Virus record (IMG/VR): IMGVR_UViG_2690316269_000012
Reading direction: 5' to 3' (one strand)
Source of the DNA: a virus
Lineage: Duplodnaviria; Heunggongvirae; Uroviricota; Caudoviricetes
Length of the DNA stretch: 35,124 nucleotides
Shown here: piece after piece, positions 1 through 35,124 of the stretch
Numbering within the stretch: the stretch's first letter is position 1
Layout of the letters: the number at the start of each line of letters is the position of its first letter
Made by a program: the position numbers and the translations under genes
The notes under the pieces: generated by a model
Told to the model about the DNA's origin: nothing
What the model saw: only the letters and a program-made list of their open reading frames with translations
Database searches by the model: none

Positions 1-1002
1 TTACCCTCTATTGTCAAAAGGGTTCAATTCAACAGCAGCCTCTAAATGACCTGGAGCAAAATGCGCATAACGCATAGTCATTTTTATATCGCTATGCCCC
101 AGTATTTTTTGCAACACAAGAATATTTCCGCCCCGCATCATAAAATGACTGGCAAACGTGTGACGTAGCACATGAGTTAATTGCCCATCAGGAAGCTCGA
201 TCTTCGCTCTCTTAATTGCAGCGTCAAAAGCCTCATAACATGGTGAAAATAGCGCTCCTCGTTTTTGAGGAAGCATAGCCTGCAATTGAGGTGAAATCGG
301 TACAGTGCGGTTCTTCTTTCCTTTAGTTTTAACAAATGTGATTCGACCGGGCAGTACTTGAGATTGCTTTAATCCTTCAGCTTCACTCCACCGAGCACCA
401 GTCGCAAGCCCAATACGGACAACAACCCCCAAATCTTTATTCCGTGACTCATCACACGCAATCAGAAGGCGTTCAATCTCATCTACATACAGAAACGCCA
501 GTTCCTTTTCTTCCTCACGAAACTTGCGAATACCAGTCAGGGGGTTTTCACCAGACCACTCCCCAAGGCGCTTCAGTTCGGCAAAAACAGCATGTAGATA
601 TGACTGCTCGCGATTAACGGTTGCTTCACTAAGTTTTTTCTTCCCCTTGGGATTCCATTCTCCTGATAGCCTTCTTTCCCGATAAGTAGCAAACATATTT
701 TTGTCAAACTGAGAAGCAAATGGATCCCCCAGCCTGGAACAAATCGCCTCAAGTTTGACTTTGCGCTCTGCACCAGAGGACAAGGTTTTACCGTACATCT
801 CAAACCAACGAGCAATCAACTCAGAAAGACGAGGACCAGAACCATCTTGAAACTCGTCTCCAACTCTACTATTCATTAAACGGCGCTCATAAGAGAGCGC
901 CTCACTTTTTGTCGCAAACTGTTTACGAATGCGTTTTCCCGATGCCCCGTAGGGATAACATTCGCAAAGCCATTTACCTGATGGAATCTTACGAACCGAC
1001 AT
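1..1002 (-). CDS. int: tyrosine site-specific integrase (P2-type)
   Basis: 333-aa ORF with C-terminal tyrosine-recombinase motifs (GARWSEA, HVLRHTFASHF, LGHSDIKMTMRYAHF); terminal gene of the repressor-led minus-strand operon, as in P2. Confidence 0.93.
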   Translation of the reverse strand: MSVRKIPSGKWLCECYPYGASGKRIRKQFATKSEALSYERRLMNSRVGDEFQDGSGPRLSELIARWFEMYGKTLSSGAERKVKLEAICSRLGDPFASQFDKNMFATYRERRLSGEWNPKGKKKLSEATVNREQSYLHAVFAELKRLGEWSGENPLTGIRKFREEEKELAFLYVDEIERLLIACDESRNKDLGVVVRIGLATGARWSEAEGLKQSQVLPGRITFVKTKGKKNRTVPISPQLQAMLPQKRGALFSPCYEAFDAAIKRAKIELPDGQLTHVLRHTFASHFMMRGGNILVLQKILGHSDIKMTMRYAHFAPGHLEAAVELNPFDNRG

Positions 1003-1007
1003 TTTAG

Positions 1008-1355
1008 TTACTTATCACATAAATCAAATGCAGCCTTAGTGACATCCCCCAGACTCTTTTTTAACCCTGGGGCGGCATCATTATCTAGCCAAAATGGATT
1101 ATTGTTATCTAACGGTAACGCACCAAATGTTTTACCTTTTATTCGAGCTAAACCTGTAAGCGCATATAACTTATTATCGTCAAAATTCATCACATAAGGA
1201 TTACCATCAAGACACTGTAATTGAACCTCATCAGTATTAAATGGCCATACCCCATTGAAACTCTCACGTTCAATAGTTTTAAAAGGCATTGCGACGGCGG
1301 AAAAAGAAAACATAGATAAAAAAGTAACTAATAGTTGAACCTTTTTTACTTTCAT
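1008..1355 (-). CDS. small secreted/periplasmic protein of unknown function (cargo)
   Basis: 115-aa ORF with N-terminal signal-peptide-like segment (MKVKKVQLLVTFLSMFSFSAVA) and two Cys; lies between repressor and int where P2 has no gene. Confidence 0.55.
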   Translation of the reverse strand: MKVKKVQLLVTFLSMFSFSAVAMPFKTIERESFNGVWPFNTDEVQLQCLDGNPYVMNFDDNKLYALTGLARIKGKTFGALPLDNNNPFWLDNDAAPGLKKSLGDVTKAAFDLCDK

Positions 1356-1384
1356 ATCATTACCTCAATTTAGCTCAAGTAAGA

Positions 1385-2035
1385 TTACAAATTAAAAAAC
1401 ACCCTAGAAATGGCACCGCCTACCAAAACCCCTACGCAGATAAAGAATATTATTTCTTTTGGATAAAGTCGGATTAATTCTGAAGCACGAAGTCGAACTT
1501 CTGGTAAGGCCGAACTCTCTGTGTGACTTGATGCCGATTGTTGCTCTAACCACGACAATGCAGACTGTAACTGAGAACGAGTAAGATCGTTTAAACGTCC
1601 TGTACCGAAATTGATATGGCAATACCGCAGAAGTTTTTGTCGAAGTCCACAGTCTTCACTGTTACGTAGTAATAAACTTACAAGAGTCTTACAGGCATCA
1701 TGATCTTTACATCGCTCAAGCATTGCATGCAGAAAACTCTCCGCTGTTTTATATTGATTTACTGTCATATCATCAATACCAGCTACACCAATCTCCGCAT
1801 GTACTTTTTGCCAAATAATAAACGCTTCAGTATTGCTAGCTTCTGCAATAGCAGCAACCAAGCTATTTAGCTCCTTACGCTGAGCCTTAAGCAAAGGGCG
1901 ATCGTCATCATCATTATTCGAAGGGATTGCGATATTGACGGTATGAGAACCATCATATCGCTCTATCTGAATATTCTTTTCGTGAAAATCACGCCCAGCA
2001 ACGCGATTGTTTGAACCGTTTGAGTTGACGGCCAT
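1385..2035 (-). CDS. membrane-anchored protein of unknown function (cargo)
   Basis: 216-aa ORF; soluble N-terminal region and a single C-terminal hydrophobic helix (IIFFICVGVLVGGAISRVFF); 15 nt downstream of the repressor stop. Confidence 0.55.
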   Translation of the reverse strand: MAVNSNGSNNRVAGRDFHEKNIQIERYDGSHTVNIAIPSNNDDDDRPLLKAQRKELNSLVAAIAEASNTEAFIIWQKVHAEIGVAGIDDMTVNQYKTAESFLHAMLERCKDHDACKTLVSLLLRNSEDCGLRQKLLRYCHINFGTGRLNDLTRSQLQSALSWLEQQSASSHTESSALPEVRLRASELIRLYPKEIIFFICVGVLVGGAISRVFFNL

Positions 2036-2050
2036 GTCACCTCCCTACTA

Positions 2051-2455
2051 TCACCTACCCTTAGTTTCGTTATAGTCACGACCAGCGATACGGTTATTAC
2101 CACCAGAAATATTTAACTCACGTCCTGATGGCTGAGTTTCCTTTTCACTGATCGCACCTTTTAAAGCCCCGATCACCGCGTTTTTCACATCTAACGAAGC
2201 TGCTCGAAAGCGAGTAATCAACTCCTGCTCATCATCGTTATAAGTTTCAGGTGAGTGAATTCCCAACACAACATACTGAACATCAAGGCCAAAACGAGAC
2301 AGCGCTGCCAAATACGCAGCATCAGGAAAGCTATCTCCTTTCTCATATCTAAGCTGAGTTAGCTTTTTGACTCCACCAATGTCGCTCATGGCAACTTGAC
2401 TAAGTCCCAATCTTTCCCTTTCCTCACGCAACCGCTGACCAATATCATTTTTCAT
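2051..2455 (-). CDS. C: immunity repressor, HTH XRE-family (P2 C-like)
   Basis: 134-aa ORF; N-terminal Cro/C1-type helix-turn-helix (QRLREERERLGLSQVAMSDIGGVKKLTQLRYEKG); divergent from the early operon. Confidence 0.85.
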   Translation of the reverse strand: MKNDIGQRLREERERLGLSQVAMSDIGGVKKLTQLRYEKGDSFPDAAYLAALSRFGLDVQYVVLGIHSPETYNDDEQELITRFRAASLDVKNAVIGALKGAISEKETQPSGRELNISGGNNRIAGRDYNETKGR

Positions 2456-2464
2456 ACAAAAACC

Positions 2465-2493
2465 TTGACAGGTATCTTTTTTGATACCAAAAT
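2465..2493 (+). promoter_or_regulatory. candidate early promoter (TTGACA-N17-CAAAAT) with operator-like dyad GGTATC-N6-GATACC (2471..2488) in the spacer
   Basis: -35 consensus hexamer at 2465..2470; perfect 6-bp inverted repeat between -35 and -10; sits in the 75-bp gap between divergent repressor and early genes. Confidence 0.45.
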
Positions 2494-2530
2494 GATTTCA
2501 CGAGCTATTAGATGATCACAATATACCACT

Positions 2531-2737
2531 ATGAAACAAGTTCTTCACGATACCAGATCACGCATTCCGCGTAACACCGCCACAGGTCCAAGACTGGCAC
2601 TTCGGCTGTCCCTCGAGGAGCGAGCCGTCATTGATGAAATGGCAGCTAAAGAACAACGCTCATCCTCTAACATGGCGCGCATGATCTTCCTTCGCGGCCT
2701 AGAGCTAACCCAGAAAGAACAAAACAAATCTTCCTGA
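2531..2737 (+). CDS. ribbon-helix-helix (Arc/CopG-like) DNA-binding protein
   Basis: 68-aa ORF; beta-strand then two helices pattern (PRLALRLSLEERAVIDEMAAKEQRSSSNMARMIFLRGLE); first gene of the early operon. Confidence 0.55.
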   Translation: MKQVLHDTRSRIPRNTATGPRLALRLSLEERAVIDEMAAKEQRSSSNMARMIFLRGLELTQKEQNKSS

Positions 2738-2753
2738 TCAGGAGGCTAGTGGG

Positions 2754-2957
2754 ATGTCAGGTATAACCATCAATATCAATGTGAATGCCCCCTATGTATC
2801 CCTGCAGAAATATGCAGAGATAACAGGTATCCCTCTTAATACATGCAAAAAGATGTTGGCTGACGGTCGAATTATTATCCGCCCCAAACGCGCCAAAATG
2901 GAAAAGCCTGAAGTAAACCTTGTGGCGATGTTAAAAGACGCTTTGGCTAACAGCTAA
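2754..2957 (+). CDS. cox: Cox-like excisionase / lytic-switch regulator
   Basis: 67-aa ORF; HTH region (YVSLQKYAEITGIPLNTCKKMLADGRIIIRP) resembles P2 Cox from memory; AGGAGG RBS upstream. Confidence 0.7.
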   Translation: MSGITININVNAPYVSLQKYAEITGIPLNTCKKMLADGRIIIRPKRAKMEKPEVNLVAMLKDALANS

Positions 2958-2978
2958 AACAATGAACAGAGCATCATC

Positions 2979-3329
2979 ATGAAAAAAAACACTAATAATC
3001 CATACTCCAAATTTCGTAATGGCGTAGAACGCCATGTACACCACGTCGCTACCAGTGCATCACGTAGTAACAGCCGCTATAACCTGAACGAGACGCACGC
3101 AACACCAGATGGGCACGCTGTAAAACAAATCGGCGAACACACCTGGCTGATTGAGAAAGCTGGAATCGTGGTTCACAGATGCCCACACAATCCGTTTACC
3201 GGAAACCGCATTTTTGCATTAAGCAGCGGCGATAATCAGTTCGGGCAGGATTTCACATTGTACGAAGCACTACGCACAGTCGATCGTCTGCTTCGCGGGC
3301 AAAGTTTTATTAAACAGGCTGCTTTATAA
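2979..3329 (+). CDS. hypothetical early protein
   Basis: 116-aa ORF in the early operon; no recognised domain. Confidence 0.5.
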   Translation: MKKNTNNPYSKFRNGVERHVHHVATSASRSNSRYNLNETHATPDGHAVKQIGEHTWLIEKAGIVVHRCPHNPFTGNRIFALSSGDNQFGQDFTLYEALRTVDRLLRGQSFIKQAAL

Positions 3330-3339
3330 CAGGTGCTTT

Positions 3340-3618
3340 ATGACTAAAGACCATGCACAAGGTGTATTTATCCGCTTTATTGATTTTCGCGGTGAACTGT
3401 TATTACGCGCATCAGCTATTGACGGAGTAGTTCCATCTGAAAAAAACGCAGCTACCTACGTTTATCTGAACGGTACACGCCTGACTGTAGAGCTTCCGTA
3501 CCAGATCATTCGCGAAATAATTAGCGAAGCCGAAAAATCTCGTCAGGTTAATGGCGATGAACCCTATATCGAGATTATCTGCATGGATTCAGAAGCTGAA
3601 ATTCAGAAAGCAGATTAA
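3340..3618 (+). CDS. hypothetical early protein
   Basis: 92-aa ORF, tightly packed in the early operon. Confidence 0.5.
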   Translation: MTKDHAQGVFIRFIDFRGELLLRASAIDGVVPSEKNAATYVYLNGTRLTVELPYQIIREIISEAEKSRQVNGDEPYIEIICMDSEAEIQKAD

Positions 3619-3629
3619 AGGGTGTTGCG

Positions 3630-3872
3630 ATGGATAAAGAATATAAAACTCTCATCAACAAAGCACTTGAGCGTTTTTATTTTCGTTTAAGCGCATCCGG
3701 CGCTCATTCAGAACGTGCAGCCCGTGACTCATTGACCAGGGCTATCCGGAGTCTGTATGACGTAGCTTTTTACGCTGACGATCTGGATGCACTTAATGAA
3801 CTTTCTGAGCTTATCTGCGCCGCAGAATGCGGGGAGCATATTGAGCCGTACAAACTGGGAAATATCGCATGA
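3630..3872 (+). CDS. hypothetical early protein
   Basis: 80-aa ORF; stop overlaps the next start (ATGA). Confidence 0.5.
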   Translation: MDKEYKTLINKALERFYFRLSASGAHSERAARDSLTRAIRSLYDVAFYADDLDALNELSELICAAECGEHIEPYKLGNIA

Positions 3873-3982
3873 GTATATTTATATCCTGGATTGTTCTTAT
3901 TATTTCGGTGGTTTGTGCAATTGGTATTATGCGAATTATTAATTCAGTAAAAAAGATTGAACGCTTTTTCACTGGCGAATAA
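3869..3982 (+). CDS. candidate small hydrophobic peptide (37 aa)
   Basis: Not in the ORF track (under 60 aa); ATG at 3869 overlaps the upstream stop; translation MSIFISWIVLIISVVCAIGIMRIINSVKKIERFFTGE is one transmembrane-like helix; AT-rich. Confidence 0.35.
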   Translation: MSIFISWIVLIISVVCAIGIMRIINSVKKIERFFTGE

Positions 3983-4068
3983 CCGCATAAATAAAACCCC
4001 AGCTTAAATAAAAAAATGTGAACACAATCTGCATTCGCAGAGGTATTCACACACACCAAGGAGGCGTA

Positions 4069-4272
4069 ATGGCAATTAAGCATTTTCCTGTCGTTCGTTT
4101 CACCTCCAGAGGACGTGAATACGAAGTCGACGAACGTCTGATTACCACAATCGACAAACACCGCTCAGAAAAGGATGCACACCACATCTATCTCACTGAC
4201 GGCACTTACTTTTGCGCCACTAATGTGGCGCGGGTGAATCTTATCCGACAGGTACAGGATCCACGCAAATGA
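4069..4272 (+). CDS. hypothetical early protein
   Basis: Internal ATG at 4069 preceded by AAGGAGG RBS (67 aa) preferred over the track start at 4018. Confidence 0.5.
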   Translation: MAIKHFPVVRFTSRGREYEVDERLITTIDKHRSEKDAHHIYLTDGTYFCATNVARVNLIRQVQDPRK

Positions 4273-4487
4273 GTAGGAGAAGAATCACTCGCAGACATCA
4301 CCGAACACACCTGAGTTCCTCAGCAACGCTAAAGGCACTTATTCAAAGCGAGATCGGTGATTTCTTCGCGGGAGTTGGCTCACCAGGCGAACCAGAAACA
4401 CCAGAAGCGATGCAGCGTGAGCTCATGATACGCATAGATAACACTTTTGATTTCTTCTACAGCATGCACGGAATTAAACAGAAATGA
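4269..4487 (+). CDS. hypothetical early protein
   Basis: 72-aa ORF; ATGA overlap with upstream gene. Confidence 0.4.
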   Translation: MSRRRITRRHHRTHLSSSATLKALIQSEIGDFFAGVGSPGEPETPEAMQRELMIRIDNTFDFFYSMHGIKQK

Positions 4488-4595
4488 ACCTCAAGCCAGC
4501 AATAACTACTCGTAGAACGTCAATTCCTGTAACCGACCGCTTCTGAGTTTTTTGGCAGGAAGCCTTCGCACATCTGTAGTAAAGAGAATTGCAGC

Positions 4596-4985
4596 ATGAT
4601 TGACGCTCATGACTTCACAAGATGGGTGCGCACACAGGACACCCGTCTGGCTCCCGTTCTTCAGGGATTATTTGATCTCTACATCCGTGGTCGTGACAAC
4701 AGAGCACGCACCACAAAACCGGAGAATGCAGACACCCTTTATTTCACAGTAGACGACTGCTACCGCGTGGACTTCACACCACACGGGCTGGCGTTGCACT
4801 GCCTGACACCACACGGCGAATCACTGCTGGCGTATTACGACTCCCCGGCCTCCATATTTGCGGCAATGCTGGCGCATCGCACTGCTGGCGGGTGTGCCTC
4901 GCTGAGTGAATACTCCGCTGAATTTAACCGCCTTTCCGCCCTCTTCTCACAGGAGTGGCAGCGCGTGACGGGATACCAGCCATGA
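4596..4985 (+). CDS. hypothetical early protein (position of P2 B/orf8x genes)
   Basis: 129-aa ORF immediately upstream of and overlapping the gene A start. Confidence 0.5.
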   Translation: MIDAHDFTRWVRTQDTRLAPVLQGLFDLYIRGRDNRARTTKPENADTLYFTVDDCYRVDFTPHGLALHCLTPHGESLLAYYDSPASIFAAMLAHRTAGGCASLSEYSAEFNRLSALFSQEWQRVTGYQP

Positions 4986-7822
4986 GTGCGTTTGCATGGA
5001 GCTGGAATGAACCACGGCCAGCCATTGATCCGGCCAGATTTACGGAGCGCAGGCAGGAAACTGAAACCGACCTGCAACGCGCCATCCGTTACTACCTTGA
5101 GGCAAACAAAAGGGCACAGGAAGAACAGGAAGCGAAGGAAGAAGCCTTTTTCGCACAATCCACCGTGGGTAAAAAACTCATGGCATCCCTTGAGGAAGCC
5201 GGACAGCGTGAAAAGCTGGCACAAAGCATCATCAGCAAGCGTCAGGCAACAGAACAAGACCCGGTGGCCCGTGCTTTTGCCACACTGAAGGTGCTTCCCG
5301 TTTATCTGCGTGAACCTCTGAGCCGCCACCTCTCTTTTCTGCGCAAGAAGCAGGAAGCCGATCGTCAGAAAGGCAAAAAGAGCTGGCAGGCTGAACGCTA
5401 CGCGCGCGGAACCCTGCGCAAAATATTCGAACGTCTGGACCGCACCGACAGCCGCTGGCTGACACCGGGCTATCGCTCCCTTGCCGGACGCGAACGCCTG
5501 GACGATTTGCTTTACCTGCCGCAGCTCAACAAACACCAGATACAGACGCTGGCCACCATGACGGCGGCGATGTTCAGTGGCACTTTTGAAAAACTCTGCG
5601 ATGGCTTTGGCGCGACCGATGGCGAGCTGACCATGGATGTAACGCTGAAGGCGTATCAGATGCTGGCCCGCATGGCGTTACACCTGCACGCTATGCCTCC
5701 ACATTATGACGCTCTGACAACAGACAAAGACCGGAGGAATGAACCGGACACGGAGCTGCTGCCGGGCGCAATCCTTCGCCTGACCTGTGCGGAATGGTGG
5801 AAACGCAAACTGTGGCTGTTACGTTGCGAGTGGAGAGAAGAACAACTCCGCGCCGCCTGTCTGGTTTCCAGAAAAACATCACCCTATCTGAGCCAGGACG
5901 CGTTAAGCGAGTTTCGCGCACAGCGCGAGAAAACACGCGATTTCCTGAAAAGTTTCATGCTGGAAAACGAAGACGGGTTCACGATTGATCTCGAGACAGT
6001 GTATTACGCGGGAGTAAGTAACCCGATTCACCGTAAGGCAGAAATGATGGCCACCATGAAGGGGCTGGAACTTCTGGCCGAAGCCCGTGGCGACAGAGCG
6101 GTGTTTCTGACTGTCACCTGCCCGTCAAAATACCACGCCACAACAGAGAACGGTCATCCGAATCCCAAATGGAACGGGGCCACCATGCGCGACTCCAGCG
6201 ATTACCTGGTTAACACGTTTTTTGCGGCGGTCCGCAAGAAACTGAACCGCGACGGCCTGCGCTGGTATGGCATCCGCACGGTGGAGCCTCACCATGACGG
6301 CACCGTGCACTGGCATATGATGGTCTTTGCTCATCCGGAAGAAATCGACACCATTGTGTCCCACACCCGCGATATTGCCATTCAGGAAGACCGCCACGAG
6401 CTGGGCAATGATATTACTCCGCGCTTTAAGGTGGAGTATGTCGACGGCTCAAAAGGCACGCCAACCAGCTACATCGCCACCTACATCGGAAAGAACCTGG
6501 ACAGCCGCGCCGTGGATGGCATCGACCCGAAAACGGGCAAGCCACGCGTTGACCACGAAACCGGAAAATCAATGGCCGAGAGCGTGGAACGCGCCATCGG
6601 CTGGGCACGCCTTCACCGGGTCCGCCAGTTCCAGTTCTTTGGCATCCCCTCCCGTCAGGTATGGCGTGAACTCCGCCGCCTTGCCAGCCAGATGGCACGC
6701 AACCCGGAAGGCCCACAACGGCTGAAGGATGATGCAATGGATGCGGTACTCGCTGCCGCTGATGCCGGATGTTTTGCCACCTACATTGAAAAACAGGGTG
6801 GCGTACTTGTTCCGCGCAAGGACTACCTGATTCGCACAGCCTACGACCTCGCAGATGAGCTGAACGATTACGGCGAACAGAGTGTACAGATTTACGGGAT
6901 CTGGTCGCCATTCATCGGGGAATCCTCCCGTGTGTGCACGCATCCGGATAACTGGAAGCTGGTAAGACGTAAACCGGAAGCGGAAGACAGCGCCCGCGAA
7001 AATGGTTTTGACCTTCAGGGCGGCCCTGCCGCCCCTTGGACTCGTGGCAATAACTGTCCCCGTGTACAGGAAACAGGCAACAACGGGACAGAACAGCCGG
7101 AAGAACGGCCAGCACCGTGGCCGCAGCTTCCTGACGGCGTTGAAGTAAATGAATGGATGCGCTCACTGAAACGGCACGAACGCCGGGCGCTGATGCGTTC
7201 GCTTCGTGACAAACAGGCAAAAAACAGCAGCGATGAAATGCAGAACTGGACACAGAGCCGCAAACAGCAGCGGCCTTTGCCTGATAACCACGAGTTACTC
7301 GCTAAAGAATGGCGGGAGTCTGCTGAATCTCTCGGCCTGCATATCGGTGAACAACAGATGCAGCACCTGTTACGGGGCGGCAGTCTGTACGTTGACGGCA
7401 GCATCATTGCACCGCAGGGATTTGAAATTGTACGCAAACCGGATACCCGCCCGGACAGCCGAATCACGCAGCTCTGGCAGCGTCTGAGCCGTAATCATGG
7501 CGTAAGCAGCACGGAGATCCGCCATAACCCGGTCGCCAGCTATCTGGCACAGCTGGGGGCATCAGACCCTGAAGCCGCCGCACGCCTGGCATCCACACTT
7601 CAGCAGGACCAGAACACCATGAAAACACCCGTTACCGTGCTTTCTGACATGCTGCGCGCCATCCGCGACGCAGAGCACGCACAGAGAATCAGTGAAACCA
7701 CTGAACGCGCCAGCCGCAAAGCAGACCTGCTGCGGGGTGGCCTGACCAGTGGAAACAAAAAACAGACAGAAACGGGACTCACGAATCCCGTAAATGAGCA
7801 AAAAACGCGCAGCGATATATGA
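4982..7822 (+). CDS. A: rolling-circle replication initiator endonuclease (P2 gpA family)
   Basis: 946 aa from ATG at 4982; HUH-type motif (GTVHWHMMVF) and overall resemblance to P2 gene A product; longer than P2 A (about 761 aa) with a C-terminal extension. Confidence 0.88.
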   Translation: MSAFAWSWNEPRPAIDPARFTERRQETETDLQRAIRYYLEANKRAQEEQEAKEEAFFAQSTVGKKLMASLEEAGQREKLAQSIISKRQATEQDPVARAFATLKVLPVYLREPLSRHLSFLRKKQEADRQKGKKSWQAERYARGTLRKIFERLDRTDSRWLTPGYRSLAGRERLDDLLYLPQLNKHQIQTLATMTAAMFSGTFEKLCDGFGATDGELTMDVTLKAYQMLARMALHLHAMPPHYDALTTDKDRRNEPDTELLPGAILRLTCAEWWKRKLWLLRCEWREEQLRAACLVSRKTSPYLSQDALSEFRAQREKTRDFLKSFMLENEDGFTIDLETVYYAGVSNPIHRKAEMMATMKGLELLAEARGDRAVFLTVTCPSKYHATTENGHPNPKWNGATMRDSSDYLVNTFFAAVRKKLNRDGLRWYGIRTVEPHHDGTVHWHMMVFAHPEEIDTIVSHTRDIAIQEDRHELGNDITPRFKVEYVDGSKGTPTSYIATYIGKNLDSRAVDGIDPKTGKPRVDHETGKSMAESVERAIGWARLHRVRQFQFFGIPSRQVWRELRRLASQMARNPEGPQRLKDDAMDAVLAAADAGCFATYIEKQGGVLVPRKDYLIRTAYDLADELNDYGEQSVQIYGIWSPFIGESSRVCTHPDNWKLVRRKPEAEDSARENGFDLQGGPAAPWTRGNNCPRVQETGNNGTEQPEERPAPWPQLPDGVEVNEWMRSLKRHERRALMRSLRDKQAKNSSDEMQNWTQSRKQQRPLPDNHELLAKEWRESAESLGLHIGEQQMQHLLRGGSLYVDGSIIAPQGFEIVRKPDTRPDSRITQLWQRLSRNHGVSSTEIRHNPVASYLAQLGASDPEAAARLASTLQQDQNTMKTPVTVLSDMLRAIRDAEHAQRISETTERASRKADLLRGGLTSGNKKQTETGLTNPVNEQKTRSDI

Positions 7823-7869
7823 AGCGCGCACAAAACAGGCAAAAACGGGATTTCAGAATCCCGTAAACG
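7769..7869. repeat. two copies of a dyad-containing repeat, AAACGGGA-N-TCCCGTAAA (7769..7796 and 7843..7869)
   Basis: Copy 1 is inside the 3' end of A, copy 2 in the A-parM spacer; each holds a 6-8 bp inverted repeat; flanked by CAAAAAAC-like A-tracts. Confidence 0.5.
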
Positions 7870-7898
7870 ATTAATTAATCAACATAAGGAAAACCGAC

Positions 7899-8858
7899 AT
7901 GAAAATTTACATCGACGACGGCTCCACCAACATCAAGCTGGCATGGACTGAGAACGGCGAACGCCGCAACGCCATCAGCCCGAACAGCTTCAAGTCGGAA
8001 TGGTCTGCGCCGTTCGGTGGCTCGCAGCCTGCTAACTACATGCTTGATGGCGTGCGCTATGGTTTTGATCCGGTCAGCGATCGCTTTGTCCAGACGACCG
8101 ACACGCAATACCAGTACAGCGATGTGAATGTCATTGCCATTCATCACGCGCTGGTCAAATCAGACATCACGCCACAGGAAGTGGATGTGGTTGTTACCCT
8201 GCCACTGAGCGAATATTTCGACACAAACGCACAGCCGGACATGGCCAACATCAACCGCAAAAAAGCGAACGTCATGCGCCCGGTGGAGTACCAGAACGGC
8301 GAAGCATTCACTATCCGTAACGTACGGGTTATGCCTGAATCCATTCCGGCTGGCTTTAAAGCACTGGCTGACATGAGTCCGTTTGAATCCCTGCTGATTG
8401 TGGATTTGGGCGGAACCACGCTGGATGTGGCAAAGGTTCAGGGGCAACTGGCAGGTATCAGCCAGGTGTTTTGCGATCCACACGTAGGCGTTTCTCTTAT
8501 GGCCGATGCCGTACTGTCGGTGATGGCCACTAACGGTATGCGCACCAGTCACCACATCGCCAATACCATTATCGAACATCGCCATAATGAAGCCTGGCTG
8601 CGCCAGCACATCCACAATGACGCGCATTACGCCAGCCTGATGGCGGTTATTCGTGAAAAGGAAGAAACACTGAAACAACGCGTGATCCGCGCGCTGGCGG
8701 TTTTTTCGGGTTACGGGCGGGTGATGGTTGTCGGTGGCGGGGCGGAGATTGTGGCACCCGCTATCCGCGAAGCCTGCGGAGTTAATGCGACTTTCATCGC
8801 GGACGGGGTGCCACAGTTTGCTCTGGTTAATGGGCTGTACGCAATGGACAAGGAGTAA
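7899..8858 (+). CDS. parM: actin-like segregation ATPase ParM/StbA
   Basis: 319 aa; N-terminus MKIYIDDGSTNIKLAW and later blocks (YSDVNVIAIHHAL, VMPESIPAG, LIVDLGGTTLD, VVGGGAEI) match plasmid R1 ParM closely from memory. Confidence 0.88.
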   Translation: MKIYIDDGSTNIKLAWTENGERRNAISPNSFKSEWSAPFGGSQPANYMLDGVRYGFDPVSDRFVQTTDTQYQYSDVNVIAIHHALVKSDITPQEVDVVVTLPLSEYFDTNAQPDMANINRKKANVMRPVEYQNGEAFTIRNVRVMPESIPAGFKALADMSPFESLLIVDLGGTTLDVAKVQGQLAGISQVFCDPHVGVSLMADAVLSVMATNGMRTSHHIANTIIEHRHNEAWLRQHIHNDAHYASLMAVIREKEETLKQRVIRALAVFSGYGRVMVVGGGAEIVAPAIREACGVNATFIADGVPQFALVNGLYAMDKE

Positions 8859-8862
8859 ACCA

Positions 8863-9174
8863 ATGACGACACCAACCAGACGGATAAGTTTCTATCTGAA
8901 GCCCGCCGCCGTCAAGAACGAAGGAGAAGCATGCGCCTGGCTGGACAGCCTTACACCAGAAGCCCGCAAAAGCGGCCAACGCGTGGCTTTTCTGGCCGGG
9001 CTGGCACTTCTGAAGACGAATCCGGCAGAGGCTTACCGACTGGCCGCATGGGCTGATGATGAGATGTTACCTGTGACACAAATCAGCTCAAAAAAGTTTG
9101 AAGCACAGTCTGCACCAGTGGCTAAGATAACCAGCCAGATGGCTGGGAATATCCGGGCGTTATTTCCTGAGTAA
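8863..9174 (+). CDS. parR: ParR-like centromere-binding adaptor
   Basis: 104 aa from ATG at 8863; ISFYLKP...LDSLTPEARKSGQRVAFLAGLAL and C-terminal IRALFPE resemble R1 ParR; directly follows parM. Confidence 0.8.
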   Translation: MTTPTRRISFYLKPAAVKNEGEACAWLDSLTPEARKSGQRVAFLAGLALLKTNPAEAYRLAAWADDEMLPVTQISSKKFEAQSAPVAKITSQMAGNIRALFPE

Positions 9175-9302
9175 AAGCATCTGCGCGAAAAATGCTCACG
9201 TTTATAGAGACAGTATCATTCCATTTGGCACACTTACTTCAATAATCGATCTGTTAAACAAATAGATTGTCTATTATCTATCGATTAAAACGATCAATTA
9301 TC

Positions 9303-9331
9303 TTGACAGTAATGTGCCTTTTTGTAAGATC
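9303..9331 (+). promoter_or_regulatory. candidate promoter (TTGACA, about 16-nt spacer, TAAGAT)
   Basis: Consensus -35 at 9303..9308 in the AT-rich gap after parR; would give a long leader for the 9539..9808 ORF. Confidence 0.3.
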
Positions 9332-9372
9332 GTTCGCATTGTGAGCGACAAGATAATTGCGCGGCATTGTCC

Positions 9373-9471
9373 ATGCAAAACGCCCCAATAGCAGCAACTA
9401 TTGGGGCGTAAAACTCGGTCGGACTCACTTAACCTGATATGCGTGCCTTCCGAAGTAAATCAAAATGTGCG
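9373..9471 (-). ncRNA. candidate small RNA of about 100 nt, antisense to the leader of the 9539..9808 ORF
   Basis: Minus-strand promoter TTTACA-N17-TAAAAT (complement of 9478..9506) and an intrinsic terminator on the minus strand (11-bp GC-rich stem 9381..9391/9398..9408 followed by UUUUG); no ORF in the interval. Confidence 0.3.
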
Positions 9472-9538
9472 TCGTATATTTTATTGCTTACACGCACCTC
9501 TGTAAAGGCACGCATATTTTTCCTATGAGGTAAATAAA

Positions 9539-9808
9539 GTGCGGGCTAAAACAGGTATTTGCAAGAACCCTCATCGTTATAATCCAACATTTCTGTCTCT
9601 CCCTGAATATCAAGGACAAGAAGGTCGGCACAAATGCGCTGCCTGTGCTTTTGAGCTAGGCATAAAAGATGCGCTTGAAGGACGCGCTATGGCTCAGAAT
9701 GATTTAGTTTTAGCTAACATTCCGTTTAGCCAGGCTGGAACTGTAAGGCACAGAGATGCCTATGAAGCATATGTTCGTGGTTGGCGATTAATAAACAGCA
9801 ACAATTGA
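9539..9808 (+). CDS. small Cys/His-rich protein of unknown function
   Basis: 89 aa, GTG start with GAGG RBS; C8-x3-H12 and H31-x-C33-x2-C36 spacing suggests a zinc knuckle; own terminator downstream. Confidence 0.5.
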   Translation: MRAKTGICKNPHRYNPTFLSLPEYQGQEGRHKCAACAFELGIKDALEGRAMAQNDLVLANIPFSQAGTVRHRDAYEAYVRGWRLINSNN

Positions 9809-9816
9809 TACTTTTG

Positions 9817-9843
9817 AAGCGCCGATAAGGCGCTTTTTTTGTT
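9817..9843 (+). terminator. rho-independent terminator
   Basis: 7-bp stem AAGCGCC/GGCGCTT with GATAA loop followed by a T-run of 7, nine nt after the ORF stop. Confidence 0.65.
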
Positions 9844-10293
9844 TGCACGATAGTGCACAAGTTTGCACAATTTTTTTGAACGACTTTTTGTACTTCCGGC
9901 CCGCGTGGTGGCTGGATCCGTCAAGGATCCGTACGTGCACAAAAAAACGCGTTTTTTCTGCGCGCAGGTGACGGGGGAACAGCCCGCGTTTCAGGGGGTA
10001 AATAGCATCCCCTGAACGATGTCGCAGCGACACAACAGAATGGCTGTATTTCTCACGCTGAGCGTGAAAAAGACGTGAGGGCTTTTGATTTGATGGGTGG
10101 CAGATAAGGCCGTCAAAATCGCACTGAGGCGGCGAGAACATGCAGTCAACGCGGTGGGATTGCGTAAGAGTCTGACCGCCGATGATGACAATAAGCAGAA
10201 AAGCGTCGTGAAATTATCTGATTGATACAGGAGCTGGAGAGTCGGGGCATAAATTTTTTATGCCCCGGCGAAGCAGCAGACAAGCGAAGCGCG

Positions 10294-11340
10294 TCAGGAT
10301 GTGGGCTGGGTATCTAGCAGTGCGTAAGGGTTAAAGCGGATCACCTCTTCGCCAAGCCAGTCATTGATGTGCTTCATGGCCTCCATGACGGGCATCAGCT
10401 CGTTAATTGCGTAAACCCGCGCGGCCTTCTCCACATCACCAAACGCACTTTTTTCGCCCGGCATCGCCCCCATCAGTTGCGGCGGAACGCGGTGCGCAGC
10501 CAGCACATCATCACGGGATGCCGCCTTAACATTCATGAACTCATCCTTTGCAGTGATCTGCTGGAACGGCAAAATTTGCACACCTTCTTTGCCCCCGTTG
10601 GGCGCATGGATGAGTACGTTTTTAAACGCACCACCACCACGCGCGCCCTGTAACGTTTCTTTCAGGGAGTCCATGCTTTCGCGGTTTACCTGCGCTGCAC
10701 CGATGTAGATGATGCACCCGGCGTGGGATCCGTTGTCGTAGTACAGTTTTCTGAACATGTCCGCCGAATGAGAAAGGCTGGCCGAGAGTAATGCGCCAAG
10801 ATATTCCGGCATGCCGTAGATTTCCTGGTTAATATCCGGATTCATCAGGTGGCACACTTTGCCAGGGCGAAACTGGAACGCGTCCTTGCCATCCTGCACA
10901 TACCACCATGATTCAAGATCGCTTCCGCGTCGCATGTATTTCGCCAGGGCGTGCCGTAATTTAAGCGGTTCGCCGAGCATATTGCTTCTAAGCTCAAGGA
11001 ATGCGTTACCGAACACAAACCAGTCCAGCGCCAGCGCCGAGAAATCCTGCCGGGAAAGCAGCGGGTGCGGGATGTAGCAACCGAGTAATACATTGCGCTT
11101 AAAGTAAAGCGCAGACTGATGCCAGGACGTTTGCCGGGCTGCTCTTGCCAGACCGTACCAGTCCACCGGGGTTTCATACCACCGTCCGTTATCAGCACAG
11201 TACATATTGTCCAGCAGGTCATGCCCGGTCAGGCGATAAGGACCATCAAATGTGAATGCACTGAGCGATGATTCTTTCCTGAGCGCATCAGCGAGATCAA
11301 TGCGTGAACTCATGCGCACTTTTTTATTTTTTCTGCTCAT
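10294..11340 (-). CDS. Q: portal protein (P2 gpQ)
   Basis: 348 aa; size and sequence character of P2 Q; stop/start abuts gene P. Confidence 0.9.
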   Translation of the reverse strand: MSRKNKKVRMSSRIDLADALRKESSLSAFTFDGPYRLTGHDLLDNMYCADNGRWYETPVDWYGLARAARQTSWHQSALYFKRNVLLGCYIPHPLLSRQDFSALALDWFVFGNAFLELRSNMLGEPLKLRHALAKYMRRGSDLESWWYVQDGKDAFQFRPGKVCHLMNPDINQEIYGMPEYLGALLSASLSHSADMFRKLYYDNGSHAGCIIYIGAAQVNRESMDSLKETLQGARGGGAFKNVLIHAPNGGKEGVQILPFQQITAKDEFMNVKAASRDDVLAAHRVPPQLMGAMPGEKSAFGDVEKAARVYAINELMPVMEAMKHINDWLGEEVIRFNPYALLDTQPTS

Positions 11341-13091
11341 CAGAACTCCATAACCGTGAAACGCTCGTTTTCTCCTTCGCCGCCAATCGGTTCGTTAATG
11401 ACAGCAAGCATGGTTGCCCACGCAAGGTCGCCGTGGCTGATCCCCCTCGCGCGGTCCGTTTCGTAAGTGATAAAGCCGCCCGGTGTTTTCACCTTACGCA
11501 CGGCGTTAAAGGCCGCGACCAGCTCGCGTTCGGCGCGATCGTATTCCCACCGCCCGGCACGCATTATTTGCAGCATTTTCAGTACCAGCGACCGTTTTGA
11601 TGACAGCGTGAAGGTGTACGGAATAGCAGCAGGGAAAAACCGTTTCACTATCTGATAAACAGCCTCCCCGTTCCCGCCCGTCACATCAATGCCGATGTGT
11701 TCCACGTTGTAGCGATACGTGAACTCTTCAATGACTCTGGCCTGTTCTTCAAACTCCAGCCCCTGAACGCGTCGCGTCTCCACCGTTCGAAAACGGCCAC
11801 CAAGAACAGCCGGAGGAACCACCACGGACACAGCGCCGCTGTCGCCGTTGCCACTACTGCCGTTTGCGTCATACCCAATCCATACCGGACGATTCCCCAT
11901 CGGGCGGGGAGCAAAAGGTTTCCAGTCTTTCCAGTCGTCGTATCCGTCAACACCGCAGCCAATCAGGATATTCAGGTTAAATGCCGATTCCCCTTCGCGG
12001 ACAAACTCACACATATAGAGATTGAGGAACTCGTCTTCGGTGTTTTCATCACGAATTTCGTCGATATCGGTGTGTTTCCAGCCGTGATTGACCACATCTT
12101 CCAGCGTGACAATTTGCCGCCACGTCCGGTCAGGGCAGATAAGCCCGTTATGCAGAGTTTTCCAGTCCACAGAAAAACGCTGGCGTTTATGCGTGGCCTT
12201 TTTCTCGTTCCAGCGGTCGCCGTTCCAGTAGGCGTATGCCTCGTGCGTTTCGGTGGATGGCGTGGAGAAGTAGGTGCGCCGCAGTCCGCTGAGGGTTGCC
12301 ATAGCGCCAGCCACCTTGCGCAGTTCAGCAAAGCGACTGACCCAGAAAAATTCATCAAAATAAAAATTGCCCGTATAGGACTGTGCCGACGCAGCAGAAG
12401 TGCCGAGAAAATGCAGCTCTGCGCCGTTGGAGAGGATGATTTTATCGCCCCCTTTCAGCTCCACATCAACTTCAGCCGCGGCCTTCTGAATAATGCTTTT
12501 AAACTGGAACGCCTGACGACGCGACGCAGACAAAAAAATCTGGTTACGCTGGTAAGGTTGCGCCACATCGTCACGCAGCGCCATCAGCAGAGCTTCCTGT
12601 GCAAAATACCAGGTCGCCCCAATCTGTCGGGATTTCAGGATCATCCTGTTACGTATCCCGGCTTCCCTGCAAAGGGTCAGGGAGTCAAACCAGCCCCGCT
12701 GATGCCACTCCAGCCTGCTGATGATTTTTTCCCGCAGTGCGGCAATCTGTTCCGGCGTGAAATGATTTTTGAGTTTTTTCGCCCGGCCTTTCTTTCCTGT
12801 GACCGTCGCATCCGGCTGGCCATCATGCAGTTTTTTAAGCTGCCGGGTCAGCAGGTCTATTTCCTTAAAGTCACCGCCTGTTTTATTCTGTTTTTCAGTA
12901 AGCTGGATGAGGCGCGCATCGATGGACTGCGTGACACGCTGCACGGGTGGCGTTTCATCCCACTGGTCGCGTTTTTTCCACGCATAAATCGTGTTCGGGT
13001 TTATTCCCATCAGACGTGATATTTCTGCGGGCGGATAACCCTGCCAGTAAAGTTGCCGCGCACGCTGGCGCACAAAAGCGTCCTGAATCAT
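11340..13091 (-). CDS. P: terminase large (ATPase) subunit (P2 gpP)
   Basis: 583 aa; N-terminal MIQDAFVRQRARQLYWQGY... and length match P2 P. Confidence 0.9.
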   Translation of the reverse strand: MIQDAFVRQRARQLYWQGYPPAEISRLMGINPNTIYAWKKRDQWDETPPVQRVTQSIDARLIQLTEKQNKTGGDFKEIDLLTRQLKKLHDGQPDATVTGKKGRAKKLKNHFTPEQIAALREKIISRLEWHQRGWFDSLTLCREAGIRNRMILKSRQIGATWYFAQEALLMALRDDVAQPYQRNQIFLSASRRQAFQFKSIIQKAAAEVDVELKGGDKIILSNGAELHFLGTSAASAQSYTGNFYFDEFFWVSRFAELRKVAGAMATLSGLRRTYFSTPSTETHEAYAYWNGDRWNEKKATHKRQRFSVDWKTLHNGLICPDRTWRQIVTLEDVVNHGWKHTDIDEIRDENTEDEFLNLYMCEFVREGESAFNLNILIGCGVDGYDDWKDWKPFAPRPMGNRPVWIGYDANGSSGNGDSGAVSVVVPPAVLGGRFRTVETRRVQGLEFEEQARVIEEFTYRYNVEHIGIDVTGGNGEAVYQIVKRFFPAAIPYTFTLSSKRSLVLKMLQIMRAGRWEYDRAERELVAAFNAVRKVKTPGGFITYETDRARGISHGDLAWATMLAVINEPIGGEGENERFTVMEF

Positions 13092-13245
13092 TGCTCCCCC
13101 TGAGTAATTACAGGAAGATTACCCGCGCGCGAAACTGTTCTCCTTAACCCCCTGTTCTGGCCGTTTTCTTACAACAAAATCCCTTTGTATCAGCCTGTTA
13201 CGCTTTGCCATCATGACTGAAGAACCAGTCAGAGGGGCAAAAACT

Positions 13246-14082
13246 ATGGCTAATGAAAAAAAGACATCCCGCAAAAAGTTTCGCGTGGCTGTCTCCGGAT
13301 CAACTGTTGATGGCCGTGAAATCAGTCCGGTGCATCTGCGTGAAGCCGCCGAGAACTTCAACCCGGATGTTTACGCTGCCCGCGTGAACGTTGAGCACTA
13401 TCTCTCGCCATGCCCGTCAAGCGAATTTTCCGCAATGGGCGATGTCACCGCGCTGAGTACGGAAGATATTACGGAAGGCCCGCTGGCCGGACGTACTGCG
13501 CTGTATGCAGAAATCGAACCGACCGAGCGCATGAAGCAGCTTGTCGCTGACGGCAAGAAAATCTATTCCAGTATCGAACTGCACCCGCAGTTCTCCGTTA
13601 ACGGGCGTGCCTATCTGGTCGGGCTGGCGATGACCGACACCCCGGCAAGCCTGGGCACTGAGCGCCTGAAATTCACGGCACAGCAGCGTCAGGCGGTGAT
13701 GACGTTCAACAGTATCCAGGGTGAAGCACCGCTTATCTCCGAAGCCATCGAGTCTGAAATCATCGAAATGGCAGAACAACGCCAGGAAGAAGGCACCCAG
13801 TGGTTTAACCGCGTAATGGGGATTATTGGTCGTGGCCGCAAAGCGGATGACGCCAGTTTCTCCCGTATTCAGGAAGCGGTGGAAGGCGTTGCAACATCAC
13901 AGGCCGACATTATCGACCGTTTTAATGTGCTGGAAACCCGCCATCAGCAGGACCGCCAGAAAATCACGTCACTGACCACAGAGCTGACAGCACTGAAGGA
14001 AAAACTGCGCACGCAGGACGGCGATCCGCAGAACCGCTTCACCGCAACGGGCGCAGCCTCCGACCAGCTGGCTGACTTCTGA
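13246..14082 (+). CDS. O: capsid scaffolding protein (P2 gpO)
   Basis: 278 aa from the internal ATG (MANEKK...); contains YLVGLAMTDTPASLGTERL block as in P2 O; divergent from P. Confidence 0.88.
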   Translation: MANEKKTSRKKFRVAVSGSTVDGREISPVHLREAAENFNPDVYAARVNVEHYLSPCPSSEFSAMGDVTALSTEDITEGPLAGRTALYAEIEPTERMKQLVADGKKIYSSIELHPQFSVNGRAYLVGLAMTDTPASLGTERLKFTAQQRQAVMTFNSIQGEAPLISEAIESEIIEMAEQRQEEGTQWFNRVMGIIGRGRKADDASFSRIQEAVEGVATSQADIIDRFNVLETRHQQDRQKITSLTTELTALKEKLRTQDGDPQNRFTATGAASDQLADF

Positions 14083-14105
14083 TAAGACAAAGGAGCAAAT
14101 TTTTT

Positions 14106-15158
14106 ATGAATCTGGTGATGTCAGATATTACCCGCAACAAGCTGGGGTGCTATATGGCGCAGCAGGCGTCGCTTAACAATATCCCGGTATCTGCACTGGT
14201 ATCGCGATTTACCGTGGAACCCGCGGTGCAGCAGCGTTTTGAAAACGCCTCAAAGGAAAGTACCGAATTTACGAAAAGAATTAACGTGATCGGCGTGACC
14301 GACCAGAAAGGCGAAAAAATCCTCCTGGACACCACCGGGCCAATTGCGCGCACGAATAGCAGTTATGACGGCATCAAACGCCGTAACCCGAATAACGTGA
14401 TCGATATGAAGTCTCGTCAGTACCAGTGCGAACAGGTGAACTACGATACCTTTATTTCGTACCCACAGCTTGATACCTGGGCGGCCCACAGCGATTTTCA
14501 GTCCCGTATCAGTACACAGATCGCCCGGCAGGTAGCGCTTGATCGCATCATGATTGGCTTTAACGGCACATCCCACGCCTACGAGTCTGATTTTCACACC
14601 AACAAGCTGCTTCAGGACGTTAACGTGGGCTGGCTGGAGCACATCAGAACCGATGCCAGCGAGCGCGTAATGAATGACGTGACGCTGACCTCCCGCAACA
14701 TGGACAACACTGTGGCGCACGCGGGTAAGTATGCGAATGCCGATGCTCTGGTACAGGATGCGCGCTCATCCCTGCTGGATGAATGGCACAAGGAAGCTGA
14801 CGACCTCGTGGTGATTATGGGGCGCAACCTGTTTAACTCGCTGCGTCTGCCCGTGCTGAACAGCATCAGCGGCCAGAATCCCAATGCGGAATTACTTGCC
14901 GGGCAGCTCATCCTGTCATCGCGCACCATTGGCGGGCTGGGCGTGTTCCTTGCGCCGTTCTTCCCGGATGCAACGATGCTTATCACCTCGTTCAACAACC
15001 TGTCGATTTACTGGCAGAAAGGTTCAATGCGTCGTCTGATGAAAGACGAGCCGGAATACAACCGCATCGCCACCTACCAGTCCATCAATGACGCTTATGT
15101 CGTTGAAGACTATGGCAAGTGCGCGATGGTCACTGGCCTGAAGTTCGCCGACAGCTAA
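14106..15158 (+). CDS. N: major capsid protein (P2 gpN)
   Basis: 350 aa; position and size as P2 N. Confidence 0.9.
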   Translation: MNLVMSDITRNKLGCYMAQQASLNNIPVSALVSRFTVEPAVQQRFENASKESTEFTKRINVIGVTDQKGEKILLDTTGPIARTNSSYDGIKRRNPNNVIDMKSRQYQCEQVNYDTFISYPQLDTWAAHSDFQSRISTQIARQVALDRIMIGFNGTSHAYESDFHTNKLLQDVNVGWLEHIRTDASERVMNDVTLTSRNMDNTVAHAGKYANADALVQDARSSLLDEWHKEADDLVVIMGRNLFNSLRLPVLNSISGQNPNAELLAGQLILSSRTIGGLGVFLAPFFPDATMLITSFNNLSIYWQKGSMRRLMKDEPEYNRIATYQSINDAYVVEDYGKCAMVTGLKFADS

Positions 15159-15203
15159 TCAACTCACGGCGGGCATCATGCCCGCCTGTAACGGAGAGAA
15201 AAA

Positions 15204-16004
15204 ATGATTACTCCTGCACAACAACACTGGCAGAACGTGATGGCACAGCGCGCAGGCCGGGCGAATGAAGGTGTGGACCACGCCGCGTGTACCGCGCATG
15301 AAGAAGTGCTGTATCGTCTGCGTCTGGCACAGGCCAGGCTAAAGGCCATACAGGCCAGAAGCGCGAAAGCCGCCATCAAAAAAGAGTTGTTGCCGGACTT
15401 TTCCGGCTGGATTGAGGGAACGCTGGAGGCTGACGGCGGGCAACAGGACGAAGTAATTGCCACGCTGATGGTGTGGGCGATTGACTGCGGCGATCTTCCG
15501 CTGGCGCTGCGTATTGGTGCATATGTGGTCCGTCACAACCTCATCATGCCGGATAACTTTGGCCGTACTGCTGCCACGGTACTGACCGAAGAAATCTGCA
15601 ACCCGGTACTGACGCAGGCTGGGACGGATGCCGACGCGGATTTATCCGCCTTTATCGAACCACTGGACACACTTTGGGAAATTGTCGCCAACCAGGACAT
15701 TCCGGACGAAGTGCGCGCCAAATTATGCAAGGCGTGTGCCTTTGCCCGTCGTGGCCTGACCGATGCAGACAACATGGCCTCATCACTGAAGCTGCTGCGC
15801 GAAGCGATGCACCTGAACCCGAACGCAGGTGTGAAACGCGAGATTGCAACCCTTTCCCGCGCCCTGAAAAAAGCCGATTCCGCAGCCGAACCAGAAGACG
15901 CCAGCGCACAGCAGGCGCAGGACGAAAGCAGCAAAAATAAAAAGACAACGCGGAAGCCTGCAACACGAAAAACCACCGCGACGCAGAAGGCAAAGCGCGG
16001 TTAA
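15204..16004 (+). CDS. M: terminase endonuclease (small) subunit (P2 gpM)
   Basis: 266 aa; position after N; basic C-terminal tail. Confidence 0.82.
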   Translation: MITPAQQHWQNVMAQRAGRANEGVDHAACTAHEEVLYRLRLAQARLKAIQARSAKAAIKKELLPDFSGWIEGTLEADGGQQDEVIATLMVWAIDCGDLPLALRIGAYVVRHNLIMPDNFGRTAATVLTEEICNPVLTQAGTDADADLSAFIEPLDTLWEIVANQDIPDEVRAKLCKACAFARRGLTDADNMASSLKLLREAMHLNPNAGVKREIATLSRALKKADSAAEPEDASAQQAQDESSKNKKTTRKPATRKTTATQKAKRG

Positions 16005-16096
16005 CGACTGACCCCGTCAGCGGGCGGCGTGCGCGGTGTTCCGGTTTGACTCCGTGACCGTTTACACCGCGCACCCACCGCCCGATTTTTTCAGGA

Positions 16097-16600
16097 GTGA
16101 ACCCCATGAGTATGGTTGCCAGAACTAACCCCGGCCCCGCAGAGGACGACATCACCGATACCGATGATGGCGACACTCGCATTTCAGCGGGTGCATTCTG
16201 GCCGGATATTGTGCTGCGTGAGCTGCGTCTGGCGGTACGACTGCCGGGCCGCGTGACCACCTCCCGCCTGCTGCATACCGCCACCGGGGCCATAGCACAC
16301 GTTACCCGCGAGCTGGAAGCATGGCAGCAGGAACAACAGGCGGCTGGCTATCAGACGCTGGCCGATGTTCCGGCCCCTGTAATTAACGGAGAAAGCGTCA
16401 ATCTCTGGCACTGGCGCAATGCTGTTTATACCGCCACACGCGCCCTGATTCTGGAGCGTTACCGCGATGCGGACACAACGGACAAGGGCGACCGCCGGGC
16501 GGACGCACTGGATATACAGACATCGGATTTGTGGCGCGATGTGAGCTGGGCCATCTCTGACATTCTGGGACGACCGCGAATGTTTGCGGAGCTGTGCTGA
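16097..16600 (+). CDS. L: head completion/stabilisation protein (P2 gpL)
   Basis: 167 aa; position and size as P2 L. Confidence 0.82.
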   Translation: MNPMSMVARTNPGPAEDDITDTDDGDTRISAGAFWPDIVLRELRLAVRLPGRVTTSRLLHTATGAIAHVTRELEAWQQEQQAAGYQTLADVPAPVINGESVNLWHWRNAVYTATRALILERYRDADTTDKGDRRADALDIQTSDLWRDVSWAISDILGRPRMFAELC

Positions 16601-16800
16601 TGAAAGTGAAGGCACTGGAAGGCGACACCGTGGATTCGCTCTGTTTCCGGTACTACGGCACGACACGGGGCGTCACCGAAAAGGTGCTGGATGCCAACCC
16701 CGGACTCTGTCAGCAGGTATTTCTGGACGCCGGGCAGGAAGTGGAGATGCCGGAGCCGGAGAAGAAGAAACGAGAAATGATTCAGTTGTGGGGGGAGTAG
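16600..16800 (+). CDS. X: tail protein X (LysM-like)
   Basis: 66 aa; MKVKALEGDTVDSLCFRYYG...VLDANPGL resembles P2 X; ATG overlaps L stop. Confidence 0.8.
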   Translation: MKVKALEGDTVDSLCFRYYGTTRGVTEKVLDANPGLCQQVFLDAGQEVEMPEPEKKKREMIQLWGE

Positions 16801-16802
16801 CA

Positions 16803-17126
16803 GTGAGCACCATTCAAACAGGGATCACAGAGCAGGTTATTGCGTGGCTCTTTGACCACCTGCCAACGGTGTATGCAGTAGGCGCGGCTGTCAGCATTTC
16901 CGCGCTGATGAGTCTTTATGACGGACGAACACTGGTTCAGACCGTAACGGGATCGCTGGCGTGCGGCGTTCTTGCCATGGCCGTGGCCGGGTCGCTGCGC
17001 TTCTTCGGGATCCCTGAGGATGCAGTGACGTTTTTTGGTGCCTCAATCGGTTTTATGGGCGCAGAGAAAGCACGCGACAAGGTTATTGCAATATTTGATC
17101 GCAGGGTGAAGGAGAGGAACGAATGA
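16803..17126 (+). CDS. holin (candidate)
   Basis: 107 aa from GTG at 16803 with GGGGGAG RBS; three hydrophobic segments; first gene of the lysis cassette. Confidence 0.6.
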   Translation: MSTIQTGITEQVIAWLFDHLPTVYAVGAAVSISALMSLYDGRTLVQTVTGSLACGVLAMAVAGSLRFFGIPEDAVTFFGASIGFMGAEKARDKVIAIFDRRVKERNE

Positions 17127-17515
17127 GCAACACATTTAAATTCAGCAGCCGAAGCGAAAAGAATTTGCAGGGTGTAAATCCTGATCTGGTGAAAGTGACC
17201 CGACGGGCGCTGGAAATCTCGGAAGTGGATTTTGGTATCACCGAAGGATTGCGCAGTCGTTATCGTCAGAAGCAGCTCGTGACCACAGGCAAGAGCCAGA
17301 CCATGAACAGTCGCCATCTCACAGGGCATGCCGTGGATGTTGTGGCTTATGTTGGCAGCCAGGTGTCATGGGAATGGCCGCTGTACGAAAAAATCGCAGC
17401 AGCATTCAGACAGGCCAGCCGGGAACTGAATATTCCGGTGGAATGGGGCGGCGACTGGAAGACCCTGAAAGACGGACCGCATTTTCAGTTACCACACGGA
17501 GCCTATCCGGCATGA
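17123..17515 (+). CDS. endolysin, peptidase M15-type
   Basis: 130 aa; SRHLTGHAVDV and later His consistent with the M15 zinc-ligand pattern; between holin and spanins. Confidence 0.75.
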   Translation: MSNTFKFSSRSEKNLQGVNPDLVKVTRRALEISEVDFGITEGLRSRYRQKQLVTTGKSQTMNSRHLTGHAVDVVAYVGSQVSWEWPLYEKIAAAFRQASRELNIPVEWGGDWKTLKDGPHFQLPHGAYPA

Positions 17516-17919
17516 AGCTCTGGCCCACGCTTGGCGTCGCTTTCCTTCTGATTGCCGCATGGGGAACATCCATGCGTCTGTCGTGGTCGCTGGGCCGGGA
17601 GAACGCCAGAAACGAAGCGCAGGCCAGCACCCTGAAAAGTACCGTCGACACACTGAATATCATCAGCGCCGGGGTACAGGATATGCAGCAGGTGCTGGCT
17701 CAACTCCGCGCGGACAATCAGCAACGCAATCAGGACGGAGAGGTAAGACGTGAACAGCTACGCAACGATATTGCAAAAGATGAATGCGCCCACGCTTTGC
17801 CTGACGCTCGTTTTACTGACAGGTTGCGCAGGCACGCAGAACGCGCCACGGCCAGCGCCGTCAGTCCGGCTTATACCGCAGACGCTGACCATGCCGGTAA
17901 CGCCTCCCCCCTTCCCTGA
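17512..17919 (+). CDS. lysB: i-spanin (Rz/LysB-like)
   Basis: 135 aa from ATG at 17512 overlapping the endolysin stop; N-terminal TM helix then coiled-coil-like region. Confidence 0.65.
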   Translation: MKLWPTLGVAFLLIAAWGTSMRLSWSLGRENARNEAQASTLKSTVDTLNIISAGVQDMQQVLAQLRADNQQRNQDGEVRREQLRNDIAKDECAHALPDARFTDRLRRHAERATASAVSPAYTADADHAGNASPLP

Positions 17920-18061
17920 CCAACCCACATGGGGAAACCTCGGAATATGGGGCGACCGCCTTCTGGATGCACTGGAAACCTGTAACGCGGATAAACGGGC
18001 CATTGCTGAACTGGATAAGAGAATAGCCGAACTGACACACCAGACGGGAGTAACACAATGA
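17780..18061 (+). CDS. lysC: o-spanin lipoprotein (Rz1/LysC-like)
   Basis: Starts inside lysB in another frame; lipobox LLTGC; proline-rich. Confidence 0.6.
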   Translation: MNAPTLCLTLVLLTGCAGTQNAPRPAPSVRLIPQTLTMPVTPPPFPDQPTWGNLGIWGDRLLDALETCNADKRAIAELDKRIAELTHQTGVTQ

Positions 18062-18918
18062 CCAGTAAGAACTTTGCACTGATTACAGCCATGACACAGG
18101 CTGAACTGACTCAAAAGGTGAATGAACATCTTGCGAAAGGGTGGCATCTTCAGGGGGAGACGCGGGTTGCCTACGAACCCGGCACCCCGTGGTATCTAAT
18201 GCAGGCAATGGTGGCCGATGGCACTACAGACATCTCACCTGATTCCCCCCAGCACGGCAGCGTGCCGGAGTGGTATTACGTGGTGGTACTTGCTGGTCAA
18301 TCCAATGCCATGTCATATGGTGAGGGAATGCCGCTGCCGGATTCTTACGATGCGCCCCACCCACGCATTAAGCAACTGGCCCGTCGCAACACAGTGACTC
18401 CCGGTGGTAAAGCATGCGCATTTAACGACATCATTCCGGCAGATCACTGCCTGCATGATGTTCAGGATATGAGCGCACTGAATCACCCGAATGCAGACCT
18501 GAGCAAAGGGCAGTATGGCTGTGTCGGACAGGGCTTGCATATTGCCAAACGCCTGTTGCCTTACATTCCACAGAATGCCGGGATTTTACTGGTTCCATGC
18601 TGTCGTGGTGGTTCGGCATTCACCCAGACCACAGACGGCAAACTGAATCTGATGCATCACAAGAAAGCAGGAAACACAAAGTTGGGCGAGTTCGGGAATT
18701 ACAGTAACGACTGGCAGACGCTGGAGCTGGTGTTCACCGCCAGCAGTGCCACGGTTACTCCGAAACTGAATGGAGTGGCTGGCCCGGCATTCCAGGTCAT
18801 AAAAGACAGTCTGACACTGGGGCTGAATGCACTGACGCTGACGGATATTACCAAAAATGCAACGTATGGCGTTGAGATAGAAAGTCTGGTGCTGGAAATA
18901 AATAGTCCTGCAGCGTAA
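18058..18918 (+). CDS. DUF1737-like N-terminus plus SASA/SGNH-type esterase-like domain (NanS-p-like cargo)
   Basis: 286 aa; GQSN motif (VVLAGQSNAMSYGEG) as in sialate O-acetylesterase-type esterases; ATGA overlap with lysC; absent from canonical P2 lysis-R junction. Confidence 0.6.
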   Translation: MTSKNFALITAMTQAELTQKVNEHLAKGWHLQGETRVAYEPGTPWYLMQAMVADGTTDISPDSPQHGSVPEWYYVVVLAGQSNAMSYGEGMPLPDSYDAPHPRIKQLARRNTVTPGGKACAFNDIIPADHCLHDVQDMSALNHPNADLSKGQYGCVGQGLHIAKRLLPYIPQNAGILLVPCCRGGSAFTQTTDGKLNLMHHKKAGNTKLGEFGNYSNDWQTLELVFTASSATVTPKLNGVAGPAFQVIKDSLTLGLNALTLTDITKNATYGVEIESLVLEINSPAA

Positions 18919-18941
18919 GGAAGAACAGGAGAGCAAAACAG

Positions 18942-19409
18942 ATGCTTAAGACAAACAGCCTCCGGAAGGGCATGATTCATGGGTGTCGCTGGTGTCAGGC
19001 CAACCCGGAAAAATTCACCATTTTCGTGGAGAGCGGCAACATTGAAACGACCGGAGAAACGCCCTCGTTTGTTTACCGCTATCAGATGGTGATGTTTGTC
19101 ATGGATTACGCCGGGGAGCTGGACGACCTCACGCTGCCGCTACTGGCGTGGTTATCCGAAAATCAGCCGCAATTGTTGCTTAATCCGGAGCGTAATCAGG
19201 ACATCAAATTCTCCGCCGTTATCAATGACGATGACAGCGCCGATCTCCTGTTTACGCTCCCTCTGCGGGAACGCGTTCGCATCACGCGCAGCAGTCAGGG
19301 GGCACCGCAGGCAGAACACCTGCAGGAGCCAAAACCCCGTCTGCCATCTTCCGAAGGCGACTGGTCGCATGTATTCCAGGATGTGACGTGGGGTGAAAGC
19401 GATGGATAA
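18942..19409 (+). CDS. R: tail completion protein R
   Basis: 155 aa, same length as P2 R; position. Confidence 0.82.
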   Translation: MLKTNSLRKGMIHGCRWCQANPEKFTIFVESGNIETTGETPSFVYRYQMVMFVMDYAGELDDLTLPLLAWLSENQPQLLLNPERNQDIKFSAVINDDDSADLLFTLPLRERVRITRSSQGAPQAEHLQEPKPRLPSSEGDWSHVFQDVTWGESDG

Positions 19410-20037
19410 GGCATTCACCCGCGTGGATGAAACCTTTGAGGCTATCCGCGACAGCCTGAATCAGCAGGCCATCAATAACATCGCCAGAAAGCTGGCACAG
19501 GATTTACGCCGCGCCCAGCAGGCGCGTATCCGGTCACAGAAAGCGCCGGACGGGACCGCGTGGACACCACGCAGACGCCGCGTAACCCGGATACAGGAGC
19601 GCATTCGCTTTATCTGGAATAACGAAGCACGCACGCTGAAAAACTGGCATCACGACACGGGGAAATACGGGCGAACCATTACCGGGTGGGATGAGGATAA
19701 AAACAATATCCGCACGTTTTACCGGGATGACATCGACCGCTTTCTGGAAATACGCACCCGGCGCATCAACCAGGACAGCACAAAGCGCGTCCCCATGTTC
19801 GTAAAACTGCGCACCGCCCGCTACCTGAAAGCCCGTGCAGATGCTTCCGGTGTGACGGTGGGTTACAGCGGCGTGGCCGCACGTATTGCCCGCGTTCATC
19901 AGTTCGGTGAGCGCGATCAGGTTGCGCCGGGCATTTTCACCGATTACCCGGTACGTGAGCTGTTGGGCATCAGTCAGGCAGATGAACGCCTGATTTATAA
20001 CACGGTGCTGGGCCGGATTGCGGAGGCTGTACGGTGA
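19402..20037 (+). CDS. S: tail completion / virion morphogenesis protein S
   Basis: 211 aa from ATG at 19402 overlapping R stop; longer than P2 S (about 150 aa). Confidence 0.8.
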   Translation: MDKAFTRVDETFEAIRDSLNQQAINNIARKLAQDLRRAQQARIRSQKAPDGTAWTPRRRRVTRIQERIRFIWNNEARTLKNWHHDTGKYGRTITGWDEDKNNIRTFYRDDIDRFLEIRTRRINQDSTKRVPMFVKLRTARYLKARADASGVTVGYSGVAARIARVHQFGERDQVAPGIFTDYPVRELLGISQADERLIYNTVLGRIAEAVR

Positions 20038-20615
20038 GCGCAGAACTCATGCGACTGCTGAGCAACATCATCCGCACTGGGATCATCTCTGAAGTTGATG
20101 AGAAGTCCTGGTGCGTGCGCGTTCGCAGCGGCGAACTGGAAACAGGCTGGTTGCGCTGGAACACCACGCGCGCGGGAGCCTTCAATGTGTGGCTGCCGCC
20201 ATCACCCGGCGAACAGGTGGTAATTGCCTGCATTGGCGGCAACCCGGAAACCGCCATGATAATTGGCAGCCTGTGGAGTGATGCCAATCCGGCCCCCGGC
20301 AAAAGCCTGAAAGAAATCGTGGTCAGCGCGCCGGATGGCGCGGTGTTCCGCTACGACGCGGACGCAGGCGCACTGAGCGCCAGCGGCATGAAAACGGCCA
20401 CCCTGCAGGCATCCGTCAGTGTGACACTGGACACGCCCGTCGTGGAATGCACAGACCTTCTGAGAACGGCGACGCTTGACGTCACAAAAGGGGGAAAGAT
20501 GAGCGGCAATATCACGCACAGCGGCGGCAATTTCACCTCAAACGGCATCACAGTGCATACGCATAAACACGGTGGCGTGAAAGGTGGCAGCGATTCGACA
20601 GGAGGCCCGCAGTGA
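20034..20615 (+). CDS. V: baseplate spike protein V
   Basis: 193 aa; GTGA overlap with S; position. Confidence 0.82.
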   Translation: MSAELMRLLSNIIRTGIISEVDEKSWCVRVRSGELETGWLRWNTTRAGAFNVWLPPSPGEQVVIACIGGNPETAMIIGSLWSDANPAPGKSLKEIVVSAPDGAVFRYDADAGALSASGMKTATLQASVSVTLDTPVVECTDLLRTATLDVTKGGKMSGNITHSGGNFTSNGITVHTHKHGGVKGGSDSTGGPQ

Positions 20616-20962
20616 CAACCCGCTACACAGGAATGAACCCGGACGGAACGGGAAACCTGAACGATATGGAGCATCTGAAACAGTCAGTCAGGGACATCCT
20701 GACCACCCCGCTGGCAAGCCGGGTTATGCGACGGGAATATGGCAGCCTTGTGCCCGATTTAATTGACGAACCCATGAATAACACCACTCGTCTGCAATGC
20801 ATGAGTGCTGCCGTGATTGCGCTGACACGATGGGAACCCCGCATTGCCCTGGACGCCATCGACGTTGTCTGGAAGGCAGGAGGCCGCGCCGGGGTGACGC
20901 TGTCGGGCACTGTCATGCAGACCATGCAGAATGTTGAATTAACCATCACGCTGAGGGAGTAA
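20612..20962 (+). CDS. W: baseplate protein W
   Basis: 116 aa; size as P2 W. Confidence 0.82.
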   Translation: MTTRYTGMNPDGTGNLNDMEHLKQSVRDILTTPLASRVMRREYGSLVPDLIDEPMNNTTRLQCMSAAVIALTRWEPRIALDAIDVVWKAGGRAGVTLSGTVMQTMQNVELTITLRE

Positions 20963-20965
20963 ATC

Positions 20966-21862
20966 ATGCCTGCCGTTGACCTTTCCCAGTTACCGGAACC
21001 CGCCATCATCGCGGAGCCTGACTTTGAGGCAATTCTGGCTGACACAAAGGCCATGATGATTGCGTCCTATCCTGTCGAACAGCGTGAAGCCGTCTCCGCC
21101 GCGCTGGAGCTGGAATCGGAACCCCTGAACGTTATCGCCCAGACAACAGCGTTTCGTGAAATGCTGTTACGCCAGCGGGTCAATGAGGGGGCACGCGCCT
21201 GCATGTTAAGCCACAGCGCCGGGACAGACCTGGACAACCTCGCGGGCAATATGAACACAAAGCGCCTGACCATCACTCCGGCAACGGATACCACCGACGC
21301 AGTGATGGAAAGTGACACCTCGCTGAGACTGCGGGCGCAGCGGGCGTACGATGGCCTGAGTGTTGCTGGCCCGTCAGGTGCATACGAGTATTTTGCCCGC
21401 AGCGCCAGCGGTCTGGTGCGTGATGCGCGGGCTATCAGTCCGTCTCCGGCAAATGTGACGGTTTCCATCCTGTCCACTGAAGGCGACGGCACAGCAACGG
21501 AGGCGTTGCTTAATACCGTTCGCGCCGTTCTGAATGCAGAGGATACCCGCCCGGTGGCCGACCGCCTGACGGTACAGAGCGCCAGAATCGTGACATGGCG
21601 GCTGAATGCAAAACTGTACTTTTACCCCGGCCCGGAATCCGAACCTATTCTGGCGGCGGCTGAATCGTCGTTCAGGAAGTGGCTGGCTGAGCAGGGGCTT
21701 ATCGGTCAGGACGTGGCGTTGTCCGCCATTGCTGCCGCACTGCATGTGCACGGTGTGCAACGCGTGGAGATAATCGAACCCACACAGAATATGGCCATCA
21801 GCGACATACAGGCGGCGCGCTGTGAGTCGTTCACCATCAGCGAAGGTGGGCGCAATGAGTAA
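20966..21862 (+). CDS. J: baseplate protein J
   Basis: 298 aa; size as P2 J. Confidence 0.85.
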   Translation: MPAVDLSQLPEPAIIAEPDFEAILADTKAMMIASYPVEQREAVSAALELESEPLNVIAQTTAFREMLLRQRVNEGARACMLSHSAGTDLDNLAGNMNTKRLTITPATDTTDAVMESDTSLRLRAQRAYDGLSVAGPSGAYEYFARSASGLVRDARAISPSPANVTVSILSTEGDGTATEALLNTVRAVLNAEDTRPVADRLTVQSARIVTWRLNAKLYFYPGPESEPILAAAESSFRKWLAEQGLIGQDVALSAIAAALHVHGVQRVEIIEPTQNMAISDIQAARCESFTISEGGRNE

Positions 21863-22385
21863 TTCACTGTTACCACCATCAGCCAGCAGTTTCATGCGTT
21901 GTGCCGAAGCTGTCGGAACGCGCATTACAGACATCCCGGTAGACCTCAACACGCTGTGGTCGCCGGACACCTGCCCGGTGCACCTGCTGCCTTATCTCGC
22001 CTGGGCATTTTCCGTTGACCGCTGGGATCGCAACTGGCCGGAAGAGACAAAACGACAGGTGATTCGTGATGCATGGCTGATACACCGACACAAAGGGACC
22101 ATCAGCGCACTGCGCAGGGCCATTGAGCCGCTGGGATACCTCATTCGCGTGTCTGAGTGGTGGGAGTTCGGCGGAGAACCGGGAACATTTACCGTTGAAG
22201 TCGGCACACTGGACAGTGGCGTGACGGAGGAAATGTATCTGGAAATGGAGCGGTTGATTGCTGATGCCCGTCCGGTCAGCCGCCACATGACAGGGCTGAA
22301 TATCATTCAGGAAATTCCGGGGGATATTTTTGCAGCGGCGGCAACTCATGACGGTGAAGTTATTACCATTTATCCGGACGATTAA
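21855..22385 (+). CDS. I: baseplate protein I
   Basis: 176 aa from ATG at 21855, same length as P2 I. Confidence 0.82.
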
Positions 22386-22387
22386 GC

Positions 22388-24520
22388 ATGAGTACCACAA
22401 CACGAAAATTTAAAACCGTTATCACCGATACAGGTGCAAAAAAATTAGCTCAGGCAGCCGCGCCAGATGGTAAGCCTGTCCGCCTGACTCATATGGCCGT
22501 GGGCGACGGTGGCGGCGCGTTGCCCACACCAGACAGTAAGCAGACCCGTCTGGTGCATGAGGTGTGGCGACACACTGTTAATCGCGTCATCCTGGACGCA
22601 ACACATCAGAACCGCATTATTGCGGAGCTGGTTATTCCTCCAGAAACGGGCGGATTCTGGATCCGGGAAATTGGTGTGTTTGATGAGCACGGCGATTTAA
22701 TCGCGGTGGGCAATACTGCCGAAAGTTACAAGCCAGCCGTTGCCGAAGGGTCCGGACGTGCACAAACATTTCGCACCATTCTGACCGTATCCAGCACTGC
22801 CACTGTGGCGCTTACCGTGGATAACACCATGGTGATGGCCACAGTGGATTACGTGGATAACAAACTGAAAGAGCATGAACAGTCACGATGTCACCCGGAT
22901 GCCTCGCTGACCGCAAAAGGCTTTGTTCAACTCAGTAGCGCCACTAACAGCGATTCTGAAACGCTGGCTGCAACGCCGAAAGCGGTTAAGGTCGCGTATG
23001 ATCTTGCTAACGGAAAATATACAGCGCAGGATGCCACAACAGCGCGAAAAGGCCTTGTCCAGCTTAGTAGTGCAACCAACAGTACATCTGAAACGCTGGC
23101 GGCAACATCAAATGCAGTAAAAGCTGCCTATGACAATGCTGAAAAACGTCTGCAGAAAGCTAAGAATGGTGAGGATATCTCTGATAAAGACACCTTTACG
23201 AAAAATATCGGTGCCTGCCGTGCATATAGTGCAGAGCTGAATATTGGTGGAGATAGTGAAGCATGGACAACTGCGCAGTTGATTTTTTGGCTAGAGAGTC
23301 AGGGGGCATTTAACCATCCTTACTGGATGTGCAAAGGCTCATGGGCTTATGCAAATAATAAGGTCATTACAGATACAGGTTGCGGAAGTATTTGTCTTGC
23401 AGGTGCTGTTGTGGAAGTTATTGGCACCCGCGGCGCAATGACCATACGCATTACCACACCGAGTACATCCAGCGGTGAAGGCATCCCTAATGCTCAATTT
23501 ACTTATATTAATCATGGTGATGCTTATGCTCCTGGCTGGCGAAGGGACTATAACTCCAGGAATAAGCCAACAGCATCAGAGATCGGGGCGTTACCGTCAG
23601 ATGGGACAGCAGTATCGTCAGTTAATCTGGCTTCAAAAGGTCGGCTGACCGCTCTGACAGATAATATGCAGGGGGCCACAGGTCTGGAGTTATACGAGGC
23701 GTATAACAACGGATATCCAACAACGTATGGAAATATCATTCACCTGAAAGGGATGACAGCCGTTGGCGAAGGCGAATTACTCATCGGCTGGAGTGGTATA
23801 AGCGGTGCTCATGCTCCGGCATTTATTCGTTCACGACGGGATACGACCGACGCAAACTGGTCGCCGTGGGCGCAGCTTTACACCTCGGCTCATCCTCCTG
23901 AAGAGTTTTATCCAGTCGGTGCACCGATTCCGTGGCCATCAGATACCGTTCCGTCTGGTTATGCCCTGATGCAGGGGCAGACTTTTGACAAATCTGCATA
24001 CCCGAAACTTGCAGTCGCTTATCCGTCAGGCGTTATTCCTGATATGCGTGGCTGGACGATTAAGGGCAAGCCCGGCAGTGGTCGTGCCGTATTGTCTCAG
24101 GAACAGGACGGCATTAAATCGCACACCCACAGCGCCAGCGCATCCAGTACGGATTTGGGGACGAAAACCACATCGTCGTTTGATTACGGTACTAAAACGA
24201 CCAGTTCATTTGATTACGGCACAAAAACTACGAATAGCGCTGGAAATCATTCACACAATATACCTGTTGGTCACACTGGCGCGGGGAATGGTGTATCAGC
24301 CGGTTATAACGCTGCGTTAGGTACTGGTACCACGTCGAGCGCAGGCGAGCATGCTCACAATGTATATATCGGTGCCCATAACCACACTATCGGCATTGGT
24401 GCTCATGCCCATTCTGTCATTATTGGTCCCCACGGACACACCATCACCGTTAACGCTACGGGTAACGAAGAAAACACCGTAAAAAACATCGCATTTAACT
24501 ATATTGTGAGGCTTGCATAA
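22388..24520 (+). CDS. H: tail fibre protein H
   Basis: 710 aa; repeated [16 protein letters not shown] motifs and C-terminal His-rich repeats typical of tail-fibre tips. Confidence 0.88.
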
Positions 24521-25098
24521 TGACATTCAGAATGAGTGAACACTCACGGACCATAAAAATTTATAATCTACTGACCGGAACCAATGAGTTTATTGGTGAA
24601 GGTGATGCATACATTCCACCTCATACAGGTCTGCCTGCAAACAGTACCGATATTGCCCCGCCAGATATTCCGGCTGGCTTCGTGGCCGTTTTCAACAGTG
24701 ATGAGGCATCGTGGCATCTCGTTGAAGACCATCGGGGTAAAACGGTTTATGACGTGGCATCAGGGGACTCGTTATTTATTTCTGAACTCGGTCCATTACC
24801 GGAAAATGTTACCTGGTTGTCGCCGTATGGAGAGTATCAGAAGTGGAACGGCACATCCTGGGTGAAAGATGCAGAAGCAGAAAAACTGTTTCGGATAAGG
24901 GAGGCGGAAGAAACAAAAAACAGCCTGATGCAGGTAGCCAGCGAGCATATTGCGCCACTTCAGGATGCCGTAGATTTGGATATTGCAACGGAGGAAGAGG
25001 CATCGTTACTGGCTGCATGGAAGACATACCGGGTATTGTTGAATCGTGTTAATACAGCGGTAGCAGCGGATGTTGAGTGGCCAGTCGCCCCACAATAA
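24520..25098 (+). CDS. G: tail fibre assembly chaperone G
   Basis: 192 aa; ATGA overlap with H; position. Confidence 0.8.
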
Positions 25099-25104
25099 AG
25101 AGAA

Positions 25105-25134
25105 AAAGCCATCGATTGAAATATAGATGGCTTT
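25105..25134. terminator. bidirectional hairpin terminator between convergent G and acetyltransferase
   Basis: 9-bp stem AAAGCCATC/GATGGCTTT; T-run follows on the minus strand (TTTTTCTCT). Confidence 0.5.
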
Positions 25135-25141
25135 ATGTACT

Positions 25142-25747
25142 CTATTTATACAATACAACACCGCTCTTTTTAGTTATATATGTGCAGTTCGATGGTATAT
25201 CTTTATTTATAAAAGACATTGCACCTATTTTTACATTATCCCCAATTTTACGTGATAATCCAATGATGCAACAATTAGCTCCGATATCAACGTTACTACC
25301 AATTTTTACTCTTGAACCAGGCATGTCACCATCTATCTGTCCAATGGTAGTATTCTGTCGTAACACCAGATTTTCACCAGCATCAACAGCAAAATGAACA
25401 ACAATTCCAGCATGATGGGGAATTGTTAACCCTTTTCCAATATTTGCGCCCAATCCAATTTCACAACCAAATTTGTTAATTATTTTACTGTTTAACTTTT
25501 TGGCTGCTTTCTTATGTAATTTATTACCATTAATATACATTTCGTTAGCCAACCGCCACCAGAAAAGGAAATTCCGGTTACGCTGTTTTTTCTCTCTTAA
25601 AAGCCTCCAGATATCCATACGTTTCCGCCGAATTACTTCATATTTCCAGAAGTTTTTTAAATTAGTAGAGTCCCCAAATAAAACAAAGTGAATTGCCATT
25701 AAGTAAGACAGCACGATAATCTCCTTAATTATTATTTCAGACCACAC
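25142..25747 (-). CDS. hexapeptide-repeat (left-handed beta-helix) O-acetyltransferase, CysE/WcaB-like (cargo)
   Basis: 201 aa; tandem hexapeptide repeats (IGANIGKGLTI, IGSNVDIGANCCIIG, IGDNVKIGAMSFI); strongly AT-rich island 25100..25860. Confidence 0.75.
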   Translation of the reverse strand: MWSEIIIKEIIVLSYLMAIHFVLFGDSTNLKNFWKYEVIRRKRMDIWRLLREKKQRNRNFLFWWRLANEMYINGNKLHKKAAKKLNSKIINKFGCEIGLGANIGKGLTIPHHAGIVVHFAVDAGENLVLRQNTTIGQIDGDMPGSRVKIGSNVDIGANCCIIGLSRKIGDNVKIGAMSFINKDIPSNCTYITKKSGVVLYK

Positions 25748-25870
25748 ATATTATAAGGTTAAGAGATTATAAAATCCTGTTGTTTGTTATTCAAAAACAA
25801 TTTTCTGAGAAGGACATACAACAGCAAGTCGCCAGTCACCTTCATCAGGAAATTGGCGACATACGTTAAA

Positions 25871-26365
25871 TCAGAGCAGCCCCTTAACTGAGCTGGTCGC
25901 GCTATTAAGGGATGATGTCACCTTATCTTTGAAGCCGGACAACATATCGCTGAACGATGAGGATTGCAGGCGCTCCCGCAAATCCTCATCACAGCGTTCA
26001 AGAGTCAGTGAAAATTCTATCTTTTTCGCCTTACCGTAGCGATCAAACTCGGAGCGGGTCGTATTCGTTTCGGTCAGGACATACATGCCGTAAATCTGCC
26101 CGACGCCATCAATCAGAGGCCAGGGCCGTCCTGTATACGCCTGCGTGGTCAGCAGAGACAGCGACACTTCGCCACCTGTAATTTCAGGATAAAGCACACC
26201 AGAAAGAACGATGCGATCATCACCTGCACCGATATACTGCCAGCTTGCTGAACGGTTAACGCGTTCATTTTTCACATGCCGCCAGCTTTTGTTTTGCTGT
26301 AACTGCTGATGCGGCAGCGTGCGCAGCTCAAAAACAAACATGCCATAGATCATCATCATGGCCAT
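25871..26365 (-). CDS. U: tail protein U
   Basis: 164 aa; MIYGMFVF...LYPEITGG...WPLIDGVGQIYGMYV resembles P2 U. Confidence 0.88.
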   Translation of the reverse strand: MAMMMIYGMFVFELRTLPHQQLQQNKSWRHVKNERVNRSASWQYIGAGDDRIVLSGVLYPEITGGEVSLSLLTTQAYTGRPWPLIDGVGQIYGMYVLTETNTTRSEFDRYGKAKKIEFSLTLERCDEDLRERLQSSSFSDMLSGFKDKVTSSLNSATSSVKGLL

Positions 26366-26371
26366 GACTCC

Positions 26372-29215
26372 TCAATCTTTATCGTAAAAACTGCCACGCC
26401 CGGCACGGGCGCGCCGTTCCATTTCTGCCCTGACCATTTCACCGACCAGTTTCGCCAGTTCGCGGGGATTCTGCGTAACAACGTTATGCAGATGAACATG
26501 AATTTCACCGCCAAATCTGGAGACAGCAGGCTCCCGATTACGGGAAGCTGCAGGAACTGATGCCACTGGCGATCGTATGGCCTCCGCCACCGGGCGGGAG
26601 CTGGCCGCAACAACAGGGACCAGCGCCGGAGGCAGCGGAGCCGGGACTACGGGTGTGATATTAATTGCGGGGGCAGGCTTACTGACCTGCGCAATCTTCC
26701 GCTCCTGCCACTCCCCACGAACAGCAAGTGCGCGGGGCAGGTTCTTAAAGACAATATCGCCAGGGCCAATGCGTTTTTTCGTCTCATCAACCAGCTTACC
26801 TGTGTTATCAGCAATTTTGCTGAGTCTGCGTAGCGTCCCGGTATTGCTGTCTGTGAGCGGTTTGTTGTCTTTGGGTTTATCACCTCCGGTGCCATTGCCA
26901 TTTTCCACAGGCTTCGGCGGATTGATTTTCGCCAGGTCCCCCTGAAGTAAGGCAACCTTATCCTGAAGAATGGCCGCACGCTGTGCGTCTTCGATTTTCT
27001 TGCGCGCCCTTTCCGCTTCATCCGGAAGGACGCCAAGTTTTTCAAGTATCCACGCCAGCGTATCCAGTAGCATTTTTGCAGGTGTCAGAACAAGTTGTAA
27101 CGCACCGCCAAGAACGTTACCGAATATCTCGCCAGCACTGGTACATTTATCCAGCGTTTCCTTGCTGGACTCCATCGGTGACAGCAGCGATTTAAACCAG
27201 TTAAACACCTGGCTGATCCCGCTTCCGATTGCGTCAAAAACAGGGCCAAACCGTTCAAAGGTTTCACGCAACGGGTTCAGCCTTTCCATAATCCCGCTGA
27301 ACACCCCGGCAAAAAATGCCCTGATGGGATCCCAGTATTTCCAGATAAGGACGGCAGCTCCGGCAAGCGCAGCCACGATAAGACCAACCGGACTGAACAG
27401 CGCCCCGATAGCGCCTCCCAGTAAAGAAACGGAACCCGTCACCATTCCCCATAGTGCTGGCAGGACCCTGACAGCATTCATTGATCCGGTCAGGAGAGAA
27501 AAACCAAGACGCAGTTTTGCCAGCGGACCAGCAAGCACACCAATAGCCAGCGACAACGAGCCAACCGTTGCAGTCATTGCCAGCAACGCACCGCCTGCTA
27601 TCAGTAGCTGGCGCGTCAGTGCCGGATGGGCCTGCGCCAGCGCCGTCACCCTTGATACCACCCGCGTGAGCCACTGCGTGACAGAACGCAGCGGACCGTC
27701 AATCAGATCTGCAATGCGGATGCGCAACCCTTCCCATGCACTGCCGAGTGATTTCAGATCGCCGTCAAGGTTGTTGGCCATAACCTTTGCTGTGCGTTCA
27801 GCCTCACCGCGCGCGCCTTCAAGTTCTTTTCTCAGTTTGGGTAAGGAACCGTCACCCACTGCATCAACGAGCGCCATAAACGATGTGAAAGCCTCTTCTC
27901 CGGCAATGTCCTTAAAGAACGATACCCGGTCAACTTCCCCGTATTTGCGGGTGGCTTTATAAAGGTCGGCCAGCACATCCTCCATCGGGCGCATTTTACC
28001 CCCGGCATCCGAGACGGACACGCCCAGCTCTTTCAGAGCTTCTGCCGCCGCCTTTGGCGGTGATGCCAGACGAGCCAGGCTGGCACGCATTGCCGTCCCG
28101 GCATCACTCCCTCTGATGCCCATATTCGCCAGCACACCAGCCATCGCTGCGGCCTGCTCCAGCGATATTCCCAGCTTACCCGCCACCGGACCTGCATATT
28201 TCATGGTTTCGCCCAGTGCGCGAAGGTCAGTGTTGGTACGGGTAAACGCTGCGGTGAGTGTGTCACCGACCCGGTCCATCTGGTCAGCAGAAAGGCCGAA
28301 CTGCGTCAGGATATTTGAGCCAATATCTGCCGTCTCGCCGAGATCCATACCGCCAGCCGTTGCCATGCTCAGCACTCCGGGAAGCGCAGCCTGAATGGCC
28401 TGCGGTGTGAAGCCTGCCATTGCAAGAAATGCCTGCCCACTGGCGGCATCGCCTGCGGTGAACTGCGTTTCAGAGCCAAGTTTTAACGCCTGCTCACGCA
28501 GCGCCTTAAACTGCGGGCTGTTCTGGTCGATTCGCGTCAGCGCCTGAACGCGGGACATCTCTTTGCCGAACCCGATCGCGGGCTGCAAAAAACGCCCGGC
28601 AGCATAGCCGCCCGCCGCTGCCGCACCAATTGCCAGCGCACCACCTGTTTTCAGTTTTCCCGCGGTTTCCTGCGCGCGCGAATACCACTCACGCGCCCGC
28701 GTTACACGCGCAAGCGCCTGCCGTTCGCGTTCAAGCTGGTTGTTGTACTGTTCGGTGCGTCTGATGGCCTGCTGGATGGTGTTATCGCTGCCTGTCAGGG
28801 AAATGCCGTGGCGTTTCAGCTCTCCGCCAAGCTCCCGCATTTTCTGAATTTCCCGTGTGCGCGATTCATTCAGGCGTTCAAGCCGGGTGCTTAACTGCTG
28901 CATCAGCTTTTGTTGTTTTTCGCTGAGCACTGTACCCGTGCGTTGTAACTGATTAAGGGCGTTAAGCTGGCGTCGTGCTTTCACGATACCCGCATCCGCT
29001 TTACTGACAGCGTCGCGGGCGCGCTCAAATGAACGAGCCTGACGCTCGAGATTTTTAATCGCCCCCTGCGTTCGCTGGATGGAGTCACCAAACTGCCCCA
29101 TCAGGCGGCGGGCGTTTTCGGCAGGCCGGGTCAGCCTGTCAACGGCGCTGAAAGCGACCCGGATATCAAGAGTCTTCATTGTCTGCATTCCCGCTGCGAA
29201 GTGCCGCCCGCTCAC
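26372..29215 (-). CDS. T: tail tape measure protein T
   Basis: 947 aa; long, coiled-coil N-terminus and hydrophobic/Gly-Ala-rich central region; position. Confidence 0.9.
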   Translation of the reverse strand: MSGRHFAAGMQTMKTLDIRVAFSAVDRLTRPAENARRLMGQFGDSIQRTQGAIKNLERQARSFERARDAVSKADAGIVKARRQLNALNQLQRTGTVLSEKQQKLMQQLSTRLERLNESRTREIQKMRELGGELKRHGISLTGSDNTIQQAIRRTEQYNNQLERERQALARVTRAREWYSRAQETAGKLKTGGALAIGAAAAGGYAAGRFLQPAIGFGKEMSRVQALTRIDQNSPQFKALREQALKLGSETQFTAGDAASGQAFLAMAGFTPQAIQAALPGVLSMATAGGMDLGETADIGSNILTQFGLSADQMDRVGDTLTAAFTRTNTDLRALGETMKYAGPVAGKLGISLEQAAAMAGVLANMGIRGSDAGTAMRASLARLASPPKAAAEALKELGVSVSDAGGKMRPMEDVLADLYKATRKYGEVDRVSFFKDIAGEEAFTSFMALVDAVGDGSLPKLRKELEGARGEAERTAKVMANNLDGDLKSLGSAWEGLRIRIADLIDGPLRSVTQWLTRVVSRVTALAQAHPALTRQLLIAGGALLAMTATVGSLSLAIGVLAGPLAKLRLGFSLLTGSMNAVRVLPALWGMVTGSVSLLGGAIGALFSPVGLIVAALAGAAVLIWKYWDPIRAFFAGVFSGIMERLNPLRETFERFGPVFDAIGSGISQVFNWFKSLLSPMESSKETLDKCTSAGEIFGNVLGGALQLVLTPAKMLLDTLAWILEKLGVLPDEAERARKKIEDAQRAAILQDKVALLQGDLAKINPPKPVENGNGTGGDKPKDNKPLTDSNTGTLRRLSKIADNTGKLVDETKKRIGPGDIVFKNLPRALAVRGEWQERKIAQVSKPAPAINITPVVPAPLPPALVPVVAASSRPVAEAIRSPVASVPAASRNREPAVSRFGGEIHVHLHNVVTQNPRELAKLVGEMVRAEMERRARAGRGSFYDKD

Positions 29216-29695
29216 GCCAGCTAACCACTTCGCCGGGCGTCATCATGAAGATTTCGGCGGGCGACCAGTTAAAAATAACGGCAATATCTGCCACAAAGTC
29301 TTCTATGTGCTCAAAGCACACAACCGTGATCAGGCTTCCGTCGCCTGTTCGTTCTTCCCGCCAGAGTCCGCACCGCTCAAAAAATTTACGGCAACCACAC
29401 ATAACTGAATAAAGTCACGGGATGCCATTTTTTTGATCGTCACTTCATCCAGTCGCGGTGATGTCACGCGTGACAGCAGCGTAAACATGGATTCCGCTTT
29501 CAGATTCAGCACATCAGACAGCGACAAATCTCGCAAAGATCCAGCCTGCTCAATAGCCCCGGTGATCTCCACATACGTGATTTTTTCGCCGCCTCGCTCA
29601 ATTGGTTGGGTAAGTTTTACACCACGCTCACTGGTTTCTTTCACAGTGTCAGCAACTACCGTGTTTTCGGTATCGATGTTTTTCGTCTCTTTCAT
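29166..29695 (-). CDS. E+E': tail assembly chaperone E+E' (programmed -1 frameshift product)
   Basis: A -1 frame ORF (29166..29402) overlaps the 3' end of E and extends toward T; slippery heptamer T_TTT_TTG on the minus strand (complement of 29377..29383) lies in the overlap. Confidence 0.65.
29330..29695 (-). CDS. E: tail assembly chaperone E
   Basis: 121-aa ORF between FII and T; contains the slippery site near its 3' end. Confidence 0.8.
   Translation of the reverse strand: MKETKNIDTENTVVADTVKETSERGVKLTQPIERGGEKITYVEITGAIEQAGSLRDLSLSDVLNLKAESMFTLLSRVTSPRLDEVTIKKMASRDFIQLCVVAVNFLSGADSGGKNEQATEA
29377..29383 (-). other. slippery heptamer TTTTTTG for -1 ribosomal frameshift
   Basis: Codons AAT TTT TTG (N F L) of E in X_XXY_YYZ register. 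Confidence 0.65.
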
Positions 29696-29749
29696 CAGGA
29701 AACTCCTTTCAGTCAGAGGCGACGCACTGCGCCGCCTGCATATTACTTA

Positions 29750-30262
29750 TCAGCCAAGCCCGAGCGCGGAACGGATGCGATCGGGCACAATGTCCTTGCC
29801 GTCCTTCCGGTAAATGAAGTTCAGCAGGTCAATCTCCCACAACGGGCGATCGTTAACACTCAGCTTGTAGTAGGTGTTTTTAATGGCGTAAGTGTGTGAT
29901 GTGGCTTCGCCCTGTTTGGCTTCCCCCATATCAATTTCCGTCACACGTCCGCGCATTTCGACTTCATACAGGTCGCTTTCTGCATCGGTGTAATATTCAC
30001 CCGCAAAACGCAGCAGCGTGCCGTCAATCGTGCCGCCATACTTAAGGAACAGCTCACGAACTGCGCCCCCCATGACAAAGCTCGCATCAAGCGCGGAGTC
30101 GTCCAGACCGAGATCAATACTTACCGCACCCATCATGCCACCACCCCGGTAGCTGTCGGTTTTGCGCGTCAGCTTAGGCAGAGTGACGGACGTCACCTTA
30201 CCCACTTCGTTTTCACCATCCACAAACAGCGTAAAAAAGCGAAGATGTTTTGGTACAGCCAT
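29750..30262 (-). CDS. FII: tail tube protein FII
   Basis: 170 aa; size and position as P2 FII. Confidence 0.88.
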   Translation of the reverse strand: MAVPKHLRFFTLFVDGENEVGKVTSVTLPKLTRKTDSYRGGGMMGAVSIDLGLDDSALDASFVMGGAVRELFLKYGGTIDGTLLRFAGEYYTDAESDLYEVEMRGRVTEIDMGEAKQGEATSHTYAIKNTYYKLSVNDRPLWEIDLLNFIYRKDGKDIVPDRIRSALGLG

Positions 30263-31446
30263 CAGGCACCTCCCAGCACCGCAAATGCGGGTTCAAAGTA
30301 TTCATCAGTAAACGTCTGGTAAAGCTCCATGTCTTCCAGTGGCGGAACGGGCGTATATTTGTAGCGAATACGCACACGCCCCTGACGTAAATCCGTGGTG
30401 CTGTTATCCACCACGTCATACCAGCACTCCGCGCCAATCAGTTTCCCGGCAGTAACCAGCGAATCCAGTTTTGCCCTGATGGCACTGATAACATCCTTCA
30501 CGTTCGCAGGCGTCAGTGGACTGTCGATGGTTTCAAACTGCGCTTCCGCAATTGAATCAGCCAGCACCTGTGCGGTTCGGGTATACACCTCAAAGATGTA
30601 GGCGTTCGTTTCCGGTGTGCGGTTGCCCCAGAAGCGGAACCCGTTGCGACGAATAATGGTCGTGATTTCTTTGTTGTTGAGGCTGTTGGCATCACTGTCT
30701 TCGGCCTGCAACGACCAGAAAACATGCCTGGACATCCCCAGCACATTTTTAACAGGAACGTTGGACAGCGATTTGTGCCAGCCCTGCTCATGGTCAATGT
30801 ACGCACGAAGGCCGCACGCATAGGCAGGCGCGGGGAACGTTTCGTTTTTGCCACTTTTCGGGTTGTAGGCGATGAAGTCCGGCCATAAGAGCATCACCTC
30901 ACGTTCGTTGAATTTCTGGCGGTAGGTAATTGCCTCAGCCATCGTGTTACAGTCATGACATGAGGCATACACAAACGCGCGCAGTTTACCCGCAATCACG
31001 CACAGGGATTTTGTCACCGCCTCCGTGTCCAGCTCCGGCGCGGCCAGAATACGCGGACGGTATCCGATGCTTTCATCCTGCTCTGCAACAAGCAGCGCAT
31101 ACATCCCCGTATAGCTGCCGTCAGATTCAGAACCACCGATAACCAGTTGATCCTGCGTCTTACCGCCTTCTTCTTTGTGTTCAGCCACGCGAACGACGAT
31201 CACTTTTGTGCTCACCTGGTCTGCAATAGCCTTAAGCGCACGATAAAGCGTCCCCGTAGTCCCGCATTTTCCCAGCACGTCATTGACGCGGGTCAGCAGT
31301 GTGGGCTTGTTCAGCGGGAACAGCTCCGCGTCCGCATCATCCGCCGTTGCCACGATACCGATAACACTGGAATCAACATCATTAATCGCTGTTACCAGGT
31401 CGGTACTTTCCGTAACACGGGCACCATGAAAACGAGTTTCACTCAT
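30262..31446 (-). CDS. FI: tail sheath protein FI
   Basis: 394 aa; N-terminal region (ATADDADAELFPLNKP...TLYRALKAIADQ) resembles P2 FI. Confidence 0.92.
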   Translation of the reverse strand: MSETRFHGARVTESTDLVTAINDVDSSVIGIVATADDADAELFPLNKPTLLTRVNDVLGKCGTTGTLYRALKAIADQVSTKVIVVRVAEHKEEGGKTQDQLVIGGSESDGSYTGMYALLVAEQDESIGYRPRILAAPELDTEAVTKSLCVIAGKLRAFVYASCHDCNTMAEAITYRQKFNEREVMLLWPDFIAYNPKSGKNETFPAPAYACGLRAYIDHEQGWHKSLSNVPVKNVLGMSRHVFWSLQAEDSDANSLNNKEITTIIRRNGFRFWGNRTPETNAYIFEVYTRTAQVLADSIAEAQFETIDSPLTPANVKDVISAIRAKLDSLVTAGKLIGAECWYDVVDNSTTDLRQGRVRIRYKYTPVPPLEDMELYQTFTDEYFEPAFAVLGGA

Positions 31447-31603
31447 AGCTTCAGCCCCTTGTATCCGTTAAATGATTCGGCAACAATCATCACCCACCAC
31501 GCGCGTAATCTCACCCCTGCGCCGTTCTCCCGCCACGGCGACAACAAAAAGCAGTAACCCCCTATGCACGCACATGCGACCATGCCGCACAGGGAGGGAA
31601 CAG

Positions 31604-32704
31604 ATGACCGATACCACCATGCAATTGCTCAGTCAGAGCACAGACCCCGTGAAAATGCCGGATTTTGATATTCTCGCGGAGGGGGAAACACTGTCCGGCG
31701 TGGCAGAGCGCCTGATGAGCCTGTCACTGACCGACAACCGGGGATTTGAAGCGGACCTGCTCACCATCACGCTGGATGATGCGGATGGTCAGTTGCAGCT
31801 ACCGCCACGGGGCGCGCGCCTGACGGTTCTCATTGGCTGGAAAGGAGAACCGCTGACAGAAAAAGGCACTTACATTGTTGATGAAATCGCTCACGAAGGA
31901 CCGCCGGACAGGCTGACTGTTTCAGCCAGAAGCGCAGATTTTCGGGATGAATTTAACGTTAAACGTGAGGTGTCCTGGCATGATGTGACCGTTGAGCGCG
32001 TGGTATCCGCCATCGCTCATCGGTACGGTCTGAAACCACAAATCAGCGAAATGCTGATGGATATTGAAATCGACCACGCCGACCAGACCGAAGAAAGCGA
32101 CATGTCCTTCCTTACGCGCATGGCGGAAATGCTGGGCGCAATCACTACGGTAAAAAGCAGTAATCTGTTATTCATCATGCCAGGCGGTGGCGTGAACGCA
32201 CAGGGCCAGCCGTTGCCATCGTTCGCCATCACGCGCAGCAGTGGCGATCGCCATCAGTTCCGCATTGCTGACCGCGAAGCGTATACGGGGGTACGTGCTT
32301 ACTGGCTTGATCTTAATTACGGGAAAAAGAAAAAAGTCAGCGTGAAACGCCGCAAACCGAAAAAGGAGAAAAGCAGCAGCCGTGAAGGTGACTATATGGA
32401 AGGTGCGGAAGGCAACGTGTTTGTGTTACGCAAGACTTATCAGAACGAGCAGGCAGCAAGACGTGCAGCGGCGGCAAAGTGGCAGCAGCTACAACGCGGA
32501 GCCGCATCATTCTCCATCACGCTGGCGCGTGGACGCGCAGAACTCTATCCCGAAATGCATGGCACGGTGACAGGCTTCAAAAGTGACATCGATAATCAGG
32601 ACTGGATTATTGCAAAAGCCGAGCACACCATTGATAACAGCGGCTTTACCACACAGCTTGAGCTTGAAGCAAAAATCCCGGAATGGATAGCAGAAACAGA
32701 ATGA
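31604..32704 (+). CDS. D: tail protein D (late gene D)
   Basis: 366 aa from ATG at 31604 with AGGGAGGG RBS; size and position as P2 D. Confidence 0.85.
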   Translation: MTDTTMQLLSQSTDPVKMPDFDILAEGETLSGVAERLMSLSLTDNRGFEADLLTITLDDADGQLQLPPRGARLTVLIGWKGEPLTEKGTYIVDEIAHEGPPDRLTVSARSADFRDEFNVKREVSWHDVTVERVVSAIAHRYGLKPQISEMLMDIEIDHADQTEESDMSFLTRMAEMLGAITTVKSSNLLFIMPGGGVNAQGQPLPSFAITRSSGDRHQFRIADREAYTGVRAYWLDLNYGKKKKVSVKRRKPKKEKSSSREGDYMEGAEGNVFVLRKTYQNEQAARRAAAAKWQQLQRGAASFSITLARGRAELYPEMHGTVTGFKSDIDNQDWIIAKAEHTIDNSGFTTQLELEAKIPEWIAETE

Positions 32705-33103
32705 GCAAATTAGATGTATTGACTCAAACCAGAACTGACACACTCACAGCACAGTGCCAGACCCAATCTGGCAGCCCGCTTTGTGCCTAGAGCAGGTGTT
32801 GCTTATGTAACAGTTAATCCACGGATAGTGGTCATGAATGCTGGTTGAAGTTGTATTGCCATGAGTGGTCAATTAGGGACTCACTTATTATCGCGTGCTC
32901 ACCATTGATGGGTAAGATCATGCATTTCGGCTACTGTACTTCGCGAATCCTCCGCACACAGGCAACACCTGATTTAAGAACAGAGGGAGATGATGACGCA
33001 AGGAAGATTTATTATCGTGCATGTGGCAGATGATCTTTTAGCTGCCGGAGTGATAAATTACACCTATTTTCGATAAGTGTTTTTGTTATAGAACATTAAT
33101 TTC

Positions 33104-34243
33104 GTGGGAAACAATAAAGTGAAATTAGGAAGAAATGATAAGTGCTGGTGTAATTCAGGACTTAAGTATAAAAAGTGCCATCTTGGTCGAGATCGTGAAA
33201 CTCCGGTATCCAAAGCCGAGGCACTGAAATTTTCAAAGTCTCTCTCGCAGAGAAAGGCATGTTATGCGCCAGCATCCATGCACGAAGATTGTGATAAACG
33301 CATCGTTCAGGCGCATACGATATCTAAGAGCAGTAGCCTTAAGGCGATCGCCGACTCCAGCAATCACGTCATGGGGGTGATAATGAACTTAGCAAGCCTG
33401 ATGAGAAACAACGGAAAATGGCTTCCCGAGAAGATCGGTATCAATCAGGCATCCACTTTTACAGGATTTTGTGCAGTTCATGACAGAATCTTATTTTCAT
33501 GCCTAGAGAACGAAAAATTTACAGGCACGGACGAGCAGTGCTTTGCCTTAATGTTTCGTTCATTGTCTAAAGAAATTTATGCCAAAGAAGGGGGAGTGCT
33601 ATCTTCTGATTTTGCTAAAAATGCCGATAAAGGAAAGCTACAAGTTGAACAGTATTATATTCAGAAATTAATCGACCAGCACCAAAGTGGCTTAAATGCA
33701 GCAATAATTGAATTAAATAATCTTAAAACTAGCCTCGACCGCATCCTACTTAGCAGGCAATTTTCAGAAATTGAAAGTGTTATCTTCACTTTTGCAGAGC
33801 CTTTACCAATTGTAGTTTCGTCAATTCTTTCACCGGAGAGGGATTTCGATGGGACCAAAATTCAGGATTTGAGCGATCTTACAGTGTCGGCGGAACAAGT
33901 ATGTTTCAATGCTTTTTCCTGCGGAGGTAAGGGATATGTAGTGTTCAGTTGGCTGAGAACTTCAACAATTATCAGACGTTTTATACGGACACTAATTAAG
34001 ATCCCAGCTAACAGGATGTTCAATACCCTTCTGTATTTTTTCTTCACAAAGGCCGAAAATACATATTCATCCCCTGAGTGGTGGGACAGGCTCAGTGATA
34101 AACAGCGAGAGAATATCGGCAACATGATTATGTCAGGGGTTGAATTTTTTGGCATACCTACATCACAGGTTGATCATTCCGTTGATTATAACGCCGCTGC
34201 ACTTGAAGAGATAACATGCAGCAACAACGAAATTTGCAGCTGA
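33104..34243 (+). CDS. SEC-C-motif protein with uncharacterised C-terminal domain (cargo)
   Basis: 379 aa (GTG at 33104, or in-frame GTG at 33119); N-terminal LGRNDKCWCNSGLKYKKCH matches the SecA-type SEC-C zinc motif; remainder unrecognised; AT-rich island between D and ogr. Confidence 0.6.
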   Translation: MGNNKVKLGRNDKCWCNSGLKYKKCHLGRDRETPVSKAEALKFSKSLSQRKACYAPASMHEDCDKRIVQAHTISKSSSLKAIADSSNHVMGVIMNLASLMRNNGKWLPEKIGINQASTFTGFCAVHDRILFSCLENEKFTGTDEQCFALMFRSLSKEIYAKEGGVLSSDFAKNADKGKLQVEQYYIQKLIDQHQSGLNAAIIELNNLKTSLDRILLSRQFSEIESVIFTFAEPLPIVVSSILSPERDFDGTKIQDLSDLTVSAEQVCFNAFSCGGKGYVVFSWLRTSTIIRRFIRTLIKIPANRMFNTLLYFFFTKAENTYSSPEWWDRLSDKQRENIGNMIMSGVEFFGIPTSQVDHSVDYNAAALEEITCSNNEICS

Positions 34244-34532
34244 ATGTTTACATGCTGTTAGAAAAAGCGGGCTGAACAATCATTTCGGGATTGTAACAGA
34301 TAAGATGGCACTGCCCGCTTGCTTCCCGATATGCACCTCAGCCAATAAACTTATGTAAGCAACCGATTTCCATTTATGCGGAGGTTATCAAAGTTGTTGG
34401 AGTTGCGAACTTCCGCTCTTCGCACAAAGCGTACCGCTAGGTTTGATTGTATTCTGGCTGCGCAAACTGTCAGTTGGAGTCTGAGCTATTACAACTTAGA
34501 ATAGCGGCAGCACCACGTTAAGGGAGGTCGCT

Positions 34533-34793
34533 ATGTTCCGTTGTCCGCTTTGTGGCGCATCTGCCCGAATCCGCACCAGTCGTCCGGAAAACGATTCAAA
34601 CACTGTGCGGCAAAAGTATTACCAGTGTAACAACCTGGAATGCGGCGTATGCTTCTCAACACTGGAAGCTTTCCATAAATTCACATCAAAACACGCCTCC
34701 GGCGTTCACTCTTCGGAAGGTATCCCGTGGCATGAGCTGCCAGCTTCACACAGGGGAAACAATCAGATGAGTTTGCCTTTACCTCAGAATTAA
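34533..34793 (+). CDS. ogr: zinc-finger late-gene transcriptional activator (Ogr/Delta family)
   Basis: 86 aa; MFRCPLCGASARIRTSR...YYQCNNLECG matches the Ogr C2-C2 zinc-finger pattern. Confidence 0.88.
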   Translation: MFRCPLCGASARIRTSRPENDSNTVRQKYYQCNNLECGVCFSTLEAFHKFTSKHASGVHSSEGIPWHELPASHRGNNQMSLPLPQN

Positions 34794-34983
34794 CAGGCAG
34801 AATTGCCGGAGTAACAAAAAAACGATAGATTACCCGCGGGTGCCTTTCGGCTGATGGTCGGAGGAATACCCGAAGGCCGGATGTGGAAAGGCCCCGGAAA
34901 ACATTTCTGTTTAACCGAGGCCCTAACATATCTACCTTAAGCAAGTGATAGGTTAGCGCCTCTCCAACAAAGGAGCAAGCGCT

Positions 34984-35124
34984 ATGTCGCAAAAATCGCT
35001 TACAGCCATCACGTTCTGCGTGACGGTAATCCTCATCATCTGGATGCTACACGGTTCGCTGTGTGAAATACGGATGAGCTTCTGGGGAGCGGAGTTTGCG
35101 GCGTTCTTACAGTGTAAGCAGTAA
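34984..35124 (+). CDS. Hok/Gef-family type I toxin-like small membrane protein
   Basis: 46 aa; N-terminal TM helix then SLCEIR...AEFAAFLQCK, matching the Hok-family signature; stop codon is the last three bases of the window. Confidence 0.5.
   Translation: MSQKSLTAITFCVTVILIIWMLHGSLCEIRMSFWGAEFAAFLQCKQ

Follow-up and report, generated by a model that had tools for sequence, protein, structure and literature searches.

In P2, the lysogenic operon (C repressor-int, Pc) runs leftward with the repressor gene first and int last, facing the early lytic promoter. How prophages of this type leave lysogeny is poorly understood; classical P2 is not known to be SOS-inducible. The genome studied here (IMG/VR record IMGVR_UViG_2690316269_000012; the window, that is, the whole stretch of 35,124 nucleotides that was analysed) is P2-like outside the region of interest, with 98% identity to Escherichia phage 520873 of the genus Xuanwuvirus, and its lysogenic operon has the same order and orientation as that of P2. 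It differs, however, in two respects: its XRE-type HTH repressor has an additional helical hairpin and a tail that bears a motif, and two genes, orf216 and orf115, are inserted before int (Table 1). What do these two genes do at this position, and do they belong together? A first-pass annotation had regarded both as cargo genes expressed in the lysogen.

The layout given in that annotation was confirmed: repressor, orf216, orf115 and int are co-oriented minus-strand genes, separated by gaps of 15, 29 and 5 nt, with int, the final gene of the operon, starting 5 nt past the orf115 stop. Gene order and tight spacing thus support the predicted membership of both inserted genes in the lysogenic operon. 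Ribosome-binding sites precede orf216 (GGAGG) and orf115 (GAGG). As no minus-strand terminator-like site was found between repressor and int, and as the single internal promoter-like match within the operon is weak (9/12), co-transcription from repressor to int is consistent with the sequence. The promoter-like site on the opposite strand is likely to be the early lytic promoter, with the Arc-like and Cox-like genes (named as in the annotation of NC_049344) lying downstream of it. Judging by their PHROG matches (E 3.7e-102 and 8.7e-40) and by homologues that retain many invariant columns at identities as low as 58%, orf216 and orf115 are real genes and not chance ORFs.

Table 1. Features of the repressor-int region, in window coordinates
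Feature	Position	Strand	Remarks
int, tyrosine integrase	1..1002	-	Pfam Int_N 111 bits, Phage_integrase 80 bits
orf115, 115 aa, secreted, DUF2511/YebY family	1008..1355	-	phrog_2950, E 8.7e-40
orf115 signal peptide, residues 1-22	1290..1355	-	MKVKK-VQLLVTFLSMFSFS-AVA/M (slash, end of signal peptide)
orf216, 216 aa, predicted tail-anchored inner-membrane protein	1385..2035	-	phrog_5825, E 3.7e-102
C-terminal transmembrane tail anchor	1397..1456	-	about residues 194-213 of orf216
Flk_N helical domain	1538..1903	-	about residues 45-166 of orf216
orf216 head motif VNSNGSNNRVAGRDFHE	1979..2029	-	residues 3-19; matches repressor tail
Spacer repressor/orf216	2036..2050	-	15 nt: TAG TAG in-frame stops, then GGAGGT ribosome-binding site
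Immunity repressor, 134 aa	2051..2455	-	Pfam HTH_31/HTH_19/HTH_3; PHROG transcriptional repressor/regulator families
Repressor tail motif LNISGGNNRIAGRDYNE	2066..2116	-	residues 114-130; basic end TKGR next
Promoter-like site	2465..2493	+	TTGACA-17-CAAAAT; consensus match only; directed away from repressor

The single C-terminal anchor proposed for orf216 also held up, the protein having one hydrophobic segment at residues 195-213 (Kyte-Doolittle 2.36 in a 19-residue window), where AlphaFold2 models helix 192-215; it also models helices over residues 50-172 (pLDDT 80-88). Across the family, the hydrophobic C-terminus is conserved, with YPKE just before it. The body of the protein resembles Flk: it matches the NCBIfam Flk profile with E 8.9e-16, residues 37-166 aligning to positions 20-149 of 339, and it is 28% identical to E. 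coli K-12 Flk in BLASTP (E 2e-10). The corresponding Pfam domain, Flk_N (PF27202), is present, as a precomputed hit, on orf216 homologues at 59-99% identity.

Flk (Fluke/RflH), itself tail-anchored, regulates the specificity switch of flagellar export, and orf216 shares with it the Flk_N domain as well as the C-terminal anchor (hydrophobic stretch 195-213, predicted helix 192-215; cf. PMC13344023). It could thus be imagined that orf216 acts in a Flk-like manner on the type III export switch of the host, altering motility or the adsorption of flagellotropic phages, and both the significant Flk_N homology and the Flk-like topology would suit such a role, Flk binding the cytoplasmic domain of FlhA (PMC13344023). 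However, orf216 is shorter (216 against about 331 residues), has one copy of the domain where Flk has a partial repeat, and reaches only 58.1 bits against the curated 353-bit cut-off of the Flk equivalog NF007987. It is, moreover, phage-borne, lies downstream of a repressor and, unlike Flk, has a motif at its N-terminus. Prophages of Klebsiella, which is usually non-flagellate, carry the family in abundance, and other phages replace the Flk_N body by unrelated membrane proteins while motif and pairing stay. We consider flagellar mimicry very improbable.

The neighbour with which orf216 is paired throughout is the repressor. This protein consists of an XRE-type HTH domain (residues 1-64), a helical hairpin (74-106) and a flexible C-terminal tail (107-134), with AlphaFold2 pLDDT values of 80-93 over residues 1-106 and below 50 over the tail. 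We found 232 homologues of the repressor. The tail motif is kept on repressors with as little as 32% overall identity to that of the window. In all 93 of 93 loci with an orf216 relative, a set that includes many near-identical E. coli copies, an HTH repressor with a motif-bearing tail ends 7-18 nt upstream of that relative, and more distant members of the family, found in Mu-like and other phages, keep the pairing as well. Conversely, a control P2-like prophage encodes a repressor homologue without the tail, and it has no such partner. Isolated phages yielded orf216 relatives only in the prophage-derived record 520873, along with weak Ralstonia matches; P88 was absent from the matches of this search. 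A read-through fusion of repressor and orf216 can be ruled out, since the repressor stop (TGA at 2051-2053) is followed by two further in-frame stops in the spacer, and since the gaps elsewhere measure 7, 8, 11 and 13 nt.

These observations divide the earlier view of two cargo genes. For orf115, which occupies a variable slot, it stands; for orf216, paired with a repressor in every one of the 93 loci and sharing with it a co-varying motif, it does not, as this gene is a constant neighbour of the repressor in related loci and shows none of the slot variability expected of cargo. The first-pass annotation had itself named conservation as a structural core component of the lineage as a finding that would speak against its reading, and orf216 comes close to this description, although its role would be regulatory or membrane-related instead of structural. 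Being conserved in every related locus, with a shared motif that co-varies, orf216 is therefore a component of this type of immunity region.

The motif LNISGGNNRIAGRDYNE in the repressor tail and VNSNGSNNRVAGRDFHE in the orf216 head are identical at 10 of 17 residues, six of which are specified by different codons, and the two copies, 87 nt apart on the DNA, have a nucleotide identity of 59%. They differ at synonymous sites and so are kept at the protein level. A back-translated search for the 8-residue core NR[IV]AGRD[YF] returned only these two sites in the window, with 0 expected. Such close spacing might suggest a neutral remnant of a local duplication between two genes that are otherwise unrelated cargo, but the degree of residue conservation at this nucleotide identity speaks against it, as do the conservation and co-variation of the match in P2-like, Mu-like and GC-rich phages and the permutation test below; we find this explanation scarcely credible. 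In alignments, MAFFT superimposed the repressor tails on the head of orf216.

Scanning viral contigs for the back-translated motif retrieved 145 instances, all of them exclusive to this kind of pairing: 88 repressor C-terminal tails, 54 N-termini of Flk_N proteins (four of them truncated where the contig stops) and 3 of small membrane proteins with a Zn-ribbon. Wherever enough sequence lay beyond a tail in this set, a motif-bearing membrane protein followed downstream. Across P2-like, Mu-like and GC-rich phages, tail and head co-vary: where the tail reads QTFNAPISGGEFAARDIVNHG, the head reads QEFNNQIHDGQFAGRDIVNNI, and a second change of class proceeds equally in step, with tail QVFHGKVGQSIAGNV and head QVFREDVGQAVAGDL. 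The summed score of cognate tails and heads was 1012, compared with 696 +/- 58 for permuted pairs, and it was reached in 0 of 20,000 permutations. Within the commonest class, the cognate head was not the top-scoring one, so that specificity between tail and head exists at the level of the class only. An independent set gave the same picture, with the head matching the tail at z >= 4 in about 39 of about 47 distinct repressor/downstream pairs; at least two of the roughly eight pairs below this value reflect errors in start or ORF calling. Two other sources of the co-variation are conceivable: tail and head may each follow some third factor, or gene conversion may act on the neighbouring copies.

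Nearly all partners in the set of about 47 pairs have a transmembrane segment. Over all pairs seen, the bodies of the partners are interchangeable and the motif is kept: Flk_N with a tail anchor, a Zn-ribbon with two transmembrane helices, or membrane proteins of 151-325 residues, some of which carry a small Cys-pair domain past the transmembrane segment that is presumably periplasmic. Both motif copies of the window lie in conserved segments that the AlphaFold2 monomer models leave disordered. Exposed, disordered termini are where degrons and short linear motifs typically lie, and the copies might thus be a shared tag, recognised by a host protease or by an anti-repressor, for example from a satellite. 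The membrane protein would then be a decoy or competitor, shielding the repressor or coordinating its turnover, and the two copies would never touch. The basic patch at the ends of the repressor tails would agree with this, as would the derepression of P2-type prophages by the epsilon protein of P4 and the control of Mu repressor stability by its C-terminal tail. A conserved host factor, however, is not predicted to produce many divergent motif classes that are always matched within the pair. Furthermore, on inspection the motif combines G/N/Q with hydrophobic residues in alternation, a make-up that recalls self-associating beta motifs. A shared tag therefore seems to us quite unlikely.

From what is observed, namely the order of the genes, their domains, the strictness of the pairing, and the identity and co-variation of the motifs, we infer a physical contact between repressor and orf216, and likewise a direction and a trigger of regulation. 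We give about an even chance to the proposal that the two form a two-gene module in which a homotypic motif links the repressor with a protein of the inner membrane, probably to control repressor availability. In this proposal, orf216 would face the cytoplasm, held in the inner membrane by its C-terminal anchor, and its head would associate with the repressor tail through a homotypic contact of the beta-strand type, so that part of the repressor pool would be tied to orf216 at the membrane. By tethering repressor, the partner would set the amount that is free to occupy operators; orf216 would then be a latent anti-repressor or sensor, through which a membrane or envelope cue could trigger induction. 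An objection to tethering is that the constant co-expression of a repressor and its antagonist needs some gating mechanism. In the open-access literature, we found no published description of the pairing of a repressor with a membrane protein, nor of the motif strings, and the match between the termini points to an undescribed wiring of the phage lysogeny switch to the cell membrane. A membrane protein matched to the repressor would link the cell envelope directly to the genetic switch in P2-type and Mu-like phages, by means of a compact module, made up of two small proteins that share a motif of 17 residues.

Elements of such a module are known from other systems. Genes for ECF sigma factors are followed by co-operonic genes for single-pass membrane anti-sigma factors, whose N-terminal cytoplasmic part binds the factor. 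The order of regulator gene and membrane-partner gene is the same here, an N-terminal cytoplasmic part would again bind the factor, and in some of the repressor partners the domain past the transmembrane segment could sense a signal. Unlike in those systems, the regulated protein is a phage repressor and the contact a short matching motif, and there is no relation in sequence or fold. In ImmR/ImmA and DdrO/IrrE (PMC6868357), an XRE-family repressor is inactivated upon a signal by the product of a neighbouring gene. These ImmA/IrrE antagonists are soluble COG2856 metalloproteases, whereas orf216 is membrane-bound; searches of orf216 found neither a COG2856 (ImmA/IrrE-type) metalloprotease domain (Pfam, NCBIfam) nor any protease domain (Pfam).

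A parallel in architecture is found in amyloid-signalling pairs (fungal NWD2/HET-S, bacterial BASS, Bab/Agp of E. coli prophages), in which, likewise, one protein ends and the product of the adjacent gene begins with a motif of about 20 residues, several motif classes are matched within pairs, and one partner acts at the membrane. The partners in FASS/BASS are an NLR/TPR sensor and a Bell/HeLo effector, whereas here an HTH repressor is paired with a tail-anchored Flk_N protein; it is also the membrane protein that bears the N-terminal copy here. If the module works as proposed, the adjacent-gene shared-motif logic of fungal and bacterial cell-death signalling would extend to transcriptional control. 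A more speculative version, for which we see a small though appreciable chance, has tail and head forming a prion-like beta-arch pair: an envelope or infection cue would cluster orf216, the clusters would seed a templated co-assembly with the repressor, and its cooperative removal from the operators would flip the prophage into the lytic state. This would constitute an SOS-independent, all-or-none lytic switch in P2-like and Mu-like prophages, and the first case of amyloid-type signalling in the control of the lysogeny decision.

The same parallel raises the possibility that repressor and orf216 form an abortive-infection or exclusion pair, orf216 being the executioner that is activated through the motif when the state of the repressor changes, and that then kills or blocks the infected cell; the trigger would be the repressor itself or something that displaces it. 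This takes up for orf216 the kind of function that the first-pass annotation had proposed from the position of the two genes. Bab/Agp, which shares the C-terminal/N-terminal motif architecture, is such an Abi pair of E. coli prophages, the partner is a membrane protein in every case, the rep-int region is predicted to be expressed in the lysogen, and P2-like phages are reported to have a minor hotspot for defence between the int and primase genes (PMC13586616). On the other hand, a search of PADLOC-DB 2.0 with orf216 and orf115 gave no match to a defence model at E <= 1, the polarity is opposite to that of the known pairs, in which the effector motif is C-terminal and the sensor motif N-terminal, and an HTH repressor would be an odd choice of infection sensor. 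We deem a defence pair of this kind unlikely.

In contrast to orf216, orf115 appears to be exchangeable cargo, independent of the repressor/orf216 pair. In related prophages, 323 to 1875 nt separate the Flk_N gene from int, and at least eight unrelated families of co-oriented genes are found there; in a Klebsiella lineage that occupies one and the same attachment site, the slot contains either a DUF2511 gene or the gene for a 288-aa BRCT protein. The GC content of orf115 is the lowest in the operon (35%; window, 52%). An earlier study had already noted DUF2511 genes flanked by a recombinase gene and that of a phage CI repressor (PMC8689200). We excluded orf115 as the periplasmic partner of orf216, the relatives of which end 0-6 residues past the anchor while the content of the slot varies.

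The signal peptide that the annotation had assigned to orf115 was borne out as a classical N-terminal signal sequence (residues 1-22). The protein scores above the gathering cut-off of Pfam DUF2511 (PF10709; 28.4 bits, cut-off 21), and W37, C48 and C113 do not vary among 12 homologues, both cysteines lying in the mature domain. With YebY, encoded in the E. coli yobA-yebZ-yebY operon, and with MlbQ, it shares the family, the signal peptide and the Cys pair, and Cys48 and Cys113 occupy the positions of the Cys48-Cys113 disulfide of YebY. Its match to the YebY structure (PDB 7n0j) is only E 0.003, however, and it is a stand-alone phage copy: no CopC/CopD homologues of the AZY operon were found beside it, its neighbours being orf216 and int. 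Most likely, orf115 acts in the envelope as a lysogenic-conversion or exclusion factor, which would make the slot before int a place to seek envelope-acting prophage cargo. The module is widespread: among 5,426 complete E. coli genomes, 511 carry this exact region, O157:H7 EDL933 being one of them, and relatives occur in Klebsiella, Serratia, Enterobacter and others.

The left end of the prophage (window 1-2455) carries four co-oriented minus-strand ORFs with gaps of 15, 29 and 5 nt, and ribosome-binding sites precede orf216 (GGAGG) and orf115 (GAGG). Since a consensus scan of the minus strand between repressor and int found no terminator-like site and just one, weak, internal promoter-like match, a single repressor-orf216-orf115-int operon is plausible from sequence; it is of the P2 C-int type, with inserted genes. 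The first-pass annotation had described here two closely packed, co-oriented genes, for a 216-aa protein with a single C-terminal anchor and a 115-aa signal-peptide protein, and this description holds: the sole hydrophobic stretch of orf216 covers residues 195-213 at the extreme C-terminus (Kyte-Doolittle 2.36), and orf115 starts with a standard signal peptide ending AVA|M. Plus-strand ORFs beneath the region span just 41-56 aa and the minus-strand proteins belong to deep families of homologues; the coding assignment of the four genes is safe. The whole operon is AT-rich, with GC contents of 45% (int), 44% (repressor), 41% (orf216) and 35% (orf115) against 52% for the window. At its 3' end (window 2036-2053, minus strand) the repressor gene has three successive in-frame stops, TGA TAG TAG; GGAGGT and, still in this frame, the start of orf216 come next.

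Positions of the features discussed, in window coordinates
Feature	Position	Strand	Remark
XRE-type HTH repressor, 134 aa	2455..2051	-	
orf216	2035..1385	-	one hydrophobic stretch at C-terminal end
orf115	1355..1008	-	signal peptide
Tyrosine integrase (int)	1002..1	-	
Replication gene	4955-7822		
Plasmid-type partition pair	7899-9174	+	between replication and portal genes
Portal gene	10294-11340		
201-aa ORF	25142-25747	-	adjoins tail-fibre region
379-aa ORF	33104-34243	+	prophage right end

The window represents a P2-like prophage; positions 1-2800 are 98.3% identical to Escherichia phage 520873 (Peduoviridae, Xuanwuvirus), in whose record int is split into two CDS and the orf216/orf115 interval (L001 = NC_049344, 1039-3080) is without annotation. 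As tblastn recovers orf216 there in three pieces, the NC_049344 record appears to be frameshifted. The 1003-2050 stretch is present, in one copy each, in 511 of 5,426 complete E. coli genomes, O157:H7 EDL933 included, where RefSeq names orf216 "membrane/hypothetical protein" and orf115 "DUF2511 domain-containing/YebY family protein".

An HTH repressor lies 7-18 nt upstream of the orf216-type gene start in 93/93 loci (92 fetched plus the window), which include many near-identical E. coli copies and a few dozen independent lineages. These loci come from E. coli, Klebsiella, Rosenbergiella, Mixta, Izhakiella, Enterobacter, Erwinia and many viral contigs, and identity of the paired repressors to that of the window goes down to 32%. 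What they establish directly is gene order and spacing, domain content and an obligatory adjacency of repressor and partner. The slot between the orf216-type gene and int, in contrast, varies from 323 to 1875 nt and holds unrelated but co-oriented genes: a DUF2511 protein, an acidic DUF8087 protein (81-108 aa), a BRCT-containing protein (288-295 aa), a protein of 292-298 aa, a coiled-coil/transmembrane protein together with a Cys-rich protein of 117-131 aa, a secreted protein of 200 aa, or one of several singletons. Among Klebsiella prophages at the same site, pgsA-uvrC, some have the BRCT protein in the slot and others a DUF2511 gene. Because slot contents vary while the repressor/orf216-type pairing holds in every locus, the proposal that both genes are cargo stands for orf115 and fails for orf216. 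The BRCT protein (L002 4647-5513 and relatives) is the commonest slot occupant in Klebsiella/Enterobacter prophages, its BRCT domain being N-terminal (23.9 bits, cut-off 21.3); in the 292-298-aa family (L088 4551-5447) the C-terminus is BRCT-like, by eye only.

The paired proteins share a motif, carried as a C-terminal tail by the repressor (...ELNISGGNNRIAGRDYNETKGR) and as an N-terminal head by orf216 (MAVNSNGSNNRVAGRDFHEKN...). Of 17 aligned residues 10 are identical, six of them via different codons, and 30/51 nucleotides match; across the window, only these two sites match the back-translated 8-residue core NR[IV]AGRD[YF], where 0 matches would be expected. When viral contigs were scanned with this pattern lengthened to 10 residues, 100 loci gave 145 instances: 88 lay in the C-terminal tail of an HTH repressor, 54 at the N-terminus of a Flk_N protein (contig ends cut four of these) and 3 at that of a 117-118-aa protein combining a Zn-ribbon with two transmembrane helices. 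Downstream of fourteen tails there was no canonical Flk_N signature; in representative loci, some of them in GC-rich phages, divergent Flk_N or Zn-ribbon membrane partners lay 4-30 nt beyond the repressor, each with the motif first, and two loci were cut by the contig end. Distant Flk_N proteins in Mu-like and other phages again have an HTH repressor directly upstream.

In distant loci, tail and head have changed jointly. For 19 diverse pairs, the summed cognate local-alignment score was 1012 against 696 +/- 58 after permutation, a value reached in 0/20,000 permutations; the cognate score lay many standard deviations above shuffled heads in 18/19 pairs, while the L199 pair scored no better than these. 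The score matrix has a block-diagonal form that follows motif class; within the commonest class the cognate head is not specifically the best match. In an independent sample of ~47 distinct repressor/downstream pairs, fetched by repressor profile, ~39 heads matched their own tail at z >= 4, some head alignments being affected by start-codon calls, and nearly all partners had a transmembrane segment. Motif identity and class-level co-variation of tail and head are thus observed features of the pairing. The permutation result, the different codons behind six identical residues and the matches in the independent sample contradict a neutral duplication of the motif.

Repressor tails and partner heads in distant fetched loci
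Locus	Repressor tail	Partner head
L197	QTFNAPISGGEFAARDIVNHG	QEFNNQIHDGQFAGRDIVNNI
L198	QVFHGKVGQSIAGNVDQRG	QVFREDVGQAVAGDLVNSG
L196	QQFNGPVGTVTTGDVVNKE	QQFHGAVEQVAAGDIKNFIE
L201	QIFNGDISGQFAGNQIINNG	QEFNGTAQGQFSSRDIINI
L204	GEGQIAGGNIYTT	AEQIAGRDIYNIT

For the repressor (37 sequences), AlphaFold2 gave confident models of the HTH (1-64) and of a helical hairpin (74-106); the tail, residues 107-134, is unstructured (pLDDT <50). Its orf216 model (35 sequences, mean pLDDT 74) is disordered at the N-terminus up to residue 45, has a helical domain at 50-172 (pLDDT 80-88) and, beyond a linker, the transmembrane helix (192-215). Both motif copies are thus strongly conserved segments that are predicted to have no fold of their own, as expected of elements that fold on binding. 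Such disordered termini would also agree with a shared tag that a protease or anti-repressor recognises, orf216 then acting as a decoy, but this reading does not predict many matched motif classes.

By domain content, orf216 is a Flk_N-domain protein, not Flk. The NCBIfam Flk match (residues 37-166) is significant (E 8.9e-16) but sub-threshold, at 58 bits against a 353-bit cut-off; K-12 Flk aligns by BLASTP with 28% identity over 124 residues (E 2e-10), and precomputed Pfam PF27202 (Flk_N) annotations are present on homologues. A profile search of 1.84 billion representatives returned only 138 relatives, in two size groups (phage-type, ~185-225 aa; chromosomal Flk, 320-430 aa), plus a Rha-family phage regulatory protein that resembles the first half of Flk_N in its own C-terminal half; in the phage collection searched, the only records with an orf216 relative were prophage-derived 520873 and, as weak matches, three from Ralstonia phages. 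The similarity might suggest that orf216 acts on flagellar export as Flk does, but this is contradicted by the sub-threshold score of the NCBIfam match, by the head motif, which is missing in Flk, by the abundance of the family in Klebsiella prophages and by the interchangeability of partner bodies.

The independent sample added membrane proteins of 151-173 aa and 261-325 aa: the partner body is interchangeable, motif and membrane anchoring are retained, and the next slot is variable. Some partners have a small, presumably periplasmic, Cys-pair domain after the transmembrane helix, with the conserved pattern C-x-[FY]-x-G-x-x-[YF]-x-x-G...A-P-D-x-x-C (L274 2911-3720; L276 2923-3900; L284 2926-3711; P0270); this module, unmatched in Pfam, is a possible sensor domain. 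Among 120 listed repressor homologues, 39 were flagged tail-less by a crude pattern match, but some of the 39 are truncated fragments or have variant tails that escaped the pattern. The one tail-less homologue examined belongs to a P2-like prophage in which slot-type genes, then int, lie directly downstream of the repressor and no motif-bearing partner is present. In Mu-like and GC-rich phages, the next gene downstream of the membrane partner often has, by eye, a lipoprotein- or secreted-type N-terminus (LAIAGC, LVGC, LMGC; L195 3638-4165, L196 3597-4862, L204 3499-3873, L098 2175-2981, and L145, reverse strand, 9895-10842); the L196 operon also encodes a TIR_2 protein. In the genome of the symbiont Candidatus Symbiopectobacterium endolongispinus (L014 3999-4631), the Flk_N gene carries a frameshift and the tail motif of the repressor is degraded (NRVAGNNFHE), which looks like joint decay of the pair.

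We consider it very probable that orf216 is functionally coupled to the repressor, and a direct contact between the two through the motif slightly more likely than not. Tail and head would bind each other and tether the repressor to an inner-membrane protein, which, as a latent anti-repressor or sensor, would set the level of free repressor; control of induction is a tentative outcome. An envelope cue is a possible signal, as some partners have apparent periplasmic domains. Such a pair would work most like sigma/anti-sigma and ImmR/ImmA-type pairs, a factor with a co-operonic antagonist. Its motif architecture is formally that of amyloid-signalling gene pairs, although the partner domains differ; there, the sensor carries the motif at its N-terminus and the converted protein at its C-terminus, so that by analogy the repressor would be the target, with the membrane protein as trigger. 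An amyloid-like contact acting as a prion-like switch seems unlikely. The superinfection-exclusion or abortive-infection role first proposed, if applied to orf216 with this membrane protein as executioner, would share its architecture with Bab/Agp; however, the polarity is reversed, no effector-like fold is present and PADLOC gave no match. A search of open-access literature turned up no account of this repressor/Flk_N pairing, none of Flk_N proteins in phages and none of the motif strings.

Judged by its sequence, orf115 is probably a small secreted binding-type protein. It matches Pfam DUF2511 (28.4 bits, curated cut-off 21), phrog_2950 (E 8.7e-40) and the E. coli YebY structure 7n0j (E 0.003). 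W37, C48 and C113, invariant across 12 phage-borne homologues, have counterparts in periplasmic YebY, namely its conserved Trp37 and the two cysteines of the Cys48-Cys113 disulfide (PMC8689200). Unlike YebY, this family member is placed outside the copper operon; in some Enterobacteriaceae a gene for a YebY homologue has already been noted with a XerD-like recombinase on one side and a phage CI repressor on the other, and MlbQ, the one other relative to have been studied, serves in self-resistance to a lantibiotic (PMC8689200).

Elsewhere in the window, the usual P2 accessory hotspot holds the partition pair, a ParM/StbA actin-like ATPase (319 aa; StbA_N 270 bits, ParM_N 229 bits) and a Plasmid_stab_B protein, neither with a PADLOC match. 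The 379-aa ORF has an N-terminal SEC-C motif, to which its only PADLOC matches, weak ones to 'E2', are confined; the remainder matches no family. The 201-aa ORF shows weak hexapeptide-repeat (acetyltransferase-like) matches.

What the first reader, a model, noticed from the sequence alone, without database searches (positions are those of the whole stretch)
2000..2110. Shared NNR(I/V)AGRD motif at the repressor C-terminus and the N-terminus of the next gene
The last residues of C (GGNNRIAGRDYNE) and the first residues of the downstream ORF (GSNNRVAGRDFHE) share a nine-residue motif. It is encoded by an imperfect direct DNA repeat of about 27 nt on either side of the gene junction (about 1996..2022 and 2085..2111). 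This may be a recombination scar marking the cargo insertion point, or a shared interaction peptide.
Basis: seen in the sequence. Interest (0 to 1): 0.4.

Follow-up and report, generated by a model that had tools for sequence, protein, structure and literature searches.

The report
Repressor tail matches membrane partner's head
The last ~17 residues of this prophage's repressor and the first ~17 residues of the membrane protein encoded by the next gene are copies of one short peptide. The match recurs and changes in step in many unrelated temperate phages, which points to an undescribed physical link between a lysogeny repressor and a membrane protein.

Summary
Repressor residues 114-130 (LNISGGNNRIAGRDYNE) and partner residues 3-19 (VNSNGSNNRVAGRDFHE) align with score 62; none of 20000 shuffles reached it. 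The DNA is 27/39 identical.

It is not a recombination scar. Synonymous sites are randomised (154 same codons of 319, against 146 expected). The 216-aa protein is not cargo but a fixed neighbour of this repressor type.

Relatives of the repressor in Enterobacterales, Pseudomonas, Burkholderia, Aeromonas, Gilliamella and others, including phages B3, BcepMu, KS10 and Ps59, carry a G/N/Q/V-rich C-terminal tail. The gene immediately downstream, often overlapping by 4 nt, starts with a matching peptide. The peptide differs between loci but matches within each locus: cognate pairs beat swapped pairs in 289 of 300 comparisons.

Partners are otherwise unrelated but usually membrane-anchored. The smallest is 57 aa: motif plus one transmembrane helix. 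AlphaFold2 leaves both motif copies disordered.

Gene layout, length and composition resemble bacterial amyloid signalling motif pairs (BASS; Bab/Agp), but the domains differ.

Best reading: the two copies bind each other and couple the repressor to a membrane partner. Which protein controls which is unknown. No description was found in the literature searched.

The parts
2051..2455 (-). Immunity repressor, 134 aa: an XRE-type HTH (about residues 1-65), then two helices (74-105), then a disordered tail.
   Evidence: Pfam HTH_31/HTH_3 and PHROG transcriptional repressor families. A profile of the family hits the P22 C2 repressor in the PDB. In the AF2 model residues 1-105 are confidently folded, and Foldseek matches P22 C2, SinR and P2 C. 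The gene is transcribed divergently from the Arc-like and Cox-like genes, which is the position of C in P2-like phages.
2066..2116 (-). Repressor C-terminal tail motif, residues 114-130, LNISGGNNRIAGRDYNE. It is followed by TKGR and the stop codon.
   Evidence: Local alignment with the partner N-terminus scores 62; 0 of 20000 shuffles reach it. It is conserved as [IV]N[IV]SGxGNR[IV]AGRD[YF][NH]E in close relatives. pLDDT is below 50.
2036..2050 (-). Gene junction: two further in-frame stop codons (TAG TAG), then a GGGAGGTG ribosome-binding site. No terminator or promoter was detected.
   Evidence: Sequence and translation. Promoter and terminator scan.
1385..2035 (-). Partner gene, 216 aa: an N-terminal motif, a Flk_N-like helical domain and a C-terminal transmembrane anchor.
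   Evidence: phrog_5825, E = 4e-102. Precomputed Pfam PF27202 Flk_N. NCBIfam Flk NF007987, E = 9e-16 over residues 37-166, below the curated cut-off. AF2 model.
1979..2029 (-). Partner N-terminal motif copy, residues 3-19, VNSNGSNNRVAGRDFHE.
   Evidence: It is conserved as NSxGxxNRx[AS]GRD[FY]xE in about 120 homologues at or above 59% identity. pLDDT is below 50.
1919..1978 (-). Possible second, degenerate pseudo-repeat of the motif, residues 20-39, KNIQIERYDGSHTVNIAIPS.
   Evidence: In relatives the second unit is visibly a repeat: L024 has NRVAGRDFNE...QFVGRDLVNI and L020 has RAASRDFHE..VQAGRDVIS. MAFFT aligns the single motif of the Pseudomonas and Bordetella partners to this segment. Support is moderate. 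pLDDT is below 50.
1520..1900 (-). Flk_N-like all-helical cytoplasmic domain, residues 46-172.
   Evidence: AF2 pLDDT is above 90, with helices 50-67, 71-82, 92-125, 129-143 and 153-172. No significant structural relative was found in the PDB or BFVD.
1391..1477 (-). C-terminal transmembrane anchor, about residues 187-215.
   Evidence: Hydropathy segment 187-206. AF2 helix 192-215. A hydrophobic C-terminus is conserved in homologues.

Best explanation
The repressor and the next gene form a conserved two-gene immunity module. The repressor's disordered C-terminal tail and the cytoplasmic N-terminus of the membrane-anchored partner are two copies of one short, beta-prone, G/N/Q/V-rich peptide. 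I infer that the copies bind each other by homotypic strand-to-strand or rung-stacking pairing. That would couple the lysogeny repressor to a membrane protein made from the same operon.

Specificity would lie in the peptide sequence, so heteroimmune phages carry orthogonal pairs.

Shown: the motif pair, its conservation, its co-variation, the gene arrangement, disorder in the monomer models, and the membrane anchors of most partners.

Inferred: direct binding. The consequence is also inferred. The partner may tether, titrate or inactivate the repressor as a membrane-based, anti-repressor-like sensor. Or the repressor tail may hold the membrane protein in check.
For: (1) The similarity in the window is far beyond chance.

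(2) Family-wide conservation. Nearly all of about 120 partner homologues and most close repressor homologues keep the motif. In IMG/VR, 84 of 85 loci with a partner homologue have the tailed HTH gene 2-25 nt upstream.

(3) Co-variation.
- In 39 non-redundant loci the tail scores 36.6 against its own downstream N-terminus and 20.7 against others. Permutation gives z = 12.4, with 0 of 100000 reaching the observed sum.
- Cognate pairing beats swapped pairing in 289 of 300 locus pairs. About 50% is expected if the two copies evolved independently after an old duplication.
- When every ORF N-terminus in each 8-kb locus was scanned on both strands, the best match to the tail was a gene downstream on the same strand in every locus scoring 38 or more: the immediate neighbour in all of these but L055, where a second downstream motif gene scores higher.

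(4) Different motif classes, each with its own matching partner, occur in the same host genus. Pseudomonas has the B3 class, the L014 class and the L026 class. Pectobacterium has two classes. This argues against a shared host receptor.

(5) No DNA-level homogenisation: 154 same codons of 319, against 145.7 expected.

(6) Partners are otherwise unrelated: Flk_N plus one TM; coiled coil plus TM plus a Cys-containing C-terminal domain; two-TM proteins; and a 57-aa ORF that is only motif plus TM. Most, though not all, have a predicted membrane anchor, and all keep the matching N-terminus.

(7) The genes are collinear and often overlap as ATGA. In the window the gap is 15 nt, with no terminator or promoter.

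(8) Both motif copies have pLDDT below 50 next to well-folded domains. This fits a peptide that orders only on binding.

(9) Loci whose HTH relative lacks such a tail have no such partner. Examples are the Pseudomonas genes next to a response regulator.
Against: No interaction was measured or modelled. An AF2 run on an artificial fusion of the two proteins did not pair the motifs, but its alignment was poor in that region and it was a monomer run.

The loci are phylogenetically related, so the permutation and quartet counts overstate the number of independent events.

In a few tail-bearing loci (L021, L033, L035) no convincing partner was found. The tail may therefore also act on its own.

Within the enteric class, residue-by-residue matching is loose: repressor V pairs with partner I, T, A or S.

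Conserved R and D in the core would be awkward in an in-register parallel stack.
Confidence: 0.62

Rival explanations
1. Mimicry of a self-association element, on the SinR/SinI model. The tail's first job would be to join repressor dimers into higher-order complexes on the operators. The partner's N-terminus would copy it and compete, titrating or tethering the repressor at the membrane as an anti-repressor. This is a specific version of the best explanation.
For: A few tail-bearing repressors have no detectable partner, so the tail may have a function of its own. The model's HTH plus two helices aligns over 103 columns with SinR in the SinR/SinI complex 1b0n. The partner's helical domain gives weak hits to anti-repressor families: phrog_245 Ant at E = 0.004, and a BFVD ORF6C-domain protein at E = 0.03.
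Against: No evidence that the tail self-associates. The anti-repressor hits are below significance. The repressor and a constitutive antagonist would be made from one operon, which needs an extra trigger that has not been identified.
Confidence: 0.25
2. A toxin-antitoxin-like or abortive-infection module. The membrane protein would be a latent membrane-damaging effector whose N-terminal peptide drives its assembly. The repressor tail would cap it, so loss or inactivation of the repressor releases it.
For: The layout is that of type II TA operons: an HTH protein with a disordered C-terminal tail, followed by an overlapping downstream gene. Minimal partners are small one- or two-TM proteins, with weak holin-family hits at E = 0.06-0.08. 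The region between int and the primase is a minor defence hotspot in P2-like phages (PMC13586616).
Against: No PADLOC hit for the partner and no significant Pfam hit for ten diverse partners. The HTH protein occupies the immunity-repressor position in P2-like and Mu-like phages. A toxin released at induction would harm the phage's own lytic cycle.
Confidence: 0.15
3. Both peptides are recognised by a common third factor, such as a host protease, chaperone or targeting system, or the membrane or DNA itself. They would resemble each other without touching.
For: Both copies are terminal, disordered and exposed, like degrons or targeting signals. The repressor tails end in a K/R cluster that the partners lack.
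Against: Distinct motif classes with matching partners coexist in the same host genus. A host factor would then have to co-vary with each phage. No third conserved gene accompanies the pair.
Confidence: 0.1
4. A recombination scar, recent duplication or gene conversion at a cargo insertion point.
For: It is an imperfect direct DNA repeat flanking a gene junction. The two copies are 87 nt apart and in frame.
Against: Synonymous sites are randomised. The motif is conserved across orders of bacteria in both protein families. In many loci the genes overlap out of frame, as ATGA. The partner is never absent from this repressor type in the enteric phages examined.
Confidence: 0.03

Closest known systems
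Bacterial amyloid signalling motif pairs: BASS1-10 in Bell/NLR gene pairs, and BASS11 in E. coli Bab/Agp
   Same: - A peptide of about 20 residues shared by the C-terminus of one protein and the N-terminus of the product of the adjacent collinear gene, with short or overlapping junctions.
- Composition enriched in N, G, V and Q and poor in L, P and K. My one search gives N x3.3, G x2.4, V x1.8, Q x1.7 and L x0.1. The BASS description is in bioRxiv 10.1101/2020.01.06.895854.
- Disordered in monomer models.
- A possible pseudo-repeat on one side.
- Found in prophages of E. coli, like Bab/Agp (bioRxiv 10.1101/2024.11.07.622273).
   Different: - The proteins are unrelated to those systems. Here they are an XRE repressor and a membrane-anchored protein (Flk_N or other), with no Bell/HeLo effector and no NLR, TPR or other sensor.
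- The polarity differs. The membrane protein carries the N-terminal copy and the soluble DNA-binding protein the C-terminal one.
- The host range is unicellular Proteobacteria and their P2-like and Mu-like phages.
- The core has conserved R and D.
- Fibril formation or templating was not tested.
Fungal HET-S/NWD2 (HRAM motif). This comparison rests on my own knowledge.
   Same: A matched motif in adjacent genes. One partner may carry two pseudo-repeats and the other one. The motif is unstructured until assembled.
   Different: No HeLo domain and no NLR. The two-repeat reading here is only moderately supported.
SinR/SinI of Bacillus subtilis. The biology is from my own knowledge; the structural hit is 1b0n.
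   Same: An HTH repressor and an adjacent gene product share a short region through which the antagonist engages the repressor. The HTH plus helical part of the model aligns with SinR.
   Different: The region shared by SinI and SinR is a helical hook. Here the shared peptide lies beyond the helices, is G/N-rich and is predicted to be disordered. The partner is membrane-anchored.
Type II toxin-antitoxin operons with HTH antitoxins (HipB, MqsA, HigA). From my own knowledge; the only tool evidence is weak HTH-only hits.
   Same: An upstream HTH protein with a disordered C-terminal tail, and a downstream gene that often overlaps by 4 nt.
   Different: In TA pairs the antitoxin tail and the toxin do not share a sequence motif. 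The downstream proteins here match no toxin family. The HTH protein is the prophage immunity repressor.
Flk, the flagella biosynthesis regulator of Salmonella and E. coli
   Same: The partner's residues 37-166 are homologous to the Flk N-terminal region (NCBIfam NF007987, E = 9e-16; Pfam Flk_N). Both have a C-terminal membrane anchor. Flk's topology is from my own knowledge.
   Different: The score of 58 bits is far below the 353-bit family cut-off. The partner is 216 aa and prophage-encoded. The N-terminal motif lies outside the Flk-homologous region.

Membership tests
Amyloid signalling motif gene pairs (BASS/FASS type) | The same short motif at the C-terminus of one protein and the N-terminus of the protein encoded by the adjacent gene | tested here: met
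   Window. About 35 further loci and phages B3, KS10, BcepMu and Ps59.
Amyloid signalling motif gene pairs (BASS/FASS type) | Collinear genes with a very short or overlapping junction | tested here: met
   The gap is 15 nt in the window. It is -4 (ATGA) in many loci and 2-25 nt in the enteric loci.
Amyloid signalling motif gene pairs (BASS/FASS type) | About 20-25 residues, enriched in Q, N, G, V, I and depleted in K, P, L | tested here: met
   Aligned cores are 10-31 residues, typically 17-19. N x3.3, G x2.4, V x1.8, Q x1.7, I x1.2; L x0.1, P x0.5, K x0.5.
Amyloid signalling motif gene pairs (BASS/FASS type) | One partner is an NLR or other oligomerising sensor; the other is a cell-death or immune effector (Bell/HeLo, TIR, CHAT and similar) | tested here: not met
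   The upstream protein is an XRE HTH repressor. The downstream proteins have no NB-ARC, NACHT, TPR or Bell domain, nor any other significant Pfam or PADLOC match.
Amyloid signalling motif gene pairs (BASS/FASS type) | The motif forms amyloid fibrils and one copy templates the other | not testable with these tools
   The only information is that AF2 leaves both copies disordered in monomer models.
SinR/SinI-type repressor-antagonist pairs | The antagonist shares the repressor's helical oligomerisation hook and forms a heterodimer through it | tested here: not met
   The shared segment lies after the two helices (74-105) and has no predicted secondary structure. Only the HTH plus helices resemble SinR.
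Type II toxin-antitoxin module | The downstream gene belongs to a recognised toxin family | tested here: not met
   No PADLOC, Pfam or NCBIfam toxin hit.
Phage immunity repressor of the XRE/P22 C2 type | An N-terminal XRE HTH and a position at the lysis-lysogeny switch, divergent from cox/cro/ner | tested here: met
   HTH hits. The gene is divergent from the Arc-like and Cox-like genes in the window. In B3, KS10 and BcepMu the homologue is divergent from Ner-like genes and is annotated as the repressor. Repression itself was not tested.
P2 C-type repressor | Sequence or profile similarity to P2 C | tested here: not met
   P88 in the same genus has a 93-aa C protein that is unrelated in its tail and has no partner. 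P2 C appears only as a generic HTH structural hit.
Flk (NF007987 equivalog) | Full-length match above the curated cut-off | tested here: not met
   58.1 bits against a cut-off of 353; only residues 37-166 match. This is a domain-level relative (Flk_N), not an Flk orthologue.

The most novel reading that the evidence does not exclude
The matched peptides are a prion-like (amyloid or beta-solenoid) signalling motif that works as a lysogeny switch. Clustering or a conformational change of the membrane partner, for example on envelope or membrane-potential damage or on superinfection, would nucleate a cross-beta assembly. That assembly would recruit and template the repressor tails, pull the repressor off the DNA in an all-or-none way, and induce the prophage. 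In the reverse direction, repressor tails would trigger a membrane effector. This would extend amyloid signalling from NLR/cell-death pairs to transcriptional control in P2-like and Mu-like phages of common Proteobacteria. It would also give an SOS-independent route to induction.
Probability: 0.2. Interest if true: 0.9.

Novelty: new variant of a known kind. Interest (0 to 1): 0.74.

Why it matters
How P2-like and many Mu-like prophages that lack a self-cleaving repressor sense when to leave lysogeny is largely open.

A sequence-specific peptide link between the immunity repressor and a membrane protein would be a new control point for lysogeny, immunity or exclusion. The pair is present in about a tenth of complete E. 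coli genomes, including O157:H7, and in model phages B3 and BcepMu.

It is directly testable with peptides, motif swaps and point mutants.

If the link proves to be amyloid-like, it would put prion-type templating inside a classic genetic switch. It would also greatly widen the known range of bacterial amyloid signalling.

The co-varying motif also gives a simple genomic rule for finding such pairs.

Tried and rejected
- An artificial fusion (repressor + GGD + partner) was accepted for AF2. MAFFT placed the repressor homologues' tails on the partner's motif, and the model left both motifs disordered. It gives no information on pairing.
- Foldseek searches of the PDB and BFVD for the Flk_N domain found nothing significant.
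- PADLOC, Pfam and NCBIfam gave no function for the partner beyond Flk_N. Pfam on ten diverse partners gave nothing.
- The third homologue search, with a profile of diverse partners, returned almost only enteric sequences already seen.
- There is no plausible SOS box: a single CTGT-N8-ACAG inside the replication gene, at chance level.
- I considered recombination between the two repeats producing an in-frame fusion. I rejected it because identity is only 69% over 39 nt, and in most other loci the genes overlap out of frame.
- Position-by-position identity within the enteric class gave no clear signal.
- Literature searches for a description of this pair, for Flk-like prophage proteins and for CP-933T found nothing relevant.
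Full report
**Setting.** The window is a complete P2-like prophage (Peduoviridae, genus Xuanwuvirus). Its first 3.4 kb are 97% identical to Escherichia phage 520873.

On the minus strand lie, in order:
- the integrase (1..1002);
- a DUF2511 gene (1008..1355);
- a 216-aa gene (1385..2035);
- a 134-aa XRE-type HTH gene (2051..2455).

Arc-like and Cox-like genes run the other way (2531..2737 and 2754..2957). The HTH gene therefore sits where the immunity repressor C sits in P2-like phages.

**The observation.** The repressor ends ...LNISGGNNRIAGRDYNETKGR. The next protein begins MAVNSNGSNNRVAGRDFHE....
- The best local alignment covers 17 residues, 10 of them identical, with score 62.
- Shuffling both termini gives 20.3 +/- 4.1, and 0 of 20000 shuffles reach 62.
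- The DNA of the 13-residue core is 27/39 identical, and 0 of 300 shuffles reach this.
- The genes are in the same frame, separated by TGA TAG TAG and a GGGAGGTG ribosome-binding site.
- No terminator or promoter was detected between them.

**Not a scar, and not cargo.**
- Nearly all of about 120 homologues of the 216-aa protein, down to 59% identity, keep NSxGxxNRx[AS]GRD[FY]xE at the N-terminus. They come from Klebsiella, Serratia, Erwinia, Enterobacter and other genera.
- Most close homologues of the repressor end in INVSGxGNR[IV]AGRD[YF]NExKK.
- In 84 of 85 IMG/VR loci holding a partner homologue, the tailed HTH gene lies 2-25 nt upstream.
- The pair occurs in 520 of 5426 complete E. coli genomes, including O157:H7. 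There it is annotated only as hypothetical or membrane protein plus HTH protein.
- The variable slot is between the partner and int. It holds DUF2511 here and a 288-aa gene in Klebsiella.
- Phage P88, of the same genus, has a 93-aa P2-type C directly beside int, with no tail and no partner. The whole immunity cassette differs.
- Where tail and partner have the same amino acid, the codons agree no more often than codon usage predicts: 154 of 319 against 145.7 expected. The similarity is therefore kept at protein level.

**The wider pattern.** I fetched 80 genome loci encoding relatives of the repressor. In about 35 of them the HTH protein has a G/N/Q/V-rich tail ending in a K/R cluster, and the gene immediately downstream begins with a peptide resembling that tail. 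The downstream gene often overlaps as ATGA. These loci come from Enterobacterales, Gilliamella, Pseudomonas, Aeromonas, Bordetella, Burkholderia, Rhodocyclaceae, Aggregatibacter, Cellvibrio and others.

The peptide differs from locus to locus:

| Locus | Repressor tail | Partner N-terminus |
|---|---|---|
| L018 | QQINGPISGGVAGRDFVQ | QEINGDVEGGIAGRDIVR |
| L023 | TVDYGNAQIGQASAGDIVN | TVSFGGAQIDQAAAGDINN |
| L017 | QIFNGDISGQFAGNQIIN | QEFNGTAQGQFSSRDIIN |

The same holds in sequenced phages:
- Pseudomonas phage B3: ORF18 ISVTGDGNRTAGRDFHE, ORF20 IEVTGSNNIVAGRDFIE.
- Ps59: gp17/gp18.
- Burkholderia KS10: gp13/gp12.
- BcepMu: gp17/gp18.

In these Mu-like phages the HTH gene is the annotated repressor, divergent from a Ner-like gene.

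HTH relatives without such a tail have no such neighbour. Examples are the Pseudomonas genes next to a response regulator.

A profile search of 1.84 billion representative proteins finds 167 clusters at E <= 1e-30 and 4630 at E <= 1e-10. Most members of 125-170 aa end in this kind of tail.

**Co-variation.**
- Over 39 non-redundant loci, the tail scores 36.6 against its own neighbour and 20.7 against others. Permutation gives z = 12.4, with 0 of 100000 reaching the observed sum. The own partner ranks first in 14 loci and in the top three in 20.
- Cognate pairing beats swapped pairing in 289 of 300 locus pairs. If the two copies had drifted independently since an old duplication, a tail would be no closer to its own partner than to another locus's partner. 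The excess therefore means concerted change. The loci are related, so these counts overstate the number of independent events.
- I scanned every ORF N-terminus in each 8-kb locus on both strands. The best match to the tail is a gene downstream on the same strand in every locus scoring 38 or more. It is the immediate neighbour in all of these but L055, where two downstream genes carry the motif and the second scores higher.
- Some partners were missed at first because they are small or lie a little further on. In L031 the partner is a 57-aa ORF made only of the motif and one transmembrane helix. In L059 the partner starts 255 nt downstream.
- L021, L033 and L035 have tails but no convincing partner.

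**Nature of the parts.**
- The partner here has three parts: the motif and a possible degenerate second repeat (residues 3-39), a confidently modelled all-helical domain (46-172), and a C-terminal membrane anchor.
- The helical domain is a domain-level relative of the N-terminal region of Flk. NCBIfam gives E = 9e-16 but 58 bits against a cut-off of 353. The precomputed Pfam family is Flk_N.
- The helical domain has no significant structural relative in the PDB or BFVD.
- There are weak hints of anti-repressor families: phrog_245 at E = 0.004, and a BFVD ORF6C-domain protein at E = 0.03.
- Partners elsewhere have quite different bodies, including coiled coil plus TM plus a Cys-containing C-terminal domain, a zinc ribbon plus TM, and two-TM proteins. 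None has a significant Pfam match. Most have a predicted membrane anchor, and all keep the matching N-terminus.
- In both AF2 models each motif copy has pLDDT below 50 and no secondary structure, while the flanking domains are above 90.
- The shared segments are enriched in N (x3.3), G (x2.4), V (x1.8) and Q (x1.7). They are depleted in L (x0.1), P, K and E.

**Mechanism.** The best-supported reading is that the two copies bind each other. Three lines of evidence support it:
- They change together.
- Distinct classes, each with its own partner, coexist in one host genus, which argues against a common host receptor.
- The recurrent features of the partners are a matching N-terminus and, in most, a membrane anchor.

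This would couple the repressor to a membrane protein made from the same operon. Binding itself is inferred. So is the direction of control. Three versions remain open:
- A membrane-based antagonist or sensor titrates, tethers or inactivates the repressor. This resembles SinI acting on SinR, whose complex is the second-best structural hit for the repressor model.
- The repressor tail caps a latent membrane effector, as in a TA or Abi module.
- Amyloid-like templating links the two.

**Comparison with the known.** The closest described systems are the amyloid signalling motif pairs: fungal HET-S/NWD2, bacterial Bell/NLR BASS motifs, and Bab/Agp (BASS11) in E. coli prophage defence islands. Published criteria that are met here:
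- a motif at the C-terminus of one protein and at the N-terminus of the adjacent, collinear gene's product, often with overlapping genes;
- a length of about 20-25 residues;
- enrichment in Q, N, G, V and I, and depletion in K, P and L.

Criteria that are not met or not testable:
- The defining protein partners, an NLR or other sensor and a Bell or other death effector, are absent.
- Fibril formation cannot be tested here.

I therefore do not file the pair as a BASS system. I describe it as working like one, in gene layout and peptide type.

The searches of the paper library found no description of this repressor-membrane protein motif pair.

**Verdict.** It is a widespread, co-varying peptide match between temperate-phage repressors and the membrane protein encoded next to them. 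The scar reading is rejected. The interaction-peptide reading is supported indirectly. Novelty: a new variant of matched-motif gene pairs. Interest: 0.74.

Noticed in passing
window 1008..1355 (-): A 115-aa DUF2511 protein (phrog_2950) with a signal-peptide-like N-terminus lies between the partner gene and int. In Klebsiella relatives this slot holds an unrelated 288-aa gene. This, not the 216-aa gene, looks like the real cargo (moron) position of the lysogenic operon.
   Followed up: partly
window 2531..2737 (+) and 2754..2957 (+): The early operon starts with two small regulators, an Arc-like ribbon-helix-helix protein (phrog_3431, E = 1e-28) followed by a Cox-like protein. P88, in the same genus, has only a larger Cox. 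In an O157:H7 RefSeq record the Arc-like gene is not annotated; a 45-aa ORF on the opposite strand is called instead.
   Followed up: partly
window 2042..2053 (-): The repressor ORF ends with three consecutive in-frame stop codons (TGA TAG TAG), and the partner ORF is in the same frame 15 nt later. I could not tell whether this is more than coincidence. In many other loci the two genes overlap out of frame.
   Followed up: partly
L001 (NC_049344.1, phage 520873), locus 1001..3043: In the RefSeq record of the closest phage, the integrase is split into two CDS. The 216-aa gene is not annotated, and tblastn recovers it in three pieces. The cause is probably frameshifts or sequencing errors in that record.
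   Followed up: no
window 24863..25061 (+): A full-length match to Rfam RF02111 (IS009), 192 bits against a gathering score of 117, lies in the tail-fibre region of the prophage.
   Followed up: no
L055 (Cellvibrio MAG), about 17 nt and 467 nt after the HTH stop: Two successive downstream genes both begin with a peptide matching the repressor tail: HQHFHQPVGVVAGRD and LTQEFNGNVGQVAGGNIYNYY. One repressor may therefore have more than one motif-bearing partner.
   Followed up: partly
L031 (Thiothrix lacustris) 4520..4693: A 57-aa ORF consists only of the matching peptide (VEIQGDVGQVFAGDIGQVHIHY) and one hydrophobic helix. It is the smallest partner seen and is easy for gene callers to miss.
   Followed up: partly
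L015, L016, L023, L049/L090 (Aeromonas, Jeongeupia, Burkholderia/BcepMu gp18): Longer partners of 260-330 aa have a coiled coil, one transmembrane helix and a conserved Cys-containing C-terminal domain (C.F.GK.Y..GS...C) that probably lies outside the cytoplasm. Its only database hint is a weak DUF1496 hit. It might be a sensing domain.
   Followed up: no
window 4955..7822 (+): The replication (gpA-like) ORF is listed at 955 aa from a GTG start. It overlaps the end of the preceding ORF (4596..4985), so the true start may be further downstream.
   Followed up: no

Follow-up and report, generated by a model that had tools for sequence, protein, structure and literature searches.

On sequence grounds, the P88-like (Xuanwuvirus) P2-family prophage of E. 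coli studied here carries a genuine type II ParM/ParR DNA-segregation module with a candidate centromere, and this module is part of the core genome of its lineage. We propose, with a probability of roughly 45%, that parMR moves the excised, gpA-replicated circles of the phage in the manner of CGP3 AlpAC and R391 srpMRC. The element is equipped with an integrase, gpA, Ogr and a hok/gef gene, and its integrase, repressor and Cox are all intact. The features on which the analysis relies are listed below by their positions in the window, that is, the whole stretch of DNA analysed (35,124 nucleotides).

1-1002, minus strand: integrase gene.
2051-2455, minus strand: HTH repressor gene, divergent from the promoter-like site that follows.
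2465-2493, plus strand: Pe-type promoter-like site, TTGACA-17-CAAAAT, 10/12 matches.
5000-7822, plus strand: gpA, rolling-circle replication endonuclease (Pfam Phage_GPA, 1e-129), the upstream neighbour of parM.
7756-7797: candidate centromere block 1, a 42-nt repeat with a palindrome at 7772-7791 (ACGGGACTCACGAATCCCGT), within the last 22 gpA codons.
7829-7870: candidate centromere block 2, a 42-nt repeat with a palindrome at 7845-7864 (ACGGGATTTCAGAATCCCGT), 35 nt 5' of the parM ATG.
7899-8858, plus strand: parM, actin-fold ATPase of the R1 ParM family, 319 aa.
8863-9174, plus strand (ATG at 8863): parR, ParR/StbB-type adaptor, 103 aa.
9303-9330: next promoter-like site after the parM region, serving a separate cargo gene.
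34984-35124: Hok/Gef open reading frame (Pfam, 3.7e-7).

The gpA start is that of the RefSeq annotation of the L001 prophage; this prophage and the window do not differ in the stretch matched, 7600-9400. A first-pass annotation of this DNA had described an integrating P2-like phage with parM, a parR ending at 9174, repeats upstream of parM suited to a centromere and a hok-like gene at the right edge, and all of these were recovered at the positions above. An equivalent hok/gef gene is annotated in phage P88's own genome record, so the gene belongs to the phage.

The ParM protein exhibited the Pfam StbA_N domain (1e-80) and the ParM C-terminal domain (3e-68), and matched the R1 ParM structures 1mwk and 4a62 end to end (E=8e-92, ~50% identity, with residues 1-316 covered for 1mwk). 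ParMs of R1/R100 and related plasmids were 46-52% identical to the phage protein over the full length. The motif set checked comprised phosphate 1 (DxGxxN.K), the catalytic E, phosphate 2 (DxGGTT) and adenosine (GGGA). In the alignment with three plasmid ParMs, no variation was seen in the nucleotide-binding motifs DDGSTNIK, PES, DxGGTTLD and GGGA (residues D6, D7, G8, S9, T10, N11 and K13, E147, D169, G171, G172, T173 and T174, and G279-A282), and the same motifs are visible in the R1 ParM alignment. The gene starts 76 nt past gpA on the same strand, with a strong AAGGA Shine-Dalgarno sequence 8 nt 5' of its ATG. A median omega of ~0.07, with 11 of 11 copies intact, points to strong purifying selection, and ParM is better conserved than gpA (96.5-100% versus 88-98% identity).

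The parR gene starts 5 nt past the parM stop codon. Its product was assigned to the Pfam family Plasmid_stab_B (1e-23, residues 6-71) and to phrog_2515 (2e-59), and the ParR profile matched the crystal structure of pB171 ParR (2jd3, E=2e-11). At its N-terminus the protein has a ribbon-helix-helix region, which a hypervariable linker joins to a C-terminal N-I-x-x-[LF]-F-P motif. In IMG/VR, 74/74 copies were intact at 103-104 aa and kept the tail motif, and residues 1-65 were conserved as well; the linker/tail part is mosaic and hypervariable, with recombinants. The tail, ending in NIRALFPE, aligned with the C-terminal end of R1-like StbB (ETKKNAMKLIN) and with the IncK and IncL/M tails (NIKNLFPDDD), N96 and L100 being invariant throughout this alignment; we take the R1 ParR tail to be the ParM-binding helix (PDB 4a62). 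Plasmid ParRs are only 25-28% identical to the phage protein, a likeness detectable at the profile level only, and tblastn with the phage ParR found no plasmid ParR. The first-pass assignment to a type II pair of the R1 family is thus supported by Pfam, PHROG and structure-profile matches; the strong resemblance to R1 that it claimed stood up to alignment for ParM, over the full length, and was overstated for ParR.

Each of the 14 Xuanwuvirus phage records, among them those of P88 and PhiSM, described in the literature as induced or yielding infective virions, has parMR directly after gpA. In IMG/VR, parM followed gpA and was intact in 80/80 loci, and the gpA end lay less than 120 nt from it in 69/74. 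Overall, parM was present in 1279 genomes, to be compared with 1320 having the same gpA type, and ~24% of complete E. coli genomes carry parMR. The GC content of the module (0.51-0.58) is like that of the backbone, in contrast to 0.39-0.44 for the neighbouring cargo, a low-GC variable segment of 993-4176 nt between parR and Q in the IMG/VR loci. A search of related prophages, a check proposed in the first-pass annotation, showed that the module does lie within the gpA-gpQ interval, and that it is fixed after gpA instead of being variable cargo where P2 carries tin/old, as had been supposed.

The transcription of parMR was examined with a crude consensus scan. No match to the sigma-70 consensus was detected on the plus strand between 7500 and 9300, in a scan that a weak promoter or a ParR-regulated promoter in block 2 would escape, and neither a strong plus-strand promoter nor a convincing plus-strand terminator was found between the 2465-2493 site and parR. 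Because no promoter of its own was detected, parMR is probably the distal end of the early/replication operon, co-transcribed with gpA. We infer that the 2465-2493 site could be the start of this operon, running through gpA into parMR.

A partition system had been regarded in the first-pass annotation as unexpected in an element with an integrase. This view is not tenable: RefSeq (PGAP) and PHROGs already name the module genes, Rousset et al. 2022 (PMC9122126) reported that about a quarter of P2-like phages have a putative partition system, with possible plasmid maintenance, and CGP3 AlpAC and R391 srpMRC are precedents. Annotations and the literature already record parMR in P2-like phages, and its presence there is not new. 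The maintenance idea of Rousset et al. corresponds to a facultative plasmid lysogeny, in which ParMRC and hok/gef post-segregational killing would keep a low-copy circular prophage for many generations as an alternative to integration. Such a state is consistent with one phage-sized circular 'plasmid' record from a complete-genome assembly (NZ_CP148288.1, 34,461 bp), which is a whole P88-like phage, with two phage records (CP025923 and CP025874) that are named by E. coli strain numbers and have accessions among E. coli genome records, with the phage's own hok/gef gene, and with the same-family ParM (47% identical) used by the phage-plasmid D6. We nevertheless consider it unlikely. In 5426 complete E. 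coli genomes, parM occupied 1441 chromosomal and 2 plasmid places, the remaining PLSDB matches were prophages within replicons of 0.2-1.4 Mb, and spontaneous induction alone can yield a circular contig. The intact integrase, repressor and Cox also argue against it, as does the sole replicase, a cis-acting rolling-circle HUH endonuclease of the lytic operon and not a copy-controlled plasmid replicon; this cis-acting, lytic-operon nature of gpA is partly established P2 biology. The crude consensus scan also revealed no promoter that would be active under repression. The data favour a role in an extrachromosomal replicative phase over stable episomal lysogeny. Classification of the element itself as a phage-plasmid was rejected on the same chromosomal and plasmid counts, the integrase and the Phage_GPA rolling-circle replicase. 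In the context of CP025923 and CP025874, we also observed a chromosomal copy in another strain that was 100% identical over the 6.8 kb compared.

The two repeat blocks (repeat family D2, inverted repeat I2) are 81% identical, with starts 73 bp from each other. Both contain a 20-bp palindrome, ACGGGA-N8-TCCCGT, and this pattern occurred at only these two sites in the 35-kb window, versus 0.03 expected by chance. The core GGGAyT/AATCC was kept in 76/78 IMG/VR loci with a loop free to vary, and the spacing was 73 bp in 73/76; repeat blocks 5' of parM on IncL/M and R1-like plasmids showed a spacing of 72-73 bp. We predict that ParR binds to the two palindromic blocks. Upstream of parM there were only these two blocks and no iteron array of the R1 type (two sets of five 11-bp repeats), and 11-bp periodicity was not found in the phage repeat region (autocorrelation at lag 11, z ~1 versus 4.1 in R1-like parC). 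With only two sites, against at least 10 iterons in characterised ParR centromeres, and without the 11-bp periodicity, the partition complex may be atypical or located elsewhere. The palindromes could be read as something other than a centromere next to a real parM and parR, namely tandem intrinsic terminators that keep minus-strand read-through of the cargo or late region out of gpA, or mRNA hairpins, with the true ParR site elsewhere or missing. On the minus strand, each palindrome indeed folds into a stem of 8 bp with a U-rich tract behind it, both were picked up by a terminator scan, and the hairpin energies range from -9 to -12.7 kcal/mol; the missing R1 parC periodicity points the same way. 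However, no minus-strand gene ends there, and terminators of the cargo would be expected right of parR, not 1.3 kb further. The arm substitutions fit the minus strand in block 1 and the plus strand in block 2, without a consistent strand-specific G-U pattern. The conserved inner core and variable loop are the pattern expected of a protein-bound palindrome, and both the location 5' of parM and the 73-bp spacing are as in plasmid parC regions, all of which makes this reading quite improbable.

A third possibility, that the module works in the lysogen as defence/fitness-type gpA-gpQ cargo, through incompatibility or exclusion towards plasmids or phages with similar ParR/parC or through locus positioning, would suit the interval, in which Rousset et al. 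2022 (PMC9122126) see a hotspot with many anti-phage systems, the 'fitness' gene label given in the PhiSM paper on the basis of annotation only, and the mosaic ParR linker/tail, but is very unlikely, since PADLOC gave no defence matches for parMR, the module is lineage-fixed with backbone GC, unlike the adjoining swapping cargo, no promoter of its own was detected in the crude scan, no diversification of specificity is seen because neither the DNA-reading strand of ParR nor the palindromes vary, and cross-reaction with plasmid systems is improbable because of the low ParR identity and parC regions made of unrelated T/A-rich iterons. Lineage fixation, GC, PADLOC and promoter results likewise led us to reject parMR as a variable cargo or defence island of the gpA-gpQ hotspot.

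The reading we prefer, segregation of excised circles, would proceed as follows. In an operon ordered Pe-like promoter, cox, further genes, gpA, parM and parR, parMR would be the last early lytic genes; they would therefore be produced alongside the rolling-circle replicase, once infection or excision has left the genome as an extrachromosomal circle, and would be silent in the repressed lysogen. ParR dimers would bind the two palindromic blocks straddling the gpA stop via the invariant N-terminal ribbon-helix-helix strand (RRISFYLKP), and the conserved C-terminal N-I-x-x-L-F-P tail would capture the ends of ParM-ATP filaments, whose growth would push sister circles apart. The monomeric circles made by gpA, which are the packaging substrate in P2-type phages, would thus spread through the cell and reach both daughters if division precedes integration or lysis, which would benefit the phage through improved replication and packaging and make loss of the element rarer. 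Two points count against a segregation role: a pushing spindle of the low-copy-plasmid type has no obvious benefit to a phage making many copies per lytic cycle, and P2, 186 and other P2-like phages do without parMR. The complete scheme, in which P88-like phages use a ParM spindle in their replication cycle, ParR nucleating on a minimal centromere of two palindromes at the overlap with the replicase end and filaments separating and positioning gpA circles, is more doubtful than the general proposal and we advance it tentatively. If true, a cytoskeletal system for genome positioning would be known for the first time from a small temperate coliphage, together with a naturally minimal form of the type II centromere; P88-like phages occur in about a quarter of the complete E. 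coli genomes.

Among known systems, ParMRC of R1/R100 (StbA/StbB; IncF, IncK/I, IncL/M) shares with the phage module a full-length ParM homologue with all nucleotide-binding motifs, a ParR of the same Pfam family with a common C-terminal N-x-x-x-L tail motif, and the order repeats, parM, parR with two repeat blocks ~73 bp apart. It differs in being plasmid-borne instead of carried by an integrating phage, in its ParR (117-147 aa versus 103 aa, with the low identity given above) and in its 2x5 direct 11-bp iterons, where the phage has two palindromic blocks with no evident promoter within. Phage-plasmid D6 (P1-like), a tailed E. coli phage like the source of this module, encodes a ParM from the same family. 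Its prophage, 91 kb in size, is an obligate plasmid and replicates as plasmids do, whereas the element described here encodes an integrase and a rolling-circle gpA and is located almost exclusively in chromosomes. A type II partition system in a normally integrated element, alongside a toxin-antitoxin (hipAB there, hok/gef here), is found in srpMRC of the SXT/R391 ICEs (Carraro et al. 2015, PMC4489591). That system, only distantly related to R1 ParMR and carried by an ICE and not a phage, stabilises the excised circle and reduces its loss, and replication of the excised form of R391 depends on the relaxase TraI, an HUH-type enzyme, at oriT; stabilisation of plasmid and ICE and SrpR-srpC binding were demonstrated there by assay, whereas the P88-type module is known from sequence. 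AlpA/AlpC/alpS of CGP3 in Corynebacterium glutamicum (Donovan et al. 2015, PMC4446434) comes from a Gram-positive host, with AlpC representing a distant actin-like family, and is likened here by description, its function being experimentally established. In this integrated prophage too, an actin-like ATPase and a DNA-binding adaptor are encoded together, the adaptor binds sites 5' of its own operon, the system is induced early after excision, and the circular phage DNA needs AlpAC to replicate efficiently.

The protein pair encoded directly after gpA was examined first at the level of family assignment. The features of the replication region are:

2465-2493, Pe-like promoter (consensus scan), beside the divergent repressor gene
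5000-7822, gpA, 940 aa (Phage_GPA, 1e-129)
7756-7797 and 7829-7870, direct repeats of 42 nt (blocks 1 and 2), 81% identical and 73 bp apart, each with a 20-bp palindrome, ACGGGA-N8-TCCCGT
7899-8858, parM (Pfam StbA_N, 1e-80, and ParM C-terminal domain, 3e-68)
8863-9174, parR, 103 aa (Pfam Plasmid_stab_B, 1e-23)

The first-pass annotation had described ParM and ParR homologues resembling those of plasmid R1 in this interval, and both were recovered there. R1 ParM crystal structures align with the predicted ParM end to end (residues 1-316, E=8e-92, about 50% identity), and the alignment with three plasmid ParMs showed that the ATPase motifs are invariant. The parM gene was intact in 11 of 11 independent copies, with a median pairwise dN/dS of 0.07, and in all 80 copies from 80 IMG/VR viral contigs; at 96.5-100% identity, the protein is more conserved than gpA (88-98%). 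In the same way, parR was intact in 74 of 74 copies on IMG/VR viral contigs, and a profile including plasmid ParRs matched the pB171 ParR structure 2jd3 at E=2e-11. The N-terminal 65 residues of ParR, among them the predicted DNA-reading strand RRISFYLKP, hardly vary, the linker is hypervariable and mosaic, with several types and recombinants such as locus L016, and the C-terminal motif N-I-[RQ]-x-[LF]-F-P is kept, a layout expected for a ParR adaptor. This tail aligns with the C-terminal end of the plasmid-borne R1-like StbB (ETKKNAMKLIN) and with the IncK and IncL/M tails (NIKNLFPDDD); we take the StbB-type tail to be the peptide docking into ParM in PDB 4a62. A pairing of NIRALFPE with the internal NILRSLFPK of R1 ParR, which would leave the prophage protein without a ParM-binding tail, was rejected, as MAFFT alignment with plasmid ParRs puts NIRALFPE at the C-terminal tail motif. 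Both proteins therefore fall within the family definition, and their R1-family type II assignment is sound as judged from sequence.

We then considered the origin of the pair. The prophage ParM shares no more than 52% identity with plasmid ParMs, and tblastn against plasmids with ParR found prophage copies only, with no plasmid ParR, so that parMR appears as an old, distinct branch and recent capture is rejected on these comparisons. Among 50,697 phage records, R1-type ParM was confined to Xuanwuvirus and the phage-plasmid D6 (47% identity). A scan of genome contigs for distant prophage-type ParRs gave three loci. The most divergent ParR, that of L015 (GCA_008711365.1 VXJO01000004.1), owes its apparent 42% identity to a compensated double frameshift in parR and was rejected as a truly distant ParR. 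L015 is a decaying prophage in which frameshifts split gpA, an IS element (rve, HTH_Tnp_1) lies directly after parR, and parM is intact (97.8% identity).

The window is a P88-type prophage within the P2 family (genus Xuanwuvirus). By megablast, 14 phage records matched positions 7600-9400 at 94-98% identity, including 520873, 503458, PhiR44_2, P884B11, Chuche and the inducible phages P88 and Citrobacter PhiSM, and E. coli chromosomes matched at 100%. The WS3294A prophage adjoins pdxB, with integrase, repressor, Cox, gpA, portal, terminase and tail genes present. In some genomes, those of porcine ETEC strains among them, 3-5 P88-like places occur, so that near-identical parM genes and palindromes coexist in one cell. 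This E. coli-type prophage was also found in an assembly labelled Vagococcus sp. WN89Y, probably by contamination. The accessory features near parR and at the right edge are:

9175-9840, low-GC cargo unit directly after parR
9303-9330, promoter-like site of the cargo unit
9539-9808, cargo gene, 89 aa (phrog_3941)
9816-9836, + strand, terminator of the cargo unit
31472-32704, gpD-like gene
34533-34793, ogr (Ogr_Delta, 5e-14)
34984-35124, + strand, Hok/Gef family ORF, 46 aa (Pfam 3.7e-7), just beyond ogr

Related prophages were searched for parMR at the same locus, as had been proposed, and the pair was found directly after gpA in every Xuanwuvirus record and in 69 of 74 IMG/VR loci. Of 5426 complete E. 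coli genomes, 1279 (24%) had a near-full-length parM and 1320 had this gpA type. The GC content of parMR (0.51-0.58) matches that of gpA, and falls to 0.39-0.44 immediately after parR, where the interval to the portal gene measures 993-4176 nt and differs in gene content between phages. The earlier view of parMR as variable cargo at the site where P2 carries tin/old thus holds for the position, within the gpA-gpQ interval, and fails for the behaviour, as gene order, GC content and genome counts are those of a backbone module. The 89-aa cargo gene had no Pfam or PADLOC match, and a perfect hairpin with 12-bp arms (9380-9409) lies between its promoter-like site and its start.

Other accessory genes were seen elsewhere. 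Between the integrase and the HTH repressor are a DUF2511 gene (phrog_2950; 1008-1355, - strand) and a phrog_5825 gene with weak membrane-protein similarity (1385-2035, - strand). Both are missing from the prophage in L001, which is 100% identical to the window over 7600-9400 and has the repressor directly after the integrase; the interval seems to be a second variable cargo site. A 379-aa protein encoded between the gpD-like gene and ogr (33104-34243, + strand), which bears a SEC-C motif at its N terminus (Pfam 2e-8), is probably further cargo. The tail-fibre/tail-fibre-assembly region contains a full-length match to Rfam IS009 (RF02111; 192 bits; 24863-25061, + strand). The hok-like gene noticed earlier at the right edge was confirmed, and it is the phage's own, since the P88 genome record annotates its equivalent as 'MokW-like host killing; hok/gef family'; no sok-like RNA was detected with Rfam at the gathering threshold.

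The parM gene is encoded on the gpA strand, begins 76 nt past gpA and has a good Shine-Dalgarno sequence. From the Pe-like promoter to parR, the consensus scan gave no convincing + strand terminator and one weak promoter-like site only. From strand, gap, promoter and terminator content, we infer that parMR comes last in the early/replication operon. The Phage_GPA domain extends to about residue 520 in the gpA ORF, and the long C-terminal extension had no Pfam match.

Repeats had been noted upstream of parM, and two palindromic blocks were located there that constitute a candidate centromere. Block 1 falls within the final 22 codons of gpA, so the last gpA codons double as candidate centromere sequence. 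Beyond the two blocks, the palindrome is absent from the 35 kb (0.03 expected by chance); its inner core GGGAyT/AATCC is conserved across 78 loci, the loop and outermost arm bases vary, and the 73-bp spacing is kept in 73 of 76 loci. In IncL/M and R1-like plasmids, the repeat blocks ahead of parM are likewise offset by 72-73 bp. The candidate differs from R1 parC in having two palindromic sites only and no 11-bp periodicity: sub-iterons counted by eye (5+5 units) were rejected, as the lag-11 autocorrelation did not exceed shuffles (z about 1, against 4.1 for R1-like parC). For the centromere part alone, a rival reading is that the palindromes are intrinsic terminators on the minus strand, which both resemble. 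Rfam at the gathering threshold gave no RNA family in the region, and RNA-hairpin covariation was rejected: the arm substitutions are compatible with G-U pairing on one strand in one block and on the other strand in the other, hence no strand-specific signal.

Two loci carry rearranged or altered blocks. In L049 (IMG/VR 2657245439_000011; 1 of 78 loci), a 73-bp deletion, apparently arisen by recombination between the direct repeats, fuses both blocks into one hybrid and takes away the gpA end, with parM and parR still intact. In L090 (IMG/VR 2547132279_000014), ACGGGA is changed to ACAGGA in both palindromes, which suggests gene conversion between blocks; ParR shows no change in its DNA-reading strand, and co-variation of ParR with the palindromes was rejected.

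We tentatively propose, with a probability of about 0.45, that parMR serves the replicative phage circle. The pair would be repressed in the lysogen and expressed while the genome is an extrachromosomal circle copied by gpA; ParR would bind both palindromes, and ParM filaments would push sister circles apart, so that circles are dispersed or inherited by both daughters. Stable plasmid lysogeny, close to the episomal phase suggested earlier, seems unlikely: a single circular 'plasmid' record of phage size (NZ_CP148288.1), phage records that bear E. coli strain names (CP025923, CP025874) and the hok/gef gene speak for it, against 1441 chromosomal versus 2 plasmid locations, an intact integration module and a replicase of the rolling-circle type of the lytic operon. 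A function in the lysogen, by interference or defence, is improbable given that PADLOC matched neither ParM, ParR nor the 89-aa neighbour, that DNA-binding specificity is invariant and that parMR is fixed in the lineage.

As a sequence feature, parMR is already annotated and remarked on in print: PGAP names the products 'plasmid segregation protein ParM' and 'plasmid partitioning/stability family protein', PHROGs families exist for both, Rousset et al. 2022 (PMC9122126) noted a putative partition system in roughly a quarter of P2-like phages, which might permit their maintenance as plasmids, and the PhiSM paper, going by annotation only, counted the gene among 'fitness' factors. Literature searches turned up no work on the function of parMR in P88 or Xuanwuvirus. 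The first-pass observation was therefore correct and its interpretation partly right; the pair is not unexpected, given this record and the precedents in prophage CGP3 and ICE R391. Our analysis adds the lineage core status, a non-iteron centromere candidate of two palindromes, a short ParR with conserved tail and the operon-based argument for a replicative-circle role.

About 24% of complete E. coli genomes carry an intact, strongly conserved actin-type segregation module in an integrating phage, and the functional question holds moderate rather than high surprise. Plasmid lysogeny, if true, would make P88-like phages an overlooked class of facultative phage-plasmids. A role on the replicative circle, if true, would carry the precedents of CGP3 and R391 over to a very common enterobacterial phage family and would show 'plasmid' partition systems to be of general use to any element with a transient extrachromosomal state. 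Prophage CGP3 needs its AlpAC for efficient replication of the phage DNA (PMC4446434), and srpMRC stabilises excised ICE R391, which requires the relaxase TraI and oriT to replicate (PMC4489591). Like the prophage parMR, both are actin-type systems in integrating elements, and the functions of these two were shown experimentally.

Follow-up and report, generated by a model that had tools for sequence, protein, structure and literature searches.

What are the two repeats that straddle the stop codon of a phage replication gene and lead up to a plasmid-type actin gene? The stretch of DNA analyzed here (35,124 nt in full, hereafter the window) comes from a P88-like (Xuanwuvirus, P2-like) temperate phage. 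Its gene A, encoding a replication endonuclease (4955–7822, plus strand, from the ORF list; Pfam Phage_GPA, 9.7e-130), is followed on the same strand by parM, encoding an actin-like segregation ATPase (7899–8858; Pfam StbA_N, 9.7e-81, and ParM C-terminal domain, 3e-68), and by parR, encoding a predicted adaptor and centromere-binding protein of 103 aa (8863–9174; Pfam PF10784, Plasmid_stab_B, 2.4e-23). ParM is 46% identical to the ParM of an R1-type plasmid, and ParR shares 34% identity with R1-type ParR across its N-terminal 56 aa. Together with the repeats, the two genes form a compact cassette spanning 7756–9174. Our analysis of the sequence indicates that the repeats, two blocks of 42 nt, are probably the cis-acting, centromere-like parC of a type II parC-parM-parR cassette.

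Anatomy of the repeat pair

Block 1 (7756–7797) overlaps the final 22 codons of gene A; block 2 (7829–7870) is intergenic, within the 76-bp spacer between the A stop codon (TGA, 7820–7822) and parM. The repeat search recovered them as direct repeats (D1), 81% identical and 73 bp apart from start to start, in agreement with the initial annotation, which had described two such copies, one inside the end of gene A and one in the spacer, each with internal dyad symmetry. Both blocks contain a dyad of the form ACGGGA-N8-TCCCGT. Dyad 1 (7772–7791; inverted repeat I12) reads ACGGGA-CTCACGAA-TCCCGT and has arms (7772–7780 and 7783–7791) that are 89% complementary, while dyad 2 (7845–7864; inverted repeat I8) reads ACGGGATT-TCAG-AATCCCGT and has the perfect 8-bp stem and 4-nt loop previously claimed for it (arms 7845–7852 and 7857–7864, 8 nt, 100% complementary). 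With up to three mismatches allowed, the 35-kb window still has exactly two matches to the 25-nt core AAACGGGA-N6-AATCCCGTAAA, against an expected count of 0.00 in 100 shuffles.

Between the blocks lies a core (7798–7828) that contains a GC palindrome (CGCGC at 7806–7810, GCGCG at 7824–7828) with the A stop codon in its loop, such that the 3′ end of gene A runs through block 1 and terminates inside this core. Downstream of block 2, the plus-strand parM leader (7871–7898) carries a Shine-Dalgarno sequence (AAGGA, 7886–7890) and is nearly invariant in relatives, including those from Hafnia and Cronobacter. AAAC motifs (at 7760, 7770, 7803, 7833, 7843, and 7865) and a related TAAAT (at 7791) recur with a phase of ~10.5 bp. 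This AAAC/A-tract phasing falls in the top ~1% of windows here, yet reaches only p = 0.035–0.08 against composition-matched shuffles, and we therefore regard it as a marginal result that is suggestive of hidden direct iterons. The clear repeat in each block is the dyad rather than a tandem 10–11-bp iteron of the R1 type.

The second copy had also been noted to re-encode a TG-NPVN peptide resembling the A C-terminus, which was taken to suggest a local duplication. The echo is real (copy 1 reads KKQTETGLTNPVNEQ in the A frame; copy 2 reads TKQAKTGFQNPVND*, shifted by one frame), but it arises merely from the DNA identity between the copies, and the shift follows from the spacing (73 = 72 + 1). 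The proposed direction of events is reversed: the ancestral arrangement of parC comprises the two blocks, and in this phage lineage the ORF of gene A has grown into block 1.

Linkage to parMR and conservation

In a comparison of about 110 related loci, the cassette begins at the start of block 1 in three left contexts unrelated to one another (the P88 A gene, locus L057, and loci L082/L143), with the boundary of left homology at about 7756–7768. At another locus (L025), foreign DNA abuts block 2, the sole block kept, and homology begins there. Conversely, where A genes of this type occur without parMR (L141 and L142), they lose homology at ~7706–7710 and end soon after, and the dyads are absent from them; this comparison of A 3′ ends, which the initial annotation had proposed, came out as linkage of the repeats to parMR would predict. 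The block 1 peptide is not conserved: it is read in another frame in L082 (...QKRDSQIP*) and lies outside long ORFs in L057. Repeats and parMR were found to be inherited as one unit, independent of neighboring genes, and the comparison thus links both repeats with parMR rather than with gene A. On the right, the parR stop marks the end of the cassette, and homology to P88-type phages stops at 9174. An alternative centromere 3′ of parR was ruled out because homology between cassettes ends at the parR stop.

The GGGA/TCCC cores of the dyads are invariant in all 65 distinct sequences, while their centers vary (TTTCAGA, TTTAAAA, or TTTGAAA in dyad 2). In most relatives, dyad 1 is the perfect 8+8 palindrome ACGGGATT-CACA-AATCCCGT. 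Across the element, 33% of positions are variable, compared to about 60% of third codon positions in the flanking genes. The Hafnia relative keeps both dyads; the Cronobacter relative has an intact dyad 1 and two changes in the 3′ arm of dyad 2. Pattern matches in unrelated viral contigs (L052, L063, L096, L111, and L115) were set aside as generic post-stop hairpins with GC-rich centers, unrelated to this element.

ParR shows a parallel constancy. Its N-terminal 18 residues are the same in nearly all of 57 variants, and the strand RRISFYLKP never varies, despite a linker that drops to ~54% overall identity. The unchanged DNA arms match this invariant N-terminal strand, as would be expected if ParR bound them. 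Since the Hafnia and Cronobacter relatives keep both RRISFYL and the cores unchanged, they show no co-variation of ParR with its putative site. ParM identities are 94–100% within a tight clade and then drop to 52% or less; relatives at intermediate distance were absent from phages, plasmids, reference genomes, and a set of 5.8 billion proteins. The contig with the most divergent ParR (P0031, 62% identical) begins inside parM. A phmmer search of ParR against the PDB gave no match at E ≤ 1, and the AF2 model of the monomer was poor (pLDDT 57), with helices at residues 20–29, 32–52, 54–61, and 86–100 and a disordered N-terminus.

Comparison with plasmid and prophage partition loci

The blocks lie directly upstream of parM and then parR, co-oriented with them, as expected of a type II parC. 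The nearest plasmid parMR loci, on an IncFII plasmid of C. freundii (L123), a pOXA-48-like IncL/M plasmid (L122), and a Pluralibacter plasmid (L132), encode ParM proteins 51–52% identical to that of the phage and likewise have two repeat blocks, at nearly the same spacing (73, 73, and 72 bp, respectively, vs. 73 bp here) and with block 2 starting 52–66 bp before the parM ATG (vs. 70 bp in the phage). The block sequences themselves are unrelated. Those of the plasmids consist of direct iterons of about 11 bp (e.g., TTGTTCTCTAA and GTATTTTTCT) whereas the phage has dyads, and the plasmid loci carry a sigma-70 promoter match (10–11/12) exactly between the blocks where none was detected in the phage.

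This position corresponds to the inter-block core, and the best promoter match that we could find by eye at the equivalent offset was about 7/12; no sigma-70-like promoter was called in 7300–7900. The par promoter that characterizes an operator-type parC is thus not found between the blocks here. Of the two roles initially proposed for the repeats, parC or operator, the first is favored by their co-inheritance with parMR and by the layout shared with plasmid loci, while an operator role is unsupported. Because no promoter is detectable, autoregulation, the other half of what a parC does, is either lacking or works differently in this phage.

The parC of plasmid R1 is upstream of parM and comprises two sets of iterons that are bound by ParR (PMC2241845). 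Like the phage site, it directly precedes and is co-oriented with parM-parR, holds its repeats in two blocks of ~40–55 bp each within roughly 140–160 bp, and is A-rich with helically phased A-tracts (though the phasing is marginal in the phage). Canonical sites of the R1 type are tandem direct 10–11-bp iterons, in R1 arranged as 5+5 iterons of 11 bp around a 39-bp promoter core with the blocks 94 bp apart. The phage, in contrast, has one 20-bp dyad per block, 73-bp spacing, no recognizable promoter, and a first block lying inside the upstream ORF.

Two other systems have some bearing on a partition cassette in an integrating element. The srpMRC locus of SXT/R391 ICEs is a type II-like partition system with an srpC site of few direct and inverted repeats, and resembles the phage cassette in residing on an element that is normally integrated in the chromosome. 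However, its SrpR is reported to have no recognizable homology to ParR, whereas the phage ParR is a clear PF10784 member, and its host is an ICE rather than a phage. AlpACS, from the Corynebacterium glutamicum prophage CGP3, pairs an actin-like protein with a DNA-binding adaptor that binds alpS sites near its own operon, and has been implicated in the transport and replication of induced phage DNA (PMC4446434, PMC5539076). It is likewise a prophage-borne set of actin-like and adaptor genes, but its actin-like family is a distant one, its host is an actinobacterium, and its adaptor and site sequences are different. In the literature searched on P88, Xuanwuvirus, CP-933T, and prophage ParMR, we found no study of the cassette, no data on its binding or stabilization, and no description of the site.

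Alternative readings and a proposed mechanism

Functions of the dyads in RNA were weighed against the parC reading. On the minus strand, terminator-like elements were predicted at both dyads (8-pair stem, 4-nt loop, T-rich tail), with hairpins of −10.2 kcal/mol, which agrees with the earlier suggestion that they could terminate antisense transcription, in this case from the parMR/moron side before it reaches gene A. Such a role is nonetheless weak, and we judge it highly improbable, because the T-run is eroded in common variants (past stem 2 it is reduced to TTTCGCC in many relatives, the GGCGAAAGCGGG variants) and no minus-strand transcription unit enters or ends at the site. The tail past stem 1 is TTTCTG only, the sole minus-strand promoter-like site to the right (9506–9478) is followed by its own hairpin and short T-run (9385–9407), and single-sided changes break minus-strand pairing as often as they preserve it; termination also leaves unexplained two copies at the 72–73-bp spacing of plasmid parC loci. 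The hairpins could instead act in a plus-strand A-parM mRNA, for instance in its processing or stability or in controlling how parM is translated. Transcription of the region within such a message is probable, many single-sided changes give G-U pairs on the plus strand, and 7752–7900 folds with z = −5.2, but so strong a fold follows automatically from palindromic repeats. Counted as events, moreover, G-U-type (~7) and A-C-type (~6) changes are balanced, with no strand bias; among the 65 distinct sequences, neither dyad has a compensatory double change (the central GC palindrome has one in 1/65), and the two mismatches in Cronobacter dyad 2 also speak against an RNA hairpin. The predicted structure leaves the Shine-Dalgarno sequence and the ATG free, and a search of Rfam 15 gave no match in 7650–7950 at E ≤ 1 and none at the gathering score. 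We consider this mRNA role very unlikely.

We also find it unlikely that the repeats are bound by some other protein, such as a regulator of the phage or its host, or that they are an inert relic left by the recombination that brought the cassette and gene A together. ParR binding is a prediction, and the junction of A with downstream cargo is a clear recombination hotspot: L141 and L142 have other A tails and cargo, and L057, L082, and L143 have other left contexts. Yet a relic would neither stay more conserved than synonymous sites (33% vs. about 60% variable) nor keep its GGGA/TCCC cores in Hafnia and Cronobacter. A target-site duplication was ruled out, since the two copies do not bracket parMR but both precede it. 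In P2 biology, Ogr-type sites follow the pattern TGT-N12-ACA; the repeats do not resemble it and have no match elsewhere in the phage. Counting against a parC are the dyads in place of tandem iterons, the lack of a detectable promoter, and the residence of the carrier. About a quarter of complete E. coli genomes (1301 of 5426) have the P2-like prophage that bears the cassette, and nearly all E. coli copies (1438 of 1440) sit in the chromosome, a place in which the use of a centromere is not obvious; the related plasmid loci sit on plasmids.

For the favored parC reading, we infer the following about ParR binding, the recognized unit, the geometry of the complex, where transcription originates, and what the system does. 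ParR dimers would contact the GGGAT...ATCCC half-sites of each dyad through the invariant N-terminal RRISFYL strand of a ribbon-helix-helix-type fold, and may additionally bind the flanking phased AAAC/A-tract turns. Because 73 bp is about seven helical turns, the two blocks would face the same side of the helix and could form a bent partition complex like that of R1 parC and ParR. This complex would capture the ends of ParM filaments via the conserved C-terminal tail of ParR (NIRALFPE) and would move or position circular phage DNA, either excised or replicating. Since the inter-block promoter of the relatives is absent here, we favor a centromere over a classical operator, with parMR probably expressed by read-through from the early (A) operon.

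A more specific version of this model is possible though doubtful, namely that the site is a promoter-less, two-dyad "minimal" type II centromere in an integrating P2-like phage, which would become active only when transcription of the early replication operon reads through, with ParMR acting on the excised or replicating circle to position replication or packaging or to give transient plasmid-like inheritance. If so, a ParR-bound site straddling the gene A stop codon could feed back on read-through into parMR.

The repeat pair would supply parC, the third component that is missing from a ParMRC cassette annotated in databases only as "ParM" and "partition protein", and its two 20-bp dyads offer a small, precise, and testable target. 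As such it would be an expected part of a known system, with known biochemistry expected, in an unusual host element. It suggests how a plasmid parC may be reshaped after capture by a phage, with the spacing kept, the promoter core replaced, and the upstream replication gene ending inside the site, and it raises the question of why a prophage that is nearly always integrated keeps an intact plasmid-type DNA-segregation machine.

Anatomy of the repeat pair and its surroundings

The virus is a P88-like temperate E. coli phage (genus Xuanwuvirus, Peduoviridae, P2-like), with 95-98% identity to 14 phage records over positions 7300-9400. Gene A (Phage_GPA, E = 9.7e-130; stop TGA at 7820-7822) is followed by parM (7899-8858; StbA_N and ParM C-terminal domain) and parR (8863-9174; PF10784, Plasmid_stab_B), with portal and terminase genes on the minus strand beyond parR. 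The initial annotation described a duplicated, dyad-containing repeat before parM, and our analysis confirmed two 42-nt direct copies (block 1, 7756-7797; block 2, 7829-7870) that are 81% identical and start 73 bp apart. Within each lies a dyad, at 7772-7791 in block 1 and at 7845-7864 in block 2; the second has fully paired 8-bp arms around a 4-nt loop. The 25-nt core of the repeat occurs twice in the window versus 0.00 times expected from shuffles. The resemblance of the block 2 peptide to the A C-terminus was correctly noticed but is trivial, since the copies share DNA identity. A GC palindrome (7806-7810/7824-7828) separates the blocks and holds the A stop codon in its loop.

Since both blocks are palindromic, they are also complementary to each other: minimum-energy folding of 7752-7900 predicts, for each strand (-33.5 and -40 kcal/mol), pairing between the two blocks with the GC hairpin at the center. 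This modeled pairing is probably a by-product, and it could be relevant to single-stranded intermediates of rolling-circle replication.

The spacer 3' of parR (9175-9540) is AT-rich and weakly conserved, with promoter-like sites on the plus (9303-9330, TTGACA/TAAGAT) and minus (9506-9478, TTTACA/TAAAAT) strands and a hairpin with a 9-bp stem (CCCCAATAG, 9385-9393; CTATTGGGG, 9399-9407) followed on the minus strand by a short T-run (CGTTTTG); a small minus-strand RNA of ~90 nt could be encoded here. Further downstream, a plus-strand ORF of 89 aa (9539-9808; no Pfam match) precedes a clean plus-strand terminator (9816-9836; GAAGCGCC...GGCGCTTTTTTTG). The ORF resembles a moron inserted between parR and the cos/portal region, in a part of the genome that varies among relatives. 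Elsewhere, 24863-25061 (+) gave a full-length Rfam match to IS009 (RF02111; 192 bits, E = 1.6e-46), overlapping the 3' part of ORF 24520-25098 beside a tail-fibre gene.

Linkage of the repeats to parMR

Nearly all of the 120 loci returned by an IMG/VR scan for the dyad pattern represent the same A-parM junction, and alignment of the 200 nt upstream of parM for 110 loci yielded 76 distinct sequences. Block 1 is the joining point for three independent kinds of left-hand context: a P88-type A gene, a long ORF ending 55 nt before copy 1 (locus L057), and a different ORF whose frame through copy 1 is not that of A (...QKRDSQIP*; L082 and L143, an E. coli O169 chromosome). In locus L025, block 2 is directly abutted by foreign DNA. 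Comparison of A 3' ends, a check proposed in the initial annotation, showed that same-type A genes from parMR-less loci (L141, L142) diverge at ~7706-7710, terminate within a few further codons and carry no dyad. At the other end, phage sequences cease to be homologous at the parR stop codon. Because the left contexts join at block 1, parMR-less A genes are without the dyad and homology ends with parR, these alignments identify the unit of inheritance as block 1, core (7798-7828), block 2, parM and parR (7756-9174). The peptide encoded by copy 1 is irrelevant; in this lineage the A ORF simply extends into block 1 and stops in the inter-block core.

The 3' end of A (~7706-7755) is a module junction where parMR-less A genes carry different short tails and other cargo, namely an AAA ATPase and S8 peptidase that look like a defence-type pair (L141) or three minus-strand hypothetical genes (L142). 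Decayed cassettes also occur: L068 keeps both blocks with parM deleted after ~20 codons, L025 has a truncated parM, and L137 has a frameshifted parR beside transposase gene fragments.

A candidate parC and its alternatives

The encoded ParM is 46% identical to that of an R1-type plasmid, and ParR is 34% identical to its counterpart on that plasmid over the N-terminal 56 residues (including RRISFYLKP versus RTIAFKLNP). The R1 parC, whose sequence we found in locus L126, spans 159 bp, with two sets of five 11-bp iterons around a 39-bp promoter core and approximately one ParR dimer bound to each iteron (PMC2241845). The nearest plasmid loci (ParM 51-52% identity) each have two repeat blocks: spacing is 73 bp in an IncFII C. 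freundii plasmid (L123) and a pOXA-48-like plasmid (L122), and 72 bp in Pluralibacter (L132), versus 73 bp in the window, and block 2 starts 64, 52 and 66 bp before the parM ATG, respectively, versus 70 bp. Block sequences are wholly different among these four loci, as expected of sites co-evolving with their own ParR. This shared layout is the strongest single argument for reading the repeats as parC. Two features would make the candidate a variant: each block carries a dyad, with no obvious tandem direct iterons, and the inter-block promoter of the plasmid loci (11/12, 10/12 and 11/12 matches in L123, L122 and L132) is replaced by the GC palindrome (7806-7810/7824-7828), with no promoter-like site called between the blocks or anywhere in 7300-7900.

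Conservation was assessed in 65 distinct sequences, relatives from Hafnia and Cronobacter among them. All kept the GGGA/TCCC cores unchanged, while dyad centers were free to vary (CTCACGA, TTCACAA, TTTCAGA, TTTAAAA, TTTGAAA) and outer pairs showed one-sided changes only. The sole compensatory double change, in 1 of the 65, affected the GC palindrome at the center, and the dyads had none; counted as events, changes keeping plus-strand or minus-strand pairing were about equal. With cores invariant, centers free, no compensation in the dyads and no strand bias, the pattern is that of a double-stranded DNA site composed of two half-sites rather than of an RNA hairpin. Structure in the plus-strand mRNA would account for strong fold z-scores, but these derive from the palindromes, and neither covariation nor an Rfam match was found.

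The initial annotation also considered minus-strand terminators. Both dyads in the window do match a terminator pattern on that strand, but frequent variants retain only TTTCGCC in place of the T-run that follows stem 2, the closest promoter-like site on the minus strand (9506-9478) comes with a hairpin of its own, and the spacing common to plasmid parC regions is left unexplained. A relic, or a site for another binder, would hardly keep its cores in other genera or be conserved beyond the synonymous level (33% of element positions variable versus ~60% of third codon positions in flanking genes).

Predicted ParR binding and distribution of the cassette

For the candidate parC, we propose that the GGGAT/ATCCC half-sites are recognized by dimers of ParR, which may also contact the flanking AAAC turns; these turns recur in ~10.5-bp phase (only marginally significant). 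Separated by seven helical turns, the blocks would then form a bent complex capping ParM filaments. Since an internal promoter is absent, parMR is probably expressed by read-through from the early operon.

ParR is mosaic while ParM is 94-100% conserved (loci L002-L121). Across the 57 variants found, the first ~18 ParR residues and the C-terminal tail (NIRALFPE/NIQAFFPK-like) are conserved, whereas the linker (~residues 64-90) falls into at least three allelic classes (overall identity ~100%, ~83% and ~54%), all accompanied by the same upstream DNA. Homology of parR DNA breaks near codon 18 (window ~8917), and this pattern suggests recombination or diversifying pressure on the linker. An invariant DNA-reading strand in ParR and invariant half-sites are consistent with the predicted binding, though with no variation in either this is not a test of co-variation.

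Our literature search found no paper on this putative parC or on what the cassette does. Integrating elements already known to carry systems of this sort include SXT/R391 (srpMRC, with four direct and inverted repeats in its centromere; PMC4489591) and prophage CGP3 (AlpACS; PMC4446434). A circular 34,461-bp PLSDB 'plasmid' (NZ_CP148288.1, 1-34461; L146) is made up almost wholly of P2-type phage genes, among them integrase, cox, A and the parM-parR cassette, and could be an episomal phage or one that was induced and caught in assembly. Among 5426 complete E. coli genomes, 1301 carried the 161-bp parC-like element (window 7740-7900), in up to three copies per genome, and 1438 of its 1440 places were chromosomal, pointing to integrated prophages that keep an intact partition cassette.

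What the first reader, a model, noticed from the sequence alone, without database searches (positions are those of the whole stretch)
9175..9850. Candidate cis-antisense small RNA opposite the leader of a Cys/His-rich 89-aa ORF
In the AT-rich gap after parR, the minus strand carries a near-consensus promoter (TTTACA-N17-TAAAAT, complement of 9478..9506) and, about 100 nt downstream, a strong intrinsic terminator (11-bp GC stem 9381..9408 then UUUUG). No ORF lies between them. The only good plus-strand promoter is far upstream (TTGACA at 9303), so the mRNA for the 9539..9808 ORF would have a long leader fully complementary to this RNA. The region also holds an 11-bp inverted repeat (ATATGCGTGCC at 9437..9447 and GGCACGCATAT at 9507..9517). 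This resembles a type I toxin-antitoxin or antisense-controlled moron, but the ORF product is not a typical hydrophobic toxin.
Basis: inference. Interest (0 to 1): 0.55.

Follow-up and report, generated by a model that had tools for sequence, protein, structure and literature searches.

The report
Conserved antisense RNA gating a prophage gene
Upstream of a small prophage gene of unknown function lies a conserved regulatory cassette with two facing promoters, one of which probably makes a roughly 100-base antisense RNA that holds the gene in check; this is a new RNA family of a familiar type, not a toxin-antitoxin pair.

Summary
In this sequence alone they are no more than chance would give: 2 promoter-like sites were found against 1.9 expected.

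Comparison with relatives shows they are real. The window is a P2-like E. coli prophage. Region 9229-9845 is a self-contained accessory-gene ("moron") cassette between parR and cos.

In 23 diverged relatives (protein identity 49-63%), only 17 of 238 upstream columns are invariant. Thirteen of them fall in the four hexamers of two facing promoters, with T-12, A-11 and T-7 invariant in both -10 elements. The minus-strand spacer is 17 bp in 26 of 27 cassettes.

The minus-strand RNA structure covaries: 12 of 15 pairs show compensatory changes, and there are 39 G.U pairs against 6 A.C. Its hairpin carries a U/pyrimidine tail only on the minus strand. The plus-strand leader has its own covarying hairpin that sequesters the ribosome-binding site (RBS).

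The same cassette precedes an unrelated Bro-N antirepressor-like gene in other prophages. Homologues of the ORF occur without it inside Dam-like methylase / DpnII-like endonuclease operons.

Best reading: a portable cis-antisense control cassette, possibly Dam-sensitive. It is absent from Rfam. No transcript has been observed.

The parts
9242..9301 (.). Imperfect 26-nt palindrome just upstream of P(+). It carries GATC at 9247-9250 and 9292-9295. Either an operator-like site or a parC-like site; its role is unknown.
   Evidence: repeat I1, 73% complementary. Conserved in L153 and L157, and in weaker E. coli matches covering 9229-9408.
9303..9330 (+). P(+), the promoter of the ORF mRNA: TTGACA (9303-9308), N16, TAAGAT (9325-9330). 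GATC at 9328-9331 overlaps the -10 element. A second GATC at 9292-9295 lies 7 nt upstream of the -35.
   Evidence: 10/12. G9305, A9306, T9325, A9326 and T9330 are invariant in 23 relatives. GATC positions are recurrent across cassettes.
9337..9538 (+). Inferred 5' leader of the ORF mRNA, about 200 nt, starting near 9337.
   Evidence: Inferred from P(+). No plus-strand terminator lies in between. Leader length is conserved at 166-188 nt in relatives.
9373..9471 (-). Inferred cis-antisense RNA of about 99 nt: 5' tail, stem-loop 1, U-rich linker, terminator stem-loop, UUUU tail. It is fully complementary to the middle of the leader.
   Evidence: Fold z = -4.2. The same layout is seen in 27 cassettes. 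Covariation and a G.U bias favour the minus strand. Covariance model (CM) R1 matches L157 and L153 at full length, but in the window only the terminator.
9380..9409 (-). Terminator hairpin of the antisense RNA: 12-bp stem, loop UUGCUG, followed by UUUUG (complement of 9379-9375).
   Evidence: In relatives the tail is U- or pyrimidine-rich only on the minus strand. It is a canonical U7 in the Citrobacter/Klebsiella group.
9478..9506 (-). P(-), the promoter of the antisense RNA: TTTACA (complement of 9506-9501), N17, TAAAAT (complement of 9483-9478). Transcription start is near 9471-9472.
   Evidence: 10/12. Columns 9478, 9482, 9483 and 9502-9507 are invariant in 23 relatives. The spacer is 17 in 26 of 27 cassettes and 18 in one, with unrelated spacer sequences.
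9437..9517 (+). 13-nt perfect inverted repeat (9437-9449 / 9505-9517) bracketing P(-). In the plus-strand mRNA it forms a long-range stem whose 5' arm lies inside the antisense target.
   Evidence: repeat I2. It is part of the leader minimum-free-energy (MFE) fold. Analogous stems bracket P(-) in relatives, for example GAGATCTC pairs and TGATCACC/GGTGATC.
9518..9534 (+). RBS-sequestering hairpin: UUUUCCU-AUG-AGGUAAA. The Shine-Dalgarno (SD) sequence GAGG lies at 9527-9530.
   Evidence: Read from the sequence. An equivalent anti-SD/SD hairpin covaries in relatives: CCUCA/UGAGG, CCUGU/ACAGG, CCUAU/AUAGG, GCACCUU/AAGGUGC, CCUUA/UAAGG, with G.U pairs on the plus strand.
9539..9808 (+). 89-aa cargo gene (phrog_3941, function unknown). 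It is an internal duplication with two RHK motifs and conserved C8, H12, C33, C36.
   Evidence: No match in Pfam, NCBIfam, PADLOC, or the solved-structure and viral-structure libraries.
9816..9843 (+). Intrinsic terminator of the ORF mRNA: 8-bp stem plus a T7 run.

Best explanation
Region 9229-9845 is an autonomous accessory-gene cassette in a P2-like prophage.

**Proposed mechanism**
- P(+) at 9303-9330 transcribes the 89-aa gene through a structured leader of about 200 nt.
- P(-), a convergent promoter inside that leader (complement of 9506-9478), makes a two-hairpin RNA of about 99 nt (9471->9373).
- That RNA is perfectly complementary to the middle of the leader. It stops about 55 nt short of the ribosome-binding site.
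- The RNA represses the gene in cis, by duplex formation with the leader. The duplex would lead to RNase III cleavage and/or a refolding that favours the local anti-SD hairpin at 9518-9534.
- Head-on transcriptional interference between the two promoters would act as well.
- GATC sites placed in or next to the promoters suggest that Dam methylation state tunes the balance, as in IS10 pIN/pOUT.

**Status of each step**
- Shown by comparative analysis: both promoters, the minus-strand RNA structure and the RBS hairpin are under selection.
- Inferred: that the RNAs are made, that pairing represses the gene, and that Dam matters.
For: **Context.** The window is a Xuanwuvirus-like P2 prophage. Replication gene A, ParM and ParR lie upstream; cos, portal and terminase lie downstream. 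The region is at least 95% identical in 166 of 5426 E. coli genomes.

**Promoters.**
- In alignment A6 (window plus 22 non-redundant relatives), 13 of 17 invariant columns lie in the four promoter hexamers. These make up 23 of 238 columns. Hypergeometric P = 2.5e-12.
- In both -10 hexamers the invariant bases are exactly T-12, A-11 and T-7.
- P(-) has -35 TTTAC(A/T) 21-41 nt from the start codon (28-38 nt in 25 of 27). Its spacer is 17 bp in 26 of 27 cassettes, although the spacer sequences are unrelated.

**RNA structure and strand.**
- A covariance model built from P22-like cassettes finds full-length minus-strand matches in the Providencia, Gilliamella and P2-like (L157, L153) groups.
- On the resulting alignment, 91% of cells pair against 75% in shuffles. 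Twelve of 15 pairs carry double changes. No shuffle out of 500 reaches this, and slid registers collapse.
- There are 39 G.U pairs against 6 A.C. Nineteen sequences fit the minus strand better and one fits the plus strand better.
- The hairpin tail is U- or pyrimidine-rich only on the minus strand. It is U7 in the Citrobacter/Klebsiella group.

**Plus-strand leader.**
- The 5' hairpin and the anti-SD hairpin covary, and their G.U pairs lie on the plus strand.
- Blocking the antisense-covered stretch lowers the predicted SD accessibility in 15 of 18 leaders. This is weak support.

**Portability.** The identical cassette drives a Bro-N gene in at least 10 viral contigs.

**GATC.** It is the most over-represented 4-mer palindrome upstream: 90 in 28 x 260 nt, against 13 in the next 260 nt. 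It sits at fixed positions.
Against: - No transcript data of any kind were available.
- The window's own RNA is a divergent member. Model R1 matches only its terminator hairpin (12 bits, E 0.6). Its stems are perfect, so they carry no strand information. The inference for the window therefore rests on shared architecture and on the bridge through L157 and L153.
- The window's terminator tail has only four U.
- Alignment A8 was fitted to a minus-strand model. That inflates the pairing counts and the G.U bias, and the sequences are related, so the P values are not independent-sample probabilities.
- The RNA does not cover the RBS, so the repression mechanism is indirect and unproven.
- In the window, predicted SD accessibility changes little (0.55 to 0.47).
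- The window's P(-) has no GATC.
Confidence: 0.65

Rival explanations
1. Type I toxin-antitoxin or abortive-infection module. The 89-aa protein is a toxin whose translation is held off by a labile antisense RNA antitoxin. Shut-off of host transcription, for example by phage attack, would release it.
For: - The architecture resembles type I systems: an antisense RNA in the 5' leader, an RBS-sequestering hairpin, and a long structured leader.
- The location is a P2 accessory-gene hotspot and the rex/bstA position of lambdoid prophages (PMC7067206).
- Non-membrane type I toxins exist (SymE, RalR). This is from my own knowledge.
Against: - The protein is hydrophilic and well folded, with conserved Zn-like and basic motifs.
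- There is no PADLOC hit.
- Homologues occur without any antisense cassette in many phyla. They are often co-operonic with Dam-like methylases and DpnII-like endonucleases.
- The cassette also drives a Bro-N antirepressor-like gene. RNA and ORF are therefore separable.
Confidence: 0.12
2. P(-) works mainly as a DNA-level switch. Convergent transcription from P(-) and P(+), set by Dam or SeqA at the GATC sites, gives transcriptional interference. The short RNA is a by-product with no pairing role.
For: - The two promoters face each other about 170 bp apart in every cassette.
- GATC sits at fixed positions in both promoters.
- The RNA does not reach the RBS.
- Convergent-promoter switches are typical of P2 and 186 phages. 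This is from my own knowledge; see also PMC5001618.
Against: - The RNA's two stem-loops covary and show a strand-specific G.U bias. That indicates selection on the RNA itself.
- The first 19 nt of the RNA are nearly invariant in the P22-like and Bro-N cassettes.
- A terminator limits the transcript before it reaches P(+). That weakens collision-type interference with P(+).
Confidence: 0.13
3. There is no functional RNA. The promoter-like hexamers and the hairpin are chance matches or protein-binding sites, such as operators or a parC-like centromere after parR.
For: - In the single window the number of promoter-like sites equals the shuffle expectation.
- The region is AT-rich and full of inverted repeats that bracket both promoters.
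- No Rfam family matches.
Against: - The conservation pattern is that of sigma-70 promoters (TTGA.. / TA...T) at a fixed 17-bp spacing in otherwise diverged DNA.
- The structure covaries.
- The cassette occurs in lambdoid prophages and in Gilliamella, where no ParMR gene was noted next to it. Neighbouring genes in Gilliamella were not annotated.
Confidence: 0.07

Closest known systems
IS10/Tn10 pIN-pOUT with RNA-OUT antisense control and Dam-sensitive pIN
   Same: - Two facing promoters.
- A short, stable stem-loop antisense RNA against the 5' part of the mRNA.
- A GATC inside the -10 of the sense promoter (window TAAGATC, 9325-9331).
- The expected logic that expression is limited to hemi- or unmethylated DNA.
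   Different: - RNA-OUT overlaps the RBS and start codon and shares only about 36 nt with RNA-IN. Here the overlap is about 100 nt and stops about 55 nt upstream of the SD.
- The cargo here is a prophage accessory gene, not a transposase.
- The Dam effect is untested.
P22 sar RNA / ant (Rfam RF00262)
   Same: - A temperate-phage cis-antisense RNA of about 70-100 nt with a GC-rich terminator hairpin.
- It controls an accessory or antirepressor gene. The sister cassettes here drive a Bro-N "antirepressor" gene.
- The window's terminator hairpin aligns to the sar hairpin.
   Different: - The match scores only 22 bits against a gathering threshold of 43. It is restricted to the hairpin and disappears in larger searches.
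- sar covers the ant RBS, and its locus (immI) and gene order are different.
- The window RNA is not a member of this family.
R1 CopA/CopT and F-like FinP/traJ leader-directed antisense RNAs
   Same: - The antisense RNA is transcribed from inside a long leader.
- Two stem-loops.
- The CopA target lies well upstream of the regulated start codon.
- finP/traJ expression is Dam-influenced in pSLT. This is from my own knowledge.
   Different: - No leader peptide or coupled translation is evident here.
- There is no sequence or Rfam relationship (the ctRNA_pGA1 hit covers the hairpin only, 22 bits).
- The cargo is unrelated.
Type I toxin-antitoxin systems with 5'-UTR antisense RNAs (ldr/rdl, symE/symR)
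   Same: An antisense RNA opposite the 5' UTR, plus an RBS-occluding mRNA structure.
   Different: - The product is not a small hydrophobic peptide.
- Gene and RNA are separable in evolution.
- Toxicity is unknown.

Membership tests
Type I toxin-antitoxin system | The toxin is a small, usually hydrophobic peptide, or a protein shown to be toxic. | tested here: not met
   The product is 89 aa and hydrophilic. Its AF2 model has pLDDT 92 and is all soluble helices. It carries conserved C8/H12/C33/C36 and two RHK motifs. Toxicity itself cannot be tested with these tools.
Type I toxin-antitoxin system | An antisense RNA is encoded against the toxin mRNA. | tested here: met
   A conserved minus-strand promoter, a covarying two-hairpin RNA and a terminator lie inside the leader. 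No transcript has been observed.
Type I toxin-antitoxin system | Toxin gene and RNA antitoxin form an obligate, co-inherited pair. | tested here: not met
   Homologues of the ORF lack the cassette in M-X-R operons and in other phyla. The cassette also occurs with a Bro-N cargo.
Type I toxin-antitoxin system | A stable toxin mRNA against a labile antitoxin RNA. | not testable with these tools
   This needs RNA half-life measurements.
cis-encoded antisense RNA regulators of mobile-element genes (generic kind) | A promoter on the opposite strand inside the target transcript, giving perfect complementarity. | tested here: met
   P(-) lies at the complement of 9506-9478, within the P(+) transcript. 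Both promoters are conserved at their diagnostic positions.
cis-encoded antisense RNA regulators of mobile-element genes (generic kind) | A short structured RNA ending at an intrinsic terminator. | tested here: met
   Fold z = -4.2. Stem-loop 1 and the terminator are conserved with compensatory changes. The U or pyrimidine tail is present only on the minus strand. The window tail has only 4 U.
cis-encoded antisense RNA regulators of mobile-element genes (generic kind) | A regulatory effect on the target gene. | not testable with these tools
   There is only a thermodynamic hint: SD accessibility falls in 15 of 18 modelled leaders.
Rfam sar RNA (RF00262) / ctRNA_pGA1 (RF00236) / any Rfam family | A score at or above the family's gathering threshold. 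| tested here: not met
   22.0 bits (threshold 43) and 22.1 bits (threshold 45), covering the hairpin only. Nothing reaches a gathering threshold in the window or in 12 related loci. A permissive scan (E up to 5) of 10 more loci found no match in the cassette.
Dam-regulated promoter of the IS10 pIN type | A GATC within the -10 or -35 hexamer. | tested here: met
   GATC at 9328-9331 overlaps the -10 TAAGAT. TAnGATC recurs in L153, L157, L004, L175 and L183. GATC positions are fixed across cassettes.
Dam-regulated promoter of the IS10 pIN type | Promoter activity depends on methylation state. | not testable with these tools
   This needs reporter assays in dam+ and dam- hosts.

The most novel reading that the evidence does not exclude
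The cassette is a methylation-and-antisense gated switch. It allows its cargo to be expressed only when the prophage's own GATC sites are hemi- or unmethylated, that is after induction, during rapid replication, or on fresh infection.

The 89-aa cargo is a previously unrecognised DNA-binding module tied to GATC. It has a pseudo-dimeric duplication with two RHK motifs. It is encoded between Dam-like and DpnII-like genes in other phyla, and it is fused to HNH, NOV_C and DndB domains. Phages would have borrowed it from DpnII-type restriction-modification systems, for example to shield unmethylated GATC from restriction or to control a restriction enzyme.
Probability: 0.15. Interest if true: 0.8.

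Novelty: new member of a known kind. Interest (0 to 1): 0.5.

Why it matters
- **A new RNA family.** It would add a conserved, covariation-supported cis-antisense RNA, absent from Rfam, to the regulators of prophage accessory genes. The same promoter/leader/antisense cassette is reused for unrelated cargos, so it behaves as a regulatory part that moves between genes.
- **An untouched protein family.** The ORF belongs to a widespread, well-folding family (phrog_3941) with no known fold relative. It is genetically linked to GATC-specific restriction-modification systems.
- **A tractable test system.** Strains carrying an identical copy are sequenced, so the cassette offers an E. coli handle for testing both the RNA control and the protein's function.

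Tried and rejected
**Searches that found nothing**
- Rfam at gathering and permissive thresholds, on the window and 22 related loci. The cassette gave only hairpin-level hits to sar, ctRNA_pGA1 and Spot42. I rejected these as family membership.
- Pfam, NCBIfam and PADLOC for the ORF: nothing. PHROGs returned only an "unknown function" family.
- Two literature searches found no description of the RNA or the protein. PMC7067206 only supplied context on the cI-N moron site.
- blastn of the P22-like cassette against 50,697 phage genomes found only its own source phage.

**Analyses that were uninformative**
- The word-indexed protein search found only near-identical copies.
- RNAalifold on the raw MAFFT alignment of whole leaders gave no structure, because the hairpins were misaligned. 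I replaced it with a covariance-model-guided alignment.
- Variation among E. coli copies is too small to be informative: 23 variable sites, none diagnostic.

**Ideas considered and set aside**
- The protein autoregulates through the GATC sites. This was weakened because cassettes with the Bro-N cargo keep the same GATCs, and because promoters of the M-X-R operons have no GATC.
- The hairpin terminates parMR. Rejected: it has no U tail on the plus strand, and the same hairpin occurs in cassettes with no par genes noted nearby.
- The 44-aa minus-strand frame from 9428 is a gene. Rejected: it runs through the terminator and is not conserved.
Full report
**1. Observation**

- The promoter scan lists exactly two sigma-70-like sites in 8800-10200. 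One is TTGACA-N16-TAAGAT on the plus strand (9303-9330). The other is TTTACA-N17-TAAAAT on the minus strand (9506-9478). Both score 10/12.
- Two sites is what shuffles give (1.9 +/- 1.4). The single sequence therefore proves nothing.
- The hairpin at 9380-9391 / 9398-9409 is a perfect 12-bp stem. On the minus strand it is followed by UUUUGCAU.
- The 99-nt minus-strand RNA 9471->9373 folds to -35.6 kcal/mol, z = -4.2.
- The terminator scan missed it because the tail has four U rather than five.
- The inverted repeat is 13 nt (9437-9449 / 9505-9517).
- The ORF 9539-9808 (GTG start, SD GAGG at 9527-9530) is followed by a good plus-strand terminator at 9816-9836.

**2. Context**

The window is a P2-like (Xuanwuvirus/P88-like) prophage.
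- Upstream lie the replication protein GPA (4955-7822), ParM (7899-8858) and ParR (8863-9174).
- Then come the finding, a stretch (about 9844-9900) conserved among P2-like phages that I take to be cos-proximal (cos itself was not mapped), and the portal and terminase genes on the minus strand.
- Region 9175-9850 occurs at 95% identity or more in 166 of 5426 complete E. coli genomes. It is always chromosomal.
- From my own knowledge, this site corresponds to the old/tin accessory-gene hotspot of P2.

**3. The ORF is a real gene of an uncharacterised family**

*Database and structure searches*
- It matches phrog_3941, function unknown (E 9e-49), and nothing in Pfam, NCBIfam or PADLOC.
- An exhaustive HMMER scan finds 173 representative relatives.
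- The alignment shows C8, H12, R30, Q65, R70 and H71 invariant, and C33 and C36 nearly so. It also shows an internal duplication: LPxxQGxxGRHKCxxCAYExG followed by LPxSQAGxVRHKxxxxAYxxGY.
- AlphaFold2 gives pLDDT 92.

*Fusions and gene neighbourhoods*
- The domain is fused to HNH_2, NOV_C, DndB or WYL domains in larger proteins.
- Outside the Enterobacterales the small gene typically sits in a tight operon. In each case 38 neighbouring ORFs on that side were scanned.
  - Upstream, 15 of 38 are D12-class (Dam-like) N6-adenine methyltransferases, at gaps of 9-24 nt.
  - Downstream, 16 of 38 are DpnII-family endonucleases, at gaps of 19-48 nt.

**4. A conserved cassette upstream of the gene**

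The gene carries the same upstream architecture as the window in four other groups of hosts:
- Providencia and Proteus
- P22-like prophages of Salmonella, Enterobacter, Pantoea, Yersinia and Rahnella
- Gilliamella
- Citrobacter, Klebsiella, Buttiauxella and Serratia

Two P2-like phages that also carry ParMR (L153, L157) have the same architecture.

*Promoters*
- I aligned the 238 nt upstream of the start codon for the window and 22 non-redundant relatives (protein identity 49-63%). Only 17 columns are invariant.
- Thirteen of those lie in the four promoter hexamers, which make up 23 of the 238 columns. Hypergeometric P = 2.5e-12.
- The invariant promoter positions are:

| Element | Window positions |
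|---|---|
| P(+) -35 | G9305, A9306 |
| P(+) -10 | T9325, A9326, T9330 |
| P(-) -10 | complements of A9478, T9482, A9483 (T-7, A-11, T-12) |
| P(-) -35 | complement of 9502-9506, plus G9507 |

- The P(-) spacer is 17 bp in 26 of 27 cassettes and 18 bp in one, although the spacer sequences are unrelated. The -35 lies 21-41 nt from the start codon (28-38 nt in 25 of 27).
- This is the signature of two functional promoters facing each other.
- Homologues in the methylase / small-protein / endonuclease (M-X-R) operons show no TGTAAAG motif.

**5. The minus-strand RNA**

- Across 27 cassettes, the transcript predicted from P(-) has the same layout: a short 5' tail, an A/U-rich stem-loop, a U-rich linker, a GC-rich hairpin, then a U- or pyrimidine-rich tail. 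The tail is a canonical U7 in the Citrobacter/Klebsiella group.
- On the plus strand the hairpin is flanked only by A-runs. It can therefore terminate only minus-strand transcription.
- I built a covariance model from 16 P22-like cassettes. It finds full-length matches, on the minus strand and at the predicted place, in:
  - the Providencia group
  - the Gilliamella group
  - L157 (E 4e-5) and L153 (E 3e-4)
- In the window itself it finds only the terminator hairpin (12 bits). The window is a divergent member. It is linked through L157, which has the same hairpin sequence, the same P(+) and the same upstream palindrome.

*Covariation on the model-guided alignment of 24 sequences*
- 91% of cells pair, against 75% in shuffles.
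- Twelve of 15 pairs show changes on both sides.
- No shuffle out of 500 reaches the observed values, and slid registers drop to 47-66% paired.
- Read on the minus strand, 319 of 350 cells pair. Read on the plus strand, 286 do.
- There are 39 G.U pairs against 6 A.C. Nineteen sequences favour the minus strand and one favours the plus strand.

*Caveats.* The alignment was fitted to a minus-strand model, and the sequences are related.

**6. The plus-strand leader**

- P(+) lies about 170-200 nt upstream of the start codon. No plus-strand terminator intervenes.
- In most relatives the leader starts with a hairpin whose non-Watson-Crick pairs are G.U on the plus strand.
- Immediately after the TGTAAAG motif, an anti-SD/SD hairpin covaries: CCUCA/UGAGG, CCUGU/ACAGG, CCUAU/AUAGG, GCACCUU/AAGGUGC (with G.U variants) and CCUUA/UAAGG. 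The window version is UUUUCCU-AUG-AGGUAAA at 9518-9534.
- Both strands therefore carry strand-specific RNA signals. That is what overlapping sense and antisense transcripts would produce.
- Forcing the antisense-covered stretch to be unpaired lowers the predicted SD-AUG accessibility in 15 of 18 leaders. For the window it goes from 0.55 to 0.47. This is only a weak hint about mechanism.

**7. Portability**

- An exact-motif scan of viral contigs recovered the same cassette in front of a different gene. All elements are present: P(+), the 5' hairpin, the terminator hairpin, GAGATCTC, TGTAAAG and the RBS hairpin.
- That gene encodes a 234-aa Bro-N protein lying downstream of a cI-type repressor, in at least 10 contigs. 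Relatives of it are annotated as BRO-family antirepressors.
- The site between cI and N is a known accessory-gene site, holding rexAB and bstA (PMC7067206).
- The cassette is therefore a regulatory module that can be separated from the 89-aa gene.
- Together with section 3, this argues against an obligate toxin-antitoxin pair.

**8. GATC**

- In the 260 nt upstream of the start codon, GATC is the most frequent 4-mer palindrome. There are 90 copies in 28 cassettes, against 13 in the following 260 nt.
- It sits at fixed places:
  - about 7 nt upstream of the P(+) -35
  - inside the P(+) -10 (TAnGATC)
  - at the P(-) transcription start
  - next to the P(-) -35
- The window has the two P(+) sites (9292-9295 and 9328-9331) and none at P(-).
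- This suggests Dam control of the IS10 pIN type. That link is an inference from my own knowledge.
- Cassettes with the Bro-N cargo keep these sites, and promoters of the M-X-R operons lack GATC. Binding by the 89-aa protein itself is therefore an unlikely explanation.

**9. Verdict**

A cis-antisense RNA opposite the leader is well supported by comparative evidence. No transcript has been observed.
- The type I toxin-antitoxin reading fails two of its defining tests.
- The closest analogues in logic are IS10 RNA-OUT/pIN, P22 sar/ant and CopA/FinP. The RNA belongs to none of those families, and no Rfam family matches.
- I rate it a new member of a known kind, of moderate interest.
- The more novel possibility concerns the cargo protein's link to GATC restriction-modification systems.

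Noticed in passing
L064, L066, L073, L088, L091, L100, L103, L104, L112, L116, L117 (match at about 2501-2740 in each): Homologues of the 89-aa protein are encoded between a D12-class (Dam-like) adenine methyltransferase and a DpnII-family endonuclease, on the same strand with gaps of 9-48 nt. GATC is depleted in these loci. A small third component of GATC restriction-modification systems appears not to have been described.
   Followed up: partly
P0067, P0075, P0076, P0021, P0047, P0099, P0107: The same domain, sometimes in tandem, is fused to NOV_C, HNH_2, WYL or DndB domains. This suggests a nucleic-acid-recognition module used by nucleases and defence proteins.
   Followed up: partly
L203:2436-3285; also L226, L228, L229, L231, L235, L238, L239, L240, L242: The complete promoter / leader / antisense cassette precedes an unrelated 234-aa Bro-N (antirepressor-like) gene downstream of a cI-type repressor.
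   Followed up: yes
window 9292-9295 and 9328-9331; equivalent positions in 24 of the 28 cassettes examined: GATC is the most enriched 4-mer palindrome in the cassette. It occupies fixed positions at both promoters. In the window it overlaps the -10 of P(+).
   Followed up: partly
window 9295-9305 / 9349-9359 and 9437-9449 / 9505-9517: Each of the two promoters is bracketed by a perfect inverted repeat of 11-13 nt. One arm overlaps the -35 and the other lies 12-34 nt into the transcript. These could be RNA stems in the opposite transcript or protein-binding sites.
   Followed up: partly
window 9242-9301: An imperfect 26-nt palindrome rich in ATCGAT/GATC lies just upstream of P(+). It is shared with L153 and L157, which also carry ParMR. 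It could be a parC-like centromere or a cassette operator.
   Followed up: no
window 7899-9174: A complete ParM/ParR plasmid-partition pair sits in a P2-like prophage. In E. coli genomes this prophage is found only on chromosomes (179 places, none on plasmids). This hints at a plasmid-like stage or a former phage-plasmid.
   Followed up: no
window 24863-25061 (+): Rfam IS009 (RF02111) matches over its full length at 192 bits. It is the only Rfam family above threshold in the window.
   Followed up: no
L183:266-464 (+): isrK, c4-a1b1 and C4 antisense RNA families (a P1/P7-type immunity RNA set) lie about 900-1,100 nt upstream of the cassette (which starts near 1340) on the same viral contig.
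   Followed up: no
L184:2804-2893 (-): An sRNA-Xcc1 (RF02221) match at 59.9 bits lies in a Providencia-type contig that carries the cassette.
   Followed up: no
E. coli CH4793, NZ_CM166350.1:1996361-1997813 (hit H28): In one genome, the copy of region 9175-9850 is split by an IS1X4 insertion.
   Followed up: no
L157:1495-2548: A sister P2-like phage has near-identical ParM. At the same spot it carries a 56%-identical allele of the small gene, an extra 105-aa ORF and an Ogr-like zinc-finger gene. The site is therefore a variable cargo slot.
   Followed up: partly
L062:2808-3803: In the Citrobacter-type locus, the gene downstream of the cassette cargo encodes a DUF4062 protein.
   Followed up: no

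Follow-up and report, generated by a model that had tools for sequence, protein, structure and literature searches.

The gene analyzed here is related to the nanS-p genes of Stx and other lambdoid prophages. According to a review, the products of these genes have been shown by experiment to be active 9-O-acetyl sialate esterases, which enable lysogens to grow on Neu5,9Ac2 and on mucin sialates (PMC8065619). The chromosomal enzyme NanS (3PT5) carries the conserved blocks 17-GQSNA-21, 120-RGGSAF-125 and 178-MQGEFD-183, as well as an SHFS motif with its His at about position 301 (PMC10792757). In SASA enzymes, the (H)QGE network of Block III positions the oxyanion Gln, and activity is lost when Block I or Block III residues are substituted; of the Block V pair, EcNanS naturally contains the His but not the Asp (PMC9487903). 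A different role was assigned to one NanS-p homologue, gp84 of phi24B, in a 2026 preprint that describes it as a capsid-decoration protein whose DUF1737 domain binds hexons. According to that preprint, the DUF1737 domain has a fold of one helix and three antiparallel strands, it remains bound to the capsid once cleavage at about residue 57 has removed the esterase and lectin parts, and most DUF1737 proteins consist of this single domain. We found no paper that links nanS-p to P2-like phages, and the nanS-p passages of a review in which both terms appear are silent on P2-like phages.

The window, by which we mean the whole 35,124-nucleotide stretch of viral DNA that was analyzed, contains a gene of this ancestry in a P2-family prophage. 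An ORF of 286 codons with an ATG start (18058-18918, plus strand) lies where an earlier note on this DNA had placed it, between lysC and R. The lysC ORF (17750-18061, plus strand) encodes an Rz1-like o-spanin (PHROG Rz-like spanin, 8e-19), is embedded in lysB and runs past the lysB end; RefSeq annotates lysC at the equivalent position of the E. coli O103 RM8385 locus (L001). The TGA stop codon of lysC and the ATG of the 286-aa ORF overlap as ATGA (18058-18061), a juxtaposition that agrees with the translational coupling the same note had claimed. A GGGAG Shine-Dalgarno-like motif, read from the sequence, lies at 18046-18050 (plus strand), 7 nt upstream of the ATG at 18058. The next gene of the late operon is that of the gpR tail completion or terminator protein (18942-19409, plus strand; PHROG tail terminator, Pfam P2_Phage_GpR). 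Thus, the ORF occupies a late-gene position among temperate-phage genes, with genes for a holin, an M15 endolysin and the lysB and lysC spanins upstream, and the tail genes R and S, followed by V, W and J, downstream.

The P2 genes O-N-M-L-X-Y-K-lysA/B/C-R-S form one Ogr-activated late operon. By its position, the 286-aa ORF would be transcribed and translated together with the late genes and coupled to lysC. A scan of positions 16500-19500 for promoters and terminators returned sites no more numerous than those in shuffled controls, and it placed no plus-strand terminator after the ORF. We considered an independently transcribed moron and dropped this idea because the scan gave no convincing separate promoter or terminator. 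The GC content of the ORF, about 0.51-0.57, does not contrast sharply with that of its neighbours. The comparison that the earlier note drew with lambdoid prophages, in which NanS-p genes were said to sit just after the lysis genes, has to be corrected. In Stx/lambdoid phages, nanS-p precedes the lysis cassette, with stx on one side and the holin gene S on the other; in Stx2-phage 86, its neighbours are stx2B and holin S.

In E. coli O103 RM8385, a P88-like prophage carries, in the identical slot between lysC and gpR, a gene of 1878 bp that encodes a protein of 625 aa, which answers the question of whether relatives have a full-length version with one at the very same locus. We compared the two loci directly. 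Window positions 17000-18627 correspond to L001 2943-4570, and window positions 18619-20100 correspond to L001 5579-7060; each segment is 99.9% identical with one mismatch, and the two collinear segments share 9 nt in the window. Relative to the full-length gene, exactly 1017 bp, or 339 codons, are missing, so the reading frame is kept. The missing block is bounded by the 9-bp direct repeat TTCACCCAG, found at L001 4562-4570 and 5579-5587, with its two copies 1017 bp apart; a single copy remains at the deletion junction in the window (18619-18627, plus strand). The 286-aa protein retains aa 1-190 and aa 530-625 of the full-length protein, is identical to it across both retained parts, and lacks aa 191-529. 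The ORF is thus an in-frame internal-deletion allele of the 625-aa P2-type NanS-p-like gene. The earlier note had described a protein much shortened, and possibly truncated; with flanks that are 99.9% identical, what is absent is an internal block of 339 residues and not an end.

Nine different 9-mers occur twice in the full-length gene, which means that a repeated pair is unremarkable by itself. The endpoints of the deletion fall exactly on one such pair, the classic sign of a slipped-strand or microhomology-mediated deletion, and from this we infer the mechanism. A single deletion between the two copies of TTCACCCAG, by replication slippage or by microhomology-mediated illegitimate recombination, would account for the allele. 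Because the frame is preserved, no premature stop codon arises ahead of R and S.

The retained parts are of unequal completeness. The N-terminal DUF1737 domain (18067-18216, plus strand; aa 4-53) is intact and matches Pfam PF08410 with 30.0 bits against a cut-off of 24, covering profile positions 2-52 of 53. This bears out the DUF1737-like N-terminus that had been claimed, and gives the protein the first part of the three-domain NanS-p architecture. It is followed by the N-terminal 38% of a SASA/SGNH esterase domain (18262-18627, plus strand; aa 69-190) and by the C-terminal portion, roughly 46%, of a lectin-like jelly-roll (DUF6645; 18628-18915, plus strand; aa 191-286, equivalent to aa 530-625 of the full-length protein). 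Against the sequences of solved structures, aa 69-200 match only residues 17-148 of 3pt5 (E 1.2e-54) and aa 187-283 match only residues 116-218 of 6yp6 (E 3.3e-13), so the proposed similarity to NanS-p holds. The corresponding matches of the full-length relative extend from aa 69 to 388 over 3pt5 residues 17-332 (E 2e-124), and from aa 430 to 622 over residues 13-218 of the 6yp6 lectin-like jelly-roll. Only 122 of about 320 residues of the esterase domain are left in the 286-aa protein (62% lost), and about half of the jelly-roll is gone, leaving no complete lectin domain. Pfam places DUF6645 on aa 188-247 (profile 52-115 of 119), and its SASA match (aa 75-192, profile 4-99 of 226) scores 18.1 bits, below the gathering cut-off of 24.8. 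NCBIfam gave no family match for the 286-aa protein or for its 625-aa relative.

With respect to catalysis, Block I, GQSNA (18295-18309, plus strand; aa 80-84), is kept and aligns with 3PT5 residues 17-21, with Ser82 as nucleophile and Gln81 in the oxyanion hole; this is the GQSN motif to which the earlier note had pointed. Block II, RGGSAF (18604-18621, plus strand; aa 183-188), is also kept and abuts the deletion junction. A motif search found no Block III MQGEFD in the 286-aa protein; in the full-length relative it begins at aa 241. Likewise, the 286-aa protein has no [ST]HFS motif of Block V, which is THFS at aa 367 in the full-length relative, and His368 of the full-length protein, the equivalent of His301 in NanS, falls within the deleted block. 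Lost with aa 191-529 are thus Block III and the Block V His, together with the linker between the two domains and the first half of the lectin domain. A Ser-His-Asp triad, which had been proposed as the measure of completeness, was rejected as a test for this family, since EcNanS itself lacks the Block V Asp. The proper test is therefore the presence of the Ser, the QGE and the His, of which the 286-aa protein has only the first. The earlier note had suggested a domain search for catalytic completeness, with missing catalytic residues counting against an esterase, and had suspected that the catalytic domain was incomplete; the search finds the QGE of Block III and the Block V His deleted, and the suspicion is confirmed.

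We modelled the 286-aa protein with AF2 from a shallow alignment of 27 sequences, a depth at which low pLDDT is no proof of misfolding. The mean pLDDT is 53. Residues 4-54 form a beta-alpha-beta-beta unit, and the means of 10-residue blocks over aa 1-50 are 68-89, dropping to 61 over aa 51-60. Confidence is patchy across the SGNH fragment, and all residues from 182 to 286 have pLDDT values below 50. A Foldseek search of the PDB with this model returned only 3pt5 (123 of 320 residues, target-normalised TM-score 0.32) and did not recover the lectin domain. In this model, the DUF1737 domain of roughly 54 residues is the sole complete and confidently modelled folding unit of the protein. No complete alpha/beta/alpha SGNH fold is left.

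The exact 286-aa protein is recorded in 8 contigs. A 39-mer that spans the junction is present in five loci (L004-L008) from five NCBI draft assemblies (GCA_001285565.1, GCA_047714725.1, GCA_012557915.1, GCA_039687215.1 and GCA_025249065.1), and each of these is 100% identical to the window across its full length, up to 12.9 kb. The 39-mer is absent from L001-L003 and L009, has no match in the JGI metagenome contigs, and no junction-spanning match occurs in any of 5,426 complete RefSeq E. coli genomes. This distribution indicates one recent event in one prophage lineage. The 5' part of the gene is far more common. In a megablast search of complete E. coli genomes, nt 1-570 of the ORF are 100% identical in many records, and in the rows listed the matches lie mostly beside lysC, inside a gene annotated as 'DUF6645 domain-containing protein'. 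The P2-type 5' segment, which encodes DUF1737, is present in 376 of the 5,426 genomes (about 7%), almost always once per genome, and in the rows sampled is overlapped by lysC wherever lysC is annotated. Its carriers include ST131 and O104:H4 strains, such as O104:H4 str. 2009EL-2050. The P2-type DUF1737 variant is also present in three P2-like phages, and the full-length P2-type protein, WP_000202144.1 (625 aa), also occurs in phages vB_EcoM-569R5 and vB_EcoM-705R2.

Other P88-like phages (P88, 520873, P884B11 and others) lack a nanS-p-type gene altogether. Since P88-like phages exist without it, the gene is dispensable cargo. The cargo segment in the window (18006-18983, plus strand), delimited by blast layout and alignment, replaces 93 bp of phage 520873 and spans the 3' end of lysC, the 286-aa ORF and the first 42 nt of R. 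Its homology breakpoints against gene-less P88-type phages lie within the 3' end of lysC (18006-18057) and the start of gpR (18942-18983). Because these breakpoints are inside genes and not intergenic, acquisition of the gene also replaced the ends of both neighbours. A second boundary is apparent within the gene itself. Compared with gp03 of Stx2-phage 86 (L009 1727-3619), the DUF1737 region (18058-18261) is about 30% identical, and the esterase and lectin parts are about 80-95% identical, a pattern that fits exchange of the N-terminal domain as a module between phage types.

Taken together, these observations make it very probable that the 286-aa ORF is a decayed internal-deletion remnant of a NanS-p-type sialate O-acetylesterase cargo gene, and that its product is catalytically dead. 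The ancestral cargo would have been a NanS-p-type gene between lysC and R in P88-like (Xuanwuvirus, P2-family) E. coli prophages. In the deletion allele, the opening 38% of the SGNH/SASA domain is joined to about the final 46% of the lectin-like jelly-roll, giving a fused product that keeps the nucleophilic Ser of GQSN and the Gly of Block II and has lost most of the alpha/beta/alpha fold. Given that the Block III QGE, the Block V His and most of the fold are missing, the product is predicted to be inactive as an esterase, and folding of the fused half-domains is unlikely. The functional short-form carbohydrate esterase that the earlier note had suggested could appeal to the GQSN nucleophile motif, to Block II and to an intact ORF coupled to lysC. 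We nevertheless regard it as highly improbable: the QGE and the Block V His are deleted, only the 122-residue portion of the esterase domain is left, the Pfam SASA score is under its cut-off, and in SASA enzymes the substitution of Block I or Block III residues is enough to abolish activity (PMC9487903). Thus, the part of the note's proposal that stands is a cargo gene of NanS-p origin between lysC and R, and the part that falls is the working esterase. An assembly or sequencing artefact, namely a collapsed repeat in a multi-copy gene family, also had to be weighed, since nanS-p genes are multi-copy (median 3 places in a genome, maximum 16), often break assemblies, and have many database homologues labelled 'partial'. 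It was rejected because five separate assemblies share the identical junction. In addition, the flanks align collinearly with a single P2-like prophage (99.9% identity), the 9-bp repeat is too short to cause an assembly collapse, and the N-terminal segment is single-copy and P2-specific, all of which leaves an artefact with a negligible probability.

A more serious competitor to the remnant reading starts from the one domain that is intact. The deletion allele could be a minimal capsid-decoration protein that acts through DUF1737, with its C-terminal junk tolerated or cleaved. The intact and confidently modelled state of this domain speaks for such a role, as does the assignment of capsid binding to DUF1737 in the phi24B preprint. 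The divergence of the P2-type DUF1737 from the Stx-phage type, counted from the alignment, in a protein otherwise closely similar, points the same way, and a similar Ser/Pro-rich linker (DISPDSP) follows the domain. The variant is single-copy in its genomes and confined to lysC-adjacent sites of P2-like prophages, which would fit a capsid-type-specific module. Nevertheless, phi24B is a T=9 podovirus in which gp84 sits on hexons at the face centres, whereas the host here is P2-type; the residue at the position aligned with the anchoring Tyr42 of phi24B is different; and the gene is dispensable in that many close P88-like phages lack it. The preserved frame, start codon, Shine-Dalgarno-like motif, ATGA coupling and unchanged persistence of the allele are what a retained function would look like too, but such a function would be indistinguishable from neutral persistence in a clone, and since all carriers are sequence-identical, their persistence may reflect a young clone. 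On balance, we consider a decoration role for the deletion allele unlikely, though by a much smaller margin than the esterase. By the same analogy with phi24B, and with equally tentative standing, the P2-type DUF1737 may be a lineage-specific anchor for P2-type capsids, and the deletion allele an 'anchor-only' variant that decorates the virion. If this were true, NanS-p proteins would be modular virion-displayed enzymes across unrelated phage morphotypes, and more than morons that serve lysogen fitness.

We retain the reading of the 286-aa ORF as a remnant, and as such it is a case of ordinary gene decay in a known cargo gene whose full-length version is routinely annotated in RefSeq. Internal-deletion decay recurs in the multi-copy nanS-p family. 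Besides the window allele, six nanS-p proteins have internal in-frame gaps relative to the 625-aa protein (P0001, P0002, P0006, P0009, P0034 and P0101), and P0001, P0002, P0009 and P0101 are in-frame internal-deletion variants in the protein database. The homologue search behind these counts returned mostly partial proteins from contig ends, with no full-length sequence among the 120 listed. When the window allele is counted, five of the seven gapped variants resume at full-length aa 515-530, which suggests a putative deletion or recombination hotspot where the last roughly 110 residues of nanS-p proteins begin. Some of the gapped proteins may be different C-terminal subtypes instead of deletions.

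Several other features of the window came to light. A plus-strand gene after gpA (7899-8858) encodes a ParM/StbA actin-like plasmid-segregation protein (Pfam StbA_N 1e-80, ParM_N 3e-68), and genes of the partition type are unusual among the cargo of integrating phages. Directly after the tail-fibre assembly gene, on the opposite strand, lies an ORF of 201 aa that resembles left-handed beta-helix O-acetyltransferases (25142-25747, minus strand); its NCBIfam matches to EpsC, CysE and WcaB (E 5e-21 to 1e-14) all stay well under the family cut-offs. The ORF has the look of a moron whose product could acetylate a surface polysaccharide, and its co-occurrence with a presumed dead O-acetylesterase in one prophage is curious. 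An ORF of 379 aa (33104-34243, plus strand) follows gpD close to the end of the prophage, a position typical of P2 cargo or defence hotspots. It carries a SEC-C motif at its N-terminus (Pfam 2e-08), and no further domain was recognisable in Pfam or NCBIfam. Near the integrase, an ORF of 216 aa (1385-2035, minus strand) has no Pfam match and resembles the flagella regulator Flk weakly (NCBIfam 9e-16, a score well under the cut-off). Within tail gene S, 271 bp (19652-19922) are 99.3% identical to positions 242157-242427 of the Aeromonas phage AP1 record MT713136.1. The matching part is unannotated in that 254-kb record, and the match may represent contamination or a chimeric assembly in MT713136.1.

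The value of the main result is mostly for annotation. Pfam labels the ORF DUF1737/DUF6645, and its relatives are named 'SASA family carbohydrate esterase'; the 286-aa protein should instead be described as a NanS-p deletion remnant, outside the functional esterase family. It should also be excluded from counts of functional nanS-p genes when the use of O-acetylated sialic acid from mucin is inferred from such counts. The allele provides a clean, datable example of an in-frame deletion, apparently microhomology-mediated, in a phage cargo gene that lies within an essential late operon. Finally, the presence of a P2-family nanS-p with a distinct DUF1737 in this share of complete E. coli genomes, for which we found no discussion in the literature searched, bears on the proposal that DUF1737 binds capsids.

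Among known systems, the nearest is the P88-like allele that encodes WP_000202144.1, annotated in RefSeq as 'DUF6645 domain-containing protein'. It has the same lysC-X-gpR locus, the same ATGA coupling and the same DUF1737 variant within surrounding DNA that is 99.9% identical, and differs from the window allele in possessing aa 191-529. The NanS-p proteins of Stx/lambdoid phages (933W z1466, phi24B vb_24B_21/gp84 and Stx2-phage 86 gp03) go back to the same combination of three parts, namely DUF1737, SASA esterase and a C-terminal lectin-like domain. With 78% identity to Stx2-86 gp03, the full-length P2-type protein presumably shares the 9-O-acetyl sialate esterase activity. Like the Stx/lambdoid genes, the window gene is prophage late-gene cargo, and no N-terminal signal peptide is apparent by eye; unlike them, it resides in a P2-family myovirus at a post-lysC position, has a divergent DUF1737, and in the window allele is internally deleted and without the catalytic residues. 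Chromosomal NanS (YjhS, 3PT5) is roughly 70% identical over its residues 17-148 to aa 69-200 of the window protein, by a count from the alignment, and GQSNA and RGGSAF are common to both. Unlike the window protein, NanS has MQGEFD and His301 and is complete as a single-domain enzyme. Compared with stand-alone DUF1737 proteins and the phi24B domain, the window domain is likewise an alpha/beta unit of roughly 54 residues, modelled as beta-alpha-beta-beta; compared with the stand-alone proteins, the window protein diverges in sequence and has 230 residues of domain fragments fused to the domain.

Follow-up and report, generated by a model that had tools for sequence, protein, structure and literature searches.

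The window analysed here, a stretch of 35,124 nucleotides, holds a Peduoviridae contractile tail module in which FI, FII, T, gpU, gpD and Ogr/Delta are all present and intact, as judged by Pfam and PHROG. The canonical Peduovirus order, with V W J I H G, FI FII E T U D and ogr all co-oriented, was not found. By the open reading frames and the Pfam and PHROG matches, the plus strand encodes D (31604–32704), ogr and the baseplate and fibre genes as far as G, and the minus strand encodes U, T, E/E', FII and FI (25871–31446). The inversion spans 5,576 bp, U is convergent on G, and FI and D diverge from a gap of 157 bp (31447–31603). These gene identities and strands, as well as the gap, had been read from the sequence in an earlier note, and are confirmed.

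The plus-strand late block includes V (20034–20615); another ORF considered for V (19393–20037) was rejected, being S-like. It ends with the tail fibre gene H (22388–24520; PHROG tail fibre) and the fibre assembly gene G (24520–25098; Pfam Caudo_TAP), both also called by PGAP on an identical prophage of O26:H11, and this pair (22388–25098) converges on the inverted block. The minus strand then carries gpU (25871–26365; Pfam Phage_P2_GpU, 5.5e-39), the tape measure gpT (26372–29215; PhageMin_Tail, 3.7e-58; its likely start is 29179, as in P88 and PGAP), the E' extension (29166–29321), gpE (29330–29695; PHROG_103 tail protein, 'GpE family' in PGAP), the tail tube gpFII (29750–30262; Phage_tube, 7.5e-47) and the tail sheath gpFI (30262–31446; Phage_sheath_1 and PHROG_23, 1.7e-127). 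E' is joined to E by a −1 frameshift. The slippery site TTTTTTG, read directly from the sequence, is intact at 29378–29384 on the minus strand, and the −1 frame runs on from it into the E' ORF, ending at 29166; the frameshifted E/E' chaperone pair of a P2-like tail module is present. Across the gap, on the plus strand, are gpD, of the late control D/baseplate hub family (31604–32704; Phage_GPD and PHROG_52, 1.4e-162), and ogr, for an Ogr/Delta zinc-finger late activator (34533–34793; Ogr_Delta, 5.1e-14). The D ORF is open from 31472, but the start is 31604 in P88, PhiR44_2 and PGAP, hence the gap of 157 bp.

Junctions, hairpins and cargo genes

Between G and the next gene, a hairpin (25105–25134) is predicted on both strands (folding dG −14.3/−14.7 kcal/mol, z −4.8/−5.3), with a U-run after it on the minus-strand reading. 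Its fold suggests that it is likely a bidirectional terminator of both converging transcripts. The G/U junction is filled by a low-GC cargo gene, or moron (25142–25714, minus strand, GC 0.38), with a Pfam Hexapep match. Its product is serine/sugar O-acetyltransferase-like (EpsC/CysE/WcaB-like in NCBIfam, below cut-off) and is named 'serine O-acetyltransferase' by PGAP; a promoter scan placed a sigma70-like promoter for it at 25794→25766 on the minus strand. Just past the U stop lies a minus-strand hairpin (25828–25860), a candidate terminator of the FI-to-U operon: the 76-nt stretch that contains it has a dG of −23.9 kcal/mol (z −4.1), and none of 200 shuffles folded as well. Between D and ogr, blastn against P88 revealed an insertion of 1.78 kb (32715–34492, plus strand). 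It carries a gene for a 379-aa SEC-C-motif protein (33104–34243, plus strand; Pfam SEC-C, 'YecA family' in PGAP), for which PADLOC, NCBIfam and PHROG gave no function beyond the motif.

A repeat search over 24400–32800 found no inverted repeats pairing both junctions, only scattered imperfect pairs, which agrees with the earlier note. That note had also pointed to a short sequence, CGTTAAAT, shared near both ends of the block. The copies do exist, at 25864–25871 and 31466–31473, but both are on the plus strand; being direct repeats, they cannot drive an inversion. This 8-mer occurs four times in the window, versus 1.15 expected, and it was rejected as a recombination footprint.

The FI/D control region

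Late promoters of the P2 type, activated by Ogr, have a partial dyad TGT-N12-ACA about 55 nt upstream of the start and a −10-like hexamer, with no good −35. The literal TGT-N12-ACA is absent from the FI/D gap, where the half-site is TCT, and the pattern was recognised only by comparing the two divergent gaps of the window with each other and with relatives. The dyad TTCT-N12-ACAA, a P2-type activator pattern whose left half is TTGT in P2, lies at 31525–31544 (centre 31534.5) in the FI/D gap and again at 13155–13174 in the divergent P/O (terminase/scaffold) gap. Around the FI/D dyad, −10-like hexamers stand at offsets 44–49 on both sides, GATGAT toward FI (31486–31491, minus strand) and GACCAT toward D (31578–31583). 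They are thus equidistant from the dyad centre, like the divergent promoters PP and PO of P2, whose starts, in the P2 record, are each 55.5 nt from the centre of a single activator site. In the P/O gap, TAATCT occupies offset 44–49 on the P side. Predicted transcription starts in the FI/D gap fall at about 31479 on the minus strand and about 31590 on the plus strand, which would leave D a very short leader of some 14 nt; a Shine-Dalgarno sequence, GGGAGGG, precedes D at 31592–31598.

The two hexamers are weak and were not flagged by the generic sigma70 and terminator scan, which was uninformative for the late promoters here. The dyad pattern itself is not rare in the window (four matches versus 2.2 expected), so that its weight comes only from its position and its conservation across the clade of inverted-order phages described below. 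Of the 54 clade gaps, 43 have a strict dyad at 77.5–88.5 nt from the FI ATG and 52 match at least seven of the eight dyad positions, these gaps being related sequences and not independent ones. Hexamers of the.A..AT type at offsets 44–49 are likewise conserved across the clade on both sides. Relative to the P2-type late promoter, one dyad half deviates from TGT, while the hexamer geometry is clade-conserved. The distance from dyad to FI ATG is 88.5 nt here versus 82.5 nt in P2, and the same dyad pattern occurs where late promoters are known or expected in P2 (PF), SEN4, Fels-2 and ST13-OXA48phi12.1.

Relatives and distribution of the inverted order

The closest comparison is with P88 (Xuanwuvirus P88, NC_026014/KP063541), which has the identical late gene order, with U-T-E'-E-FII-FI on the minus strand, the 157-bp FI/D gap and the same dyad within it. 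Nucleotide identity to P88 is 96–97% over 5303–23140 and 25865–32714 (97% for the inverted block by blastn), and FI, FII, T, U, D and Ogr share 97–100% amino-acid identity. The differences lie in the immunity/integrase region (1–3027), a segment of the lysis region (18005–18984) and the cargo: the G/U junction holds an invertase and an alternative fibre/assembly segment in P88, the acetyltransferase gene in the window and nothing in PhiR44_2, and ogr, which in P88 follows D by 42 nt, is set apart from it here by the SEC-C insertion. The alignment to P88 covers about 24.9 kb of the 35.1 kb of the window, mostly at 96–97% identity and with one 1.2-kb block at 87%. By the ICTV criterion, members of the genus Xuanwuvirus share about 70% genome-wide nucleotide identity; the product of coverage and identity to P88, about 0.68, is borderline, for a window that may differ from the exact whole prophage. 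An identical prophage is present in E. coli O26:H11 strain 11368, and from its sequence the one in the window appears to be an intact-looking P88-like (Xuanwuvirus-type, Peduoviridae) prophage. The late order is alike in PhiR44_2, 520873, 503458 and Citrobacter phiSM, close relatives of P88.

P2 (Peduovirus P2, NC_001895) has the same tail set, FI, FII, E/E' with TTTTTTG, T, U, D and ogr, at 32–49% amino-acid identity. In P2, however, FI to D form one co-oriented operon read from PF after V-to-G, whereas in the window FI to U are inverted and D stands alone. This supports the inversion relative to P2 and the breakpoints proposed in the earlier note, and also its view that D, separated from the transcript of the FI promoter, needs expression of its own.

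The same inverted block with divergent FI and D was found in SEN4 (Senquatrovirus), Kp4848-1 (Reipivirus), Kp4877-2 (Reginaelenavirus) and KSP20. Their sheaths are only 55–71% identical to that of the window and their junction cargo differs, but in all four the gap has a canonical TTGT-N12-ACAA, equally far from FI. The order is annotated in P88, PhiR44_2 and SEN4, and D/FI divergence in Serratia KSP20; tblastn detected it in two Klebsiella phages that lack annotation, Kp4848-1 and Kp4877-2. Among bacterial loci with a sheath identity of at least 55%, all 54, spanning more than 20 bacterial genera, had D(−) and ogr(−) upstream of FI(+). In contrast, all 26 loci with an identity of 51% or less kept the P2 order, with J-I-H upstream of FI. 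A neighbour-joining tree of 88 sheath proteins gave a clean bipartition between inverted and colinear orders, with the sheath of the window on the inverted side; the window, too, has D and ogr divergent from FI, and U converging on G. The canonical order was seen in P2, Fels-2 and Dagavirus, and the outgroups phiMhaA1 and VHML are colinear and P2-like. Taken together, the 54 inverted loci, the 26 colinear loci and the colinear outgroups argue for one old inversion that marks a clade. A large group of functional P2-like phages has inherited the inverted FI-to-U order as its normal layout. This arrangement is ordinary and already public. Our literature searches found no text discussing the inversion; the P88 and SEN4 papers give genome maps without comment.

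Origin of the layout and a model for late expression

The earlier note had offered misassembly or a defective prophage as possible readings, and neither held. Mis-orientation of the 5.6-kb block in a prophage truly colinear with P2 has nothing in its favour besides the contrast with P2, and its probability is close to nil. Of 5426 complete E. coli genomes, 1109 have a contiguous FI/D junction and 495 a contiguous G/U junction, and the FI/D junction is carried by 1379 in all, about a quarter; both junctions are 100% identical in many independently finished genomes. The same order also recurs in independently sequenced phages of four genera and in the 54 loci, and the junctions have no repeats able to confuse an assembler. 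As for a defect, P88, with the same arrangement at 97% identity, forms plaques, has contractile tails by electron microscopy and shows a burst size near 65 (PMC5285337); phiSM is temperate and active (PMC6456863), and PhiR44_2 also propagates. Comparison with functional relatives thus revealed the arrangement as a lineage norm, the very outcome that the note had named as counting against a damaged or misassembled prophage. A recent or reversible inversion by a Hin/Gin/Cin-type invertase, either a switch or a fresh rearrangement perhaps crippling the prophage, is brought to mind by the DNA invertase found between G and U in P88, phiSM and several relatives. It is nonetheless highly improbable. 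The window has the acetyltransferase gene at that position and no invertase, no inverted repeats flank the block, and every clade member examined, with or without invertase and across more than 1100 genomes, has a single orientation. Moreover, sheath identity within the clade goes down to 55%, so the inversion is old, and the invertible DNA of P88 is the fibre C-terminus/assembly segment (window 23163–23554 matches P88 26859–26468 in reverse by blastn).

A different doubt concerns D. The layout could be typical of the lineage and the dyad serve FI only, D being read from its own, possibly Ogr-independent promoter, or from an antisense or read-through transcript. The D-side −10 is indeed weak and varies across the clade (GACCAT, AATCAT, GATCCT, GACGAT), and TAATCT, following CGCGCG on the plus strand (31506–31511), points toward D from upstream of the dyad and is a possible alternative start. 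As the main −10 it was rejected, since from that position it is directed through the dyad itself, but it is retained as part of this alternative. The D side, however, has a GC-rich box and an.A..AT-like hexamer at offset 44–49 across genera, mirroring the FI side, and P2 is a direct precedent, with two divergent late promoters served from one activator site 55.5 nt away from each. D is also presumably needed in stoichiometric amounts with the other tail proteins, so that late co-regulation would be expected. Expression of D independently of the shared site is unlikely.

We conclude that the window very probably holds a P88-like prophage with a single old FI-to-U inversion, fixed in its clade, and one Ogr-type dyad for FI and D. 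In this model, the FI-FII-E/E'-T-U cassette and its late promoter would have been inverted once, in the ancestor of an Enterobacterales phage clade including Xuanwuvirus, Senquatrovirus, Reipivirus, Reginaelenavirus and Serratia KSP20, and the inverted order would now be its fixed, functional gene order. One cut would have separated U from D and the other would have lain upstream of the activator site of the FI promoter, thereby placing the 5' end of D beside that site. From the 157-bp gap, a single dyad of the Ogr type, with a late promoter about 55 nt away on either side, would then drive FI-to-U leftward and D rightward, as the single P2 site serves PP and PO. Ogr dependence of both promoters is suggested by the motif geometry, and expression of D from the shared site by analogy with P2. 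A further suggestion has about an even chance of being right, namely that the whole late programme of the clade is run from only two bidirectional regions, P/O and FI/D, each with its two divergent promoters about 55 nt from one shared Ogr-type dyad. The PV-type gap of P2 is absent from the window, where S overlaps V, so that the genes from O to G seem to form a single unit; in SEN4, V is still preceded by a separate dyad.

On this two-region reading, the ancestral inversion would have put the upstream face of the FI activator site to new use in a promoter for D, uncoupled D and the ogr or cargo genes that follow it from the sheath-tube operon, and left two hot spots for cargo insertion, at G/U and D/ogr. 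A symmetric activator site is able to serve promoters to its left and right alike, which may be why the inversion was tolerated, and the locus may offer a simple, testable example of an operon rearrangement buffered in phage late regulation. Not all Peduoviridae share the P2 gene order, and the inverted layout is among the commonest P2-like layouts in E. coli; annotation and calls of prophage integrity should not flag it as damage.

Gene order, junctions and integrity of the inverted block

ORF, profile and annotation evidence describe the window as a complete-looking P2-like prophage. An integrase (1–1002, minus strand), the gpA replicase (4955–7822), ParM (7899–8858) and the portal Q and terminase P genes (10294–13091, minus strand) are followed by a tightly packed series of plus-strand genes, scaffold O to fibre assembly gene G (~13246–25098). 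The minus strand then carries U, T, E'/E, FII and FI (25871–31446), and the plus strand D (31604–32704) and ogr (34533–34793), separated by a cargo gene of the same orientation. The coordinates, strands and 157-bp FI/D gap reported in the earlier note were all correct. The gap length presupposes a D start at 31604, as used in P88, PhiR44_2 and the NCBI annotation of the identical O26:H11 prophage; the D ORF opens earlier, at 31472. All of these genes share one orientation in P2, so the block is truly inverted relative to it. A strong hairpin lies 3' of the U stop (25828–25860; ΔG −23.9 kcal/mol for the 76-nt stretch folded) and a bidirectional one between G and the neighbouring cargo gene (25105–25134); together they fit converging transcription units.

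The earlier note had also considered that the sequence might be misassembled or the prophage defective. A 1,251-bp probe spanning the FI/D junction was searched in 5426 complete E. coli genomes, and was contiguous at 95–100% identity in 1109 of them; about 270 further genomes, mostly O157:H7 with D truncated, gave partial but still junction-spanning matches. On the other side, a 2,101-bp G-acetyltransferase-U-T probe was contiguous in 495 genomes, and at both junctions the window was 100% identical to O26:H11 11368 and to O103 and O111 strains. Misassembly is thus refuted. As for a defect, P88, which has the same order, is inducible and forms plaques, with a burst of ~65 and tails seen by EM to be contractile (PMC5285337). 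Over 25865–32714 the window's block shares 97% identity with P88, with all ORFs full length and the E/E' frameshift site TTTTTTG intact, so that by these measures the tail region has no sign of decay and the defective state is refuted as well. The related phage phiSM is released spontaneously and lysogenises (PMC6456863), and the PhiR44_2 deposit describes a phage propagated on E. coli C. In many O157:H7 genomes, for example NZ_CP012802.1 (hits H157–H164), the FI/D match ends at query base 972 (window ~31871); they apparently retain a remnant of this type of prophage in which D is truncated.

Distribution and origin of the inverted order

The inverted order is annotated in Escherichia phages P88 and PhiR44_2 and in Salmonella phage SEN4 (Senquatrovirus), and was detected by tblastn in Klebsiella phages Kp4848-1 (Reipivirus) and Kp4877-2 (Reginaelenavirus); a Serratia KSP20 fragment from 2009 has D and FI annotated as divergent. 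P2, Fels-2 and a Dagavirus are colinear. A sheath-alignment scan with one genome per bacterial species yielded 80 loci. Where the sheath was at least 55% identical to that of the window, D and ogr lay directly upstream of FI, on the other strand (54/54 loci); at 51% or less, J-I-H(-G) were co-oriented upstream as in P2 (26/26). Members of the inverted group occur in Escherichia, Salmonella, Citrobacter, Edwardsiella, Enterobacter, Kosakonia, Klebsiella, Raoultella, Erwinia, Pantoea, Brenneria, Pectobacterium, Serratia, Providencia, Xenorhabdus, Hafnia and others. One of its loci (NZ_JBQPOM010000071.1, "Vagococcus sp. WN89Y") is a Gram-positive record with a 98%-identical E. coli-type prophage segment, probably a contamination or a mislabelled assembly.

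A neighbour-joining tree built from 88 sheath proteins has one branch that parts inverted from colinear genomes. In the distant Mannheimia phiMhaA1 (39% sheath identity) and Vibrio VHML (33%), FI ... U D follow the baseplate and fibre genes in a common orientation. These results make the P2 order the ancestral state and the inversion a character derived once, in this clade; inversion relative to P2, as first proposed, is right as evolutionary history. A repeat search found no inverted repeats left at the two junctions, as expected of an old event. The 8-mer CGTTAAAT, considered as an inversion footprint, occurs as a direct repeat and is not a rare word in the window. The tape-measure gene of phiMhaA1 (DQ426905), T, is found upstream of V instead of between E and U; other lineages therefore rearranged the tail module in different ways.

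Cargo genes and mosaicism

The G/U junction is a hotspot for cargo, occupied by an invertase and an alternative fibre in P88 and by nothing in PhiR44_2, whereas the window has a low-GC O-acetyltransferase gene (25142–25714, minus strand). Together with a fibre C-terminus and tfa, this gene forms a module (23907–25747) that is 94–96% identical to modules of the unrelated phages JL22 and vB_EcoM-Ro157c2YLVW, with 87% identity to lambdoid stf-tfa regions. Within the fibre gene, one part (23163–23554) matches the P88 invertible segment reversed (P88 26859–26468, 88% identity), and the window appears to hold the alternative state of the P88 fibre switch, fixed without the invertase.

D and ogr are separated by a low-GC insertion of 1.78 kb (32715–34492) that neither P88 nor PhiR44_2 has. 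Its product is a 379-aa protein, named "YecA family" by PGAP, whose sole recognised part is an N-terminal SEC-C motif; defence-family, PHROG and NCBIfam searches gave no assignment. With the insertion placed between the 3' end of D and ogr, expression of the latter may be rewired in the window. The "Vagococcus" locus and three Providencia loci (L043, L045, L062) have insertions at the same position. Two segments are unalignable to P88: 18005–18984, in the lysis/tail-completion region, with a 286-aa DUF1737/DUF6645 protein (18058–18918), and 1–3027, the whole integrase/immunity end. Judged from alignment, they indicate mosaic exchange. The region 7899–9174 encodes a ParM-type actin-like segregation protein inside an integrated P2-like prophage, as in P88, and takes in the position of the partition protein annotated downstream in P88. 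A Hok/Gef-family toxin gene (34981–35121) follows ogr at the prophage end, and adjoins a tRNA-Leu/Cys/Gly cluster in O26:H11 11368.

Putative late promoters and the FI/D gap

Relative to P2, where U and D overlap by one base, the inverted unit is PF-FI-FII-E-T-U, cut between U and D and upstream of the FI promoter. The FI/D gap contains the candidate Ogr-type dyad TTCT-N12-ACAA at 31525–31544, and the P/O gap, the only other divergent late gap, contains the same dyad at 13155–13174, with the right arm ACAACAAAA in common. The pattern alone is not rare (4 matches in the window versus 2.2 expected), yet both intergenic copies fall within the 278 bp to which late promoters must be confined. At known or expected late promoter positions, it marks PF in P2, P/O, V and FI/D in SEN4, P/O and V in Fels-2, and P/O, V and FI in ST13-OXA48phi12.1. 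In the window, S (19393–20037) and V (20034–20615) overlap at 20034–20037, leaving no intergenic gap, and no dyad precedes V; a P2-type PV seems to be missing, and O-to-G may therefore be one long unit of ~12 kb in this lineage, unlike P2 with its separate PV and SEN4 with its dyad kept upstream of V.

The strict dyad is present in 43 of the 54 clade loci, and at least 7 of its 8 positions are matched in 52. Its distance to the FI ATG is 77.5–88.5 nt, versus 82.5 in P2. At offsets 44–49 from the dyad centre stand the hexamers GATGAT on the FI side (31486–31491, minus strand), GACCAT on the D side (31578–31583) and TAATCT on the P side of the P/O gap; across the clade loci, hexamers at these offsets are.A..AT-like on both sides, and on the D side a conserved CGCGCG box precedes the hexamer in otherwise variable surroundings. 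In the P2 record, PP and PO share one annotated activator-binding site, whose centre is 55.5 nt from the mapped start of each. We propose, purely from conservation among related genomes, that a single Ogr site would activate FI-to-U leftward (start ~31479) and D rightward (start ~31590), the inversion having set D beside a symmetric activator site, the free side of which would have given rise to a promoter.

The arrangement itself can already be seen in public records of several characterised phages and more than 1000 genomes, and a literature search found no paper commenting on it. What is mildly new is only the putative bidirectional Ogr-site architecture, by which D would not have been orphaned by the inversion, one site serving both FI-to-U and D.

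Follow-up and report, generated by a model that had tools for sequence, protein, structure and literature searches.

Several described acetyltransferases and phage loci resemble the locus considered here. The serine acetyltransferases (SAT, CysE; PDB 6WYE/7RA4, 1T3D and 4N69) combine an N-terminal helical bundle with a left-handed beta-helix and use a catalytic histidine with an acidic partner. In the structure of the Neisseria gonorrhoeae enzyme, L-serine is held by Asp96, Asp161, Arg196 and His197, and the catalytic dyad consists of His162 and Asp147 (PMC8786284); truncated CysE isoforms, similar in length to the protein described below, also exist (PMC13040420). The WcaB and EpsC-type enzymes are short, soluble, CysE-like proteins that act on sugars in the cytoplasm. 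Among prophage genes, neuO of CUS-3 adjoins the receptor-binding (tailspike) gene of its phage. Its product, NeuO, is a soluble O-acetyltransferase with hexapeptide repeats whose substrate is polysialic acid, a glycan of the cell surface (PMC3046976). The closest published analogue is NeaT of the P2-like prophage of strain CFT073, an AT-rich single-gene moron at 'moron position 2' that lies just after the tail-fibre-assembly gene, faces the tail genes and encodes an acyltransferase presumed to modify the surface (PMC3573123). Like Oac and GtrC, NeaT is a polytopic membrane protein of the AT3 type (PF01757) that acylates outside the cytoplasm.

The locus lies in a stretch of phage DNA of 35,124 nucleotides, referred to here as the window, and belongs to a P88-like (Xuanwuvirus) P2-like prophage of Shiga-toxigenic Escherichia coli. 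The tail genes that flank it share 97-98% identity with those of the Xuanwuvirus phages P88, P884B11 and 503458 (Peduoviridae), and the segment 25099-25870 is 100% identical to prophages in the chromosomes of many Shiga-toxigenic E. coli, such as E2865, O26 RM10386, O103 RM8385 and O111 RM9322. On the plus strand, a tail-fibre gene H (22388-24520) with a P2 H-like N-terminus and a C-terminal tip of the type common to the P1-like phage JL22 and lambda Stf is followed by a lambda Tfa-like tail-fibre assembly gene, tfa (24520-25098, Caudo_TAP match). The acetyltransferase gene (25142-25714) is on the minus strand and converges with tfa. Upstream of it, also on the minus strand, lie gpU (25871-26365), the last gene of an inverted FI-FII-E-T-U tail operon, the tape measure gene (26372-29215) and, further on, E, FII and FI.

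The minus-strand reading frame ends at 25142 and, in its longest reading, starts from a GTG at 25747 to give the 201 residues that had been proposed for it. On the identical sequence of E. coli E2865, RefSeq has a protein of 190 residues (WP_000954196.1), which corresponds to window positions 25142-25714 and also starts with GTG; an AAGGAG motif, read from the sequence, stands 6 nt upstream of this GTG within the ribosome-binding region at 25715-25730 (minus strand). The gene call itself therefore holds, and the RefSeq start and the Shine-Dalgarno site make 190 residues more likely than 201. As had also been noted, the GC content is far below that of the neighbours: the coding sequence has 0.346 and the cassette 25099-25870 has 0.341, while tfa has 0.478, gpU 0.505 and the window as a whole 0.519. 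A sigma-70-type promoter (TTGAAT-17-TATAAT, 25794-25766, minus strand) is predicted from consensus match only, with agreement at 10 of 12 positions. Immediately 3' of the gpU stop codon, a hairpin at 25810-25862 on the minus strand (76-nt fold of 25800-25875, -23.9 kcal/mol, z = -4.1) probably ends the transcript of the tail operon ahead of the moron promoter. At the other end of the cassette, the 43-nt gap between tfa and the acetyltransferase gene, a length kept in nearly all close relatives, contains a second hairpin, with no strand assigned, at approximately 25106-25135 (9-bp stem, fold of -16.6 kcal/mol, z = -4.6). This is the predicted terminator of the acetyltransferase gene, given the U-run that follows it on the minus strand (UUUUUCUCUUUAUU), in agreement with the proposal that the gene is transcribed opposite to the tail-fibre-assembly gene with its own hairpin terminator, and it possibly terminates in both directions and serves both convergent genes. 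Because its loop is 12 nt long, the hairpin was missed by a consensus terminator scan, and folding was used instead. An extra gene with its own predicted promoter and terminator, of deviant GC content and absent from sister phages, is a moron in the sense of Juhala and Hendrix, and the sequence signals at 25099-25870 point to a real, well-delimited and self-contained unit of promoter, Shine-Dalgarno site, one gene and terminator. No tandem repeats were found in 25000-25950, which rules out phase variation by repeats; the 5' heptanucleotide repeats through which neuO varies in phase are accordingly not present in this gene.

The earlier note had placed the gene at the P2 Z/fun locus, which lies between G and FI. 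This is not the case, since the neighbour is gpU and not FI, and the position after G is analogous only. Owing to the inversion of the FI-FII-E-T-U operon, the acetyltransferase gene has tfa on one side and gpU on the other. The same tfa-gpU gap is occupied in P88, 503458 and Citrobacter phage phiSM by an invertible host-range segment, with a DNA invertase and a second tfa gene of opposite orientation; an alternative fibre tip is also annotated there in P88 and 503458. In PhiR44_2 the gap is a bare spacer of 253 bp. The content of this gap thus differs between sister phages and the locus is variable. It shares with the cargo of P2 Z/fun and of 'moron position 2' a variable cargo site directly 3' of the tail-fibre assembly gene, and differs from it in the inversion of the downstream operon and in the usual content of the site, which in this genus is an invertible tail-fibre segment of the Cin/Gin type.

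A count over 5426 complete E. coli genomes finds the gene in 530 of them (575 records), or about one in ten, and its carriers comprise O26, O103, O111 and other Shiga-toxigenic E. coli as well as P1-like phage-plasmids. The junction between tfa and the acetyltransferase gene (window 24880-25380) is found in every one of the 575 records and 530 genomes, so that this tfa is its invariant partner in E. coli, whereas the junction with gpU is found in 495 genomes only; carriers without the latter include non-mobilisable plasmids of roughly 90-105 kb. In the P1-like phage JL22, the gene annotated 'sacF' lies between two convergent tfa genes and adjoins cin (PMC9603915). In a set of 80 viral contigs, almost all loci whose flanks are long enough have a convergent Caudo_TAP gene 4-54 bp downstream, and the identities of the acetyltransferase and of tfa co-vary (Spearman 0.82 over 48 unique pairs, which are not independent of one another). 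Distant members of 35-67% identity show the same convergent arrangement with tfa or with tail-fibre genes, as seen in Citrobacter phiNP, Hafnia yong2, a Buttiauxella tail cluster, a Mu-like Salmonella prophage, a P2-like Pseudocitrobacter prophage, and prophages of Xenorhabdus and Morganella. Exceptions to this linkage are a copy after hok at a prophage end in other E. coli, copies in integrase-adjacent islands, and a copy beside the bfp region of an EPEC EAF-type plasmid, in which the catalytic histidine is replaced by arginine; the plasmid context, like those of the Erwinia, Orbus and Pantoea loci, is uninformative. The cassette travels with a tail-fibre-tip/tfa module among unrelated temperate myoviruses. 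The linkage may reflect no more than hitch-hiking, at a site permissive for insertion.

At the level of sequence, Pfam returns solely Hexapep (E = 3.8e-5) and Hexapep_2 (E = 3.3e-3), both just below the gathering score. The best NCBIfam matches are of the EpsC, CysE and WcaB type, all far under the curated cut-offs: EpsC NF041874 with 75.2 bits against 150, CysE TIGR01172 with 61.5 against 210.65, two WcaB models with 54.2 against 196 and 53.3 against 194.65, and NF008349 with 36.7 against 397. The full-length match is to the profile of PHROG 2154, to which no function is assigned (E = 1.7e-87, 292.7 bits, residues 24-201 of the 201-residue frame). For this clade, a search of the literature for experiments yielded annotation-level mentions only, namely the 'sacF' of JL22 (PMC9603915) and ORF4 of phiNP (PMC6456863). 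An AlphaFold model built from 53 homologues (pLDDT 95.8) has five N-terminal helices followed by a beta-helix with regular short strands from residue 84, and its closest solved structures are serine acetyltransferases (Foldseek probability 1.00, TM 0.66-0.76 on the query, 17-28% identity). Pfam, the model and Foldseek agree in placing the protein in the hexapeptide-repeat (left-handed beta-helix) acyltransferase superfamily, and the earlier description of it as a CysE/WcaB-like hexapeptide acetyltransferase is borne out by the Hexapep and NCBIfam matches together with the model. Residues conserved in the family are E26, E85 (the acidic partner) and H100 (the catalytic histidine), and the clade has motifs of its own, W..EVIR, FLFWWRLANEMY and RQNTTIG.

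Maltose/galactoside acetyltransferase, NeuD/PglD, LpxA/LpxD, GlmU and DapD were rejected as assignments, as their models matched a few C-terminal coils with 15-30 bits against cut-offs above 160. The protein is also not an orthologue of WcaB or EpsC, falling under the cut-offs and lying in a prophage rather than in a wca or eps cluster. No chain named NeuO was present in the best 60 of 74 PDB matches to the family profile (E <= 1e-5), and the acceptor expected here is a different one from that of NeuO. Pfam gave no match to PF01757 (AT3). No transmembrane segment was found, the highest Kyte-Doolittle mean over 19 residues being 1.1, which rules out a membrane-bound enzyme. The acetyltransferase, a soluble and presumably trimeric left-handed beta-helix enzyme, must consequently act in the cytoplasm and, unlike NeaT, Oac and GtrC, must modify a precursor inside the cell.

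Given that the closest folds and the database name are those of serine acetyltransferases, the acceptor pocket is of particular importance. The catalytic dyad is kept in the alignment of the family, with glutamate or aspartate at position 85 in 53 of 53 members and histidine at position 100 in 52 of 53. The position of the aspartate that binds serine (Asp161 in N. gonorrhoeae, Asp157 in E. coli) is instead a proline here, P99, and is occupied in the family by P, A, F, S, I, G, T or L and by an acidic residue in none of the 53; the loop that would carry the Arg-His pair is hypervariable in length and sequence across the same alignment, without an RHP motif. Both DH and RHP are likewise absent from 16 further members of the clade that were checked singly. 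A scan of genomes served as a negative control: the matches listed are mostly distant left-handed beta-helix proteins, the majority of which are true CysE judged by their motifs, and were not taken as family members. At least 51 of these distant homologues have both DH and RHP, and none of the prophage-derived clade loci among the matches listed has either. In many of the homologues with DH and RHP the next gene encodes some 460-520 residues. A cysE-cysS gene arrangement is known from Firmicutes, and such a neighbour, judged by length alone, would fit it.

In addition to lacking the aspartate and the Arg-His pair that hold L-serine, the acetyltransferase has no Pfam SATase_N match and no CysK-binding C-terminal tail motif, and it is found in phage and LPS contexts and not in those of cysteine metabolism. 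The length of the protein alone is no argument against a serine acetyltransferase, as short CysE isoforms exist; the argument is the acceptor pocket, and in the absence of the serine-binding residues the protein is not a housekeeping serine acetyltransferase. The earlier note had named close homology to housekeeping serine or maltose acetyltransferases, together with no surface or phage-sensitivity phenotype, as the finding that would count against it; the closest homologues instead form a separate clade, on mobile elements and in LPS-core clusters, without the serine-binding residues. The alignment suggests that acetyl-transfer chemistry is probably retained, with acetyl-CoA as the presumed donor and the His/acid pair of the serine acetyltransferases kept beside a different acceptor pocket, and that the database name 'serine acetyltransferase' is very probably wrong for the clade.

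The acceptor is suggested by the genomic context of relatives. Among 109 proteins encoded next to 19 non-SAT relatives from bacterial genomes, glycosyltransferases predominate: there are 13 of GT1/GT4 and seven of GT2, next to five of Wzy_C. In the LPS core operon of Leminorella grimontii the acetyltransferase gene is the last in the order GT4, WaaP, WaaB, LPS 3-alpha-galactosyltransferase, WaaY, WaaZ, acetyltransferase, with WaaL convergent; WaaP, WaaB, the galactosyltransferase, WaaY, WaaZ (TIGR04437) and WaaL score above their curated cut-offs and the GT4 protein has no specific model match. In a Pseudomonas metagenome-assembled genome the order is HldE, a PIG-L protein, MsbA (819 bits), the acetyltransferase, a weak GT8 match, a kinase of the Kdo/WaaP family and a weak Wzy_C match. 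In Ectopseudomonas mendocina the gene is flanked on one side by genes for LPS kinases and a carbamoyltransferase and by a GT2 gene with which it shares 4 bp, and on the other by a gene without assigned family, a kinase-like gene and MsbA. It is thus relatives of 39-50% identity that belong to waa/core clusters, and not the prophage gene itself. On some prophages, the partner of the acetyltransferase is a GT25 protein of the 'LPS biosynthesis' family (123 bits), a heptosyltransferase-like protein of GT9 (32.6 bits) or HtrL/YibB (~360 bits), and a copy in Intestinirhabdus adjoins the ugd/arn locus of lipid A modification. Furthermore, the E. coli allele is identical across O26, O103 and O111 strains, which fits a conserved acceptor. 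We know of no description of O-acetyl groups in the R1-R4 and K-12 cores of E. coli. The LPS core of Pseudomonas is O-acetylated, and the enzymes responsible have not been identified (PMC8005017).

This raises the possibility that the acetyltransferase O-acetylates the LPS core as a lysogenic conversion of the cell surface, which is the most likely function and one to which we would give an even chance. The proposal is made because relatives co-locate with LPS-core enzymes, that is, through guilt by association at 39-50% identity, a distance over which acceptor specificity in this superfamily can change. Worded more broadly, the best inference from the sequences is that the enzyme O-acetylates, in the cytoplasm, either the LPS core or some other conserved glycan of the envelope. 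An acetyl group from acetyl-CoA would be transferred to a sugar of the core oligosaccharide inside the cytoplasm, and a conserved surface structure of the lysogen would be altered as a result. The probable benefit would be reduced adsorption of the same or of competing LPS-binding phages (receptor masking), or else a changed interaction with the animal host; the lambda Stf-like fibre tip of this phage may bind a porin rather than LPS. We infer the LPS core as acceptor, expression in the lysogen and the phenotype alike. Of the surface-glycan moron proposed in the earlier note, lysogenic conversion through glycan modification stands as the best reading; a change of serotype through the O-antigen or capsule, in view of the identical allele in O26, O103 and O111 strains and of the relatives in core clusters, is less probable than alteration of a conserved structure.

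A further suggestion had been that the phage both adds and removes acetyl groups on one receptor, as a putative esterase is encoded just after the lysis genes. This reading frame (18058-18918) is NanS-p-like, with DUF1737, a weak partial SASA match and DUF6645, in the domain order of the NanS-p enzymes of Stx phages, which are sialate O-acetylesterases (PMC10462455). Compared with its homologue of 625 residues in the E2865 prophage, it comprises residues 1-190 and 525-625; residues 191-524 are lost in an in-frame deletion, and with them most of the SASA catalytic domain. The GQSN block is kept and the QGE.D and R..H regions are lost. The sequence suggests that this allele is probably inactive. 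Because the SASA domain is mostly deleted, and because the substrate of the NanS-p family is sialic acid, the idea of a paired addition and removal is unsupported.

Acetylation of another envelope polysaccharide, such as an O-antigen unit, enterobacterial common antigen, colanic acid or capsule, on an undecaprenyl-linked or nucleotide-sugar precursor, would also lead to serotype conversion or receptor masking. The protein falls in the same left-handed beta-helix subfamily as WcaB and the EpsC-type exopolysaccharide acetyltransferases, the GT1/GT4, GT2 and Wzy_C genes near the non-SAT relatives are found in O-antigen and exopolysaccharide clusters too, and there are phage precedents in NeuO (PMC3046976) and in NeaT at the P2 G|FI site (PMC3573123). 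However, the O-units of the O26, O103 and O111 strains that share the identical allele are unrelated, the informative chromosomal relatives are in core and not O-antigen clusters, the prophage partners GT9, GT25 and HtrL are of LPS-core types, and the WcaB score is 54 bits against a cut-off of 196. Such a target is hence unlikely, though with a chance that is far from negligible. A target other than a glycan is decidedly less probable, whether this be a small molecule or antibiotic (a xenobiotic-type activity), a protein of the host or of the phage, or a role in anti-phage activity or counter-defence away from the cell surface. Defence cargo is frequent at post-tail-fibre and prophage-end sites, some relatives adjoin genes for hicAB, hok or an abortive-infection family protein, and the loop of the acceptor pocket is hypervariable; nevertheless, a PADLOC scan for known defence proteins gave no match for the acetyltransferase, no CatB or Vat-type model was matched in NCBIfam, and the pairing with glycosyltransferases and LPS operons recurs.

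It is improbable that the protein is truly a serine O-acetyltransferase of the short-isoform type, encoded by an auxiliary metabolic gene to raise the supply of O-acetylserine and cysteine. Serine acetyltransferases are its best sequence and fold matches among solved structures, NCBI names it serine O-acetyltransferase, truncated CysE isoforms have a like length (PMC13040420) and the catalytic dyad is conserved. Against this, no family member has the serine-binding aspartate (Ec157/Ng161) or the Arg-His pair, TIGR01172 gives 61.5 bits where 210.65 are needed, and the contexts are those of tail-fibre genes and LPS clusters and never of cys genes. The strict linkage to tfa would be explained by a role in the virion, in which the enzyme acetylates, or helps to assemble, the tail fibre of its own phage, and such a role would be consistent with the 100% linkage to a single tfa allele seen in E. 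coli and with the co-divergence of the two sequences. Yet the gene runs against the late operon with its own predicted sigma-70 promoter, sister phages with intact tails lack it, and its chromosomal homologues lie in LPS operons with no phage genes nearby, which leaves this role highly improbable.

Acetylation of the LPS core remains the preferred reading, and it can be extended, more tentatively and at somewhat less than an even chance, to the clade as a whole. PHROG 2154 may represent a new family of cytoplasmic LPS-core O-acetyltransferases whose chromosomal members acetylate the Pseudomonas core, and which phages of Enterobacterales have captured, alone or with GT9, GT25 or HtrL genes, onto their tip/tfa modules, such that a new receptor specificity would arrive together with the matching receptor masking. 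Were the LPS-core reading false, this would be an ordinary prophage cargo gene. The gene carries a misleading metabolic name everywhere it occurs, and this mis-annotation is widespread. If acetylation of the core is true, the gene would be a widespread, serogroup-independent factor of lysogenic conversion that affects susceptibility to phages, with relevance to phage therapy and phage typing of Shiga-toxigenic E. coli and possibly to innate immune recognition, and its relatives would be candidates for the core O-acetyltransferases of Pseudomonas (PMC8005017). The acetyltransferase adds to the known glycan-modifying acetyltransferases of prophages and provides a testable link to LPS-core acetylation; if this link is true, receptor-binding and receptor-modifying functions would be swapped among phages as one module.

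Comparison of the acetyltransferase cassette (window 25099-25870) with the corresponding gap between tfa and gpU in the sister Xuanwuvirus phages P88, phiSM, PhiR44_2 and 503458 (L183-L186) identified an invertible tail-fibre segment in P88, 503458 and phiSM, where a second tfa in the opposite orientation and a Cin-like DNA invertase occupy the gap; in P88 and 503458 an alternative fibre tip is annotated there as well. In the same comparison, the gap of PhiR44_2 contains no cargo. In the window prophage, a fixed lambda-Stf-type tip, tfa and the acetyltransferase stand in place of this host-range switch.

The prophage carries additional cargo, consisting of a YecA-family/SEC-C-motif protein on the plus strand (33104-34243), between gpD and ogr and with a counterpart region in the comparison locus L001, a Hok/Gef toxin gene at the prophage end of the E2865 copy, and ParM-like partition genes in the early region. 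The plus-strand ORF at 18058-18918, described in the earlier note as a putative esterase, encodes a NanS-p-like protein with DUF1737, a partial SASA domain and DUF6645. Relative to the 625-aa allele of the E2865 prophage, which is near-identical to the window elsewhere, approximately 334 residues are missing internally and in frame. The junction falls at a short repeated FTQ motif (SAFTQ/SFFTQ), and the deletion has removed most of the catalytic domain.

Divergent copies of the acetyltransferase occur in other settings. On EAF-type plasmids of enteropathogenic E. coli (approximately 113-127 kb; L173-L175, 5001-5594), a 50%-identical paralogue adjoins bfp-like genes. Its catalytic His100 is replaced by Arg, and the paralogue is probably inactive or repurposed. 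The P2-like Escherichia phage ESSI2_ev040 encodes a 44%-identical acetyltransferase beside an abortive-infection family gene (L004, 2416-4471) and, unlike the tail-fibre position, this copy lies downstream of the integrase gene. A Pseudocitrobacter prophage region (L190) has two hexapeptide acetyltransferase genes (1537-2097 and 6001-6552), the tfa-adjacent one being followed by a co-directional 238-aa ORF, and a 239-aa ORF lies upstream of the Salmonella copy (L187, 5261-5980); neither ORF gave a family match.

Other relatives keep company with LPS enzymes. In some prophage cargo cassettes (L177, 5001-6393; L179, 4867-7194; L071, 912-2445), a further LPS-type enzyme accompanies the acetyltransferase: in Xenorhabdus this is a GT25, in Morganella a protein resembling GT9 heptosyltransferases, and in two Enterobacterales viral contigs HtrL/YibB. 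In Ectopseudomonas mendocina (L188/L189, 6001-6570) and a Pseudomonas metagenome-assembled genome (L091, 5992-6588), family members lie inside the LPS core cluster beside msbA, one of them with a 4-bp overlap with a GT2 gene, and these are candidates for the core O-acetyltransferase of Pseudomonas LPS.

In the P1-like phage-plasmid JL22 (L002, 3986-4558), the acetyltransferase is located between two convergent tail-fibre-assembly genes and adjoins cin; given this arrangement, it would therefore lie within the invertible C-segment and invert along with it.
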